NCBI GenBank assembly: GCA_003971905.1
Contig: RSEE01000101.1
Location: 124,001-188,000, forward strand
Length of the DNA: 64,000 nt
From: Moniliella sp. 'wahieum'
Lineage: Eukaryota
Direction: 5' to 3'
The position numbers and the translations under genes are program-made. The notes beneath the pieces are model-generated. The model ran no database searches and was not told the DNA's origin. It was given only the letters and a program-made list of their open reading frames with translations. This document shows, piece by piece, positions 1-64,000 of the stretch (position 1 is the stretch's first letter; each line of letters starts with the position of its first letter).

Positions 1-235
1 GTCAAGGTCCCGTTTGTTGGTGTGTCCGGGGTACAGGTACGACGGATCGCAGGCGATGCGTGGCAGTACCAAGTCCTGGCCAAGCAGATCCTGGATGAAG
101 CTCAGGTACGTTTTTTTCTTTCCTTGTTTTTGGTCTGGTATCTCCCTCTCGTTACTCGTTTCTCGTTACTCGTTTCTCGTTTCTCGTTTCTCGTTTCTCG
201 TTTCTGGAAATACTGACGTGCTAGGGCAGATTTGA
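1..235 (+). CDS. KIN1: 3' end (KA1 domain) of a Kin1/MARK/Par-1-family Ser/Thr kinase; partial; exons <1-105 and 230-235
   Basis: Frame 1 reads VKVPFVGVSGVQVRRIAGDAWQYQVLAKQILDEAQ, matching the fungal KA1 C-terminus pattern (VKVP...GxQF++xGxxWQY+x+xxxILxE). Intron 106-229 has GTACGT donor, TACTGAC branch point and CAG acceptor, followed by ATT TGA. Confidence 0.75.
   Translation, partial: SRSRLLVCPGYRYDGSQAMRGSTKSWPSRSWMKLRYVFFFPCFWSGISLSLLVSRYSFLVSRFSFLVSGNTDVLGQI
148..204. repeat. Intronic 7-bp tandem repeat (CTCGTTT/CTCGTTA), about 8 copies
   Basis: Read directly from the sequence. Confidence 0.9.
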
Positions 236-1832
236 GGTGGCAACTGTTCCCCCGTTCCCGATCGTTCCATCGTCCCCCTCCCAACCACCCCACCTCTTCC
301 CCTTTGCAGCACACCGTTGTAGGTCTGGCTGTGCACTGTGACCCCACTATGACCCTTTTGCGTCCCCGCACGGGGTGTTCCCGTTCACTGTGGTCCTACT
401 CCTCCCTCTGTCCTGTGCTGTGTGCCTTGTGCTGTGTTGTGCTGTGCTGTGCTTGCTGTACAGTGATGTCCTGTGTGCCGCGCCGAGCTGTGCTTTTTGC
501 ATCCACCTATCTCTCTCTATCTCTCCCCCCCCTCTCTCACCATCTCTCTCTCCACCATCTCTCTCCCTCTCCCTCTCTCTCGCTCTCTCTCTCGCTCCAT
601 GCGTGTTTTGCCCTTTGCACTCTGCTTGCGTTCTACTTTGCTTGCCCTCGCTCTACTCTACTGGAATTTCACTTCCACTGGGGCAACATCCCCTCCTCGA
701 CCTCCCGCGCTACCGTCCATGCGTCCCTCAGCCCTCAACGTCCTCAACCCTCAGCGCCCGAGGCCCAGCCCAGGCCTGCAGGGGGGCCCAGTCATCACCT
801 CATCATATCTCATAGCCAGTCATGCGCATATGTCTTGTATCGTAGCTCAACCATACGCAGTTGGAGTAAGTGCTCAACGTAAGCTCAGCCTCGTCAACGT
901 TGCGTCCAACGTTCGACTAAGCCTCAGCGGGGCTGGGATCAGATCTCAGATCAATAATTAATGATCTTGATCAACGACCAACATCGCCCAGATCGATCAG
1001 ATGTGCATATGCATTTGCAAATGCATATGCATATCGTCTTAGACCCGACCAAACTACCTTTTGGCGCCGCTGCCGTCCACAAAACCCACCACCGCCACAT
1101 CTTGAACCACTGCCACTGAGTCCGCCGCCGCTCAGGCTGATCCCTACGCCGGTGACGGGCAGGAAGAGAACAAAGCTTCCCCCAGTCTCCTTTGCGCTCA
1201 CCGTACCGGGCCGGCGCGGAGGGTGCGGTCTGCCCTTATTATCGTTCCATGGCACCTCGAGGGAAGAAGCAGCCGGAGGCCCTGCGTACTCTCAAGTCGT
1301 GCAAAGTAGCCTCAAAGAGAAGTACTGCTGAGTGTCTGAGCGCGCGCTGAGCCCCCGAAGATATGTATGGGCGCTACAAGGGTACTTGCGCCGTCAAGCG
1401 AGACAAGCTTCAAGCTACATTGAAGCTACCGTCGATCTAACCATAGTTGGCCGTGTTACGAAATGGACCAACCACAGCACGTCATCGGCGACTTTCTTTT
1501 TTTTTCACTTCTGCTTGGTTTGTGCACAGCAGGGTACAGCCGCCCGCGCCGTTGGCCCGCACACCTCGTTGCCCCGCCTCCGCTTACCGCTTACCGTTTT
1601 TAGTGTTTACCGCTTACCCCCCAGACTCTCCTTCCCCCACCACTCGCAGCCGATGCGCGCCACGGCCCCGACCCCCGTCACCACCTGCGTGCCTGTACGC
1701 TGTACGTTGCTCCCTCCCGTCCGCTGGTCTCGCCGCTGTGGTTGTGGTCAGGCAGTGGGCTTGCAGTGGTCTTGCTCTTGTTGTTGCTGCGTATCGAGTA
1801 TCAGTGGCTAATCATTCATCGTGCCTCATGGA

Positions 1833-1952
1833 TGTCACATGCCATGCCTCATGGCTCTGCCTGCGCATTCCTTTCGCTTCTCGCTTCTCCTGTCACATGC
1901 CATGCCTCATGGCTCTGCCTGCGCATTCCTTTCGCTTCTCGCTTCTCCTGTC
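1833..1952. repeat. Perfect 58-bp tandem duplication
   Basis: TGTCACATGCCATGCCTCATGGCTCTGCCTGCGCATTCCTTTCGCTTCTCGCTTCTCC occurs at 1833-1890 and 1891-1948, followed by TGTC. Confidence 0.95.
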
Positions 1953-2319
1953 GTTGGCCCAGGCTCGGCCTGTGGGCACACGACGTGGAAAGGCTGTGGG
2001 CTGCACAAGGACCAAGTCATGGACGCAGTGCCCGTCGAGGAGCGGTGCACGTGTCCCCGCCCGTAGCGTAGCCGCGCCGGCGGTGTATGGCATCCATCAT
2101 CAATCCATTGAGAACGCCACCTCCATCGATCGGTGTCAGTACTCAGTAGTCCTAGTGACGCCCTGTGGGGTTTTGCCAGGCCAGGATGACATCAGCAGCA
2201 CGTGACCAGTGTCCGTCTTCAATTGCAGTCAGCCATGGGCTATTTCATGTTTCCATGGAGTGCCGTGGCCGTTCGTCTTCCTGGACGGCCTCGCGTGTGC
2301 CGCAGCCAGCTCGTCGGCG

Positions 2320-3168
2320 ATGAGCGTCTGCACGCTCCTCCGCCCGCGCGCCGTGCGCATGGGGACGAGCGTCGTGGCGTCCTGGCCGTGTGCACGTGTG
2401 TGTGGCTGTGTGCCGCGCGGCGCAGCAGGTGCGTCCTTCCGCTCGCGCACGCTCCACGCCACGCGGCCTTGCACCAAGCCCAAGCCGCGCGCCGAGCCCA
2501 GCGTGGCCGTGGCCCAGCTGCGCGACCAGGCCTCGCGCCTGTCGCACCAGCAAGGATGGCCGTGGGAGCGTCCGTCCGACCTGGACCAGCGGCATGATTT
2601 CCTCGCGTCGTTGGAGGCGGAGGAATGGGACACGCCGGCGCCGCAGGCGCTGATGACCACCAAGGGCATCCGCGTCGGGTACGTGTACTCCTCCGGTCCT
2701 GGTGGGCAGCACGTCAACAAGACCCGGTCCAAGGCGCAGGTAGTCCTGCCGTTATCCACCGCGTCGCTTTCAGCTGATGCGCGTCGTGCTCTGGAAGACA
2801 CGGCGAGCAGCAACGCTCTCCCCAGTTCCACCTTGGCTCGACTTGTGCGTCCCCCCGCATGGCTGCCCGCGACGGTGGTCAAGGCACTTGTGCTGCGGAG
2901 CGGTGCGCACTACGTTGCGTCGTCTCATAGCATTAACTTTGATGCGCAAGACAGTCGGTCGCAGCATGCGAATTTGCGTGTGGCACTTGCGCGTATCCAG
3001 GCGCATCTGCTCCAGGTGGCCAGGGCAGGCTTGCCGTCGCACACGGACGACGAAAAGTTGGTCAAGGTGCACCGTCTGGCCCAGGCGCACAAGAAGCGTA
3101 CCAAGGAGCAAAAAGTACGCAGGGGCGAGAACAAGGCGGCCAAACGCAGTGCTCGCTCGGCCCTGTGA
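2320..3168 (+). CDS. Mitochondrial peptidyl-tRNA hydrolase, RF-1 domain, ICT1/Pth4/ArfB family
   Basis: SSGPGGQHVNKTRSKA (GGQ motif), AQDSRSQHAN motif, basic C-terminal tail (KKRTKEQKVRRGENKAAKR) and an Arg-rich presequence-like N-terminus. Confidence 0.9.
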   Translation: MSVCTLLRPRAVRMGTSVVASWPCARVCGCVPRGAAGASFRSRTLHATRPCTKPKPRAEPSVAVAQLRDQASRLSHQQGWPWERPSDLDQRHDFLASLEAEEWDTPAPQALMTTKGIRVGYVYSSGPGGQHVNKTRSKAQVVLPLSTASLSADARRALEDTASSNALPSSTLARLVRPPAWLPATVVKALVLRSGAHYVASSHSINFDAQDSRSQHANLRVALARIQAHLLQVARAGLPSHTDDEKLVKVHRLAQAHKKRTKEQKVRRGENKAAKRSARSAL

Positions 3169-3730
3169 GCCTGCTGGCCCGGGTACTATAGCAACTTTCT
3201 TCCCCTCCCCTCCCCCTGTCCCCCCGTCCCTCTTCCCCTCCGTTCTCCCGACCTCCATCCATGCACACGTTCAACCTTCAATCATCTACCCTCCATTGCT
3301 CGTCGCATCTAGCTCCCACATTGATGGCCCTTCCGTCGGCACAAAACCCTATTGTCTGTCCATATCATCTCCGATCATCGAGATCCTCATAAGTATAGTC
3401 TGATCCTCGCCCGAAACAGAGACAAGGTGCCCAACGTTTACCTCTACGGGCATCACATGTCACACGACATCATGGTCATCATGATCATCGTGATCATGAC
3501 CAGGGACGGCTACTCGACAATTTTCCATCTTTTCATGCTTTTTGTCCTTTCTCCCAAGGGGGCAGGAACCGGAACCGACACGGTTCGGGGACGCGTGGAC
3601 ACAGGCACCTCTAGATCCCCGAGGAACCACGAGCCGGACATGCATTTCCTCGGTCCGCCTTGGCGAGGGGGAAGGAGGAGTTGGGGGGAGGGGGTCCCGC
3701 ATCCCTCATCCCGCGTCGCCTCGTTCCGTT

Positions 3731-5845
3731 TCACAAGCTCGTAGCAAACGTAAAGAAAGCATCGACCAACTCTTGCAAGTCCTTGGTGACGCGCGCCACA
3801 GCCTCGTCGTAGCTCTCGCCAGGCAACAGTGGTCGATCTTCTCCGTGTAGATTTTGACCTTGGGTTCGGTTCCCGAGGGACGGATGATGATGCGGGGTGC
3901 GTTGAGTGCGATCTCCTCTTTGGACGCGGTAGTTGAGGCGGGGTAAGTGGCATCGGCAAAGTAGAAGCGCAACACATCGTTTTTGGGAATGGTGGTGCGG
4001 TCGGTAGGATTGCTTGGGTTGTTGAGTAAGTCGGAGATGAGGAGCACAGGGTGGCCACCGACGTTGGTGGGCAGTTCCTTGCGCAGCTTGACCATCAGAT
4101 CCCCGCCTTTACTACCCGGTGCCAAATGAATGGTGCGAGGCAAGGTAATGCTCACGCCAAACGAACGGTGCAAGCTCTCCAGCTGATCCCACAACGTCTT
4201 GCCCTCCGTGTCCAACTTGGCTGCAAACTCTGCCAGAGCCACAATCGCCGACAGACCGTCCTTGTCCCATACCATGGGACTCACCATGTAGCCCAGCGCC
4301 TGTTCCGTGTCAGTACACTTCGGTTGCCATCTAGACAGCAGGGAGAAGGGAGAGAGGAGAGGGGAGTGGAGTGGAGGAGAGGGAAAAGAGGGAAGAGGGA
4401 AGAGGGGAGAGGGGACGTACCTCTTCATACGCAAAAGCAAAATGTTCACCACGATCTTGAATGTCCTTAGCCACCGCACCAAGCCACTTGAATCCCGTCA
4501 AGGTTTCCTGGTACTGGGCGCCCCAGTGCCGAGCGATGCGCGCCAAGAGACGCGAAGAGACGACCGTGTTCAGTGCCCAACTACCTGGGGGCGCGGTGGA
4601 AAGGATATGGTACCCAAGCAACGCACCCACCTGGTCGCCCGTCAACTGTACCATCTTTCCACTCTTCTGGCGTGCACAGCAACTCATCCGATCGGCATCG
4701 GGGTCGTTGGCCGCTGCCAGCTGTGCCCCCTGGGCATCCGCCAGCGCAATCACCAGATCCATCGCACCTTTCTCCTCCGGGTCTGAGGCGGGTCAGAAGC
4801 GTTCACAGTATGCAGCAGGTAAAGGAGGGGTGAGGAGGGTGGACGTACTGGGGAAGTTGACGGTGGGGAAGTCACCATCGGGTTCCCTCTGCTCAGGGAC
4901 CGTATACACATGGGGAAATCCAGCGCGCTGAAAGATGGTCTCGGCAAAGGGGGCGCCAACACCATGCAAGGGTGTGTAGGCAATCTTGAGGGTCTCCTTC
5001 CCTGGTCCCGTGGGGTGGGCGACGGTCTCAAAGAGTTGAGTGAGGTAGGCATCAAACATCTCCTTCGAGAGGTAGTGCAACTTTCCCGCCGCCTTGGCCT
5101 CGTCCAGGGACAGACACTTGGGCGATGGCTCAGTTGCTGCGACGTGCGCAATCGCACCAGCAATCAAGCCATCGACGGGAGCATTGATCTGATTGCCGCC
5201 TTGCCAGTACACTTTGTATCCATTGTACTGCGGCGGGTTGTGGGACGCCGTCACCACCACTCCGGCTGCCGCACCAAGATACTTGACCGCAAACGCGCCG
5301 AGAGGTGTCGGGTGCAACGTGTCGTACAGCAGAGCCTTGACCCCGCGCGCCGCCAAGACACCCGCTGTGTCCTCGGCAACTTTGCAAGGGGAAGGGGGGG
5401 GGGGGGGGGTTAGCGTGCATTCTATGCCACATGGTAAGGGTAGGGGAGACGTACACTCTTTGGACATGTGCCGGCCATCGTATGCGATGACCACTCCCTT
5501 GGCCTGGGCATTGGCCGCATTGGCCTCCAACAGATAATCCGCCAGCCCGGCCGACGTTTGGCGGATGACAAGGCGCTGCAGCAGGAATGCGTGTCCATGT
5601 CAGTTGGCGTTGGAGACAAGGGAAGAGGCAAGAGGTATGAAGAAGAAGGGACGTACGTTCATGTTGGCGGGTCCGACGCCCATAAGGCCACGGAGGCCGG
5701 CGGTGCCAAAGGCCATGCGTTCGCAAAAGCCTTGGTGGAGTGCCTGCTGGTCGCCGGTATCGAGGATGCGTTGGAGCTGAGCCTTGGTGGCGGGGTCAAA
5801 GTCGGCGGCGAGCCAGGCGCGGGCAGAGGCCTCGAGGGACGACAT
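3731..5845 (-). CDS. Phospho-sugar mutase (phosphomannomutase/phosphoglucomutase/phosphopentomutase, PGM2-like family); introns 5576-5656, 5380-5454, 4783-4848, 4300-4420
   Basis: FGTAGLRG, catalytic VTASHNP, metal loop NDPDADR, FAYEEALGY, DKDG and IRPSGTEPK motifs. Four GTACGT...AG introns join the ORF pieces. One frameshift near 3830 precedes [29 protein letters not shown]. Confidence 0.93.
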
Positions 5846-6471
5846 GGGGGGCAGAGACAGGAGGTGGTGGAGGGAGAGAAGCGCGTGGGCGTCCACATGC
5901 TCTAACCGCTTCAGCCGCCGGCTTCAGCCCACCTACCCCATCGGTGCATTGCCAGGCCCCGCCAGGGCACACTCGCAGTTCCGCCCTGGGGCGGAAGGAG
6001 ATGGCGGCCCGACGTGGGGCCCCGCAGTGGGCGATGCTCTCAGTACTCAAGCTTCAAGTACGCGAGAGGGGTTAACGTTTAACCCCCCCTCGGTCAACGT
6101 ACTCAACCGTGCACTCGTCCGCTAGTCAGCAGCCGGCTATCCAGCTACGTAGCGTCCAGCGGCCCATCGCTGCCTGGTCGCAAGAAGTGGGGCTTTTGCG
6201 TTTGAGGCTGTACGAGAATAAATGGAGGCATCATCGACATCACCGTGGCTGAGGAAAAATGATCCATGACTGATTGTATCAGAAAAGTCCATCCATCGAT
6301 CAATCATCCAAGATGATCATCATCATCATCATCGTCTGCCAGCGACCTCCCATCGGAAAGATCTCTGCGATCGCATCGTGGGTTTGTCCCCCTCCCACGC
6401 CGGCCTCATGTGCGCCGCGCCCCCGCCTCGGCCCCAGACCCACTCTCTGCGCCATCACCATCACCATCACC

Positions 6472-8598
6472 ATGCCCACGCCCACGCCCACGCCCACGCC
6501 CACGCCCCCGCTCCCATCCCACCCTCCATCTCGCCACCACGCCCGTTCCGATGCTCCCTCCCTCTCCTCCCTCTCCGACGGCCGGGGAAAGCCTCAGCCA
6601 GCACACCCCCAGCCAGCCCCTCCCCTAATCCCTCCCCTGGCCCCTCCCATGATCCCTCATCCCCTAATTCCTCCCCTCGACCCACAATCACCCCGGACCA
6701 ACACCAACACACGAGCCCCCACTGGCTTCAGCTCGAACCCGAGCAAAGCATCCCAGCGAACAACATGCCCGCTGTCTTTTCGCCTTGATGCTCTGTGTCT
6801 TTGCCGCAGCGCTGGACCAGTCCGTCGTCGCCCCTGCACTCCCCACCATTGCAGCCGAGCTGCACGCCACCGCTGCAGACTATTCGTAGGTTGTCTCCCT
6901 CCCCCTCCCCTGTCCCCTTTGGGTTGGGGAAGCAGCAGGACCGACGCTGACCAGAGTCTGGGTTTGGACAGATGGGTAGCTACCGCCTACATGCTGGCCA
7001 CCACCACCCTCAACCCCATGTACGGCCGACTGAGCGATATGATTGGCCGTAAGCCGATCATGTACGGTGGGGTAATCATCTTTCTGCTTGGTAGCGCCCT
7101 TGCGGCCACAGCCCAAACCATTAGCTGGCTCATCGTTGCCCGTGCGGTCCAAGGTCTTGGAGGGGGCGCCATCTCGAGCCTGTCGCAAATCATCCTGGCA
7201 GACATTACCACGCTCGAAAAGCGCGGCAGTTACTCGGGCTTGATTGGCGCGTGTTGGGGCATCGCGAGTGTCGCCGGACCGTTACTGGGCGGTGCGTTGA
7301 CCACCTGGGCGAGCTGGAGGTGGTGCTTTTACATCAACCTACCAATTTGTGGTATTGCCTTGTTCATGCTCGTATTCTTTCTTCGGCTCAACCCCAAGCC
7401 TGTGATGCCTTGGCGCCAGTTCCTACGCGAATTTGACTTTGCCGGTCTTCTTCTCATCAGTGGTGGCGCGGTTCTGTTCCTCATTGGTTTCTCCACTGCC
7501 GAGACAAACGGATGGAACACGGCCGAGACGATCGCGACCATTGTGGTCGGGGCATGTCTCATGATTGTGTTTGCGTTTTGGAATGCCAAGACCACTCGCC
7601 AGCCCATTGTTGCACGCCGCCTCTTCCACACTCGCACCACCGTTCTCGTCCTACTACAAGTGGTCATGCACGGCATCACCTTTATCAACGTAACATACTA
7701 CCTTCCCAACTTTTACCAAGTTGTCACGGGGGCCGACGCGCTCTTGTCAGGTGTGTACGCACTTCCCTTTTTGATCTGCTCCTCCTTCGTCTCAGCGGTG
7801 GCTGGGTACGCCATCACCAAAGTGCGTGCCTACCGATTTATGCTGGGGATCGGGTTTGGTCTGATGACCGTGGGGTTTGCCCTGATGTGCATTTTGACTT
7901 CCACCACGAGCCGGGCGCTGCAAGAAGTATTTCCAGCGATCCTTGGTCTCGGCGTCGGCTGTTTGTACCAAACACCCATCATTGCCCTTTCCGCTGCGAT
8001 GCCAGTGGCCGAGATTGGTTCGACCTTGGCAACAATTTTTGTGCGGGAATTGTCGACGACGATGGGCATCGCGATTGGCGGTGCGATCCTCAATTCCGAC
8101 TGGGTCCGACGCGCCAAGACGATTGCAGGTTTACCGCCCGATGCGCCGGCGCGTGTGCTGGCCGACGTGCATTACCTTCGCACCTTGTCGCCGCCTTCGC
8201 TGGCCCGCAAGGCCCAGTACGAATATAGCCTAGCAGTTCGGCTCATCTGGATTGTGGATACTCCTCTGGTCGTGGCCGGGCTTGTGTCGTGTGCATGGAT
8301 CAAGGGCTACAGTCTTCGACGGGGTCTTTCCTCCGATCCCAACCCGGCCAAAGAAGGCGCTTTCTCTTCGTCCCAGTGTGACGTGCCATCGTCACACGAA
8401 TGCGACCTCAACCCACCCCAACCCCTTGCTTTGCATGCCTCTACCTCGCCTATGAAGGCCAATTCGTTCCCCAGTCCATCCACCCTCTACACCCCGAAAC
8501 TAGTCTCCTCCTCAACACCACCCCCGTCCGCCAAGTGGGACATGGGACCAACACATGGGCAGTCGGTTCAAGACGCCGGCAAGAGCGAGCCCATGTGA
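6472..8598 (+). CDS. MFS drug:H+ antiporter, DHA2 (14-TMS) family; intron 6886-6971; start uncertain
   Basis: AALDQSVVAPALPTI upstream of the intron, then WVATAYML, YGRLSDMIGRK (motif A), RAVQGLGGG, GPLLGG, WRWCFYINLP and many hydrophobic segments. Confidence 0.92.
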   Translation: MPTPTPTPTPTPPLPSHPPSRHHARSDAPSLSSLSDGRGKPQPAHPQPAPPLIPPLAPPMIPHPLIPPLDPQSPRTNTNTRAPTGFSSNPSKASQRTTCPLSFRLDALCLCRSAGPVRRRPCTPHHCSRAARHRCRLFVGCLPPPPLSPLGWGSSRTDADQSLGLDRWVATAYMLATTTLNPMYGRLSDMIGRKPIMYGGVIIFLLGSALAATAQTISWLIVARAVQGLGGGAISSLSQIILADITTLEKRGSYSGLIGACWGIASVAGPLLGGALTTWASWRWCFYINLPICGIALFMLVFFLRLNPKPVMPWRQFLREFDFAGLLLISGGAVLFLIGFSTAETNGWNTAETIATIVVGACLMIVFAFWNAKTTRQPIVARRLFHTRTTVLVLLQVVMHGITFINVTYYLPNFYQVVTGADALLSGVYALPFLICSSFVSAVAGYAITKVRAYRFMLGIGFGLMTVGFALMCILTSTTSRALQEVFPAILGLGVGCLYQTPIIALSAAMPVAEIGSTLATIFVRELSTTMGIAIGGAILNSDWVRRAKTIAGLPPDAPARVLADVHYLRTLSPPSLARKAQYEYSLAVRLIWIVDTPLVVAGLVSCAWIKGYSLRRGLSSDPNPAKEGAFSSSQCDVPSSHECDLNPPQPLALHASTSPMKANSFPSPSTLYTPKLVSSSTPPPSAKWDMGPTHGQSVQDAGKSEPM

Positions 8599-9096
8599 TC
8601 CTGAATGGTTCCTTCGCCTGCCTAGGAAAACAGTAGGATCAGCTCTGCTTGATCAAACGTCCCTGGCCCAGCTCGCGCCCATGATCCACACTACGACATG
8701 TTGTCGTAAGAGCGTCTCTTCGATGACAAGGCGCCATCCTGCATGGCCGTTTTTCTGTATTTTTGTCGCATGCTCTCTTAATCCTGTACCCCCCCCCTTC
8801 CATGCTACGTCCCCTCGTGCCTTTGTTCCGACGGTGGTGCCAGTGGGTGGACGCTGAATAAAAGGACTGGCAATCCATGTGGTCCTGCATCCCCATGTGC
8901 TCCAGCCATCCATCATCACTCCAAAGCCTGCCTCGTTCCATATGTACATCGAGAGGAGTCGAGGGCTGGGTCACGTGATCGACCACGTGCTTGGCGTAGG
9001 CGGTGCAAGCCGACTAGACGGGCCGTGGCGATAAGCGCCTTGGATGGAAGATCGATCGATGGGCTGCCGAGCGACGTGCGGAAGCGTCCCACCACC

Positions 9097-11345
9097 ATGC
9101 GTGTCCTGCGCTGGCTCGCCGCCGGCCTCGCCTCCGCCATCGCCACTGCCCCTGCCCTTGTTGCCGCTGCGCCCCAGCTTGTTTTCCCCGCTACCGACGA
9201 TGTGCCCGCCGCCGCCCCTTTCCCGCTCGGCCGCACCTCCCGCCCCATCCCTGGTCTGACCGCCTTCCACCGCCAGCGCGCCGCCGCGCTAGCCCTTGGC
9301 GTCGACAGCCTTGCTGTCCACCACACTCGTCTCGCGCCTGAAGGTGACGAGCGTCTGGTGGGAGACGAGATTGAGATAGTGCCGCGGCCGGACCGGGCGA
9401 CGCTACGCAAGCTTTATCCTGCCCAGACCTTTACCCAACTGCTTGACCATGCCGATCCTTCCAACGCCGTGACGTTTGAGCAGCGCTACTGGGTCTCGAC
9501 GAAGCACTACAAGCCTCCGTCGCAGCGTCCGCGCGGATCGAAGACGGTGGTGTATGTGCTAGAGGGGGAGGCGAATGGGGAGGACCGACTGCCCTACTTG
9601 GACCATGGTATTCTCGACATTCTCGCCGCCGAGACAAAGGGGATCTCAATCGTGCTTGAACACCGGTACTACGGCACGAGTTACCCGAACCGTAGTGCCA
9701 TCTCTCCTCCTGGTGATACGTGGGACGGATGCCATGCGTTTCCTCAACAACACCCTTGCCTTGGAGGACAGCGCGCGGTTTGCGCGTCTCCAGCTACCTG
9801 GGATCGAGGAAGACATCACTGCTGGGGCTGGCAAGACGCCCTGGATCAGCTATGGCGGTAGCTACCCTGGCCAGCGTAGTGCCCACTTACGTCTCTTGTA
9901 CCCAGACTTGTTTACCGGTGCGATTGCCAGTTCGGCCGTGGTGGCCGCGGTGACCGATTACCATCCTTACTTTTTCCCCATTGCTCGGGGGGCCAAGCAG
10001 GCGTGTGTGCAATCGCTGCAAGCTGCGATTGAAGGGTTTGATCGCGTCGCGTTACCGGCCAGCAAACTTGAAGGATTGCAGGCCAGCGGTTTGCTCTTGA
10101 TCCCCTGACTGGGCACAACGCCAGCTCGGACCGGGAAGCGTTGCTGCGCATCTTTGGTGTTCCCGGGTTGACGAACCTGGTGGATCTGGCCAATGTGATC
10201 ACTTCGCCTCTGGGGTACTTCCAAGGCCTGAACTGGGACCCGGTCGTCAGCTCGGGTCGGTACTGGGATGGGTTCTGCGCTGCCTTGGCGGCCGACACAC
10301 CATCGTCCCGTTCGCTTGCTCAGGACGGGACTGAGTTCGGGCTGCACCTGCCCAAGGAGACTTACCGCCTTGCCGCTTACACTCGCCACCACTATACCGA
10401 TGAGTGCGTTGCGGCGTTCCAGCAAACAAAACAAGACGACCTAAGGTCCGCGGCAGATCAGTGCTTGGCAACGTCGGTTCCTGCTTCGTTGTACGTACCC
10501 GTACCCCCTTTTTGCTCTCGTTGGGATCGGTGGGATCGTTCAGACCAGTGGGATGGATGTAGGGGTACTAACCCAGACTCGCACGCCCAGCCAAGGTCCA
10601 AGTGACTTGAGTGTATGGTGGTCGTGGGGATGGCAAGTGTGCCAGACGCAGGGGTACTTTATGCCTGCGCCGCCCCTGTCGGATTTTGAGACGGGCCGCA
10701 TCTCGGGTCCGAAACTAGTGTCGTCACTTTTGACGCTGGACTATGTTCGGGATATGTGCTCGGTGTATAAAGCGGGCAAAGTATTTGCCTTCGACGCCCA
10801 ACACGACCGAAGTCAATGCGCTGGGTGGATTCGACTTGGGGTGGACAACTTGGCCATCATCGATGGAGAATGTACGTTGCTCTCTCTTGCTGTGCTAGGG
10901 GAACACTGGCGTAGGCTCTACGGCCCTCGCGCCCTGGTTCGCGCCTTACCGCCCCTCACTCGGGACCGGAAAACGAGACCAAGTTATCTCTACCACTCTC
11001 TTAGCGCCTGATTTGCTGACTCACTGATTTGCTGGTTTGCTGCTTTGCGTTTATGCTTTTTACTTCTTTGCCGAATCCCCTTATTTGCACTTGTGCGTGG
11101 GGCGGTACAGTCGACCCATGGCGCCCAGCCACAGCTCACTCGGACGAATACGCCTTTGGGGGCTGCGCTCCGACACGCTCGATCGACCATTCAAGTTGAT
11201 CCCCTCGTGCTGGCAACTGTGACGAGAACAGTCTCCCCGCGCGTACCGGCACAAGGAACCGGCCCGCATTCGTCAAATCCATGCGGAACAGATTGAATTT
11301 GTCCGGCACTGGCTTACCAAGTCCAAGGCGTCAGCAGCCAACTAA
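9097..11345 (+). CDS. Secreted/vacuolar serine peptidase, family S28; probable introns 10491-10590 and 10872-11110; several frameshifts
   Basis: Signal-peptide-like N-terminus; FTQLLDH, TFEQRYWV, LEHRYYGTS, nucleophile GGSYPG, AIASSAVV, WGWQVC and GE/FDPW motifs; ends IEFVRHWLTKSKASAAN*. Confidence 0.9.
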
Positions 11346-11558
11346 CGTCGCAGTTGCCGTTTCGCAACGTCGTCGTTCCCCTGTTTCTCCTCGGGACGTA
11401 TGTGGGCGGACTGGATCAGCTAGAGCGAAGGGGGGAGAGGTCGAACCTGACCGGCAGACCCCTATAAGATCCTCGCCCAGGCATCAACTTTCCATGTGAC
11501 TGCGTCTCCGTGGTGCACATCTAGGTAGCGACTTTTTGGGCGGGACAGAACTACAATG

Positions 11559-11592
<34 letters not shown>

Positions 11593-13099
11593 CAATCCAC
11601 CAACCAACCAACAACCCCGAATGCAGAATGCAAAATGCAGAACGCGAGATGAGTGCGATCTCCCCGTGTATCTTCTATCAGGACTCAGCCACCACCAACT
11701 ACTCTCGTGAATCCATAGCATGCGGCCAACCAAACCGTGAGGCGCGAGCACGACTAGTGACTAGTGACTAGTGACTGGTAACTCGAGCCAGGGCCAGCCA
11801 ACCATGGATCATTCGGCACCGAAACGCCATTTGCACGCAGATTATACGGTGTGGCATGCAGCTGCTGAACGTCCTCGGCGACCATAAGCCGTGCGTCGAA
11901 AAGATGATCGATGACGGTGCGCATGCTCTCAATCTCCTCGGGTTCCACTAGCCACTGCTACTAGTACTACTACTTCCACTACCACTACCACTATCGAATC
12001 GAAACGCTACACACTACTACACTCCACACTGCCTACTACCATAGAACCATACACCCCCACAGATACAGCCGCAGTGGACGATTGCGGCGCATCGCTCGCG
12101 CGCCTCCCGTCGCGCATGGAATGCGGGATGCTATGCGGGTTTTGATGTCGACTCAGAAGCGGGCTGGTCATGCCACAGCACTACATCGAGCACACCACAC
12201 CAAACCCAACCAATAATCTAAACCAATAAGCCAAACAAACCAAAGAGTTGGGGATATCCAAATCGAGTGTCCAAACGGAACCACCGTTCAACGGTTACAC
12301 CAACAGGATGAGAGAGGAAGGAGAGAAGAGAGAGAGAGAGAGAGGAGGGTAGGAGAAGGGACAGTGGGGTGCGCAAGTGTGGGGGAGGCTGGGGGGGGGG
12401 GGGCAGTAGTACAACAGGACGAGAGACGATGAGAGACAAAAAACGCGAGACGTAAGACGCGAGACGCGAGACAAGGGAGGAGGGAGGAGGAGGGGAAGGG
12501 TTTAATTGGGCCAACGGATCGAATGGGATCGGATCAAATGATCCGGCTCGGGTCGAAAAAGCGGACGGCGGCGTAACGGCCCACGGACGGCGGACGCGGA
12601 CCGCAACGAACAAAAGGGAAACAGAAAAAAGAAAAAGGAAAAAGGAAAAAGGAAAAACGAAAGGGGGGAGGGATCCGAACCAAACCAAACCAAAACAAAC
12701 AAGCGAGGAGAGAAGACCCCCACTCCCCAAACCAAACACGCAACACGCAACACACAACACCAAACAAGCAACACCGAACACGCAACACGTAACACGCAAC
12801 ACGAACCAACCCCCACAAAAACCCAACCCCCAACACTCAACACCCCAACGACCAACCAACCGAGCCAGCGCAACCCCGCACACCGTTCCTGATCCCTGCT
12901 GCATGCCGGTACTTAGACCCACGTAGGACCATAGGAAGGGTAGGACGACGACAGAGCAGCCGAGTGCGAGGGGGGGGCAAGGAAGGTCGACCGTCTCGCC
13001 GAGCCGGGGCAGAGGCGTACGCATGCGCGTGCGGAGGCAAGAGTACAGAATGGTGCCACGGATCAGTACTGCTGTTACTGTTGCCGTGACTGTTACCGT

Positions 13100-14772
13100 G
13101 ACCATTACTGTGGCTGGTGGTATTGGTATGACCGTGGCTGTTGCTCCGACGCAGGTGGGGGGGGGGGGGGGAAACTGTTCCCCCCCGGGGCGCGGGTCAC
13201 GTCTCGCGCAGACATGTGCATGGGAGCGGGCTCGGGGTGGGCAGAGGCGCGGTCAGGTCCACCGCGACCAATGGGAAGTAGGCCGGTAAGTGGACCAGTG
13301 TGGCACGCACGCAGTGCGGGGTTGGACGACGGATGGGGTAGAGCAGCGCCCACGCCCACGCCAGTGGGGGGGTGGGGGAAGTAGTACGCTCGCCCCGGCG
13401 GTGCAGAGGCGTGGGTGGTAGGTAAGTTACTCGGCGAGGAGGCAGTTGCAGGTCCAGGTCCAGCCCCAGGTCGAGGTGCAGGTGCAGGTCCAGGTCCTGC
13501 TGGTGCGCGCCAAGGCTGTGTCGCGACGGGGGGTGGGCACGCCGGTGGAGATGGGGGAAGAGTAGGTGGACACATGCGAGGGAGGTCGTTGAGGTTCTCG
13601 CGACGCAGGCAGGGGGAAAGTAGGCTGGGAAGCGGGGAAGTACTCGTGTCCCAGAGTGGTGGAGAAAAAGGTCGGGGGCAAATCGCTGCTGGTGACGGTC
13701 AAGCGGGAGAACCAAGGGTACTGAGTACTCATCAGACGGTTGCGTACTTGTGGGTTACGAATCTTGGCCCAGGTCGTTTCGTTGCTATGTCCCGCAGCCA
13801 CATTGACGCGTAAACACGAATGCACCGGGTCCCAGATAAACAGCTTATCTTTCGTGTAGAGCAGCTGTTGGATCTGGGCCGCATAGCCTTTGAGTTTCTT
13901 GAGCCTATGGCGTGCGGAATCGCTCGCCTCCCGCTCGTCGCTCGGGGCCAAAGAAGAACCAAAAATCGTTCGCACAATCTTGCGCCACACACTGCTCGTG
14001 TGGCGCGACATTTCGTGCGGGTTGTTGCACTGGCTCTGCATGTACGACTCGACCAAGGTCACGTCCGTCTCGGCGGTCCAGCAGGTGCGTCGGTTGGTGG
14101 GCACGGGCGGGATGGAACGGGCAGAGCGGCTGGACTTTTGCTAGGCACCATGTCCGACGGATGAGGGGTGGTGCTGGTAGCAGAAGCGACGACATGTGAG
14201 TGTGGGTGTGAGTGTGGGTGTGGGCAGGAGCTGGTACAGGAGCGGAAGTTGGGGCAAGTGCAGAGGCAGAGGCAGGAGCAGGGGCAGAGGTGCTGGTAGG
14301 GGCCGAGGCGTCCTGGGGTCGGGAAGCGCAGCGACGCTTCTTTCCTGGTGACCGTCCATGACATCTTCCTTTCGTCGGCCGGGGTAGGGATTTCGTCGGC
14401 AAAAGGAGGAAGCGACGGAGGAGCTGGACGAGTGGGTGGATGCATGGCGTTTGCGGGTTAGGGGGGCAGGGGGGGCAGGCAACGGGGGGGGTGGTGAGAG
14501 AAGAGGGGGCGGGGGGGCGGAGGGAGGGCGAGCTGGTGGGCGGAGCGCTGGCGCAGGAGAGCGGGCGGGGGCGGGAGGGTGCGGGCGGAGAAGAGGGAGA
14601 GGGTGGGCGAGGGGCGCGGGGGGAGGGTGGGCAAGGGGCGGGCGGAGGGGTGGCTGAGGGGGGGCATGGCGTGCAAGGAGGGCAGCGGCGGGAGGGTTAT
14701 GGAGGTGGTGGTGGGAGCAATGGGAGCAATGGGAGCAACGGGAGCAACGGGAGCAAGGGCGGGGCTGGGCAT
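13100..14772 (-). CDS. Proline-rich protein with a Myb/SANT-like DNA-binding domain of the Harbinger ORF1 type; both ends uncertain, possible last exon near 11754-11948
   Basis: ORF 13427-14104 has the spaced pattern WT..TD..LV / W..I / LKKLK..Y / FIWD / W / YPWF.RL typical of Myb_DNA-bind_3. Candidate ATG at 14772 with a TATA-like sequence about 30 bp upstream. Confidence 0.55.
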
Positions 14773-17700
14773 GGTGGAAGGGACGCAAGGGGGGCTGTGA
14801 ATATACACCCTGGGCTGCGCTCCCAGCGAGGTGGAGCGGGGCAGCAGCGAGAGGCAGCGACCAGCAGCGACCAGCAGCGACTTGCTCCGCCAAGCGCAGC
14901 CCAGCCCAGCCCGCTGCAGGGGCACCAGCGCGCAGTGCATGCCGGCCGCGGCAGCCGGGGTGCAGGCGCCAAGCCCGCACGCACCACTGGCGCCGTGCCG
15001 CGTGCTGTGCTGGGCCAGGCCATCCGCGTCGCCCGGCAGCCGCCCAGCCGCTCGCAGCAGCAGCGCCGCACCCGCCCACTGTCGCGCCCGTGGGCCGGGT
15101 GCATGCAGCATGGGGATGCATGACGCGTGACGCGTGACGCGTGCACTGCGTGGCCGCTGATGCATGATGCCGCCACGAGCGAGTGCGAGCGGGGCCGGAC
15201 TGGGCCCGTTGCCAAGCCCTGCCGCGGGGGCGCCTCGCACGGCGCGTGTCGGTGCGGCGGGCGGGCACGCGCACGGCGGCACTGTGCGGCTGGTCCGAGG
15301 CGCTGGGGCGTGCCTGGCCCGAGCAGGTGCGCACACGGGCGCGTGGGGCGTGTCGCAGGCGGTGCTGGATGGCCTGGCCAGAATGTGGCGGCGCAAGGGT
15401 GTGGTACGTAGCGGGTGGGGCAGCGGGAGGGTGCGGTGTGTGTGCTCTGCGCGCTTTTGCACCAGCCTGGCCCTCCCGCCCCCCCAGCACACCCAGCACA
15501 CCAGCACACACCACACACAACCTCATAACCATTCTCGACCAAGTGATTCCTCATCCACTATCACTGCTCCACAGCCGCTCAGTCGGGCGCTCCTGCGCCC
15601 ACCCGCGCCTCGCACCCTAGATAGCCCTATCCTCCATCCTACCCCACCCAAGCCCCCAGCCCCCAGCAGACGCAGTGGCCGCAGCCGCATGGCGTGCGAG
15701 AACGCGGTGCCCCGTGCCCGGTGTGCTGGGCGTGACGAGCGCCTGGGGAGCGCGCGCATGGTGTGTGCCAGGCGCACCGCAGAACAGCGCAGCCCGCAGG
15801 GGCCACACGCCTCGGCAAGTTCGGCCAGGCACCTGAAACCTGCGATTTGGGATCTGGATCTGGATCTGGGATCTGAGAGCAATTGCCCGTCGACTGCGCT
15901 TCTGCCTGCTTCGGCCTGTTTCCGCAGCTGCTGCTCCTGGCATTCTGCCCAGGCGCCAGCAAGTCCCCAGCATCCCAATTCAGTACTCAGTACTCAGTAC
16001 TCAGTCTGAGTACTCAGTATCAGTACCTCGGTATCCAATGGATTCAGGGACCAAACCGAATACAGGTGCGCTTGCTGAGATCCAACCTCCCATCCACGCA
16101 ACGCGCAACCCATACCGCCCGCTAATCGATCAATCAACCATTCCGAACCCCCGCCCAGTGCGCGCCGGTCCCATCCTGCCTCATTTTCCCTCTTGGCTTC
16201 TCTTCCGCGGACTCGCATGGGTCGAACGTTCGATTGAGCAAGGGGAATAGTATGTTGGCGTTGAAGATTACCATTTACATCGGAGGCAGTACGCATGGGA
16301 TGCGTTGTCCTTGGTGGCCAGGCCTGGGCCCTGGCAGGCCCTGGCCCACGTGTCGTCGTGGTTGGTCGGCGCGCAGCGTAAGCTATCTGATAATCGGTGC
16401 TCGAAGATCCATTCGCTCTCCCTCGTTCTGTCCTGGCAGGACCTAGTTTCAAGCAGTTGGGACCCTTGAGATCTTGAGATCTCTGACATCTGACTAGTGA
16501 CTAGTGACTTCTCTGGAACAGCGGCTCCCTCGTGTGTGATCCGAACATCGTGGAATGGATGGGGTGGACGTGGCCCAGCCGAGTTCCCCTGCCACGTGGC
16601 CCCCACCCGCCCCTTGCCGATACACTCAGTCTAAGTCCTCAGTCTGAGGCCTCAGTGTACTCAGTGTACTCAATACTCAACACGTACTACCCACACACCA
16701 GGGCGCCGCGGTGACAGACTGACACGAGTACTCACTGAGTACTCAGACTGAGTACTGGGTATTGGATACTGAAGCACTCAGCAGCGCCGCGATCCCCCAT
16801 CCGCGGTCCAACCTCGATGTCGATGACAGATGGCTTTCAGCTTGCCACTTTTGAAATAGCAGGCGTAGGGACCCCTTGACCCAGCTCAGCAGATTCCAGC
16901 CCACGTAGCCCACGCCTCGTCCTCGTTCTACAGAGCCTTCTACGCCCCTCCCCTCGCGCCCGTGCTTATATCCGAGTATCCCCACACGCACTGGGGAGGT
17001 GGGCATGCCATGCACCGTGCCGCTGGGATGCCCTTGCGCCAAAAACAGCTTTCTCATCAGTGCATCAGTGCATCAGCGGCCGCACACTGACGCCTGAGCC
17101 TCAGGCCTCACTATAGTCACTAGTGACAGTCAGTGCTCGCTCCCCTCTCACTAGCTCACTTCTCACTTCTCCATGCGTGTTAAACGTTACCGCGTTACCA
17201 AGTAACACAGCTCGCTTCTCTTGGCTCTCGATCTCCGTCAAAAAACGGCGCGCGACTCCCCTGCCCAATCCCTCCACGTTCGACCAATGCACACATCCAC
17301 CCACTCAGCCACAACAGCCATCTCCGGCCTTAGGCCTCAGAGTCTCAGATCTCACTGCCGCCCCACTCCGACTCTTGCTTCTGTAGTCATGGCTTGCTCC
17401 AGAGGGATCGTCTGACCTCTTCCATGTTACAGCGCACTCGTATAGGCTCAGCGCTCGCTCACTAGGCGCTCACTCGTCACTGCGCTCATAGCTAGCTGCC
17501 CCAGCCCCCTCCCAACCCTCGCTAGGGTGATAAATGTGTGGCCTCGCTCCCATGGTCTTCTGCCTGAGCAGCTCTGAGCTAGCTGTGGGCCATGGGCGCT
17601 GAGCCAAGCATGAGCGCTGAGGCGCTGAGGTGCTGAGCCTCTCGCAGCGGGGGACGAATATTGACGCGTTGACGCTTGAAGTGCGCTTTGGTGGGAAAAT

Positions 17701-19123
17701 GGGCCCTTTGAGTTTTGGTAGTGGACTAGTGAGTACTGAGTCAGTAGTGTCGCGCACCACTCACACCCTCACAGTCGCAGGTGAAGGGGTGGAAACAAGT
17801 GGAAACTTGGATACTTGCTCGTGCATGGTGCATGGTGCATGGTGCATGGTGCATGGTACATGCGTACCTGGTCGTGTCACTTGGTCGCGCCCAAGGGGGG
17901 AAAACCGTGACGGTTCAACAACGTTCACACGTTCATATGTTCTCGAGAGAAGATGAAAGAGAGGTCGGAGATAAGCGATGAGCGATGAGCGATGAGCTGT
18001 TCTGGAGTCTGTTGTTGGCCAGCCCTATCAAAAACGATTGGCTTGATGGTACGATTCTACTGGAGGGGAAGTCTGCTGCATTGCAGTGAGGCGGTGCGGT
18101 CCGCGAGCCCATTGTCCAGATCCTGCGCTCCTTTCCCGACGCCCACGTCCCAAGAACGAGCCGACTGGGAGGAGGGGGTGTTTATGTGGGACGAGGGGTG
18201 GGAGGAAAGCGATGGATAGTACTGACTACCGAGTGATGGGACCTCTGCAGCATTCGGAAGCTCAGGAATATGGAATGGAGCTTGGAAGTGGACCACTGCA
18301 CAGGTTGCGGAACCCCGGGAGGCAGGAAACCATGTCTTCGTACTATTAGAGGGGGGTAAACGAGAGAGGAGGACCGTAACGCATTTTTTGGAAAGCCGGG
18401 AAGAGAACTAAAAGCCGTGTTCGTTCGGCTGTTGCCAACAAGCAGAATGCGACAAAACAAGAACACCAAATACCAGGGACGCATCCAAAAGAACCCTTCC
18501 TCCCTTTTGTTTGGTTTCGACGACGCGAGGATGCTAAGCCACTAAGGCAGCGAGCAAGAGGCTGGCTCTAGGCATGTGTGGCTTGTGGGTATGGGGGGGG
18601 GGTGTTCGGTGTGGGGGGGCTGAGACGCTGAGATCTGAGAAGCCTTGAGGCTGAAGCTAGAGCTAATTTTGAAGAGCTGAAGCCGAGCGAGAGCCGGCTG
18701 AATCAGCCTGCGCCTCTGATCGAGATGGAGGTGGCGCTGTCTCCATTCAGCAACTCAGTACTCAGGGTACTCAGGCTGCGTGTGGGCCCGCTTGTTGCGG
18801 TCCAACCGACGCCAACGCGACCACGGAGCTCTCGCGTTGGCCTGCTCTCGCCCTGCCTTCGCCTGCTGTTGGCCCGCCTTGGGCTGCTTTGGCCCGCTGT
18901 CGAACCAACGCAGCAACTGGCGTGACGCAACCGAGACCCCCAGCAGGCCCAACACTGCCCGTGTGCCCCACTCCGGAGCAACCAGGTGGCGGTGCGGTGA
19001 TAATATTCTGACGGCTGTCGGTGCGCGTGCCCCCATGCGCCTGCGCCAGCCACGCCCAACCCGGTGGAACGCGAGTTGGGCCTTGGGGCGCCAACCCCAC
19101 CATCTCGCTCGCCGCGCATCGCC

Positions 19124-21232
19124 ATGGCCTCCTCTGGCATCGACGACATGCATAGCGTCACACCTGCCGACGCCAGTGCCAGCGCCAGCAGCGACCGCAC
19201 CAGTCCTCCCCCTCCGCTCGACGAGCTGCCCACCCAGGGACCTGCCACTCACCTTGCTCCGCCAGCTCTACCTTGGCTCCGACCGCGCCTCGCATACCGT
19301 GTCGGTTGAGCGCGCTGGCAGTCCCTACGACCGGTACGATTCGCACGCACTTCCTTCTTCCCCTACCCACGGCCCAAAGCAAGCCCCAGCCTGGCCCAGA
19401 CCCGGCCCAGGGCCAGAGTCGACGTTCCGGTCCCGCCTCGTCCGAGCCAGATGCGCTGTCCCCCAATCAGTCCCTGCGCTCGCCCGAGAGCGATTCGGTA
19501 GGTGTTGCGAATGGTATGGGGCATTCGGCTTCGCTACGCTCTGGTGGGTCTCATGGGCTGCAGCGTCGTCGTAGCGCCCGCGCGCTCCAGTTTTCTGCCA
19601 CCGGTCGCTCGGTCCTTTCTTCCACTGCGCAAACACCGCCCACACTGGGGCGCACCTGCCGCTACCCCACGCTCGTCGCACCAGCGCGTCCGATCCACCG
19701 AATCGGATCAAGCTGTCCCTGTCGACACGCCCGATCGACTTCGTCTTGTCACCTACTCGCCTGCCCAGCGCGCGCCTTATCTTCCCACCCGCGCGCTCAA
19801 CTTTATCGACAAGAAACGTATCCTAGTCATGGAGGGTAAGTGGGACCGAATCTTCTTTCTACCGTTCTGGATGGGTTGGGTTGGGTTAGATTGGGTGGGC
19901 CACTTTGACTGACGCGTGCATGGGATGGGGTTGTTTGGTGTGACCAGAGCGGGTTGTGGGGAGTCATTTGGTGGACCGTCTGATGCTCATGGGCCACGAG
20001 GTGCTCGTCGTGGACAATTTCTTTACGGGCAACAAGACCAACATTCGTCAGGGTTGGACATCCGAACTTTGAGTTGGTTCGGCACGATGTGGTCAACTCG
20101 CTGTGGTTGAGGTGGACCAAATTTACCATTTGGCCTGTCCAGCCAGTCCCAAGCGTACCAGGTCAATCCGATCAAGACAATCAAAACTAACTTCCAAGGC
20201 ACGCTCAATATGCTGGGGTTGGCCAAACGCACCAAATCGCGTTTCCTCCTCGCCTCCACTCTGAGGTATATGGCGACCCCAGCGTCCCCCAACCCGAATC
20301 GTACATGGCAACGTCAACCAAACCGGACCGAGAGGGTGCTACGACGAGGGAAAGCGGAGTACGTTTTGGTTGGAATGTTGGAATGACCAGCACTCCTTTT
20401 GGCCTCTCCGTTGTTGTTGTTGACTGTGACTGTTCCCGGAGCCTGACGCCCTTCCTCTTCATTTTCTTTTTGCTTTTGTTTCTTGTGTTGTGTTTAGTCG
20501 CAGAGACGTTGACGTATGGGTACTTTTACCAAGATGGGGTGGACGTGCGTGTGGCGCGGATATTCAATACGTATGGCCCGAGGATGCACCCGTACGATGG
20601 ACGTGTGGTATCCAACTTTATTCTGCAAGGTCTCAAGGGGGAACCGTTGACGGTCTATGGCGATGGTCAGCAGACGCGCTCGTTTATGTTCATCCACGAT
20701 TTGGTCGATGGCTTGATTGCACTGATGGAGGCCGAACCTGAACCCGATTCCGACCTGCCCAATGTGGCGGAATACGATCCGACCAGGACGACGAGCCTGA
20801 ACTCGGCGCACGGGCCGGTCAACCTCGGTAACATGGGCGAGTTTACTATCAAGGAATTGGTTCAAGCTGTGGCGGAAGCGATCCACCAAGTTCGTCTTCA
20901 GCAAAGCAACCCACCCCTTACCCCCAAACACCTTATCGCCCAACAACAACAACAGCAACAACAGCAGCCGGATCCTTCCACCTTGGACCCCTCCTCCTCA
21001 CCCGTCTCGTCCCCGCCGCAAGAAGAAGATTCCAGTACAGGTCCTACGCGCGAGTACATCTGTGGGCTGGAGATTGGTATTGTCCTATGCCCACTGACGA
21101 CCCGCAAAAGCGCCGGCCGGACACGACGCGCGCCCAATCTCTTCTGCACTGGCACCTCGCTGGTCCTTGAAACAAGGTCTGGTGGAGATGGTGCACTACT
21201 ACCAACAAAAAATTGATGCGGGCGAACTTTGA
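19124..21232 (+). CDS. UXS1: UDP-glucuronate decarboxylase (UDP-xylose synthase); introns 19836-19947 and 20359-20497; start uncertain; frameshifted
   Basis: KKRILV, SHLVDRLMLMGHEV, VDNFFTG, HLACPASP, LLAST, RVARIFNTYGPRM, DGRVVSNFILQ, GDGQQTRSF, GPVNLGN and DDPQKRRPD pieces recovered across frames. Confidence 0.93.
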
Positions 21233-21712
21233 TCGGGTGGGGTAAGATGGAATGGGATGGCATGGGATCGCAGCGGCGTGCGACTCGGCTTTCAAGCTCC
21301 ATCTCGATCATCGACCATCTATCTCATCCACCTCCCTTTCCCTTTCCCTTTCCCTTTCCCTTCCCTCGCGCCCCATGCCGATTCTATTTTACCTTCCTGG
21401 TGCGTGTCGGAGCTTCTCCCCCGTCCTGCTACCTTACTAGTGGTTCGCCCATTCGTCCCTTACTACATTGGACCCCCTCCCCCCGCGCATCCCCACGCTC
21501 TCTCGCTTTCCCAGTCCCTCAGTTCTTTCTTATCCTAGCTGCCATTAGAGGTGCAGTGTACCCCCACGTAGTGTAGGAGTTTCCAAGTAGCAGGCGGAGT
21601 ATAAGATCGATGCAATGAATGGCGTATGCCACTCGCACTGCGCCGCCGCCTTAGCCTTGGCCCGATGACCTCTACGACCTAGAGCAGGTCTCGTCCGCCA
21701 GTCCAAACAGAC

Positions 21713-21795
21713 AGAGAGACCGCAAGCGCTCAGCGGGTAGAGAGAGGCCGCAAGCGCTCAGCGGGCAGAGAGGCCGCGAGCGCCCAGCAGGCAGA
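21713..21795. repeat. Three degenerate 26-29 bp tandem repeats (GAGAGGCCGCAAGCGCTCAGCGGGCA)
   Basis: Read directly from the sequence, downstream of TFB5. Confidence 0.85.
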
Positions 21796-21902
21796 AGAGG
21801 GGGTGAGAGGGCATGCAGTGCTCGGACTCGGACGTTAGACCGGACGCGCGAAAACTTGCACCAAGCTGTCCAAGCTCCTCATGCGTAGCGCTCAGGGCTA
21901 GC

Positions 21903-22259
21903 TCAGGGCTCAAGAGAAAACGCATTCTTCTCCAGGATCTCCTCGATCCGAATCCGCAGGAGATCCACCATGGAGGAACTGACCACCACGTGGGTCTCGT
22001 CCAAATCCTTGATAAGAAACTTGAGTTCCTTATCCAACGACAGGATCAACTGCTTCACCGCCGGGTCGCACGTCAACAGCGTACCTGTCCATCCCCATCC
22101 CATCCCCGTCACCGTACCACCCCGCAACCGCACCACACCAGACCACACCACAGCGAAACATACCCGCGTCATCGGTCAGTATCAGGCCACCACCTTCCCC
22201 TTGTCGCCTCGGCGACGCTCAACGACGGCAACGCCCAACGTACCGGGAATGCTCTTCAT
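21903..22259 (-). CDS. TFB5: TFIIH subunit Tfb5/TTDA; exons 22244-22259 and 21903-22084
   Basis: Spliced product MKSIPGTLLTCDPAVKQLILSLDKELKFLIKDLDETHVVV...LEKNAFSLEP*; intron 22085-22243 is GTACGT...CAG. Confidence 0.93.
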
Positions 22260-23159
22260 GGTCCCCTCCCTACCATCGCCCCCGCTGCTGAGGTTGCGAC
22301 CAGCAGATCAACCAACCCACCGCAGGCTGAGGTAAGCGCCAGGATTGCAACTTTCAGGCGACCAACGTCACCGGTCCGACCTCATGCATCATGCATCATG
22401 AGCGAGGCCTCACGCGCTCAGGTGCTCAGGGGCGCCCAAGCGTCACGCGTCACGCGTCAAGCTTCAAGCTCAAGCACAATATAGTTGGTGTATAAGTGAC
22501 CGAGCGACACACCGGAAACCAGGAATGGAGGAACCCTCGCTTTTTCTCGCTTCCTCCTCGCTTCCCCGCCGGCCAAGTCCTGATCCCAACACCTCAGTAG
22601 CACCAGCACCCATCTCCAGACCAACACCCATGATGCATCCGTCCTATCATCCGCTAATCTGACACACCCGTGTTGGCACGGTCAAGTGTTGAGAGCCCAT
22701 TTATCGTGATCCGTCGGATCATCGATAGGATCGTTCGCATCTGAATTTCCCTTTCCTTTTCCTCGAGAGGGCGCGCAGAGACGGAGGACGAAGAGACGGA
22801 GATCCGGACCGAGCGATTGAGAGCAGACCGCGAACTCATCAGATGGAAAACCACTGTTGGCACATCCGCCGCGTGTAGATTATGCTATCCAGTCTGTCTC
22901 TGAGGGAAGCACCGGAGGGCAGAGGCCGGGGCAGGCATCAGAGGGCAGGCTTGCTCGGCTATCCAATGACTAACTAAGCGTGAGCACAAGGGACCATGTG
23001 TCTCTCTTCAGGAGGGAAGCACCAGAGGGCAGACCAGCTCCGCAGTACATTGACTAGCAGCTCGGCTCAATGCAAGTGGCTCTCTCAGTACGAAGCACAC
23101 CAGAGAGCAGACCTGCTGGGCAGTACATGAAGAGACTCTCTTAGTGGGAAGATGATCAC

Positions 23160-24123
23160 CGCGCGCACAGACCCCGAACCTCCCCCACTGCCCGCCGAGA
23201 GACGCGACTACCAAGCTAAAGTAGGATCTGGGCTATGGGTGCCCGCATGTGCCGCCCTGATCCGCTGTTCGGCATCTCAGCTCTAAGCCGAACAACTGCC
23301 GATCCCTCCAAGGCCCACCGCGCTGCGGCTACAAACTTCCTCCGCTACCTCTACGGTGCCAAGGGCTACGGTCTCCCACTAACACCCGAGCCTGACGACC
23401 CCGCTCTCGCGCTATACACGGATGCCGACCTGGCCGGAGACCCTGACCAATGGCGTTCCACGTCGGGATGCCTGCTCTTCGTCTACGGGGTTCCAGTGTC
23501 CTGGAGGAGCGTGCGTCAACCCAAGAGCGTCACCAACACTGCGGCCGAATATACGGCGGGATATGAGGGCCTCATCGATGCGAACTACGTCAAAAACATC
23601 TCAGTGGAGCTCGGTGCCATCACCTCAGACGAGCCCATACACTGGTACTGCGACAACATGGCGGCACTTTCCTTGGCCGAAAAAGTGGCAGCACGGGCAA
23701 ACCACGCGAGCTGAACATCCGGTACCACAACGTACGCCAGCATGTCGACTCGGGCGAAGTCCACATTGCGCACATTGCTGTGGAAACAAGAACCCGGCCG
23801 ACATCCTCACCAAACCAGCCACTAAGGTCTCACTCCTGGCCAACTTGCCTCGCCTCAAGCTTGAGGACGTTACAACCTTCCACCGTAAGACCTCTGGCCA
23901 GCGGGGGTGTTGACCACCAGTGGTCTAGAACCCATCGGCCTTCAGTAGTGACACGTGGCCCGATGCACACAGTGCGCCGGGGCAGTGAGTTCCGGACCTT
24001 CCACGAGCTTCCATTGGCCTCCAGGCCAGGAGCCTATTAAGGCCCATAGTTCTAGCTCTCCTTAGCTCTTGAATGCCATCTCCATCCCTCTCATCGCCAG
24101 CATCGCTAGCTAGGCCTGTGACA
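23160..24123 (+). mobile_element. Decayed Ty1/copia LTR retrotransposon 3' portion: RT C-terminus, RNase H, polypurine tract and 3' LTR
   Basis: YQAKVGS..W..RMCRPD, YTDADLAGD...RSTSG, VSWRS..Q, AEY, YCDNMAA and NPADILTKP motifs; GCGGGGG tract directly before TGTTGA at 23908. Confidence 0.93.
23908..24123 (+). repeat. Copia LTR, 216 bp (TGT...ACA)
   Basis: Follows the PPT, has TGT/ACA termini, and its 3' boundary is confirmed by the second copy ending at the same base. Confidence 0.9.
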
Positions 24124-25139
24124 GATTGAGCGCACTAGATGGCAGTCGGTCGCGGCAACAGTCACACTCAGTATTCGGGCGCACCAGGCGAGGGTGCTCT
24201 GTCTCTGCTCCTGACTAGTTTCCCCAAGAGCCGGTGACTACCATTAGACGCGGGTGTGCGCACCGGGCGGCAGTGACTAGCTGACTAGTGATCGATGGCC
24301 TGTCTCAGTTAGAGCGCTCCCGCCGGCAGTCCGCCTCATCGTTAGGACCAGAGGTTTGTCTCAGCCACCGCACCAGGCGGCAATTATATGTCTCAGGCGC
24401 GCACCAGGCTACAGCTGTCCGTCTGAGCGATCACATGCACAGGAGGATTCAGTTGGCCATGTCAACCAGCGCACCACCCTATACCACTTTCACCTTCTCC
24501 CATACGCGTACGAATTTACGCCTCACGTTTTGGCTACTTGTTAATTGCCTCCCACTGACTGCAGCTATTGGATCCACTGGTTGTCCCTTGCGTAGTGGTT
24601 GATCTGGTGGGCAGGACCAGTTTCCAGTTGTTCCAACTTGCCACTAACCATTCTAGCCCGTTCCCATTTTCCTCGCCGTTTACTGGATCGAAATCGGACA
24701 CAACCTAGCGCTCGCTCGAAAGACTGTTGCGGCTTGTGCCGCTTGCGGGGGGTACTTGCCACACACTTCCTAGAACTTGGCCCAAGAGCTGAACGTCGTG
24801 CTAACCATCAGAGACGGTGAAACATTCGACAGCACAGTTGCTCTGTCTCTCCCGATCCAGGCGTCCGCGGGCAATTTCTTGTGTTCTGACAGGGTTGCAT
24901 GTGGCCGAGAGATGGTATTCGTCGGTCTGGCGGGTCAAGGCACGTCAACGCTTGCTTGCTCTGTCTGCTGTGCTGCTTAGGCTGTCTTTGGGGCGAGGCG
25001 ACAAGCGGGGTTCATGTTTTGGTACAGGGCAATGTGCAAACAGAACCTGCATCCTGATGCTTGTCTTGCGCTTGCGTCAAACATCTGCATCCGTCATTGG
25101 TCTACTCGTGAAGAGGTACCACGTGGTAGTTGTTCTTTA

Positions 25140-26716
25140 TCATCTCTCAAAGTGATACCGTGGTGTGCTTGACAAGGCGAGGACGAATAGTTCGCGAATG
25201 TGCTGGGTGGACTTGGACTTGGGTTTGGATCGAGGGACAGAAGGAGCGGGCGGTGGCGGTGGCGAAGGTGGTGCTTTGCCCGCCGGGAGAGGGAACTGCG
25301 ATGAACACAACCCGATTACCATGTCGGCCTGTTTCGCGCGGGCAAACGACGCAACCGTCTTCCACCACGTCTGCCACGCATGAGCATGCGCAGCGCCGTC
25401 CGATACTATCGCCTCAACACCCGAGGACAAGGCGCTGGGGGAACCGGACGGTCCAGCGCCACCGGCAGCGCCATAGACCAAGTACGGTAGCGAGGTGGGC
25501 AAGGTGGCCAAGACGAGGGTGACAAGTGACTTGCCAACCACGTTCCCGTGGCCATGTGTCGAAGCAACCACTATCTTACAGTCGCGCCGGAGCAGTTGCG
25601 CGGGCGTCAAGATTGTCGCTGCTGAAGCCTTGGCCTGGTCCCGCTGTCGCCACCCCGGTTTGAGCCGCTTGATCTGCGCTGCCAGGTCTGTCTTAGTCGT
25701 GGTGGTATTGGTGGGGGGGTCAACCGGCGCAACCGAGGTAGTGGCACCAACGGAGGTCGCCTGGTCCAGGTCGGTCCCGCCTCCATCCGCGGTGGAAGCT
25801 AGGGCGTCCCAAGCGGAGAGACGGGATGGGGGCCGAGCGGGGTACGAAGTGGAGTCTAGCGCGACTTGGGTCAGCTGCGTGTCGGCTGCAGGAGCCAGCG
25901 CGGCAGAGGGGCAGAGCAGCTGCGCTTCCACTTGGTCCCAGTGCGTCGCCTTTCCCCCTTTGGCCACTGGTTTCAGCGCTTTGGTGTCGAGCAAGGTGGG
26001 CCCAAGGAGTAATGCGGCGACCAAAGCCAACCCGTCCGCGGGTGCGTCCTCTGTAAGCGCCCACTCGGCCCCCCAGACGAGCGCGACGAGCGAAGCACAG
26101 CTGCCTGTCGACTGGGACGAATCTGGGCCCTCGACGACGCGCAGAGGGGCGTGCAGGTGCGCCCGCTCGTCCTGGTGGTGATCGAGGATGGCGAGCACGG
26201 TACGGTCGTCGCCCCAAGTGGGAGAGAGACGGTTATGGTCGACCAGGGCAATGCTTACGTTGTTCCCATCGCGACTGAGGCGCCAGGTAGTGGCTGCCTC
26301 CTCGCCCTGGCTTTGCAGTAGGCCAAGGAGCTCGTCGAGGTACACGAGTTGGTCCTGTGCTTGCTCACCCAAGAGCGTATGGAGGAACAGGTGGTTTTCT
26401 GGCCGGAGAACCGCGTTCGCCGCGTCGGTCTGGACGATGGGCACGGCCAGGAACGATGGTGGGGCGGAGGGCGAGGCGGAGGAGGTAGATGTATCCCAGG
26501 GGTCGTGGGCTGGGTCAATGGGGAAACCGTGCGGCGGACGACGGCGGCCAAAGGAGAAGTACGTCAAGAGGTAGCCCGTAGCCACCGCGCTCACTACCGA
26601 GTCGAGGTCCGCCGCGTCGTTCCCGAGCACGAGGACGAGGGTGGGCTCGGCGGGGTCGCGCTGGGCGTGGGCGTGGGACTGGGACGAGCGCGGGTGCTGC
26701 AGAGACGCTGTGACAT
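25140..26716 (-). CDS. PPX1: Exopolyphosphatase, Ppx1/PRUNE (DHH + DHHA2) family; possibly truncated
   Basis: GNDAADLDS, LVDHN, ILDHHQDE, GSCASLV, LLDT and LLRRDCK motifs. No in-frame ATG ahead of motif I; nearest ATG (26716) is one base out of frame. Terminal SRKQ motif not seen. Confidence 0.85.
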
Positions 26717-26885
26717 GTGGCCCGAGGCACACAGTGCACCGGGGCAGTAAGTTCCGGACCTTCCACGAGCGTCCATTGGCCTCCACCCCAGGAGCCTATC
26801 CAGGCCCATAGCTCTAGCTCTCCTTAGCTCTTGAATGCCATCTCCATCCCTCATCGGCAGCATCGCTAGCTATAGGCCTGTGACA
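26710..26885 (+). mobile_element. 5'-truncated second copy of the copia LTR, same orientation
   Basis: Aligns by eye to 23948-24123 with scattered substitutions and small indels; lacks the first 40 bp. Confidence 0.93.
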
Positions 26886-27498
26886 ATGCCGATTGGTTTG
26901 GTCATGGAAGGGGGGGGGGGGGGGGGGGAGGTGGAATAGGTGGGGGAGAATAGGTGGGGGATTGAATAGTGAGGACTGAGGGGGGATCGCATGGAAGCAT
27001 CTCAGACTGTTGCCGTAGTTGCTGTGGCGGGTATATAGTGTCACAACCCTGTCGTCCTAGGGGCGCGGGGCCTACAACACAGGCTGATGGATAGTCCCTT
27101 TTCGGGGTTGCCACAGGCCACAGAGTGTGTCGGGACACGCAATAGCAAAGAAGGCAAACCGGCCGAGGAAGCATCAACCAACAGGCGAGCGTATAGTGGA
27201 AGTATGCATGTTTTCTTGGCAGTCAGGTCACGTAGTATTCCCTTAGTGGCGCTCTCAGAGTGATAATTTACCGGTTGGCTACTGCTACCTGGAAGCCTCT
27301 TGCGAGGACTTCCCGTGATCGATTCCTTTTGGAACCGGTTTTTTTGCTGGATTTTTGGGGCTGCGTGGTTATTGTGCAGCTACCTGTGGGAATGGGTGGT
27401 AGAGTCATAACATTCACTGGTGACCGGTGAGGAAGCTGCTCGAGTCATCGATCATCGACCATCCGACCTTAGGCCTTACGCGGCCTCACTCGTTACGC

Positions 27499-27560
27499 CC
27501 CTTAGGCCCTTAGGCCCTTAGGCCCTTAAGCCTTAGGCCCCTTCAAGCTTCAGGCCTTAG
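27499..27560. repeat. (CCCTTAGG)n 8-bp tandem array, degenerating at its ends
   Basis: Read directly from the sequence. Confidence 0.85.
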
Positions 27561-28949
27561 TGGAGTCAATGAGGCAGACCTCTGTGTGACGTCATGTGGC
27601 GGAGACACTACTACCCCGCATCGGTGTCCGTATAAGTGTACGCCTCGTCGGCGATATGAAACATGGCACACTGACGGCTGCACTGAGAATCTCCATTTTC
27701 CCACCACCATCTGCACTCCCACTTCTATCCCGCGCCTTCCCGTCCGCACCTACTATCCCGCGCCTTCTCTGCCCCCGAATGTCCCCCCACCGCTAAATAC
27801 GAATATGGACGCTGTCATTGCCCGCTTAAACATCTATATGACAGGTCCTCGGATGCTTCTGTGCAGAATGTTCTCAGAAGACGATAAAGGTAGGAGAGGT
27901 AAGTTGAATGTTGATATGCATTACGATGTTCCTACACATGCTTGGTATTGCAGACGGCGAGCGCAGGCTTGAAGACGAGAAGCGCAGGTTTTGATAGCGA
28001 GGGCGAGCTTGAAGATGGCGAACGCAAGCTTAGAGGTGGCGCGGACAGCCTTGATGTGGCGAGCACTCATGCTTGGACATGGCCAGCACAAGCTTGGAGA
28101 CGCCAGACACATGGTCGAACCAACAGTTGCCATCGCGCGTGTGGGCAAGCGTGGACGCGATAGACAGACAGAGCACGATATTTGACTTGCACATGGACAA
28201 CTAGGGCTTGAGCATGTCCGTGACAGGCGTCAAGATGGGGGCAATGATGGGGGAGAGCGACGTGGTGAGGGGGAAGAGGCTGGTGCAAGAGCCGGTCAGA
28301 ATGAGGAAGGGTGGGATGGGATGGGACACGGGATGGCATGCTTGCCGATGCGCGCGACCAGGTTGCACATGGCCAAGACGACGTAGATGAGGAACCCAGG
28401 CTCGACGACAGCAGGGACGGCCAAGGGGGGAGCGCACGCCGGCAGAGTGTCTCGGAAGCGGAAGGCGTGGCAAGCTGCACACTGGTCTGCTTGAATGTGG
28501 GCAAGGCAAGTGGGGAGATGGCCGACGAGCTTCCAGATAGCCACAATGAGCGTCCAGACGGCCAAATCAAGCGCGGTGGTGCTGGTGGTAGGCGAGGCGG
28601 TGACCATGGACGGGCAGCGCGCCAGACTGAGGCTAGCAGGCATGTACAATGGCATGTGCCATCTCGCCTGCTTCCGCTTGGCCGACCCGACGGTGGCGAT
28701 GGCCGAACGAATGGCGGGGATGGCCGCGGCGTGCGTGGGAGGCAAGCGAGCAGCGCTGGGCGGGTGGGAAGGTAGGTGGACGGGAGAACGAGGCCCGGGA
28801 TGGTGTGGAAAGTGGCTGCAGAGACCCAGATGGGCCGCGCGGTCAGATTGGTTCGGCCCCCCATCACACACCAAGCCGCTACCACCACCAAATCGCCCAG
28901 CGCCACACGCCCGTTCTCCATCACTGTTCAATGCCTTGCACCCCGCGCA

Positions 28950-29430
28950 GGCGCATCTGAAAGAGGACTACCTGGGGCACCATGCGCCACCATTCATTGT
29001 CAGATCTGTCCAGAATTGGTGGTGCGCCGACGCTGTTTGTTCAAACAGTGCGCCGTCTGGACCGGACCTGTAAGCTATATGGAAGGGGTGTGATTCCAAT
29101 CCCGGACCAATCAAAATGCCCATCAGCTCTTCTGAAAGGCCTGATTCTGGAGTACAATGCACCGTTCACAGGTCCCAGATCTGTCCAGAATTGGTGGAGC
29201 GCCGGCACCATCTGTACTGTTGACCATCCGCCGTTTTGACCTAACCTCTGATGTTTGGACGTGGGGTGACCTCAATCCTTGTCCAATCCTGGAGCGCCTT
29301 GCCTCCCAGGAAATGCGTACTTCTTGTGCACGATGTGAACGTATCCAATCTATTGTTTGACGAGTATTGGTGCAGCACCGATGCCATCAACACAGGCCGT
29401 CTGCCGTTTCGACCTCCCGTCAGATGTAGC
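28950..29430 (+). repeat. Three diverged tandem units of about 175 bp
   Basis: CAGATCTGTCCAGAATTGGTGG at 29001 and 29176; ATTGGTG-anchored blocks at 29015, 29190 and 29366. Confidence 0.75.
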
Positions 29431-29816
29431 AATGGAAGCGCAAGACGCACATCGGGGTAGGGTTGGTGGGTGGTCACGTGCCCGTGCTGCCCGATTGAAA
29501 GGTCGCAACTGCAAGGGGGACGTGGCTCCGGCAGGCGATGCACCTGCGCGCTGGCGCCTTAGGCAGCACGAGGGCAGTGTGTGATGCGCCACCCGCGGGG
29601 CGTCGCCGATCGCGGGCACGGGGCCAGTGCAGGAGTGACGTGGAGTGCGGCGGTGTGCGTGGAGCAGGCGACGCGGGCGGAAGCACAGCCAGTGCGCCCT
29701 GATGCGGTGTGGCCGGCGAGGCAGATCATCGGTCGGACGGATGGATGCGGTTTCCTGCTTGCGCCACCACCACCGCCTTCTCATCCTCCACCACCTCCTT
29801 CTCATCCCCTCCGCCC

Positions 29817-31883
29817 ATGGCCTATCCACAGCACAACCAGCAGCAGCCGTACGGCGCCCAGTACGCCTACCCCGGCCTGCTCGCCTACGGCGCCGGCCAG
29901 GGCTACCCCGCCTACCCCTACACCGCTGCCCAGGGCGGCTTTGCCCAGGCCCAGGCCTACGCCCAGCAGCACGCCGTCTACTCCCAGGCCCAGGCCCATC
30001 TCCAAGCCCAGATCCAGGCTGCTGCCCTCGCTGCCCAGGCCAACGCCCCGCCCTCCCAGCTCCAGCACCCGCTCATGGCCCACGCCGCCAGCTTCTCCAG
30101 CAGCAGCAGCAGCAGCAGCCCCAGCAGCAGCAAGCCTCAGGACAGCCCTCGGCCCAGTCCGCGTCTGCCCCGTCCTCCTCCCCCAGCCTGCCGTTGCGTC
30201 TGCAACCGCCGACCCGTCCGCCGTGTACGGCCTCCCGCCGCGCCCGCCGCGCCAAGGCGCCCTGCGCGTCACCACCTCTTCCAACCGCGCACCCTCTCCG
30301 TCCCCTCGCTCCCCCGGCTTGCCCCGCAGCCCCAAGTCTCCCCGCAGCCCTGCCGCTGCTGCGTCCGCCCCGGCCTCTGCCACCGCTTCCGCCGCGCCCA
30401 CCCTGCCCTCCGACCCCAACGACCCGCAGGCCGACTATGTCTTCTTTGAGCGCCGCCTCGACGGCATCAGCAAGCACACCATCGAAGCCGCGACGGGTGC
30501 CAAGCTCAAGCTCGAGCACTACTACAAGTTGCCGTGGAGCAAGCGATCGAACGTACCGGTCGTCGTGTCGAACTTGAGAAACGTCTGGCCAGTGCCGGAG
30601 CCGAGGTGTCGGATGACAATAAGCGGCGCCAGTTGGCCCAGTTGGGTCAGACTGAATCCAGTTTCCTCCGTTTGCGTCGTACCCGTCTCGGGCTCGATGA
30701 GTTCCGCACGGTCAAGGTGATTGGTAAAGGTGCATTTGGCGAGGTGCGCTTGGTGCAGAAGCCAGACACGGGCAAGATTTATGCGATGAAGTCGTTGCGT
30801 AAGGCAGAGATGTTTAAGAAGGACCAATTGGCCCATGTGCGTGCGGAGCGAGATGTACTGGCCGAGTCCAACTCGCCATGGGTGGTGCAACTGTTTTACT
30901 CGTTCCAAGACGACGTGCACCTTTACCTCGTGATGGAGTTCCTCCCGGGCGGTGATCTGATGACCATGCTGATCAAGTACGACACCTTCTCGGACGATGT
31001 GACCCGCTTCTACATGGGCGAGTGCGCGCTGGCTCTGGAAGCGATCCACAAGCTTGGCTTTATCCACCGCGACATTAAGCCCGACAATATCCTCATTGAC
31101 GCTGGTGGCCACATCAAGCTCAGTGACTTTGGTCTCTCGACTGGTTTCCACAAACAACACGATTCGGCCTACTACCAAAAGTTGTTGGAGCAAGCTCATT
31201 CTGGCACTGCGCAGAACCGTGCCGGTGCAGGCCAATCGGGTAACCGCAACAGTGTCGCCGTCAACTCGATCACCCTCACGCTCAGTTCCAAAGACACGAT
31301 TGCCACCTGGAAGGCGAATCGGCGCAAGCTGGCCTACTCGACCGTCGGCACGCCAGACTACATTGCTCCGGAAATTTTCCTCCAGCAGGGCTATGGCCAC
31401 GAATGCGATTGGTGGTCGTTGGGTGCGATCATGTTTGAATGTCTGTGCGGCTACCCGCCCTTTTGCTCGGAGAATGCGCACGACACCTACCGCAAGATTC
31501 TTGCTTGGCGCGACACGCTCGCCTTCCCCGACGACATTCACCTCTCCCCCGAAGCGGAGGACATGATCCGCAACTTGATCCGCGAGCCAGAACACCGGTT
31601 GGGACGACACGCCGGTGCGGCCGAACTGAAAGCGCACCCCTTTTTTGCTGGTGTCGACTTTGACACGATCCGCGACATTGATGCGCCTTTCATCCCGGCC
31701 CTCAAGAGTGTCACTGACACCTCCTACTTCCCCACTGACGACCTCGCCGAGGTGCCCGATCAATTGCCCACCTCTACCACCCAAGCTACCACCGGCGGCA
31801 CGCGCGGCGGCAAGCCCGGGTCCGACTTGCCGTTCCTTGGCTACACGTTCCGCCGCTTCACTACCAACTCGGGAGCTCTGTGA
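29817..31883 (+). CDS. CBK1: NDR/LATS-family AGC kinase, Cbk1/Orb6/Cot1/Ukc1 ortholog; N-terminal frameshifts
   Basis: [12 protein letters not shown] (Mob-binding region), [40 protein letters not shown] and hydrophobic motif FLGYTF; Q/A/P-rich N-terminus. Confidence 0.96.
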
Positions 31884-33238
31884 GCCCGAGTCACTAACCT
31901 GGTTGGCTCGGTGCCTTCGGCTAAGGCTTAGTGCTAAGGCAACTACGGGGCATGCATGTGTATGGGCCAGCTGTATGGAAGTTGGCGTTCGCCTGCCGTG
32001 GCTCGTCTTCGTTCGCTCTCTAATCAATCCCCTCTCTCCTCCCCCTTCCCCGCCTCGCGTCCTCTTGGCACTCGGCTCCACTGGCTTCCTGTCGTGCCTT
32101 CCTCTCGCCTCCTCTCAGCTACACGAGGATGGGGCAAACGATGCGGACGGGGAAATGTACTTTCCTGCATGATGTGATTAGTGATTCGTGATTAGTACTT
32201 AGTGATTCGTGATTAGTGACTCGTAGCTCCTCTCTGGGTGGGTTTTGTCCTGCTCCTTGGTCGGTTGGTTGGCAAGGCGTGTCTATGCCGACCCGATTTA
32301 GCTCGGTCTGCTTGCTTGCAGTACCGAATTGTGTCCGTCAGTCCCAGTCGTGCGTGGCTAGTGTCTCGTGCCTGTCGGCCGTTCCGTACCGTGCCTCACT
32401 ACCACCACCACCAGTGCGATTGCATCACCCTCGATGACCATCAGGACTCCAGGTCTTATCACACGTCTTCGCCCTTCAAGCTTCAGCGCCAGCCCTTGCT
32501 GTCCCTTGTTGATCGGATCCTCGCGCCCTCGTCGAGCTCGAGCTGTAGTGGGGCTTTCGGTGTGGCCAATTAGATCATCGATCACATGCGCACCACATAG
32601 TCACGTGGCTAAGTAGCTCACGTACCCACACTCTGTTCCTGTTTGTTGTCTCCGTCTGCCCGGTCCTATACCTACCAGCTCGCGTAGGATGCCTCTGGAC
32701 GAACACACGACCATGTCCTTCTCTCAGATGTCACTCGCTGGAGAAACGGAAGCGAATCGAACAGAAGCGCACAGAACCCATCGGAACCAGCAGCGGTGTT
32801 GGATGCGTGTGGGTGGCCCGTGGCCGCTGGTGGCTGTCCCGCCGCAGCCCTCAGCGCCTCAGCGCCAGCCAGCGCAAGGCGGGACACGGCAGTGCACCAG
32901 TGTCAGGCCTGTGACATGTGACATGGGAGCGGCGGCACTGAATATTCACCTAACCCATGTCCCAGTGGTTGCTGCTCACCCATGGGCGACCGCTGATGCG
33001 TCCTGGCCTTGGTCCGTCGCGAGGCAACGGGAGAGTGGGACGAGGTGACGGCGGTGACGTCAAACAGCAGAGCGCTTGAAGCTTGAAGCTTGGCTTGAAG
33101 TTGTTGAAGCTTGGCCCAAACAGCAAGAGCAACGCACTCTGCCTCGCCCCATCCGACGCGAGCTGGGGACCACGCGTGCGCTGCCCACCACCACCATCAC
33201 CACCACCACCATCGGCACCTGGCCTGGCCTGCTGCACC

Positions 33239-34294
33239 ATGAGCAAGCGGCGCCACTCGGCCGTCCGGATGAGCGGGTGGAGACGCCGTCCGAAGGCACC
33301 ACCGCCTCTTCAGCCTCGTCTTCCGAAAGCGACGACGCCAGCGGCTTGCCGCGCAAACGGCTTCACCTCCAGGACCATGGTCAAGAGGGCCAAGAACGTC
33401 GTTTTGCCCATCTCAGCATTTACCCTCCCTCCTTCCCACCGGAACCGACCCACGCCTTCTCCCATCCCCCCACACGTATCGTCCACCCGGACGTGGTAAA
33501 GAAGAAGCGGACGAGTCGCCCCCGCGTCGCCGTTGCTTACCGTGCCGCACTACCTCCCTTGGCGGAAGAGGTGGACGCTGCGGCACCATCTACGGGCCAG
33601 GTGGGTGTGGTGGAGGAGCCTGGTCCTCGTCCTGCAACAGAGGAGGCAATGGACCAGTCCAGTTCACGTCCGGTGGGCTCGTACGAGTGGGCCAAGACCG
33701 GATCTGGGTGCAGTCGCGCTCGACCGAGTGATTCCGAGCCGGAATCCGAGTCGCAGCGTAGGCGCAAGGGCAACAAGGACAAAGGCAAGGACAACGACAC
33801 GGACAACAACGACCCTGGTTCGTCATACCATTTTGCCCAGTGTTTTGACGCGTTTGGATCGGCGGCATCGCGAACGGTTAGCACGTCAGCAGGCCGGGGA
33901 AGAGTGACACGGAGCAAGGTAAGTCGTTGGTGTTGTACACGAGGGATCGGTGGCCTCTCCTCCCTCCTGTGTCGACCAAAGATAAGGACGTGGCGATCCC
34001 TCCAATCCTGCTGCCCTAGCCGCTTCGGACGAGGCTATGGTCGATGCTGATGACACTACTACTGGCAATCTCGACGTTCCACCCCCTCCTTCCACCTGGA
34101 CCCCCAATCCTCAATTCAACATGCCCATTTACGGCATGCGTCCTTCCCCGTCCCCTGCGTACGCTGCACCTTCCTTGGCCCCGTCTCAACCTCCCCTTTC
34201 CGCTCCCGTTGCCTTCCCACCGTACACCCCCACACCTGCATTCGCCCCACCCGCTGTCCCCGCTACCGATGACACGGCGATGGAGCTGGACTGA
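33239..34294 (+). CDS. Hypothetical low-complexity protein; probable intron 33919-34019
   Basis: Long open frames with NLS-like basic clusters (PRKRL, KKKR), a GTAAGT donor and TAG acceptor; no recognisable domain. Confidence 0.45.
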
Positions 34295-35715
34295 GTGCAC
34301 TGAGTGCACTCAGTGGTCAGTGGAACGGTGGGTGTCGAGGAAAGCGCTGGACTGTTTAGCCATATATCCCACTTGGTCCACTTGCTTTTTGTCCATCCTT
34401 TCCTCCTACGGTCACGTCTGCCGTAGGACCATCGACCATTGACCATCGATCATCGATCACGAACCATTGTGCATTGCTCTTCAGTTCTTGTCAACTAGTC
34501 ACTTCGTTCCCTTGCCACACCATTCTTGGCTCCTAGCAACCGCTTTGTCGTAGTTCGTCTTTCCTCTCTTGCAGTGGTCCACGGTGCACGGATCGCCTCG
34601 CATAGTACAAACCTCGCCCCTCCAGCATAACCGCCTACTACAACGAGGGGGGCACACACTGAGGGGGACACACTGAGGTGAGCACACACCGAGGGGTGCC
34701 CCTGCTCACGTTGTTGAATCATGGGACGGCTGACCTGGAGAACGCGGTGCAAACGGTAGATCATCGAGGTGGTTGGGCTACGAGGACGGAGACCATCACG
34801 GGTACGGATACGATGGATCTGATGATCTTTTATGTTGTGCGCTCTCTCGGAAACAACCCGACGCACTGCGGGTCCCGTTGGTTTCGCCCTCGCCTGTAGG
34901 TTGATTGGGAAATTGCGAAGTGGGAAAACGTATCCGGGCGAAACGAAGTACACTGGATCAACAGGCAAGGCAGTAAGGCCGATCCATTCAATTCATCTTT
35001 CTGATCCATGATCTCGTTCTACTACTACTAGTAGTATTCCTATAGGGTTTTGACCATGCTATCCACACGCACTCCCTCTCGGCCTCTCCGCCTCACTGGG
35101 TGTGCCGCTACTGTCGCTGCCTTTTCTTCTGCGCTGCCCACCTCTCCCCTCAGTCGGAAGTGCCACCGCAAGCCTCACCCCCTACTCCCACGCACCAGCT
35201 CCATGTCTTCCGTTGGTCTACCCTCCGCCCCCGCCACGCACTACACATCCTCCTCCGCACCGCACAGACGCAAGGACAACGAAAGGATATATGCAGCATT
35301 ACGATTCCAGCGTCTCGCCGTCGCTCTCGCCCTGGTCAGAGTAGTGTCCTGCACCCGCCCTCGTCCGCCGTAGGGAAGCGGGTGGCAAGCCAAGGATGCA
35401 CTTGGCCCAACAGTTGCGCCACCGGACACGATACTAGTGCTGTCGGAACGAGTTGCAACGCCCGAAGGAACCCACTCCAAGTGAAAAGTATACCGGCGAA
35501 CGCTGGGTGGCTGTGACGGTTGCTTCACGTACCATCAAGCAGGTCAGTTGCTCTTCTGGTGATGCCAGGCGCCAGACACGACGCAAGGCACGTGGTAGCG
35601 CACCAACGGCAAGGCCACCTCGTGCGTGTTGCCAAATCGAGCACGCAGTCCCTCAGGCAACTGCTCCACGCGCATGCGTAACGTGGCTGGCGGCGCACCA
35701 GGTGGCAGGTGGCGG

Positions 35716-38179
35716 CTAGGTCGCAGGTTTTGCTTTTCCTGCAACAAGGCCCTTAGTGCGCGCGTCCGGCCAGCCTGGCCTGGCTTGTCGTCGCCATCGG
35801 CACCTTGAACCGGACGATAGATAGGCCTGCGATTGCGCGCCTGTGGCGCCGTCCCCTGCACATCCCACACGCCTGACGTTTTCGATTCCGTCTCGGCCTG
35901 CATCGCCTCGTCCAACACTGTTTGCACGTCCGACGAACGCTCCAACTGGTCCAGCAGCGGAACAGCGTATCGTCCGCCAAGCTGGCGTCCAGTTCAACAT
36001 GGCGGTCCAAGTTCATGTCGCTTGTGCTGCATAGGAGGAGAAAAAAAAAAAAGAAAAAAAGATAACGGTTAGAAAAGGAACCTGATTCAGAAAGAAGCCC
36101 CGCAAACCCAAGGAGAAGAAACCTGGTACTCACCTGCTCGGCGCTGCCACATGGGCCGTACAGCCCACATGCCACACTGTCCGTTCCACTTGCCACAACG
36201 GCATCTTTCCCTCTGCCACCGCTCGCAAATCATCAAACAACTGGTGCCCTGAGACTTCCATGTCGAGCGTCACTTCGGTCCCGGGCACGGCATAGGCCAA
36301 GACGAGGTGATCTTGCTTGGTTTCAATGGCCGGAGGCCATTGGGCCAGACGGCCAAACCAAACGAATCTTGTACACTGATAGGCGACCATGCTCGTCCGT
36401 ACGGCGGCTCAACAGGGCCAGCACACCACTGTCCCGTCCCGTCGGCCGAGGCGGACGTCGCCACACATGGTCCAACCCGCGTGGCTTCAGCGCCTCTTGC
36501 ATCGTACTGTCCTGCGCAGGCAACAGCAGCGCACCAAACGTAGCGCTGTACCGTTCCGTTGCACCCGGTTCCAACGCATGTCCTGTTGCTGGGCGCAGTG
36601 TGTCCCAGCTGACCTCAGTGTTGGGATCCAGCGGCGCCGAGAGCTGCGGGCGGCAAAGGCAGTAGACGTGTGCAAGGCCGAAGAAAGGCGGTCCGTTTCC
36701 GAAGGGGGACGAAGCATGCGGGAAAAGAGTAATGGCGACCCAGGGAAACGGGGTGCGAGTTGAAGATTGAGCGGGACTTGGAGTAACAAGCCCTCTGCCG
36801 ACCAGGGAAGCGAGCTAGGCGCCAGGTAGGGTGCCAAGTAGACGGAAGGAGAGGTAGAAGATAGAAACAGAAGTAGCAGCAGCAGAAGAAGAAAAGAAGA
36901 AGAGGGAGGGTCTGGATTGTCCAACAACCACCGTTGTGCCGTTGCGTTGGCCCAGACCGACAGATGGTAGTCGACCAACAGCCGGGTGGCTTCCGTAGCC
37001 TCTTCTTCATCGATGAAATAGAGATGGTAGCGCGTTGCCCCCTCTGGTACAGCGCCGGGCGTGCCCAGGTGCGGAACAGTGTCCCCATCGCTCTTTAGTG
37101 CCGTTGCGGGGATCACAAGGCACTGCGACCGACGCGTGATGGAGGCCAGCCACCAACGGGAACGGTAGCCAGCTCAGGAAGTAGGTCTGGGTAAGTCTGA
37201 GCCAGTTCCGCCGGAGGCGCCAGGTCGAGATGGCTCGCAACGACAGACTGGGCTAGAGAAAGGACTTCGGACAGGGCCAAGGCCATGGCGCGTTCGGAGC
37301 CGGAAAAGTACACTTGGTTGGGTGAACGCATGTAATCGAGTTGCACGTTGAGCTGGCGCTCCAGCTCTTCCTGCCACAGGTCGCTGGGACAGGAGCATCC
37401 ACGGTACGGGGTCCAAGGCGGTGTGGACGGATGAGCTGGGTAGGGCAGACGCAGTGGCAGGAACTTCTTGCACCAACTCGTCCGGATCAACAATCCCAAC
37501 CACATGCCGTACCAGCCGATACACCGCTGCGTGTTTGCGTACCGCCCCCTTGGGCGTCCCTGCCATTGCCTTGTTGCGTGCAAGCTGCTGCACATGGGCA
37601 GGCGCATGGATCTCAGGCACCTCGGTCAACAGGCCAGCCTTGGCCAACAAGCCTCGCATCTGCGCCACGCGGAACGAACGTGTCACAGCCTTGGTCGTGG
37701 CCGCCCACGCACGCACCCATACCTTCCTCTTTTCCTCAAACGACGCCGCACCGTCCAGCTGGGTCTCGAGCCACTTGGGCTTGAGCGCCAACACGTCTTC
37801 CAGCGTCGGATCGCCCAAGCGCGCAGCGGCGGCCTCGTTGGCCAAATCCAACATGCTCTGCCCGGACGGAGGGAGGGCGAGTTGGCGAAGAGGCGGCTGG
37901 GCTGGGCCGAGCGGCGCGACGGCTTGCGCTGGGAAGGGGCTTGGGCCGGGGCTGGCTGGTCCTGCTTCTGCTCCGTCGGGACGGCAGGTGTGGTGGCGGC
38001 AGCAGCAGCAGCGAGAGGCAGCTGGGCGTGGGCGCGCGAGGCGGTGCAGAGCGCAGCGGCGGGCGGGCGAAGTGGCGGTGGGCGCGAGGGCAGGGGCGGA
38101 CGGCGCTCCAGACAGCGGGGCAGCGGGCAGGATGGGGCCGCGTGTGTGCGCGTAGAAGCACCCGCGCAACGGCGCTCAT
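35716..38179 (-). CDS. Probable mitochondrial protein, SLS1-like; intron 36027-36133; frameshifted
   Basis: Presequence-like start MSAVARVLLRAH. The segment PTLEDVLALKP...VTRSFRVAQMR...KHAAVYRLVRHVVGI..PDEL resembles the SLS1 N-terminal region from memory; family call is tentative. Confidence 0.5.
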
Positions 38180-38370
38180 GGCGGCCAGCACAGACAGCCG
38201 ACGGGTCGAGCAGACAGGCAGCCGCAGCACCCGGGAGATAGCCGAGTGGAGGGATGGACGTTTGCTGTGCTTTGCTTTGCTTCCCTCTACTTTGCTTCGC
38301 TACGCCTCGCCAAAAAATTCTTGGGCCATGCGATGGATGATGTCATCTGTTGTCCGCATCCCGCACCCGG

Positions 38371-38473
38371 CACGTGACACGCCACATCCCGCCGCATGCG
38401 CCACCCGCCCACCGCGGTGCCACGTGACCATCACGTGCCATGCGCCGCCTGTGGGCCAGCGGCTGGTCACGTG
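38371..38473. promoter_or_regulatory. Cluster of four CACGTG E-boxes in the divergent SLS1-like/SMC4 promoter
   Basis: CACGTG at 38371, 38421, 38432 and 38468, each extending to TCACGTG on one strand. Confidence 0.55.
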
Positions 38474-38617
38474 CGTGCGCGGGCAGCTCCGTGTCGGAGG
38501 CCAGCCGGGCGTCGCAATCAACACGGGGCGCGCCGTGGGATGGGCATCTGGCGGCCAGACGAAATGCCCGCTGGTTGGCCAGTGCTTTCCCACCTCCACC
38601 ACCACCTCCGCCCCACC

Positions 38618-41600
38618 ATGCCCCCCCGCCGAACCAGAACAGCGTCCAGCGCACCCGCCCCAGCAGCACCGTCCCCCCCCGCCCCCGCTCGCTCCACCCG
38701 GTCCTCGCGCACGCCCATGCCTCGTCAATCCACCCGCTCCTCCCGCACCGCCGCCGCATCCAGTGACGATGACGATGATCGATGATGATGCCGACGGCGA
38801 TGACGACGATCAGACTGTCGTCGACGACGGCGACAGCCAAGACTACTACAACAGTGCCGAGCAGTCTCCATCCACGCGAGTTTCCCCTGCTGCCTCTTCC
38901 CGCGCTCGCGCCAGTCTCTCCCCTACCCATCCGATGCGAGTCAAACACCCAGCCCGGCCTTCTCCGCTCGCCCCAGCTACCCCTAACGGAGATAGGCGTC
39001 GCTCGGTCGTGCCATCCCCCACTGGCACCCCCCGTCTCTCTAATGCCCCCCCACCTCGCTTGCCCCGCCTCGTCCCCTCGCTCCACCCCCACCCGCTGCT
39101 GCCGAGCAAGCCCAAGACGCGCTTCGTGATCCACAAGATGGTCTTGGTCAACTTTAAGAGCTATGCCGGTCGGCAGACCATCGGTCCCTTCCACAAGTCC
39201 TTCAGTGCGTCGTAGGGCCCAACGGCAGTGGCAAGTCAAATGTGATTGACGCGCTTCTGTTTGTGTTTGGCTGGCGGGCAAACAAGATGCGGCAGGGCAA
39301 GCTGTCGGAGCTCATCCACCACTCCTCGGCCCATGAGAACCTGCGCGAATGTTCGGTCGAGGTTTGGTTCCGTGAGATTGAAGACTTGCCCGGGCCCGAC
39401 GCGTACAAGGTCGTGCCCAATTCGCGCTTGGTCGTCGCCCGCACCGCTTTCCGTAACAACACGTCCGTCTAACTGTCAACAATGCCAAGTCTACCTTCAC
39501 CGAGGTCGGCACCTTGCTCCGTGGCCACGGCATTGACTTGGACCACAAACGCTTTCTCATTCTCCAGGGTGAGGTGGAATCCATTGCCCAGATGCCACCC
39601 AAGGGCAAGACGGAGCATGAGGAAGGCTTGCTCGAGTACCTCGAGGACATTATTGGTACCAGTGATTACAAGAAGCCCATCGAAGAGGCTGCGGCCAAGG
39701 TGGACGAAGCCAACGAGCAACGGTCCCTCAAACTGGACCGTCTCAAGTACGTCCAGAAGGAAAACAGGCTCTCGAGGTATGTTCACTTTTCTCGTAGCGT
39801 CGCCGTGTTATCTGTTCGCTCGCTCTGATTCCACCATCGAAACTGACCCTCCCACCCCCCCCCCCCTCCCCCGCCCCTCAGCACAAGAAGGAGGAAGCCG
39901 AAGCTTACCTGCGCGACCAGAACGAGCTTACCCAGCGTCAATCGGCCTTGTGGCAAATCTACATGATGGAATGTCGCCAGCAGATGGAAATCGCCTCGGC
40001 CGCGATTGTCAAGCTGGGGGCCAAGCTGGAAGCCGAGCGCGAACGCTGCTCGGACACGGTCGGAGCCAGCGAGACACTCGCCGCCGAGCTGGAGGAAGCT
40101 ACGCAGTTGCTGAGCAGGCTAAAGTGGAGGCTGACAAGGTGGGCAAAGAGCTTGCGGCGTGTGAGCGTCGCTCGCTCCAAGCCGACGAGGGCCGCAAGCA
40201 TTTGGATTTCAAAGCGCGCAAGCTCGCCAAGCAATTGTCCGAACAACGCAAAGCCTTGTCCCTTGCCCGTCAAACTTCGGATGATTCCGCTGCCACAAGC
40301 GATAAGTTGCGCGGGGAGTTGGCTGGCCTCGAAGCTTCCCTGGTCCAAGAAGAGGCGGAGCTCGATCGAATCCGCGAGTCGCTCAAGGACAAGACCCAGG
40401 TGTTTGCCGCGCAGATCGAAGCCAAGCAACTTGAGCTACAACCTTGGTTGGACAAGATCATTGCCAAGGAGAACGAGCACAAGTTGGCACTGGAGGAAAA
40501 GGCACTGCTGACTAGCCGGGTGGAGCAGGCCCAAGAAGAATTGTCCGTGGCGCAGCAAGAAATCGATGCGATCGATGCCGACACAGAAGCCAAGCAGGAA
40601 GAGCTCCTTTCGCTCGAGCGGGAGCGCGATGAGATGGATGATCGGATTGCCCAGGGGGAGACAGGTGTCTTCGATGCGCAAAGCCGAGGACAAGCTCCGT
40701 TCCTCGGCGGACGTGACACGGGCTAAGGCCGAAGAAGCGCGTGCGGCATCTAGCTCCAACCAATCGCGTTCGACGGTGCTCAATTCGCTCAACCGCCAAG
40801 CGGAGCTCGGACTGATCAAGGGCTACCATGGCCGACTCGGTAGCTTGGGCACCATTGCGCCCGAGTACGATGTTGCCATTTCGACTGCCTGCCCTGGTCT
40901 CGAGTCGATTGTGGTGGACAATGTCGAGGCTGGTCAGGCATGCATCGAGCATCTGCGCCAACACAACCTCGGCCGCGCCAACTTTATCTTGTTGGCCAAC
41001 ATTGCTCAGAATGGCATTCCGTCGGTCCAGACGCCCGAGCAGGCACCCCGCCTCATTGACCTCGTTCGACTTTCGCACCCCAAGTACGCTAATGCATTTT
41101 ACCACCAACTGCGCGATACCTTGGTGGCCAAGGATCTGGCGCATGCCAATCGAATCGCCTATGGTGCCCAGCGGTGGCGCGTCGTGACGCTCGATGGCCA
41201 ATTGATCGAGAAGTCCGGTGCGATGAGTGGTGGCGGCAGTCGCGTGGCGCGCGGCGCCATGTCGGCCACCCCGGTCGGTGCGATTGTCAGTCCGGACAAA
41301 CTGGCACGACTGGAGAAAGAAGCCGAATTGGCCGCGAACGAGTTGCGTTCTCATCGCGCGTCCCTGGCCCATGTGCTGGAATCGCTGGACCGGATGCACA
41401 ATCGCAAACCCATGATCGATGTGGATTTGGATAAGGTACAAATGGCCTTATCCGTGGCCTCGCAACGTCGCAAGGCAGCCGTCGCGCGCCTCGAGGCGAT
41501 GAAACGCGAAATTCTTCCCAGTGCCGAGGAAACCAAACGGATTGCCGAGTTGGACAAGGCCATGGCCAAAATGGAAAGCGACCTGGCCAAATTGCGCGCC

Positions 41601-43047
41601 GGGTCGAGCGGGATCGAAGAGGCCATCACCGAATTGGAACAACAGATTATGAAAGTGGGTGGGATCGAGCTACGTGCCCAAAAGGCCAAAGTAGACGGGA
41701 TCAAAGAGATGATGGAACTCAACAACGAACGTACGGTCAAAGCGGACGTTGCGCGAGACCGCGCCGAGATGGATCATGAGCGCGCGACCAAGACGATTGA
41801 GGAGGTGGAAGCGCAATTGGAGCAACTCCAGGCCGAGTTGGAGCAAGCGGCTCAGACCGTGGCGGAGCGAAAGGCGGAACTGGCCGAGGTGGAGGCGCGG
41901 GCCCAGGCGGCACGGGACGAGGTGGAAGAGTACGAGGCTGGGCGAGAGCAGTTGGCTGAGAAACTCGAAGAGTTTTCGGATGCCGTCAATCGCTTCCGTC
42001 GCCTCGAAGTGGACACGAAGCAAAAAGTGGAAGACAATGAGCGGTCGTTGGCTGACAACCGGAAACGTTTGGCGCATTGGACCGACCGGATTGGCAAGCT
42101 GCAGCTTCATGTCCTCTTGGACGACGGACAAGAAGAAGAGGACGAAGAGCAAGGCGAGGAAGGCAGTACTAAGCTCCAATTGCCAATGTACCCTGTTGAG
42201 GAGGTGCAAGAGTTTGACAAGGAGACGCTCAAGGCGGAGATTGTCATCTTTGAAGAACGCCTGTCCAAGGGATCGGCCAACATGTCGATCATTGAAGAGT
42301 ACCGCAAACGTGAGCAAGACTTTCTCGAGCATGCTCGTTCGCTCGAAGCCACGACGGCCGAGCGCGACGCGGCCAAGCAGTCGTACGAGACGCTGCGCAA
42401 AGAACGTTTCGACAAGTTTATGGCCTCGTTTAGTGTCATCTCGGCCAAACTCAAGGAGATGTACCAAACCATCACGTTGGGTGGCAATGCCGAGCTAGAA
42501 CTCGTCGACTCGCTGGACCCATTCAGTGAAGGCATCATCTTTAGTGTCATGCCGCCCAAAAAGAGCTGGCGTAACATCTCCAACCTCTCGGGGGGCGAGA
42601 AGACGTTAAGTTCCCTAGCGCTCGTCTTTGCCTTGCACGCCTACAAGCCCACGCCACTCTACGTGATGGACGAAATTGATGCGGCGCTGGATTTCCGCAA
42701 CGTCTCCATTGTGGCCAACTTGATCAAGGAGCGAACGCGCGGCGCGCAGTTTGTCATCATTTCCTTGCGCAACAATATGTTTGAATTGGCCGCCCGCTTG
42801 GTCGGCATCTACAAAACCTCGGGCATGACCAAATCTTTGACGATTGAAACAAAGATTTGCATCTGGCCGACGAGGCAGCAGGGACCGAGGACAAGAAACC
42901 GTCCATGGCTCAATATCAACATCAACATCAACATCAACACTCGAGTCCTGTCAAGCAGTTGGATTCTCGTCCGCCCCACCTCGCTCCTCGGCAATTCCTG
43001 CTGCGCGTATGAGCCGCAGAGCCGCACCGCTCACGCCTCGCAGCTAA
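38618..43047 (+). CDS. SMC4: Condensin subunit SMC4/Cut3; intron 39777-39881; frameshifted
   Basis: NFKSYAG...GPFHKSFS, Walker A GPNGSGKSNVID, RFLILQGEVESI, hinge GRLGSLG, signature NLSGGEKTLSSLAL and Walker B YVMDEIDAALD. Confidence 0.97.
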
Positions 43048-43244
43048 CCGCACCCGTTTCCGCATCGTGGGCGGTGTACTGCTTCAAGTGCAAGTGCGCG
43101 GGGGCGGATTTCGTCTTCTCTTTAGCCTCGTCTTTTTGCGGCGTGGCAACCTTTGGATTGAACCGTATGTGTGTGTACTCTTGAGGATTCGAGATTCGAC
43201 CTGACCTAGAGAAGGGTCGAGATAGCGATGCATCGGATGGGACC

Positions 43245-43491
43245 TGTAGCGCCGGCTGTAGCTGAGCTCAAGCTATATACCGCGCGGTATATGCCAACTG
43301 TTGATCACGACTTGGCCTTGCCGCGGACGTTAGTAGTGGGAAGTGAAGGGCACGCGCGATCGTCGACCCGGTTGCGCGAGGGAAGGGCGCGAAGGAGAGC
43401 ATACAAACCCCCCCTTCTTTCTTTCTCGTCTCGTGGCGGTTCGTTGCCGACACCGTCATTTTTGACGGTATACATAGTAGTACCCCCTGAC
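43245..43491. mobile_element. Possible solo LTR or small non-autonomous element
   Basis: TGTAG...TGACA-bounded block of about 247 bp between convergent genes, with an internal palindrome and hairpin. No target-site duplication found. Confidence 0.3.
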
Positions 43492-43948
43492 ACGGTAACT
43501 TGTATACTAATAGACGTGTAGTAGCCGCCTTACTTGGAGAAGTAGCAGGGCCGAAGGAGGTATCCCTCTTCTCTTTTGGCCCACCTACTGCATGTTACTA
43601 AAGTGGTATGCACACTGAGAGGACCGTTTGTCCATTCCATCATTTGAATAGTTAACCTGAGGGGTGGCGCTACCAAGTAACACACGCAAGATGAACGGGT
43701 CGGTTTAGGCGTAGCCTTTCCCTGTCCCCGGCCAGTCTTAAGCTCTGTCAATGATATAGATGCAGTATAGAGAATGCTCATTCCAATGCAATTCATGCTC
43801 CCGTCCCGCAGCTTCCATCCCATCCCATCCTTGCCTCCCTCGCACTGCCAGTGGCAATGGCAGTGGAAATGGCAACGGCAATGGCAATGGAAATGGAAAT
43901 GGCGACGGCGACAGCGATAGAAAAGACAGTATCCATGCGCTTGTCATC

Positions 43949-46900
43949 TCACAAGCGCGCTACAGGTGCGCGGCGCTGCTGGTACTCGAGGCGGGGCAAG
44001 CCGAGCGCAGTTTCGAGGACATCCCAAATATTGTGGGCATAGACCACCTCCAATTCGGCGCGTACGGTGGCAGGCAAATCGGTCTCCACGTCCTTCCGGT
44101 TTCGAGCGGGGAGGATGACTTTACGCATTCCTGCCCTGTGCGCACCCAACAACTTCTCCTTAATTCCTCCTACCGCCGTCACCTTACCCGCAACGTAATC
44201 TCCCCCGTCATAGCTAACGTAGGTTCCGTCGGCACCCGGCTCAGCAGACTCACCAAGCTCGTGACAAATGCCGCCCCGGCTGACGGCCCGTCTTTCGGCA
44301 CCGCCCCCGACGGCATGTGCAAGTGCACGTCTTGGCCCGGGAAGAACTTGGCCGTACGGGAAGGCACAATGCCTAACTCGAATGCGTGCGCTTTGACCCA
44401 GGCAAATGCCAGCTCGGCACTTTCCTTGATCACGTCACCAAGTGAGCCGGTCAAGTGCAACGCGCCACCTGCACCCGAGGAGGGCATGAGCGCCGTCTCA
44501 ATGTGCAGGATACCACCGTTACCTGAACCTTGGTACGCCAGCCCCGTCACGACGCCCGGGAGACGCTCCTCCCCCATATCTGCCAGTTCCGGCTCGTACG
44601 TTTCCAGTCCCAACAGCCCTTCGAGGTCCGCAACGCGCACCACGGGATCGTACCCGGCCGGCACAGGCGCATTAGGACCGTACGCCACCAGCGCCTTGGC
44701 CCCATCGGCCTGCACGGACGGCTTGACCACCTCGGCGTACTGCACAGCCTTGCCACGTGCAATGGCGGCCACTTGTCGTTCGAGCGTGCGCACACCAGCT
44801 TCCCGCGTATAGGACGAAGCTACCTTGAGCAGCGTGTCGTCCGGTACTTGCAATAGCGATTCGGCCAGGCCGGCCGCACGACGCTGCTTGGGCACAAGGT
44901 ACTGTTTGGCAATTGCCACCTTCTCGTCGTGCGTGTACCCTGAAATCTCAATCACCTCCGTCCGGTCCAGCAGCGGCGGCGCAATCGTGTCGAGTGAGTT
45001 GGCCGTCGCGACAAACAAGACGCGCGAAAGGTCAACAGGACAGTTGACATAGTGGTCAATGAACTTATTGTTCTGCTCCGGGTCTAGCACTTCGAGCATC
45101 GCTGCCATCGGATCCCCGTGCAAACCGTTCCCGCTGCCCAGCTTGTCCACCTCGTCCAACAACATCACAGGGTCACTCACCCCCACCTTGCGCAGCGACG
45201 ACACAATCGAGCCCGGCATCGCACCCACGTATGTACGTCGGTGCCCACGAATCTCGGCTTCGTCCCGCACACCACCGAGGAAAGACGGGTAAATGGACGT
45301 CGAAGCGCGGTGGCCAACGATCGCTGGTCCAGGCAACAGATAAAAAGTCAGCATTTCGAGCAGGCAAGCCACTACAAGCAAAGGTGGGGGGGAGTGGGGT
45401 GGGGGGGCAAAAAATACATACCGCAATGGACGTCTTGCCTGTGCCCGGCGGGCCAACAAGAAGGAGAATGGGACCGCGGTCGACAATGTGTAATTTGGCG
45501 GGCGGGGTGACGGTCGGACGTGAATCCGACTCATCTTCTTGGTCTTGCAACAGCGCTGCACTTACGTCTTCGTACTTGTCCTTCTTGGCCGGGGCAGCCG
45601 GCGGCGGAGGCAAAGTGGCTTGAGCCTGGAGGGTCTTGAGCTCCAACACGGCCAAGTACTCGACCAAGCGTTTCTTGATCTTGTCCAACCCATAGTGGTC
45701 CGCATTGAGGATCCGCTTGGCCCGATCCACAATCCCTTCGTGCGCATACTCTCTCGGCTTGGTGCAGCACCTGTTCCACTTCGGCAGGGCTTAAGCTTTC
45801 TGCCCGAACGCCCAGTAGGGCCTGCTCCTCGGCCGGGAGATCACTCGTCGTCTTGTCCCATGGCAACTCGGCCATCAACTCAAGGTAGGACACCAGCACC
45901 CCACGTTCGACTGACTGAGACGGGATGCGCGACAGACGCTTCAACTCGCGGTCGCAGACTTTGCGTGCCTCGGCACTGAGCTGTGCCTGGGCCAGCTTGG
46001 CCGACAACTCAGCCACTTCATCTTGCTCCTCATCTTGCTCTGCCTCGTCGTCCACCCGCCCGAGCCAGGTCCCGTGCCAGGCCCAGGCGGGCGCGGCGCA
46101 TTGGAAGAGGAACGTTTGAGTGCATTGTTGCGCAGCGAGTTGAGCAGACGCAGCGCGTCGGCCGACAAGGCACGACGGCGCGTGTCCGGGTCGCGTCCGT
46201 CCGAACCACGGTCCGAGTCGGCACGGTCCGAAGGCGCACCCGTGTTAAAGACAAAGGTGCCCTTGGAGGTAGTCAGGCGGGCCGAGACCGAAGGCGTGAC
46301 GGCTGCCATCGACGCAACCAACGACTGCATCTGCAACCGCAACAGCGTCTCGCGCGAGTCCGAGTTGAGTGGCGCAAGCAGCGCATCGAGGACTTGGCGT
46401 GTATCGCGGATACGTCCCGCACCCTGGCGCAGTGCTTGGGCCACCGCCTCGACCCGCTGCGCCGGATCCGCAGCGGCGAGCAGAGCATGGCGTACGGGCC
46501 AGGCACACGCGCCGCCCACCGAACCGGCCAGCACATCCGCCAACACTGGCGCGGCTTCGTCCTGTACTTCATGCACCAGTCCGCGCAGACGCTTGACCAA
46601 CGTCGGTGGAACGTACGGCATCGCCCCGGCGCCCAGTTTGCTCGTTTCGCGGCTGGGCTCTGCGTCTGGGCCCTGGGCGAGCGGCGGGAGCAAGCTGAAG
46701 CTCGACAGGGCGTCGAGCAGTTCATGAGCGGCTGCGCGGAGCGCATGCACCCGCTCCTCGTTCTCCTCTGACAGAGGCGTCAGCTCTGTGGCACTGTGCA
46801 CACTCGCCTCGACCACATCGACCAGGGCATGGCTGTGCTGCGGTGCGGAAGGCACCAGTGCGCCATCTGCGCCACTCTCCTCTTCTCATCGGTCTGGCGC

Positions 46901-47339
46901 GCCGGCGCAGGCTCATCCGAAGAGGGCAGCAGGAGGGAGACACTCTGAGGGGCCAAGACCTTGTCCACTTGCAAGCGGGTGAGGCCCATGACAAGCAAGG
47001 TGCACTGGTCGGTGGTGGGGTGTCGGATGAGACGGAGGAGGCGGGCAGCGCACGCCCAGTCTCCGGGCAGGGCGAGGTGGGCTGCTGGTTGGGCGGGGGC
47101 GGGGTGGGCAGGGCTGCGACGATGATGGTGCGCTTGCCGGATGGGGAGTCGGCAGAGGGCGATGGGCTGGTGCTGGTGGCGGTGGCGGTGGCGAGGGCGC
47201 GCGGAGGAGAGCGAGGGTGGGCGTAGGGCATGTGGACGGCAAGAACGAGGGAGGGGTGGAGGACGAGGGGGGGCGGGAGGCGCAGGACAGCCAGCTGTGC
47301 GGGCACAGCGACGGCGGGCGCAACCAGATCGGAGCTCAT
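43949..47339 (-). CDS. Peroxisomal Lon protease (LONP2/Pln1 type); intron 45324-45421; frameshifted
   Basis: DHYGLDKIKKR, Walker A GPPGTGKTSI, RGHRRTYVGAMPG, LLDEVDK, catalytic PKDGPSAG and VGGIKEK; C-terminal ARL (PTS1). Confidence 0.95.
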
Positions 47340-47934
47340 GGTGTGGTGGTGGTGGTGGGGGCGATGAAGGTGGTGGTGGTGGAGAGGATAAGAGTGGCGA
47401 GAGTGGCGAGGAGTGGCGATGGATGGGGCCGGATGGGGTGGATCAGTGACTGTGAGGCTTAAAGCTTAAGGCTTAATCAACCCCGCAGTGCCCAGCGCTG
47501 ATACGGCGCATGCGCCGCACGGGGGCAGTGTGGATGCAGCAGAGGTTATTCGGGTGATGAGCTCATCCGGCCGATGCAATTTCAATCTTCCGTCTTGAAT
47601 ATTGAATCGGCGATGCATCGAATCAGCAGCCGGGCATCGGGCCGCAGCAGCCCAGCACCCACCGCGGCTGCTAAGCGCTCTCTCGCCTTTTTCACCGTGC
47701 GTATCCGCGTCCTCGCCCCAGGCCGATCCATCCTATCGCGTGCCCGCTTCCTCCGCTGAGGCCGACGCCGTCGTCTTCTATCTCGCCTGCTATCTCAAAG
47801 ACCTGGGCCTGAGCAGTGTCGTCGATTGGGTGCGTGGGGTACTGTAGTGTACACAGGGCAGCTGGCTATCCGTCCTGGTCTCGTTGGCCGCCACGAGGCG
47901 TACCAGCAAACGAGGCCCCTCCGCCTCTCCGTTT

Positions 47935-48907
47935 TTACTGCGCCGGCACATTCAGTCTGGTCACGTGCATCTGTGTCAGTCACTCGCCCGTCTTTCTCCT
48001 CCCCCCCCCCACAAGCAGTCCCAGAGGTACCAACGTACAGCATGCCGTTGCCGTGGGGCAGGTACGTCACGTTGCGGCTGTTGGCCAGCGTCGACGCAAT
48101 GTCCTTCGACGCATCGATCCGGCGGATGGTCAGACCATCACCCGCCTTCTCCAGCGCAGCCGAAATCGTAGAGGCAGCCTCGGCCTCACCCTCGGAGCGG
48201 ATGACGGACGCTTGCCGCTCCTGCTCCGCCTTCTCGACGACAAACTTGGCCCGCTCGGCATCTTGCTGCGCAATCTGCTTTGCTCCACCGCCTTGGTAAA
48301 CTCACGTCCAAACGTCAGGTGCGTGATGGAGACATCCTCGAGGATAATGTTGAACTCGCGTGCCCTCCGCAGCAGGTCTTCGCGGATCCGCGCCGAGACC
48401 ACCTCGCGCTGGGTGATGAGTTCGGCCGCGTCAAACTGCGCCACGGTCGCCTTGAGCACTCGTTGCCGATCGACGGCAGCACACGCTCGTCATAGTCGAG
48501 CCCCAGGCCCTGGTAAATGCTGGAGAGGTGCTGCACATCGGGGCGGGAGAGCACACGGAGCGAGAGGGTGATCATCTGCAGGTCCTTGGAGCCGGTGGTG
48601 GTGGAGATGGTGCGGGGCTTGATGCGCACGTCGTACAGGATGGCGCGCTGGAGCCAGGGGATGAGGAAGTGGGTGCCCTCGCCGGTGGCCTGGGGCTTGA
48701 CACCAGCAAAGCGGTCAAACATCACGGCACGGTAGCCGCCGGGGACATCGTACAGGCTGGCCTGCACGCCCATGGCGGCGACGCCGAGGGGGACTGGGGG
48801 GAGGGGAGCAGGTGAGCGGTGAGCGGTGAGCAGGGCAGACGCAGGCAGCAGGCAGGGCAGGGATACGCACTGGCAAAGCGCGAGAAGATGCTGGCAGCCT
48901 GGCTCAT
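47935..48907 (-). CDS. PHB1: Prohibitin 1; introns 48794-48870 and 47957-48038
   Basis: [53 protein letters not shown] and [13 protein letters not shown]; ends MLLNVPAQ*. Confidence 0.96.
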
Positions 48908-49195
48908 GGCGGTGGGGAGGCAGCGGTGGCGTGGGCTGGGCGGGCTGGGACTGGGCTGGGGCGTGCGCGGTGCGAAGGGCGGCGGGAATGCCTGCGGCCG
49001 AGCCCGAGCGCCGGCGGAATGCACTCCTTCGGGCGGCATTCCGCGCGGGCGTTACCTAAGGCGGGATTACGTACACCGGGGGGGTGGGTGGGGGGCGGAC
49101 GCAAGCAACGCGTCGCGCACCGCGCAGAGCCAAGCAAGCGCACAGCCGAACGAACGCCTGCGGGCCGAACACCGTTGAGCTCCACCCACGCCCAC

Positions 49196-51441
49196 ATGCC
49201 CGCCCCGCGCCTCGACCCCCCGCCCACTCCCAGCTGCGGCGCGTCGTCCTGCCCTCGTCGCCGCCGACGCCCCCGCCCCCCCCCACGCCCTCCGCCACAC
49301 TCACCGCCCCCATCGCCCAGCTCGCCGCCAGCATCCAGCGCTTCCAGGCCACCCACCTCGCCCCGCCGGCCCCGCGCCCGCCAACCCCGCCGCCGCCGCG
49401 CGCGACCTTGCCGAACGCCACCCGACCTGTCTCCCCCTCCCCGCAGCGCATTCAGCCTCGCCGGCGACCCGCCCCCCCTGCCGCCCTCGTCCGCATCGCC
49501 CCCCCATCTACGCCGACGCCCACCTCCGCACCGATGCCGACCCGCTCGACGACGCCCACACCCTTCTTCTCCCACCTCCTCGCCCAGCTCACCCAGCACC
49601 TCCCGCTGCCCGCGTCCTCCTGGCGCATTTCCACCCCGCACCACCCCTCCCGAAGCAGCTGGCTCTGCCAAGGCCATGGCCCAGTTCCTCGATCGTACGT
49701 CTCTGCTCCGAACCATCCTGACTTCCCGTACTGACATTGCCCCCCCGCCCCGCAGTCACTTGGACCAACAATCCCGACAATGCGACCCACCTCGTCTACC
49801 CCGCCGCTGACACGCCACCACCCAGCGCCTCCACCAGCGACCGCGCCCCTGTCGCTCTCAGCATGACCTGGCTCGAGACCAGTGTCGCACAAAATACTGT
49901 CTTGGACGTGGCAGACTACATGATTCCTGTGCGCGGGCCCAAACGTGCCACGCCCGATCATCCCGACCCGTATCCGCCATCGGACAAGCATGGACGCCAT
50001 CACGGTCCTCCTGTCCCCCTTTCGGGCGATGAGGCGATCGAGATCTTAGAAGAAACGGTGGCCCAATCCGCCCCCGAAGGCGGGTGGAAACTTCCTTCCC
50101 GAGCCCACTGGTTTTCTCTCGACTCGGTCCATCCCATCGAGCGCAAAGCCCTGCCCGAATTTTTCTCGGGCACGAACCGAAGCAAAACGCCAGCACTGTA
50201 CTGCAAATACCGTCGCTTCCTCGTGCTCACGTACCGACTCAACCCCGAAGAATACCTGACGCTCACAGCGTGCCGGCGAGTGTTGGCTGGCGATGTGTGG
50301 GGATTGATGCGGATCCACAAATTTCTCGACCTGTGGGGGGTGATCAATACCCAGGTGCCTGCCTCGCGTCGGCCACAAAAGTTGCAACCGGCGTTTACAG
50401 GTCACTTTCGTCTTCTCCTCGACACACCCCAGGGGCTGCGACCGATGGAGCCGGCTGCAGGCTCAGAATCCAAGGGTTCCCTCCCCCTTCGCACTGGCAT
50501 CTACCAGACGCGCACCACATCGGTCCCCATGGTCCGTGGAAGACGCTCAGTCGGTTCTTCTCGACCGCACGTGCCTTCCACCCCCAGCCACGTGCGATAC
50601 GTGTGGCACCGTCTGCGACGAACGGTACATTCTACTTGCTGTCGGACCTGGTCCAGTGTTATGTAGCACCTGCTACGCTGCCGCCCGCTTCCCAGCGCCG
50701 CTCAGGGCATCTGACTTTCTCCGTCTGCCCGCGCGCGAGGCGAGCGAAACGAACCAACGCGCATGGTCCCAGACCGAAACTCTCCAGTTGCTTCATGCGC
50801 TGCAGCAATATGGAACGTCTTGGACGCGCGTGTCAGGTAGTGGCTACTCGTTCGGCGCAGGAATGTGCACTTCACTTTCTCCAGTTGCCCATTGAGGACC
50901 GCTTCCTCCCCGCCTGCACGGAACGCGACGTGGTCACGAACGACTGGGCTGGACTTCGCTTGCTCTCCCGCCTGGCCCGCCGGAATTGGCACGAAGCGCA
51001 GCCCAAAAGGCGATTGCAGCGTTGGATCGGGCTGTGGCCAAGGACGAAGGGGAAGAAGGCAAGCTCAATGGTCATAGCAATGGCCATGGTCCAGCAAATG
51101 GGTACGAGGAACCAGAGACAATGCGTGCTGGTGACCCCGTCGTAACTGTATCTTCCTCTGCGGGGGCGCAAACGGACGAACCGCCGTGCCAGCGTACGAC
51201 GCTGCGTATCCGATCCACCGAAGAAGAACGTGAGACGCAAGCATCCTTCTTTGCTCTGGCACGGGCTCAGATGGATCGGTACGCAGCGCGAATGGAGCAG
51301 GTGGCAGCGTACGATGCGCGCCTGGCGGTCGAACGTCAAGTTTTGGCCAAACAAGAACGACAAGTTTATTCCCAACGCTTGCTCGTCCGCCAACGAATTC
51401 ACCAACTTTCTCTCTTGCTCCAACAACCTCCCCGCACCTGA
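49196..51441 (+). CDS. SWI/SNF or RSC core subunit, Swi3/Rsc8/SMARCC family (SWIRM, ZZ, SANT, coiled coil); intron 49695-49755; start uncertain
   Basis: SWIRM (WFSLDSVHPIERKALPEFF...TYRLNPEEYLTLTACRR...WGVIN), ZZ-like CDTCGTVC...CSTCY, SANT WSQTETLQLL...HFLQLPIED. Confidence 0.92.
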
Positions 51442-52356
51442 CTGCCTGCGGTCGGCAACGTAGTTGGCATCGTACCCCAACCCCCTGCTTAGCCCACCCA
51501 CCCCGACCCGGGCCTTGGGTTCTTCCCGCAGTCAAATCAGACTCGAACGGTTCGCTGGGGCACTGGCTCTGGCACTTGGCTCTGGCACGAGGGCAGGTGC
51601 ACCGTGCTGCGTGCTACGCTGCCCACGCCAAACAGCACAAATGGATCCTATGGTTCTTTTGGTTGGTATCAAGGGTGACATGGCGACATGTGACGAGGGA
51701 ACCTTCATTGAACAGACGGAGACAACGGTATAAAATAGTGGCCACAGTGCATTGAAGCAGTTGCGCACGGGAACGAATCCGCGCGCCAGCGCGCATCGCC
51801 GATCAATTGGGAGAGGGCAGGGAACCCTAGCACTACCCTCTAACACACTCTTCTATTGCGTTGTTTTCTTTTCGTCGCTGTCTAAAAGCAATGGTTTGTA
51901 GGTTTTCCCCACGGTCCACTGGCGTCTCCCCCTACTCTCCACGCCAATTGGATCAACCCGGTGGTACAGGCAACTCCTCCTCTTCGTTGCTCCTCCGTCT
52001 GCCGGCCTCGTCCTCCAGCTCCCGTCTTCAGCTCTCCGTCCCTCAAGACAACCTAGTTCACGTGTGCCTCCCAGGTGCCACGTCGACGTCCAGCTTAGTT
52101 CAGCCACGGGTGATCCCGCTTCCAGTCACGCCGCCCCCAGTTCCAGTCCAGATCCAGCTCTGGCAGGGTTTGTCCTCCACTCCCCCTCCCTGTCCCTGAG
52201 CCCGAAGGCTTCAGACACGCTCCTGCCGCCCAAGCTGGTGCTATAAGCAGTCTTGCCACACTTGCAGCCGCCCGAGCTATTAGTACTACACCAGCCACCA
52301 ACCGGCCCACCACCCTCGTGTCTCCATCCACACACCCTGCGGGATAGCAGACACGC

Positions 52357-53955
52357 ATGTCCAATCCCAACAGCAGTGCCACCTCGGCCAGCTTGCTGCC
52401 TGACAGCGGTCTGTCTGACGCAGAAATCGTCAATGTAAACCGCATGCTTGAGGCGTTCTTTGTTCTGGTGGCTCACCTGATTGTAGGAGGCCTGTTTCTA
52501 CACCCGCTCCGCAGTTCTTTGGCACGGGCACGCGCCAACTGGGCCCCCCGGAGCCTCACCCCTGCTGCTCCCCAGCAGGGCTTACCTGCTGTCCCCACTT
52601 CGGTCCTCCGTGTACTCATCCGCACGTGGAACGCTGAGGGGGTACGCGGCCTCCTACGCGGAGTGCGGTTGTGGACACTGCGTGCCTTACTCCTTGGCCT
52701 TCTGGAACCTGTTCGCCCACCCTTCGCTCATGCGACACCGTGCTGAGCTCGAAGCCTCCACCAGCTCCCTAACTTTGCCGGGCAACTTTACCGCCCTCAC
52801 CACGCACATCACCCACCCGAGCTTGACGCCATCCTAGTTGCTTTCCCTTCCACAACATACAACGATTTGTATATACACAACGGCACTGCCAAAATCCCTC
52901 CCATGTTGTCAGCATCCTGGATCAACATGACCCTCTGGCCTTATGCGGTGTCTGGAGAAGAGATTCCCAGAAGTTCACGAGGTGAAGTCGTGTTCGCGTG
53001 GAGGGTGACCGTGGGAAGGAGGCTGAGGAAGATCCAACAGGAAAAGGAACGATGGCACGTGCCGATATTTGGCGACGCATCTCTTCCTTTTCTCACTACG
53101 GTGGGTTTGGTCGTTTTCAACTTGGTCTTGCTCCCAATCAGTGTTATCATGACGCGGTTCGTCTCCCCCTCCGCTACAACAGCCGCTGAGACTGACAAGT
53201 GATCACTACAGCGCCTACCTCTCCACTCATGCCTTGCATGTTCATACTCCATGGAAGAGCCTAAAGTTGCTACTAACGGAGCGGGAACGCAAACGGCCCT
53301 ATCTTCTCTGGACGTTGCCCGGTGCAGCGTCCGCGTGGGCACTACACGCGTTGCTTTTCTCGTTTGTCGTACCCGTGGTGCACTACTGGTCGATGAACAC
53401 CGCCGAGGAATTTTTACACAGCCATATACCCACGTACGCGCGTCTGCATACCGCATTCAAGCAGGAACCCAGCTTCGGCATTCGTGCAGTTCTGCTGTTT
53501 GTGGTAACCAGCGTGACGTATTGGTTATGGGCCTTCTGTCTCCTTGCTATCGTCCCGCCCTTGGAGACAGCGATGGTACGATTGGCGAGTCAGGGGGCCC
53601 CGGAGCCCGAAGAGGACGCCCTGCAGATGCGCCGCAGGGATGGGGACGAAAGCGGGAGCGAGACCGAGTTTGACCTTACGACGGGTGCGGAGGAAGGCAC
53701 CCCGCTCCGCCCGGGCGTTGGGTGGAAGGAGTAGCTACTCCACCTGTTCCCAAGGCGGTCGTGCTCCGCACTGCGCGGCCTTACACTGGGCTATGGGACT
53801 GCATCGCTACCATGAGACGGGAAGAGGGATGGGGTAGTCTCTACCGTGGCTGGGGGCTGGCATTTTTCATTCTCTTTTTCAGTAATGGCCCCACGTTCAG
53901 CCGCATCATATTCCTAACAAAAAAACCACCCTCCTACTCCGTCCCGGCTTTTTAG
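52357..53955 (+). CDS. Membrane protein with degenerate mitochondrial-carrier-like repeats; exon structure uncertain
   Basis: RTWNAEGVRGLLRG, PLETAMVRL and YTGLWDCIATMRREEGWGSLYRGW fit carrier repeat signatures; several hydrophobic helices. Confidence 0.6.
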
Positions 53956-56899
53956 GGTAAAGCCTCGTTCCACCCTTCTATCGATGGTGTGCGACAGAAG
54001 AGGGTCCAGGCCTGCTGGCGACTCCACTGGTTTCCTCGCCCGTGACAATAGGGGTTGGATCGGGTTAAAAAGAGTCGAACAATACCACCATCATCCAGGT
54101 GCTGGTCAACTAAGTAGTAAAGCCACATTGAACTAAGTCAATTCAACTTTTTGTTTGGGAAAGGAGGCCTACAGGTCTCTAGTATACTACTACTAGTAAA
54201 ACCACAACATAGGGGGGAAAAATAACTGCACGTCAATGTGCAATAGCCATCTAATGATGACAGCTAATCCAACCGTCGAGAGACTGACGCCAAAACGGTA
54301 GTCCAAACGCACTTTGCGAGCAAGTAGCCCCCCACTGCACGCATCGCAGGCATCAGCTTCTCATCGCCGGCTTCACCACGGCTAAGCGACGGTCACATTA
54401 TCCCCTAAGCCCTAAGGCATAGTAGTAGCCCTCCCTTCAGTTTCACAATGGAACTTGAATTCACCTTTTCATGCTTCAAGCGCCAATATATAGACGGTGG
54501 GTACGTCGTGTGCATCAGCTGCTGTGGACATCCGAAGCAGAACTATAGGAGTGGTGTTGATTCTTCCAGTTCCCGCTTTGCATTCCGAGGTTTCATGCTA
54601 TTGACCGATTGTGTATAGACATATTATGGACAACTAACTACCATATATTGATGCGATCAAGTTGATGCGCGCGATAGATTACGTTGAGACGTGGGACACG
54701 TTGAACGTTGAGATCTGGGAGGTCTGAGATCCCTCCATATTGGCGCGTTCAACAAGTTCAACTATAATGCAGCGAAGATAACCATCGCCCACCGTCGCAG
54801 GCCGTCGCCCCCAAAAACTGTCATGGGCGGCGTTGGGTCCAAAAGAAGAGATCTGATCCAATCTAAGGCGCGCCTACTCTGCACATGCCCAGGAGAGCGC
54901 GCTCCCAAGTCCAACCTGGTTTGACGACGGTTGGTTGTTGGTTGAACGAGATGTACGGTGGCCCGAGGAGCCATGCGTCCGCGCGACAATCGTCGCCGAC
55001 GCCCAAGTGCATTAATACAAGTCGGATGGCCCCAATAAGGCCACCAAAAAAGGTTTCAGTATCTTTTTGCTACGACTGTCGCCTCCGTCCCCGTTTCCTC
55101 TTCCTTTCTCTGTTTTGCACCTGAGGCAATCAAGCCCTCTTTTAACATATCTTCCTTTCTACACCCCCCCTTGAATCCGTTTTCCTTTTTGATCGAGCCT
55201 GTACCCCTGTGGTTGATGCGGATCATTTCCCCCACACCTTACATTATGGTCTCCTCTCGTCCTCTCGTCCCTTCCCTTCTCCTTTTCCATCCAATTGATT
55301 CAGTACAGGCATCCTCCTCGTCTTAGCTCCCACTGTCTTTCCCGACCTCGTCCTCCAGCTCTCCATCCGTCCAGTCGCGCGAGCCTTCCTTCAGCCGCGT
55401 CGAGTCCCCGTATCAGCTTCTCGCGTGGGTTGCTTTCCAGCCACATGGCCAGCCGTCTGTGTCCAGTCTTACTAGCTCTTCTGGCAGTGGTTGTCCGTCA
55501 TTGCCTCCTCCCGTCCCTAAGCCCAGGAAGTTTCATAGTATATGTAACTATAACGGCCCACTGGTCGGTGCAGACGCAACCTTCTTGCCACACGTGCGGC
55601 CGCCTCGGCTTCGTGCCCAAATGCCTCTCTTCGTCCCTAGCTCTGCTCGATCCACCGACTAGCCCAAGCCCGAAACTACCCTGAGTTGACCTACCGTCTC
55701 GTGGGAATGTACCCCATAACCCTGGCGGCGCCCGCACCGTGACAAATACTTTCATCCACATCTCACTGCAGTGCTTCATGTGTGTGCTAGTATTCATTGA
55801 GCAGAGAGACCTTTTTGTGGTCTATACTCGTGAGATCTGGGATTAAGGGGCACAGAATGGGTGTAGAAGGAGAACGTTGGTAGGATGGGCAGGCGCAGAT
55901 CGGGGTGTGCTGGTACATATTAATACGTATGAAGGAGAGACTGCACGACTAGAGATCACAGTGCAGTGAGATAGGTCGATAAGGAGAGGAGCACAGAGTA
56001 ATGCCCTTCGGGGGATGGGGAAAGAATGGTATAACCGAGATGGGATGGCAGCGTGACCAGGCCGGCCCCGGTAGTAGCCCGATCTACTTGTTCCAGCCAC
56101 ATGTGAATGATGCCTGAGGCCTGAGGAGAATAGGACACGCAACGTAGTGTGGAAATGTGACATGTGTATGTTGGCCATATAATGTGCTGTCACACGCACG
56201 TGCCTGTCACCGCCATGTTCTCTCTGTATTAGGACGTGCTAGTAGAGGGAGTATAGGGGTTGGTCCGCTCATTACCTCTCCGATCTCAGCTACCTTCAAG
56301 CTTCAAAAGCTATAGGCAAGCTGCAACTCGCCGCGTGTCATCATGTCATCCACCTTCATCGACCACCGATCATCAACAAGCGGTCACTAGAGTATCGTGT
56401 CCAGCCGGCATGTCTCTTGCAGCTTCATCTTCTCTCGCCTCCCTTGCCTTTGCATGTGGACGTGAGACTGGTATTGGCATTCATTGTTACTTTTACTGCT
56501 ATATCAGTCTCTGTGTCCCTCTGCCTCTCCCTCGCCCTGTCCTACTAGTTCTTGGTAGTAATAACGCCCACACCTTTCGGCGATTCTTGGGCGACCCAGC
56601 TCAGTACAACAGTACGCTGTACTCAAGTGTGCTGCCCGCATTGTCTCCCCGCTTTGCGCTCGCAACGGTCTAGTTGGCCGCTTGGCCGTCGTCGTACACC
56701 GTCCTAGCCCCAGGGTTAATGCATGCAATGAAAAGCCATATATATGGGCACATGTGAATTCAACAGGCGCCAGCTACACTTTGACTTCCCCCACAAAAAG
56801 CTGCTGGTCGATGGTGGATCTGGGGACCCGAGTGCCCAAGCACCCAAGCAATGGAGAAACCCAAGATGGCGTGACCTCAAACCGTGCGACAGAGGCGGG

Positions 56900-58110
56900 T
56901 TACTTGGAGCTCATTTGCAATTTGCCTCCCGACAGGCCGCCAGTGGAGGAAGAAGTGCGACGCGAGCCCGGGGCCGAGGTGCCGGCTGGTCCCAACTTGC
57001 CCATCTTCATGCCTTCGTCCAAATTGTTGAGCAGGTCCATATCGTCCTGGTCCAGGTCAAAGTCAAACAAGTCGGCGTTGGCTTCGATGCGCGACTTGGT
57101 AAGCGATTTGGGCAGGATAATGTTGCCAATGTTCATGCCCCACTTGAGCAAGATCTGCGCGGCCGACTTGTTGTGTTTTTTGGCAATGGCCAAAATCTCC
57201 GGGCGGTCCAGGGCGGCACCCTGAGCCATGGGCGAGTAGGCTTGCACATGAATCCCACGCTCCATCGTCGCTTGCCGCAAATCGTCGTGCTGGAAAAAGG
57301 GATGCGACTCAATCTGGTTGACGGCGGGCTTGATCTGCGCATGGGCCAACAAATCGTCCAACTCTTCCACATCAAAGTTGGATACCCCAATCGACTTGAT
57401 CTTGCCCGCATATACAGCAGCTTCCATCGCCTTCCATGCCTCCAACCGCGTGTTCCGGTCGGCCCAGGCGAATGGAGTAGGTAGAGGTCCATATAGTCCA
57501 ACCCCAGCTTGCTCAGCGACTCGTCAATCGCCTCCGCCGCCCGCTCGTGGTCGGCATCCCAGAGTTTGGACGTGACAAAAATCTCTTCGCGCGGAGTGCC
57601 GGTGCGCTGGATAAAGTCGCGCACCGCACGTCCCACGGCCTCCTCGTTGGCATACCGAGCGGCTGGACAGAGACAAGGCGGGGAAGGGATGTGTATTGGT
57701 CAGTACATTGGCAACGCAAGGCAAAGAGGAAAACAAGGAAAGCAACCAATAGGCACGGAGCCTAAGCCGAGGAAGAGGAAGAAGAGGTGGGGGTGGTGGA
57801 TGTCGAAGAGGAGAAGAAGAGAAAAAGGGAAACACAACGTACCCGAGTCGACATGGCGATAGCCCGCCTCAAACGCCCATTTGACGGCATCCTCCGTGGT
57901 GGAATCGTTGGGGGCCTTGTACACGCCGAGGGCAACGACGGGGATGTAATGGCCCGAGTTGAGCTTGATCTTGGTGTCGGTGACCGAGGAGCGGCGGCGC
58001 TCGCCATCGAGCAGGCCTGGGCGGTTGGAGCCCTTGCGGTAGGCCTGGGGGGACTGGTCCTGGAAGGCCTTGTGGGCCTGGAAGGCAGCAACGTCGATCG
58101 TGTCGGTCAT
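56900..58110 (-). CDS. Aldo-keto reductase (AKR5-like); intron 57663-57842
   Basis: GYRHVDSAARYANE (spliced), [43 protein letters not shown] and LPKS motifs. Confidence 0.95.
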
Positions 58111-59495
58111 GGGGCAGCGGAGGAGGCAGAGGCAGAGGCAGAGGCGAGGCAGAGGCAGAGGTAGAGGAAGAGGAGGCGGTGGAGACGGCAGCAGAGAAGA
58201 CGAGAGCGGGGGAGGAAGAGGGGCTATATATGCGCGGGGGGGCGCTACTGCGGCGAAAGGGCCCGGCCAGCGCGACGGAGCGGAGGGGAAGCGTAGGCGT
58301 GGCGGTGCGCATGCACTGGCGCATGGCTGCAGGCATGCCTCCGTGCATGGAATGGTGGGCCGCAGCCAAGCAGCACGGCGCAGCTGCCTGTGGCGCTCTA
58401 ATCGGGCGCGGCCTGTTGATCCGAGCCTCGATTAACGATGGACGATTGCGGCCCAAGCGTAGCAGTGCGTACCCGCGTCCCATCCCGCACCCTTGCCGCG
58501 TAAGTTTGCCCCACAGTCCACGCCCCGCACCGCGCCGCTCTGGCCCAGCCGGCCGCCCCGATCGGGGGGGGGGCATGCCGTCCGCATCTGTCCGCATGCG
58601 TCCGCGGGCACACAGCACTGAGCCCGCTGTCTCTGGTCTGTCCCAGCAGCACTGGCGCTCACCGGCTGAGCACTGCATGACGTCGCCCCCCCCAACCCCC
58701 CGGGTGCTGCGCTGGTGCTGGGCCAGGCACACCGCACCGCCCCTGGACATGACGCGTGGCGCGTGATCATGCGTGCGCTCATCCATCCCACATCGGTCCC
58801 TGACGCGTGACGCCCGCACGGGGTGGCAACGCAGCAGCACCCGCCCAGTGGGGCCGGGGGCGCAGGGGGGGAGTGCGAAATGGAAACGCTGTTTGGGCCG
58901 CCCGTGCAGCTTGCAGCTTGGGGGGCAAGCACCGATTGCGATGCGTGGGTCTCTTGTGCTTGCCCTCAGCCAGAGCGCTGGTGCTGAGGCTGAGTGGCCC
59001 CCCAACCCAACCCTGCGGCGTGACGAGTACGCAGCCCTCGCTGAGGCTCAGCCTCAGCATCTCAGCCGTCGCGTTGGCCTACTGATAAAAAACACACTGC
59101 CAATGCGCCCATTGGCCCGTGCACACGTCCAGCCTCCCCACACAGCCTGCCCCCACTCGCCACATCAGATGACTCAAGAGCACTCTCACATGCCAAAAAC
59201 ACATGCGCCCCTCGCCCTCCGTCCGCTCGATCCCATCGCCTCATCTGTTGCCCTCCCACCCGAACAATAAGTCCTGCCCCTCCACCGCCCTCGCGTGTCT
59301 CGTGCCCAGCATCCGCAGCCCCAGCGCCAGCCTCAGCCTCCGCCTCGCTCCCACCCCCCAGTCAGCCTCATCTTCCTCATCCCACTGCCCATACAATCTC
59401 AGCAGGCCAGTATGCACCCCTTCTCGCGCTCTCTGCTCGCTCCTGCCCTCGGCGTGCTTCAAACTTGCTCAGATCCATTGGCTTGTCATGGATGC

Positions 59496-61421
59496 ATGCG
59501 CCCTCGAGCCACGTTACTCTCTGTGGCTGTAATCGCATGCGTGAGTGCTAGCTAACCAGTCAACAACCAATGTAAGAGAGAAGAACGATCCCATACCATG
59601 TCGTAAGCAGTGCTCGTGCCACTCTCCATCCATAGACGGTTCTGGATTCTTGCTTCGTTACCATTGTCGCAGCCACGCTTAGCCGGCACGAGAGTGGCTT
59701 CGAACCTGTCACACCCCGGCGAGGATCCCTTCGGTGGAAGATGAGTACGACGAGTACGACGAGCACGATGAGTACGCACCCAGATTTGAACCCCTCTTAT
59801 CAATCTTATCAATCACAGGACGGATTCCATATTACAATCTGCCTCAGCCAAACGCCTCTGTAGCCCCGCCGGGTCGCACCAAACTACCAAGAACCTCCAG
59901 AAACACTGGCACCAACTAGATTTCCAAATACTTTTGAGTTAGTAGATAAAACCCGAACCCATCGACTCTCATCAATTGAGATCGATCCCTGCGCTCATTC
60001 ATCCTTTTTTCTCTCACGGTGGCCTGATCCCATCCCCTCAGTTATTAGCTGCTGGATGAGTTAGATCTTTGTACGACACCCGTGCCCTTCCACCGGTTTT
60101 GCTCTCCTTTGAGCTATGGAAGTTCTAGCCCGTTCATGGTTCAGTTGCCACCGAGAACGTCGGGAAGACAGTCGGGGCAACGAAGGGGGGCAGAAGTTGG
60201 TGTCCCGTACCGCGGGCCGCGACGGATGAAATACTAATAAACGCGCCCCGGATCTCGCCCTGTCAACAACAAACTATATAACAAAACAACGTTTAACGGT
60301 TAAGTTACCGCTCCACCCTCCTACTGACCAAACAGTGTGGCTGAAAATCTATATATCTAACCTCTCTCTCTTACGAACCAATTTGTCGACCACATCCGAA
60401 GCAGAACTACAAGGACTTTCGAGATCCACCTAGAGGCATTTCCCGTTTATCGCGGCTGCAAGATGTCTTTTGTCACACTCTGGCGTTTCACCACAGAGAA
60501 TTTCTAGCGAGAAAACCCCATCACAGTGCAACAGGCCGAACAACAAAATCATTTATTACCAACAGTATTACTTATCGACGGACGCACCTCAGGCTTCAGA
60601 CCTACAAGGTCATGAAACTGGTATACTAATGGGGGGGAGTAATGATGTTAATGATGAGTGGCCATATGGGGTTTGGGCGGGAGTGAGTCTTCCTTTTATT
60701 ACTCCCATTTATTCGCCACATCTCTCGTATACTGTAGTGTATTAGTGACCACATTGTTGCAAAAGTGGTGACATTTGAAGCTGCGGTAGTAGGTCTAATA
60801 GTATGCATGCCAACAAGAAATGACAGAGTGAAGAACCGGGACCCAGGAATCAGGGGGAACCCTCACGTCACGCTTTGCCTGCCTCCTCGCCTCCTGCTCC
60901 AGCCAACGTTCTGATCCCTGGCACCGCCTCAGTATTTTCCACCAACCAATATATCTTCGGACCAAAACCCTACGATGCATCCGGATCGACTTATCTGAGA
61001 CATCTTTGTTGGAACGGTCAAAAATGGTGGACCAATTTTATCGTCATGCGCGTCATCGGCCTCCGGACCCGAGGATCGCCTCTCTCACTAGCACTGGTCT
61101 TCAACAAAGGTTGCTCTACTCGTAGCATTTTTTTGCAACGCTTGTTCAGACAGAGACACCTTACGCAGAAGAAACGAGGATATACCAAAGCAAGTATAAC
61201 TTCCGTAGTGAAGCTTACTAGTACTACTGAAGTAAGTACACCAAACACCACTGTAGTACTCCTTTGGACCATGTCCAGCTTGACTACTACGGAGGAACAG
61301 ACTGCATGGTGCTGGCAGACAAAAACGCATTGGATACTCGGGTCCCCACCAAAACATGGGCAGGGGGAGACAAATGCATCATGTGCAGATTTTGGATGAT
61401 GAATAACTACGACTGGTGGTA
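59496..61421 (+). other. Possible multi-exon lineage-specific secreted-protein gene or pseudogene
   Basis: Exon 59496-59540 plus intron 59541-59635 (GTGAGT...TAG) gives MRPRATLLSVAVIACTVLDSCFVTIVAA; further intron-like signals near 60298-60335 and 60683-60764. Confidence 0.3.
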
Positions 61422-64000
61422 GGAGTAGTTGTCGTTGTTGCTGGAATGATGTTTTTGTAGCCGCCTTCCCGCCTTTTCGCGCCACCGGTTCGGGCGCGGC
61501 TTGTCCACTGCCGGACGCCTCTTTTCCACCACGATCGGAAGGAGGTCGCTTCCGTCAGAGTGTGGCAGAGATAGGGCGTGTGACCGGGCGTGGCGAGCTA
61601 TCGCACGACGTAAGTAGTCCACTTGCATTTGGTACGCCGCCTGGGCATGCTGGACCAACTTTACGTCGGCTTCGCGGTAGGCCAGCGCCAATCGGGTGCG
61701 CAAATGGTCAAAGTCACCTTTGGGGAACGTGTAGCGTTTCTGTATGTCGAGCTGGTGGATCAAGTGACGCATGATGGGCTCTGTCAGCTTCTCAGCTCGA
61801 CCGCCTTTGCCTTCCAACGGAAGTTTGCCATTGATCACGTCGGCTGTTACGGGCGGCATGGTCCGAACAAATTGCCGAAACATGCTCATTGCCTCGTCCA
61901 GACGTGAACTGCGCGCCAAGTTTTCAATCTGGAATCGCCACACGCTGAACGCCGAGGGGTCTCGCGAACTGGGAGTCTGAACAAAGCTTGACCACGCTTC
62001 ATCCAGCACTCGATCCACTTGGGGTCGCAGAGGGTCCGACTCGGGGTAAAACAGCCCGGTGCGGAACAACCACTCGTACGCGCGTGTATCGGGCTGGAGG
62101 CCGAACTGGGCATACACGTTCTCCTCGACCTTGGGACTGAACATGGCCGCATGCATCTTCCACAGTGCCTCCTCGGGCGCTCCGTGGGACATGATCACAC
62201 GCAAGTACGTCGCCAGCACATCCGCGTCCACCTTCACTCCGATCCAAGTGTCCAGCCTACCGGATTGGGCCATTCTTCTCACATCCCGCTTTCCCAGCGC
62301 CGAATCGAGGAGCGCACGAAAGAGCCCAGATACCTCTTGCAGCACACCAGCGCTCGTTTGCGGTAGCGTCTCACCCACCACCACATCGCCTCGTACCTCG
62401 GTGCTAGCCTCACGCTGCGCCGTACGCTGGGCATCGGCCATACGGGCTGCGTGAGAACCGCCTTGCTCTGGCACGCTGTCTCGCTCCTCTTCTGTGTTAG
62501 GCTTGGCGAGCATCAACCCGTGGGGTTGCTTTCCCTCCATTGGGATGGCAACGCCACGCGTTCCGCGTTCTGCCGATCGTGTCCATCCTCCCCGCCCTCG
62601 ACGGGGACCTGCTCGAGGGGCAGAGCGGAAAGGGGACGAGTATTCAAGTCCTCCGCCTGGGCTACCGCTACCGCTTCCTCTTGCTCCTCCTCCTCCTCCG
62701 ATAAACCCAGTTCCAACCGCCGGAGAGCTTCCCGCTCGCGCTCCATGGCCACCTGCCTTGCATCTTGCAGCAACGGTTGCAACGGAGGATGGTAGTGCGC
62801 ATAACAGTGAAGCAGGAACGTCACCGTCTTGGCATCTGGCAGACGCGCCACGGCATCAACTAAATTTTGGTCGGGGGATCGGGCCGTAGACGCCATGGCG
62901 GGATCGAGAAACTGATGGGCCACCCGAACCATCTCGTTTACCACCCACTTGCTTCGGGCCAGATCGCCCGTACCATCAAATGCTTCAAGGAGGTGGTTGA
63001 ACGTGGTACGGTCCGGGACCCATGACAGCCCCGTTTCTTTGATTGGATTGGTATCAACTAGGTGGCGGTACACTGCCAAGGCGTTCCGGCGATACCGCCG
63101 GTCCTTGGATAAAGCTCGGATTGTCGTATTGTAGGTGGGGAGCGATGGACGAAGGTGGTAGGTCCTCGTCATTTCGTAGAACAAACTCCATGCTCGTCGG
63201 GCTCCAGCACGGGCCGAGGTGGGAAGATGTTGCTCTGGGAACTTGCCCAGCGCACAGGCCAGGATCATCCGCGCGTACATGGGCTCGTCAGGGACCGCGT
63301 GGGCGACACGGCGCATTTGGTCGTAGAGCGACCAGGCTCGTTTTGTGCTGCGCACATCTTCCTTGGTCAACAATGTGACAATCACCGACGCATACGATCG
63401 CATCTCGGCCGGATGGGTATGTTCCAGCTGGGCTAACGTGGCGATTGCGCCGTCCAGATCACCCGACTTGATTTGCGCACGAACGAGCCAGTGCTTCATT
63501 GGCCCCGTCATCTCCACACCAGCTTCAAGGAAGGCGGGGGGAGGGAGGGAGGTCAGCATGCCAAGCAACTAGGAGCAGTGCCGGGCTGGGGGGAGGGGAC
63601 ACACTATTCACCACCTCACGGTACATTGCACGAAGGATATCGAGGGCGCCCTTGTTGGCAAGCAGACGTCCGAGTTCGTCGGCCAACGCTGTGCGGGCCG
63701 CAGTATATGTGCCAGCAGGGGAAGGGACTGGGGAAGGGGTGGGGATGCCCTGTGCGCCCATGTGAGGCGCCTGGGGCGAAGCGTGGGCTGTGTCCATCAT
63801 GTACGCCACCTGAACCAATGCGTTGATCCCGTCCGCATTGTTTTCCTCCAAAGCTAACACGGCCAACGCATGCAACTCGACGTCAGTAATGATATCGGAA
63901 ATTGGCACTAGTGCCTTGGCCCCGCGCTGGGCAGGCTCCGCTACCGTGTCCCGCAGACGGATGAGGAGAGATGATCACGTCGTTGGAGAGCGAGAGCGAG
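61407..64000 (-). CDS. Pentatricopeptide-repeat (PPR) protein, probably mitochondrial; 5' end beyond the window; frameshifted
   Basis: Repeated helical units of about 35 aa: PDEPMYARMILACA, PSLPTYNTTIRAL, PDRTTFNHLLEA, PDAKTVTFLLHCYA, PDTRAYEWL. Confidence 0.9.

What the first reader, a model, noticed from the sequence alone, without database searches (positions are those of the whole stretch)
3731..5845. Intron-containing phospho-sugar mutase with bacterial (Vibrio-like) signatures: horizontal transfer candidate
Seen: the spliced protein contains [112 protein letters not shown] and a GESYDEA tail, and the gene has four canonical GTACGT introns. From memory of the family, these variants match gammaproteobacterial phospho-sugar mutases of the Vibrio type better than eukaryotic PGM2/Pgm3, which usually read ITASHNPxxDNGY, PDPxFPTV, FAFEEAIGY and DKDGVSA. 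Inference: a bacterial gene acquired by a fungal ancestor and later intronised. No search was run.
Basis: partly seen in the sequence, partly recalled or inferred. Interest (0 to 1): 0.75.

Follow-up and report, generated by a model that had tools for sequence, protein, structure and literature searches.

The report
Bacterial-origin phospho-sugar mutase in a fungus
This fungal gene for a sugar-phosphate mutase groups with bacterial enzymes rather than with the yeast and animal versions, so an ancestor of the smut-fungus lineage most likely took it from a bacterium and it later gained introns; this is a solid but ordinary example of a known kind of event.

Summary
The gene is real. It lies on the minus strand (ATG 5845, stop 3731) and has five exons and four GTACGT...AG introns. 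It encodes a four-domain alpha-D-phosphohexomutase with all catalytic loops intact. One correction to the finding: the 'GESYDEA' tail is out of frame with exon 5. A one-base frame break lies between 3837 and 3821.

The closest relatives are proteins of Ustilaginomycotina only (Tilletiaria 67%, others 43-61%). Bacterial phospho-sugar mutases come next (Shewanella, Vibrio, Myxococcota, 44-50%). Yeast PRM15/PGM3 and an insect PGM2 are far behind (33-35%).

In ML trees the Ustilaginomycotina clade (100/100) is nested among Gammaproteobacteria and Myxococcota (95/92 and 99/98). It is separated from the eukaryotic PGM2/PRM15 clade (100/100). An AU test rejects grouping it with the fungal PRM15 clade (p 5e-7). 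It does not reject grouping it with all eukaryotic PGM2 (p 0.066).

Introns, host-like GC3 and eukaryotic neighbours exclude contamination.

Verdict: ancient bacterium-to-fungus transfer into the ancestor of Exobasidiomycetes and Ustilaginomycetes, followed by intron gain. The donor is not specifically Vibrio. It is a new member of a known kind, of moderate interest.

The parts
5657..5845 (-). Exon 1 (ATG at 5845-5843; residues 1-63, includes FGTAGLRG)
5576..5656 (-). Intron 1, 81 nt, GTACGTCC...CAG, CTGAC branch-like site; phase 0 after N63
5455..5575 (-). Exon 2 (residues 64-103 plus the first base of F104)
5380..5454 (-). Intron 2, 75 nt, GTACGTCT...AAG, CTAAC branch-like site followed by a 16-base C run; phase 1
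4849..5379 (-). Exon 3 (domain I end and domain II start; catalytic T147-A-S149-H-N-P)
4783..4848 (-). Intron 3, 66 nt, GTACGTCC...CAG, CTGAC; phase 1, within codon N281
4421..4782 (-). Exon 4 (metal loop D307-P-D-A-D-R312, LTGFKW, first half of sugar loop E400-E401)
4300..4420 (-). Intron 4, 121 nt, GTACGTCC...CAG, CTGAC; phase 0 between E401 and A402; holds a degenerate 7-nt repeat
3838..4299 (-). Exon 5 body in frame (ALGY...WDKDG...R541-PSGTEPK548...IYTEK555)
3821..3837 (-). Interval holding a one-base deletion-type frame break (17 nt where homologues have about 6 codons)
3731..3820 (-). Conserved C-terminal helix [29 protein letters not shown] plus stop (TGA 3733-3731), in the shifted frame

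Best explanation
The locus is a nuclear gene of a fungus of the Ustilaginomycotina. Its nearest sequenced relative for this gene is Tilletiaria anomala. It encodes a four-domain alpha-D-phosphohexomutase of the bacterial 'phospho-sugar mutase' type, the PGM2-like branch. It carries the phosphoserine loop TAS149HNP, the metal loop D307PDADR, the sugar loop E400EALGY and the phosphate loop R541PSGTEPK. By analogy with the superfamily, it should move a phosphate between C1 and C5/C6 of a sugar phosphate through a bisphosphate intermediate. The substrate (glucose, ribose/deoxyribose or mannose phosphate) is not established. The gene most likely entered the common ancestor of Exobasidiomycetes and Ustilaginomycetes once, from a bacterium related to today's Gammaproteobacteria or Myxococcota. 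It was then inherited vertically, took on host base composition and, in this lineage, gained four spliceosomal introns. In this assembly the last ~29 codons are out of frame through a single-base break. This is more likely a sequence or assembly error or a very recent mutation than old decay, because nothing else in the gene is damaged. Shown here: the gene structure, the family, the phylogenetic position and the host context. Inferred: direction and timing of the transfer, substrate, and the nature of the frame break.
For: Family: Pfam PGM_PMM_I-IV hits on the exon translations, and all four catalytic loops located.
Ranking with exon 3 as query: the best 120 of 5388 hits hold 9 rows named as Ustilaginomycotina, and every other organism name is bacterial.
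Ranking with the first 345 aa of the Tilletiaria orthologue, restricted to proteins of at least 605 aa: the best 120 hold 15 Ustilaginomycotina rows. The only other named eukaryote is a misassembled insect PGM2 at 34% identity.
Local BLASTP of the spliced model: Tilletiaria 67% (818 bits); best non-fungal P0060 47.6% (503 bits); Shewanella 46.8%; Vibrionaceae 47.3%; Myxococcota 48.4%; yeast PRM15 33-35% (278-293 bits); best member of the eukaryote clade 37% (348 bits, rank 266 of 571).
Trees: FastTree with 429 rows, quick ML with 92 rows and careful ML with 44 rows under LG+C20+F+G4. In the careful tree the Ustilaginomycotina clade has 100/100 support and the eukaryote PGM2/PRM15 clade 100/100. 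The Ustilaginomycotina clade is nested in a 19-row clade with Gammaproteobacteria and Myxococcota (95/92) and a 20-row clade (99/98).
AU test: forcing Ustilaginomycotina together with the fungal PRM15 clade costs 214.7 lnL, p 5e-7.
Signature columns: at 32 columns that separate bacteria from eukaryotes, the Ustilaginomycotina majority has the bacterial state in 25 and the eukaryotic state in 1. In 4 of 6 diagnostic indel blocks it follows bacteria.
Not contamination: four introns; GC3 0.71 against 0.66-0.77 in six neighbouring genes; neighbours carry SMC-hinge, SWIRM, protein kinase, Lon, TRI12-type MFS and PPR domains; orthologues lie on fungal contigs of 0.39-5 Mb.
Single origin: the topology within the fungal clade roughly follows taxonomy, and all fungal sequences share an ~18-residue insertion in domain IV.
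Against: The AU test that holds Ustilaginomycotina together with the whole eukaryote PGM2/PRM15 clade is not significant (delta lnL 23.0, p 0.066). A sister position to all other eukaryotic PGM2 is therefore not excluded.
The immediate sister is an unnamed long-branch sequence, P0329 (91/81). Its own best matches are gammaproteobacterial at 45-47%. The next node has only 88/83 support, so the donor lineage is not resolved.
Most rows of the 'eukaryote' clade are unnamed cluster representatives. Only seven yeasts are named. One row (P0239) is insect-like only by its 77% identity to the named Ostrinia protein P0127. The Atlas gives leads for two more. No named basidiomycete PGM2 was in the tree.
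Many rows fail the composition test.
The taxon sets for the ML trees were hand-picked from the search results.
Absence of this gene type from other eukaryotes rests on top-120 lists, not on exhaustive searches.
The frame break means that the gene may not be functional in this strain.
Confidence: 0.85

Rival explanations
1. Ancient eukaryotic paralogue. The Ustilaginomycotina gene is sister to all other eukaryotic PGM2/PRM15 genes and was lost everywhere else, so no transfer into fungi occurred.
For: The AU test does not reject Ustilaginomycotina plus the whole eukaryote clade as one group (p 0.066, delta lnL 23). Both groups sit on long stems (0.48 and 0.76).
Against: The free ML trees nest the clade inside bacteria behind three supported nodes. 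No other eukaryote with this gene type appeared in the top lists. The scenario needs losses in every other sampled eukaryotic lineage, including the rest of the fungi.
Confidence: 0.07
2. Vertical fungal PGM2/PRM15 orthologue that only looks bacterial through rate or composition artefacts.
For: Composition heterogeneity is flagged for many rows. Some databases name the Pseudozyma hubeiensis orthologue 'Phosphoribomutase'.
Against: AU rejects fungal monophyly (p 5e-7). Identity to yeast PRM15 is 33-35% against 44-50% to bacteria. Of 32 signature columns, 25 are bacterial and 1 eukaryotic. The site-heterogeneous model gives the same placement.
Confidence: 0.02
3. Bacterial contamination or a chimeric assembly.
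For: None beyond the bacterial affinity of the protein.
Against: There are four spliceosomal introns with the fungal GTACGT donor. Base composition matches the host. Eukaryotic genes lie on both sides. Orthologues occur in at least 15 named species of Ustilaginomycotina on megabase contigs.
Confidence: 0.01
4. The gene is a decaying pseudogene in this fungus: the frame break is real and old.
For: The C-terminal ~29 residues are out of frame. In frame 1 the protein would end in 44 unrelated residues.
Against: This is the only defect in about 1.7 kb of coding sequence. All splice sites and catalytic loops are intact. The shifted tail is still conserved and stops at the same place as the homologues. 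Together these point to an error or a very recent change.
Confidence: 0.25

Closest known systems
Bacterial PGM2-like 'phospho-sugar mutase' of Shewanella, Vibrio, Ferrimonas and Myxococcota (no NCBIfam equivalog reaches its cut-off)
   Same: Four PGM_PMM domains, the same catalytic loops ([42 protein letters not shown]), similar length, 44-50% identity, and nested together in the trees.
   Different: The fungal clade has an ~18-residue insertion and a shorter preceding loop in domain IV. It also has a long stem branch, introns and host composition. The bacterial genes show no conserved operon context in the two loci examined.
Saccharomyces PRM15 (PGM3) phosphoribomutase and animal PGM2
   Same: Same superfamily branch and domain order. 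PRM15 is the physiological ribose-1-P to ribose-5-P mutase in yeast (Xu et al. 2013, PMC4039369, passages read), which is a plausible activity here too.
   Different: Only 33-35% identity. The signature motifs differ (ITASHNPKxDNGY, PDPDFPTV, EEAIGYM, DKDGV). It forms a separate 100/100 clade, and AU rejects joining the two fungal groups.
Other bacterium-to-fungus gene transfers (for example Fitzpatrick et al. 2008, PMC2459174, search listing only; Marcet-Houben and Gabaldon 2010, seen only as a reference and not held)
   Same: A single metabolic gene of bacterial type, fixed in a fungal clade and adapted to the host.
   Different: This case is old (subphylum level) and carries several introns. 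I found no report of this particular gene. The 2010 survey's gene lists could not be seen.

Membership tests
alpha-D-phosphohexomutase superfamily | Four domains PGM_PMM_I, II, III and IV in order | tested here: met
   Pfam hits on exons 2-5. Domains I, II and III all score above their gathering cut-offs on exons 3 and 4; exon 2 alone gives a sub-threshold domain I hit (19.1 against 22.5), and domain IV scores 26.5 against a cut-off of 23.1.
alpha-D-phosphohexomutase superfamily | Phosphoserine loop T-A-S-H-N-P | tested here: met
   TASHNP at residues 147-152; invariant in alignment A1.
alpha-D-phosphohexomutase superfamily | Metal-binding loop D-x-D-x-D-R | tested here: met
   DPDADR at 307-312; invariant in A1.
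alpha-D-phosphohexomutase superfamily | Sugar-binding loop (E-E-x-x-G-Y) and phosphate-binding loop (R-x-S-G-T-E-P) | tested here: met
   EEALGY at 400-405 and RPSGTEPK at 541-548. The assignment of loop roles is recalled from knowledge of the family.
alpha-D-phosphohexomutase superfamily | Mutase activity on a sugar phosphate | not testable with these tools
   Needs an enzyme assay.
Eukaryotic PGM2/PRM15 clade (vertical) | Groups with yeast PRM15 and animal PGM2 in a tree | tested here: not met
   Separated by a 100/100 branch. AU p 5e-7 against joining the fungal PRM15 clade. AU p 0.066 for joining the whole eukaryote clade, which is inconclusive at that deeper level.
Eukaryotic PGM2/PRM15 clade (vertical) | Eukaryote-type signature residues | tested here: not met
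   1 of 32 diagnostic columns has the eukaryotic state and 25 have the bacterial state.
Bacterium-to-eukaryote horizontal transfer | Recipient clade nested within donor-domain diversity with support | tested here: met
   95/92 and 99/98 nodes in the careful tree; 99* in the 92-row tree.
Bacterium-to-eukaryote horizontal transfer | Patchy distribution: absent from the recipient's other relatives | tested here: inconclusive
   Only Ustilaginomycotina appear among named eukaryotes in the two top-120 lists. No exhaustive search of other fungi or of Malassezia was possible.
Bacterium-to-eukaryote horizontal transfer | Truly integrated in the eukaryotic genome | tested here: met
   Introns, eukaryotic neighbours and host-like GC3.
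Bacterium-to-eukaryote horizontal transfer | Introns not shared with vertical homologues | not testable with these tools
   No eukaryotic genomic DNA other than the window could be fetched.

The most novel reading that the evidence does not exclude
The Ustilaginomycotina gene is not a recent-style xenologue. It would instead be the sister of the entire eukaryotic PGM2/PRM15 family, a near-ancestral form kept only in this subphylum. That would tie the origin of eukaryotic PGM2 itself to a Gammaproteobacteria/Myxococcota-like bacterial lineage. The AU test leaves this topology open (p 0.066).
Probability: 0.05. Interest if true: 0.6.

Novelty: new member of a known kind. Interest (0 to 1): 0.4.

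Why it matters
This is a clean, old bacterium-to-fungus transfer of a core sugar-phosphate enzyme. It is fixed across two classes of plant-associated basidiomycetes and now carries four introns, so it could serve as a dated marker for intron gain. It is also a possible case of enzyme addition or replacement in nucleoside and sugar metabolism. A published Pfam table lists 4 PGM_PMM_I proteins in Ustilago maydis, Tilletiaria anomala and Exobasidium vaccinii, against 3 in Cryptococcus neoformans and 2-3 in most Malassezia genomes (6 in five genomes labelled MF) (PMC4634964, supplementary file 12). That hints that the bacterial-type gene was added beside the vertical one, but it does not show it. 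Hundreds of such transfers are already known, so the wider significance is modest.

Tried and rejected
I anchored the clade with a profile search that named the yeast PRM15 rows, with the named Ostrinia protein and with two Atlas look-ups as leads.
- AU test on the 92-row set: it did not finish after 864 s, so I dropped it and used the 44-row set instead.
- Strict signature thresholds (at least 85% in both groups) left only 4 residue columns, so I relaxed them.
- PDB sequence search with exon 3: only distant 455-464-aa mutases, best E 3e-10. No structure prediction was run.
The 80 loci kept are mostly Actinomycetota at 37-42% identity, so this is not an unbiased sample of donors. 74 of the 80 gave a usable ORF.
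- A short intron to explain the frame break: rejected, because the only GT..AG intervals there are 13-15 nt.
- Bacterial gene neighbourhoods as a clue to function: Vibrio owensii shows cytochrome oxidase and exporter genes. Shewanella shows adenosine deaminase and a pseudouridine synthase. There is no shared operon.
- Literature: no report of this transfer was found. The Malassezia HGT text and its interkingdom-HGT sheet contain no 'mutase' (files 13-18 of that paper were not searched). Marcet-Houben and Gabaldon 2010 is not held.
- tRNA scan of the window: none found.
Full report
**Observation**

The finding's interval holds a minus-strand gene.

The exons are 5845-5657, 5575-5455, 5379-4849, 4782-4421 and 4299-3838. 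The four introns are 81, 75, 66 and 121 nt long. Each starts GTACGT, ends AG and has a CTGAC or CTAAC site near its 3' end. After splicing, the protein is colinear with twelve homologues and shows no gaps at the junctions.

One point is wrong as stated. After ...[15 protein letters not shown] (codon 555, ending at 3838) the in-frame reading continues as [11 protein letters not shown]... to a stop at 3706. The conserved tail [29 protein letters not shown] (3820-3731) is in the frame shifted by one base. All homologues align with the shifted tail and stop at the same place. The window therefore has a one-base deletion-type frame break within 3837-3821. The interval is too short for an intron.

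**What it is**

Pfam finds PGM_PMM domains I to IV in order on the exon translations. NCBIfam gives only sub-threshold hits to GlmM, Pgm and ManB-type models. The four functional loops of the alpha-D-phosphohexomutase superfamily are present: TAS149HNP, D307PDADR312, E400EALGY and R541PSGTEPK. They are invariant in an alignment of 15 relatives.

The surrounding window is eukaryotic. Its genes carry RF-1, TRI12-type MFS, peptidase S28, protein kinase, SMC-hinge, Lon, SWIRM and PPR domains. The gene's GC (0.60) and GC3 (0.71) match six neighbouring genes (GC3 0.66-0.77). No tRNA genes were found.

**Relatives**

With exon 3 as query and longer proteins allowed, 5388 proteins passed E 0.001 among 8000 candidates and the best 120 were listed. 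Nine rows are named as Ustilaginomycotina: Tilletiaria anomala (66%), Sympodiomycopsis, Parajaminaea, Microstroma, Exobasidium and four Tilletia rows. Every other organism name in the list is bacterial: Myxococcota (58%), Shewanella (about 53%), Ferrimonas, Halioglobus, Labilithrix, Polyangiaceae and Kofleriaceae.

To remove most bacterial proteins by length, I searched with the first 345 residues of the Tilletiaria protein, so that only proteins of at least 605 aa were candidates. The best 120 then hold 15 Ustilaginomycotina rows. These now include Ustilaginomycetes: Violaceomyces, Pseudozyma hubeiensis, Melanopsichium, Sporisorium, Kalmanozyma, Pseudozyma flocculosa, Testicularia and Thecaphora, plus Ceraceosorus. 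They are interleaved with bacterial and metagenomic proteins.

The only other named eukaryote in that list is an Ostrinia furnacalis 'low quality' PGM2. Its score is inflated by repeated exon copies. It is 34% identical and carries the eukaryote-type motifs.

Its best loci were Vibrionaceae, Vibrio owensii and Shewanella (45-46%), Holophagales and Myxococcales (43%), followed by many Actinomycetota (37-42%).

**Obtaining the eukaryotic family for comparison**

An exhaustive search of 50%-identity cluster representatives with the insect protein gave 150 unnamed proteins.

A profile of eight of them that formed one clade returned Saccharomycotina PRM15/PGM3 'phosphoribomutase' proteins. Four of the eight queries were themselves named this way: Naumovozyma, Candida anglica, Saccharomycodes and Hanseniaspora. 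Atlas look-ups gave Ascomycota and Basidiomycota clusters for two representatives, as leads only.

The consensus of that clade reads ITASHNPKxDNGYKVY, PDPDFPTV, FAYEEAIGYM and DKDGVxA.

**Numbers**

Local BLASTP of the spliced model, with X at the break, against all 571 fetched relatives gave the following:
- Tilletiaria: 67% identity, 818 bits.
- Other Ustilaginomycotina: 43-61%.
- Best non-fungal protein (P0060): 47.6%, 503 bits, E 9e-175.
- Shewanella baltica 46.8%, Vibrionaceae 47.3%, Myxococcota 48.4%.
- Yeast PRM15: 33-35%, 278-293 bits.
- Insect-like P0239: 32.8%.
- Best member of the eukaryote clade: 37%, 348 bits, E 3e-114, at rank 266.

By my own arithmetic from those two E-values, the alien-index-like difference of natural logs is about 139.

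**Trees**

- FastTree (LG+gamma). It used 429 rows and 576 columns. Proteins under 480 aa and P0127 were left out. The window falls in a clade of 29: 19 named Ustilaginomycotina rows (including the window protein) plus 10 unnamed rows, with support 1.0 and stem length 0.48. That clade lies inside a 117-row clade with Vibrio, Shewanella and Myxococcota (0.98). The roughly 95 eukaryote-type representatives sit far away.
- Quick ML. I hand-picked 92 rows and ran LG+C20+F+G4 PMSF on 582 columns. The eukaryote clade of 30 rows is 100*. The Ustilaginomycotina clade of 17 rows is 100* with stem 0.51. It is sister to unnamed P0329 (87), then to a gammaproteobacterial clade (93), all within a 34-row clade with Myxococcota (99*).
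- Careful ML. I hand-picked 44 rows, 581 columns, and report ultrafast bootstrap / SH-aLRT. The eukaryote clade is 100/100 and Ustilaginomycotina 100/100. The latter joins P0329 at 91/81 and the Gammaproteobacteria at 88/83. The 19-row clade with Myxococcota has 95/92 and the 20-row clade 99/98.

P0329's own best matches are gammaproteobacterial at 45-47%. Within the fungal clade, Ustilaginomycetes are monophyletic and the window pairs with Tilletiaria (100/99). All fungal sequences share an ~18-residue insertion in domain IV. Both points fit a single acquisition followed by vertical descent.

**Topology tests**

Holding Ustilaginomycotina together with the fungal PRM15 clade (four named yeasts plus the two representatives that group with them at 100/99) costs 214.7 log-likelihood units, p-AU 5e-7. 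This test names the group after seeing the tree for the two unnamed rows.

Holding Ustilaginomycotina together with the entire eukaryote clade costs only 23.0 units, p-AU 0.066. That topology is not rejected. So a vertical origin within fungal PGM2 is excluded, but a position as sister to all eukaryotic PGM2 is not formally excluded. That reading would need loss of this gene type in every other eukaryote sampled, so I rate it low.

**Signature characters**

This count used the 44-row alignment. I took columns where at least 60% of the eukaryote rows share one residue and at least 60% of the bacterial rows share another. There are 32 such columns. The Ustilaginomycotina majority has the bacterial residue in 25, the eukaryotic residue in 1 and another residue in 6. 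At the 70% threshold the counts are 15, 0 and 2 of 17. At 80% they are 5, 0 and 2 of 7.

Of six diagnostic indel blocks, four follow bacteria. Two short ones in a variable loop lean toward the eukaryote state. These characters argue against nesting inside eukaryotic PGM2. They do not discriminate against the sister-of-all-eukaryotes reading.

**Mechanism and function**

The enzyme should act as other members of the superfamily do. Phospho-Ser149 donates phosphate to the sugar monophosphate. The bisphosphate intermediate reorients, and the other phosphate returns to the serine. A divalent metal is held by the DPDADR loop. This mechanism is established family knowledge, not something tested here.

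The substrate is open. The eukaryotic cousins are phosphopentomutases: yeast Prm15 is the physiological phosphoribomutase (PMC4039369, passages read). Bacterial members are named only generically. The two bacterial neighbourhoods I examined share no operon. The Shewanella locus has an adenosine deaminase gene nearby, which is at best a weak hint of a link to nucleoside catabolism.

**Frame break**

It is the only lesion in the gene, and the shifted tail is conserved and ends correctly. A sequencing or assembly error or a very recent mutation is therefore more likely than old decay. Reads are needed to decide.

**Comparison and novelty**

The gene works like, and belongs to, the bacterial PGM2-like phospho-sugar mutases. 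It is not a member of the vertical eukaryotic PGM2/PRM15 clade.

Four full-text searches found no report of this transfer. The Malassezia comparative paper's HGT text and its HGT sheet do not list a mutase (six small supplementary files were not searched). The 2010 survey of prokaryotic genes in fungi is not held, and its lists may include the Ustilago orthologue.

The same Malassezia paper's Pfam table gives 4 PGM_PMM_I proteins for Ustilago maydis, Tilletiaria anomala and Exobasidium vaccinii. It gives 3 for Cryptococcus neoformans and 2-3 for most Malassezia genomes (five genomes labelled MF have 6). This is a lead that the bacterial-type gene is an extra copy and may be missing in Malassezia. 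Coprinopsis and Puccinia also have 4, however, so the count is not decisive.

**Left unchecked**

- Whether a PRM15-type paralogue exists in this genome or in other Ustilaginomycotina.
- Whether this gene type is present or absent in Malassezia and in other fungi.
- Intron positions in the orthologues.
- The organisms behind the unnamed representatives.
- Metagenome and viral contig collections, which were closed.

**Verdict**

The horizontal-transfer interpretation is well supported. The donor is a bacterium near Gammaproteobacteria and Myxococcota rather than Vibrio specifically. The case is a new member of a well-known kind, and interest is moderate.

Noticed in passing
window 3821-3837 (minus strand): A single-base frame break separates the body of exon 5 from the conserved C-terminal helix. 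In frame 1 the ORF runs on for 44 unrelated residues to a stop at 3706.
   Followed up: partly
window 5394-5409: A 16-base C homopolymer (minus strand) lies inside intron 2, just after the CTAAC branch-like site. Its length may be unreliable in the assembly.
   Followed up: no
window 4341-4415: A degenerate 7-nt repeat (GGGAGAG on the plus strand, about 10.6 copies) fills most of intron 4.
   Followed up: no
window 1833-1952: A perfect 58-bp tandem duplication (2.1 copies, 100% match) lies upstream of the RF-1 domain ORF.
   Followed up: no
window 2206-3165, 6274-8595, 8782-9858, 20191-21213, 30450-31880, 40512-43181, 44182-45561, 49722-50663, 62516-63568: Neighbouring ORFs carry RF-1, MFS/TRI12, peptidase S28, NAD-epimerase, protein kinase, SMC hinge plus SMC_N, Lon protease, SWIRM and PPR domains. 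This is an ordinary fungal nuclear gene set, and none looked bacterial.
   Followed up: partly
P0018 (Exobasidium rhododendri, 942 aa): This orthologue carries a C-terminal GST_C_6 domain after the mutase. It may be a real fusion or a merged gene model.
   Followed up: no
P0127 (Ostrinia furnacalis, 969 aa): This insect PGM2 model contains eight matches to domain II and repeated copies of the same ~55-residue segment. It looks like a misassembled or mispredicted gene, which inflated its rank.
   Followed up: yes
P0016, P0086, P0184-P0189, P0195-P0229 (about 609-672 aa): This is a tight clade of unnamed proteins, some labelled 'phosphoglucomutase' by JGI. It sits on a very long stem (1.18) among bacterial sequences, and its origin is unknown.
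   Followed up: no
P0130 (975 aa, unnamed): This protein joins RlmN_N and radical-SAM domains to a full phospho-sugar mutase. It may be a fusion or a read-through of adjacent bacterial genes.
   Followed up: no
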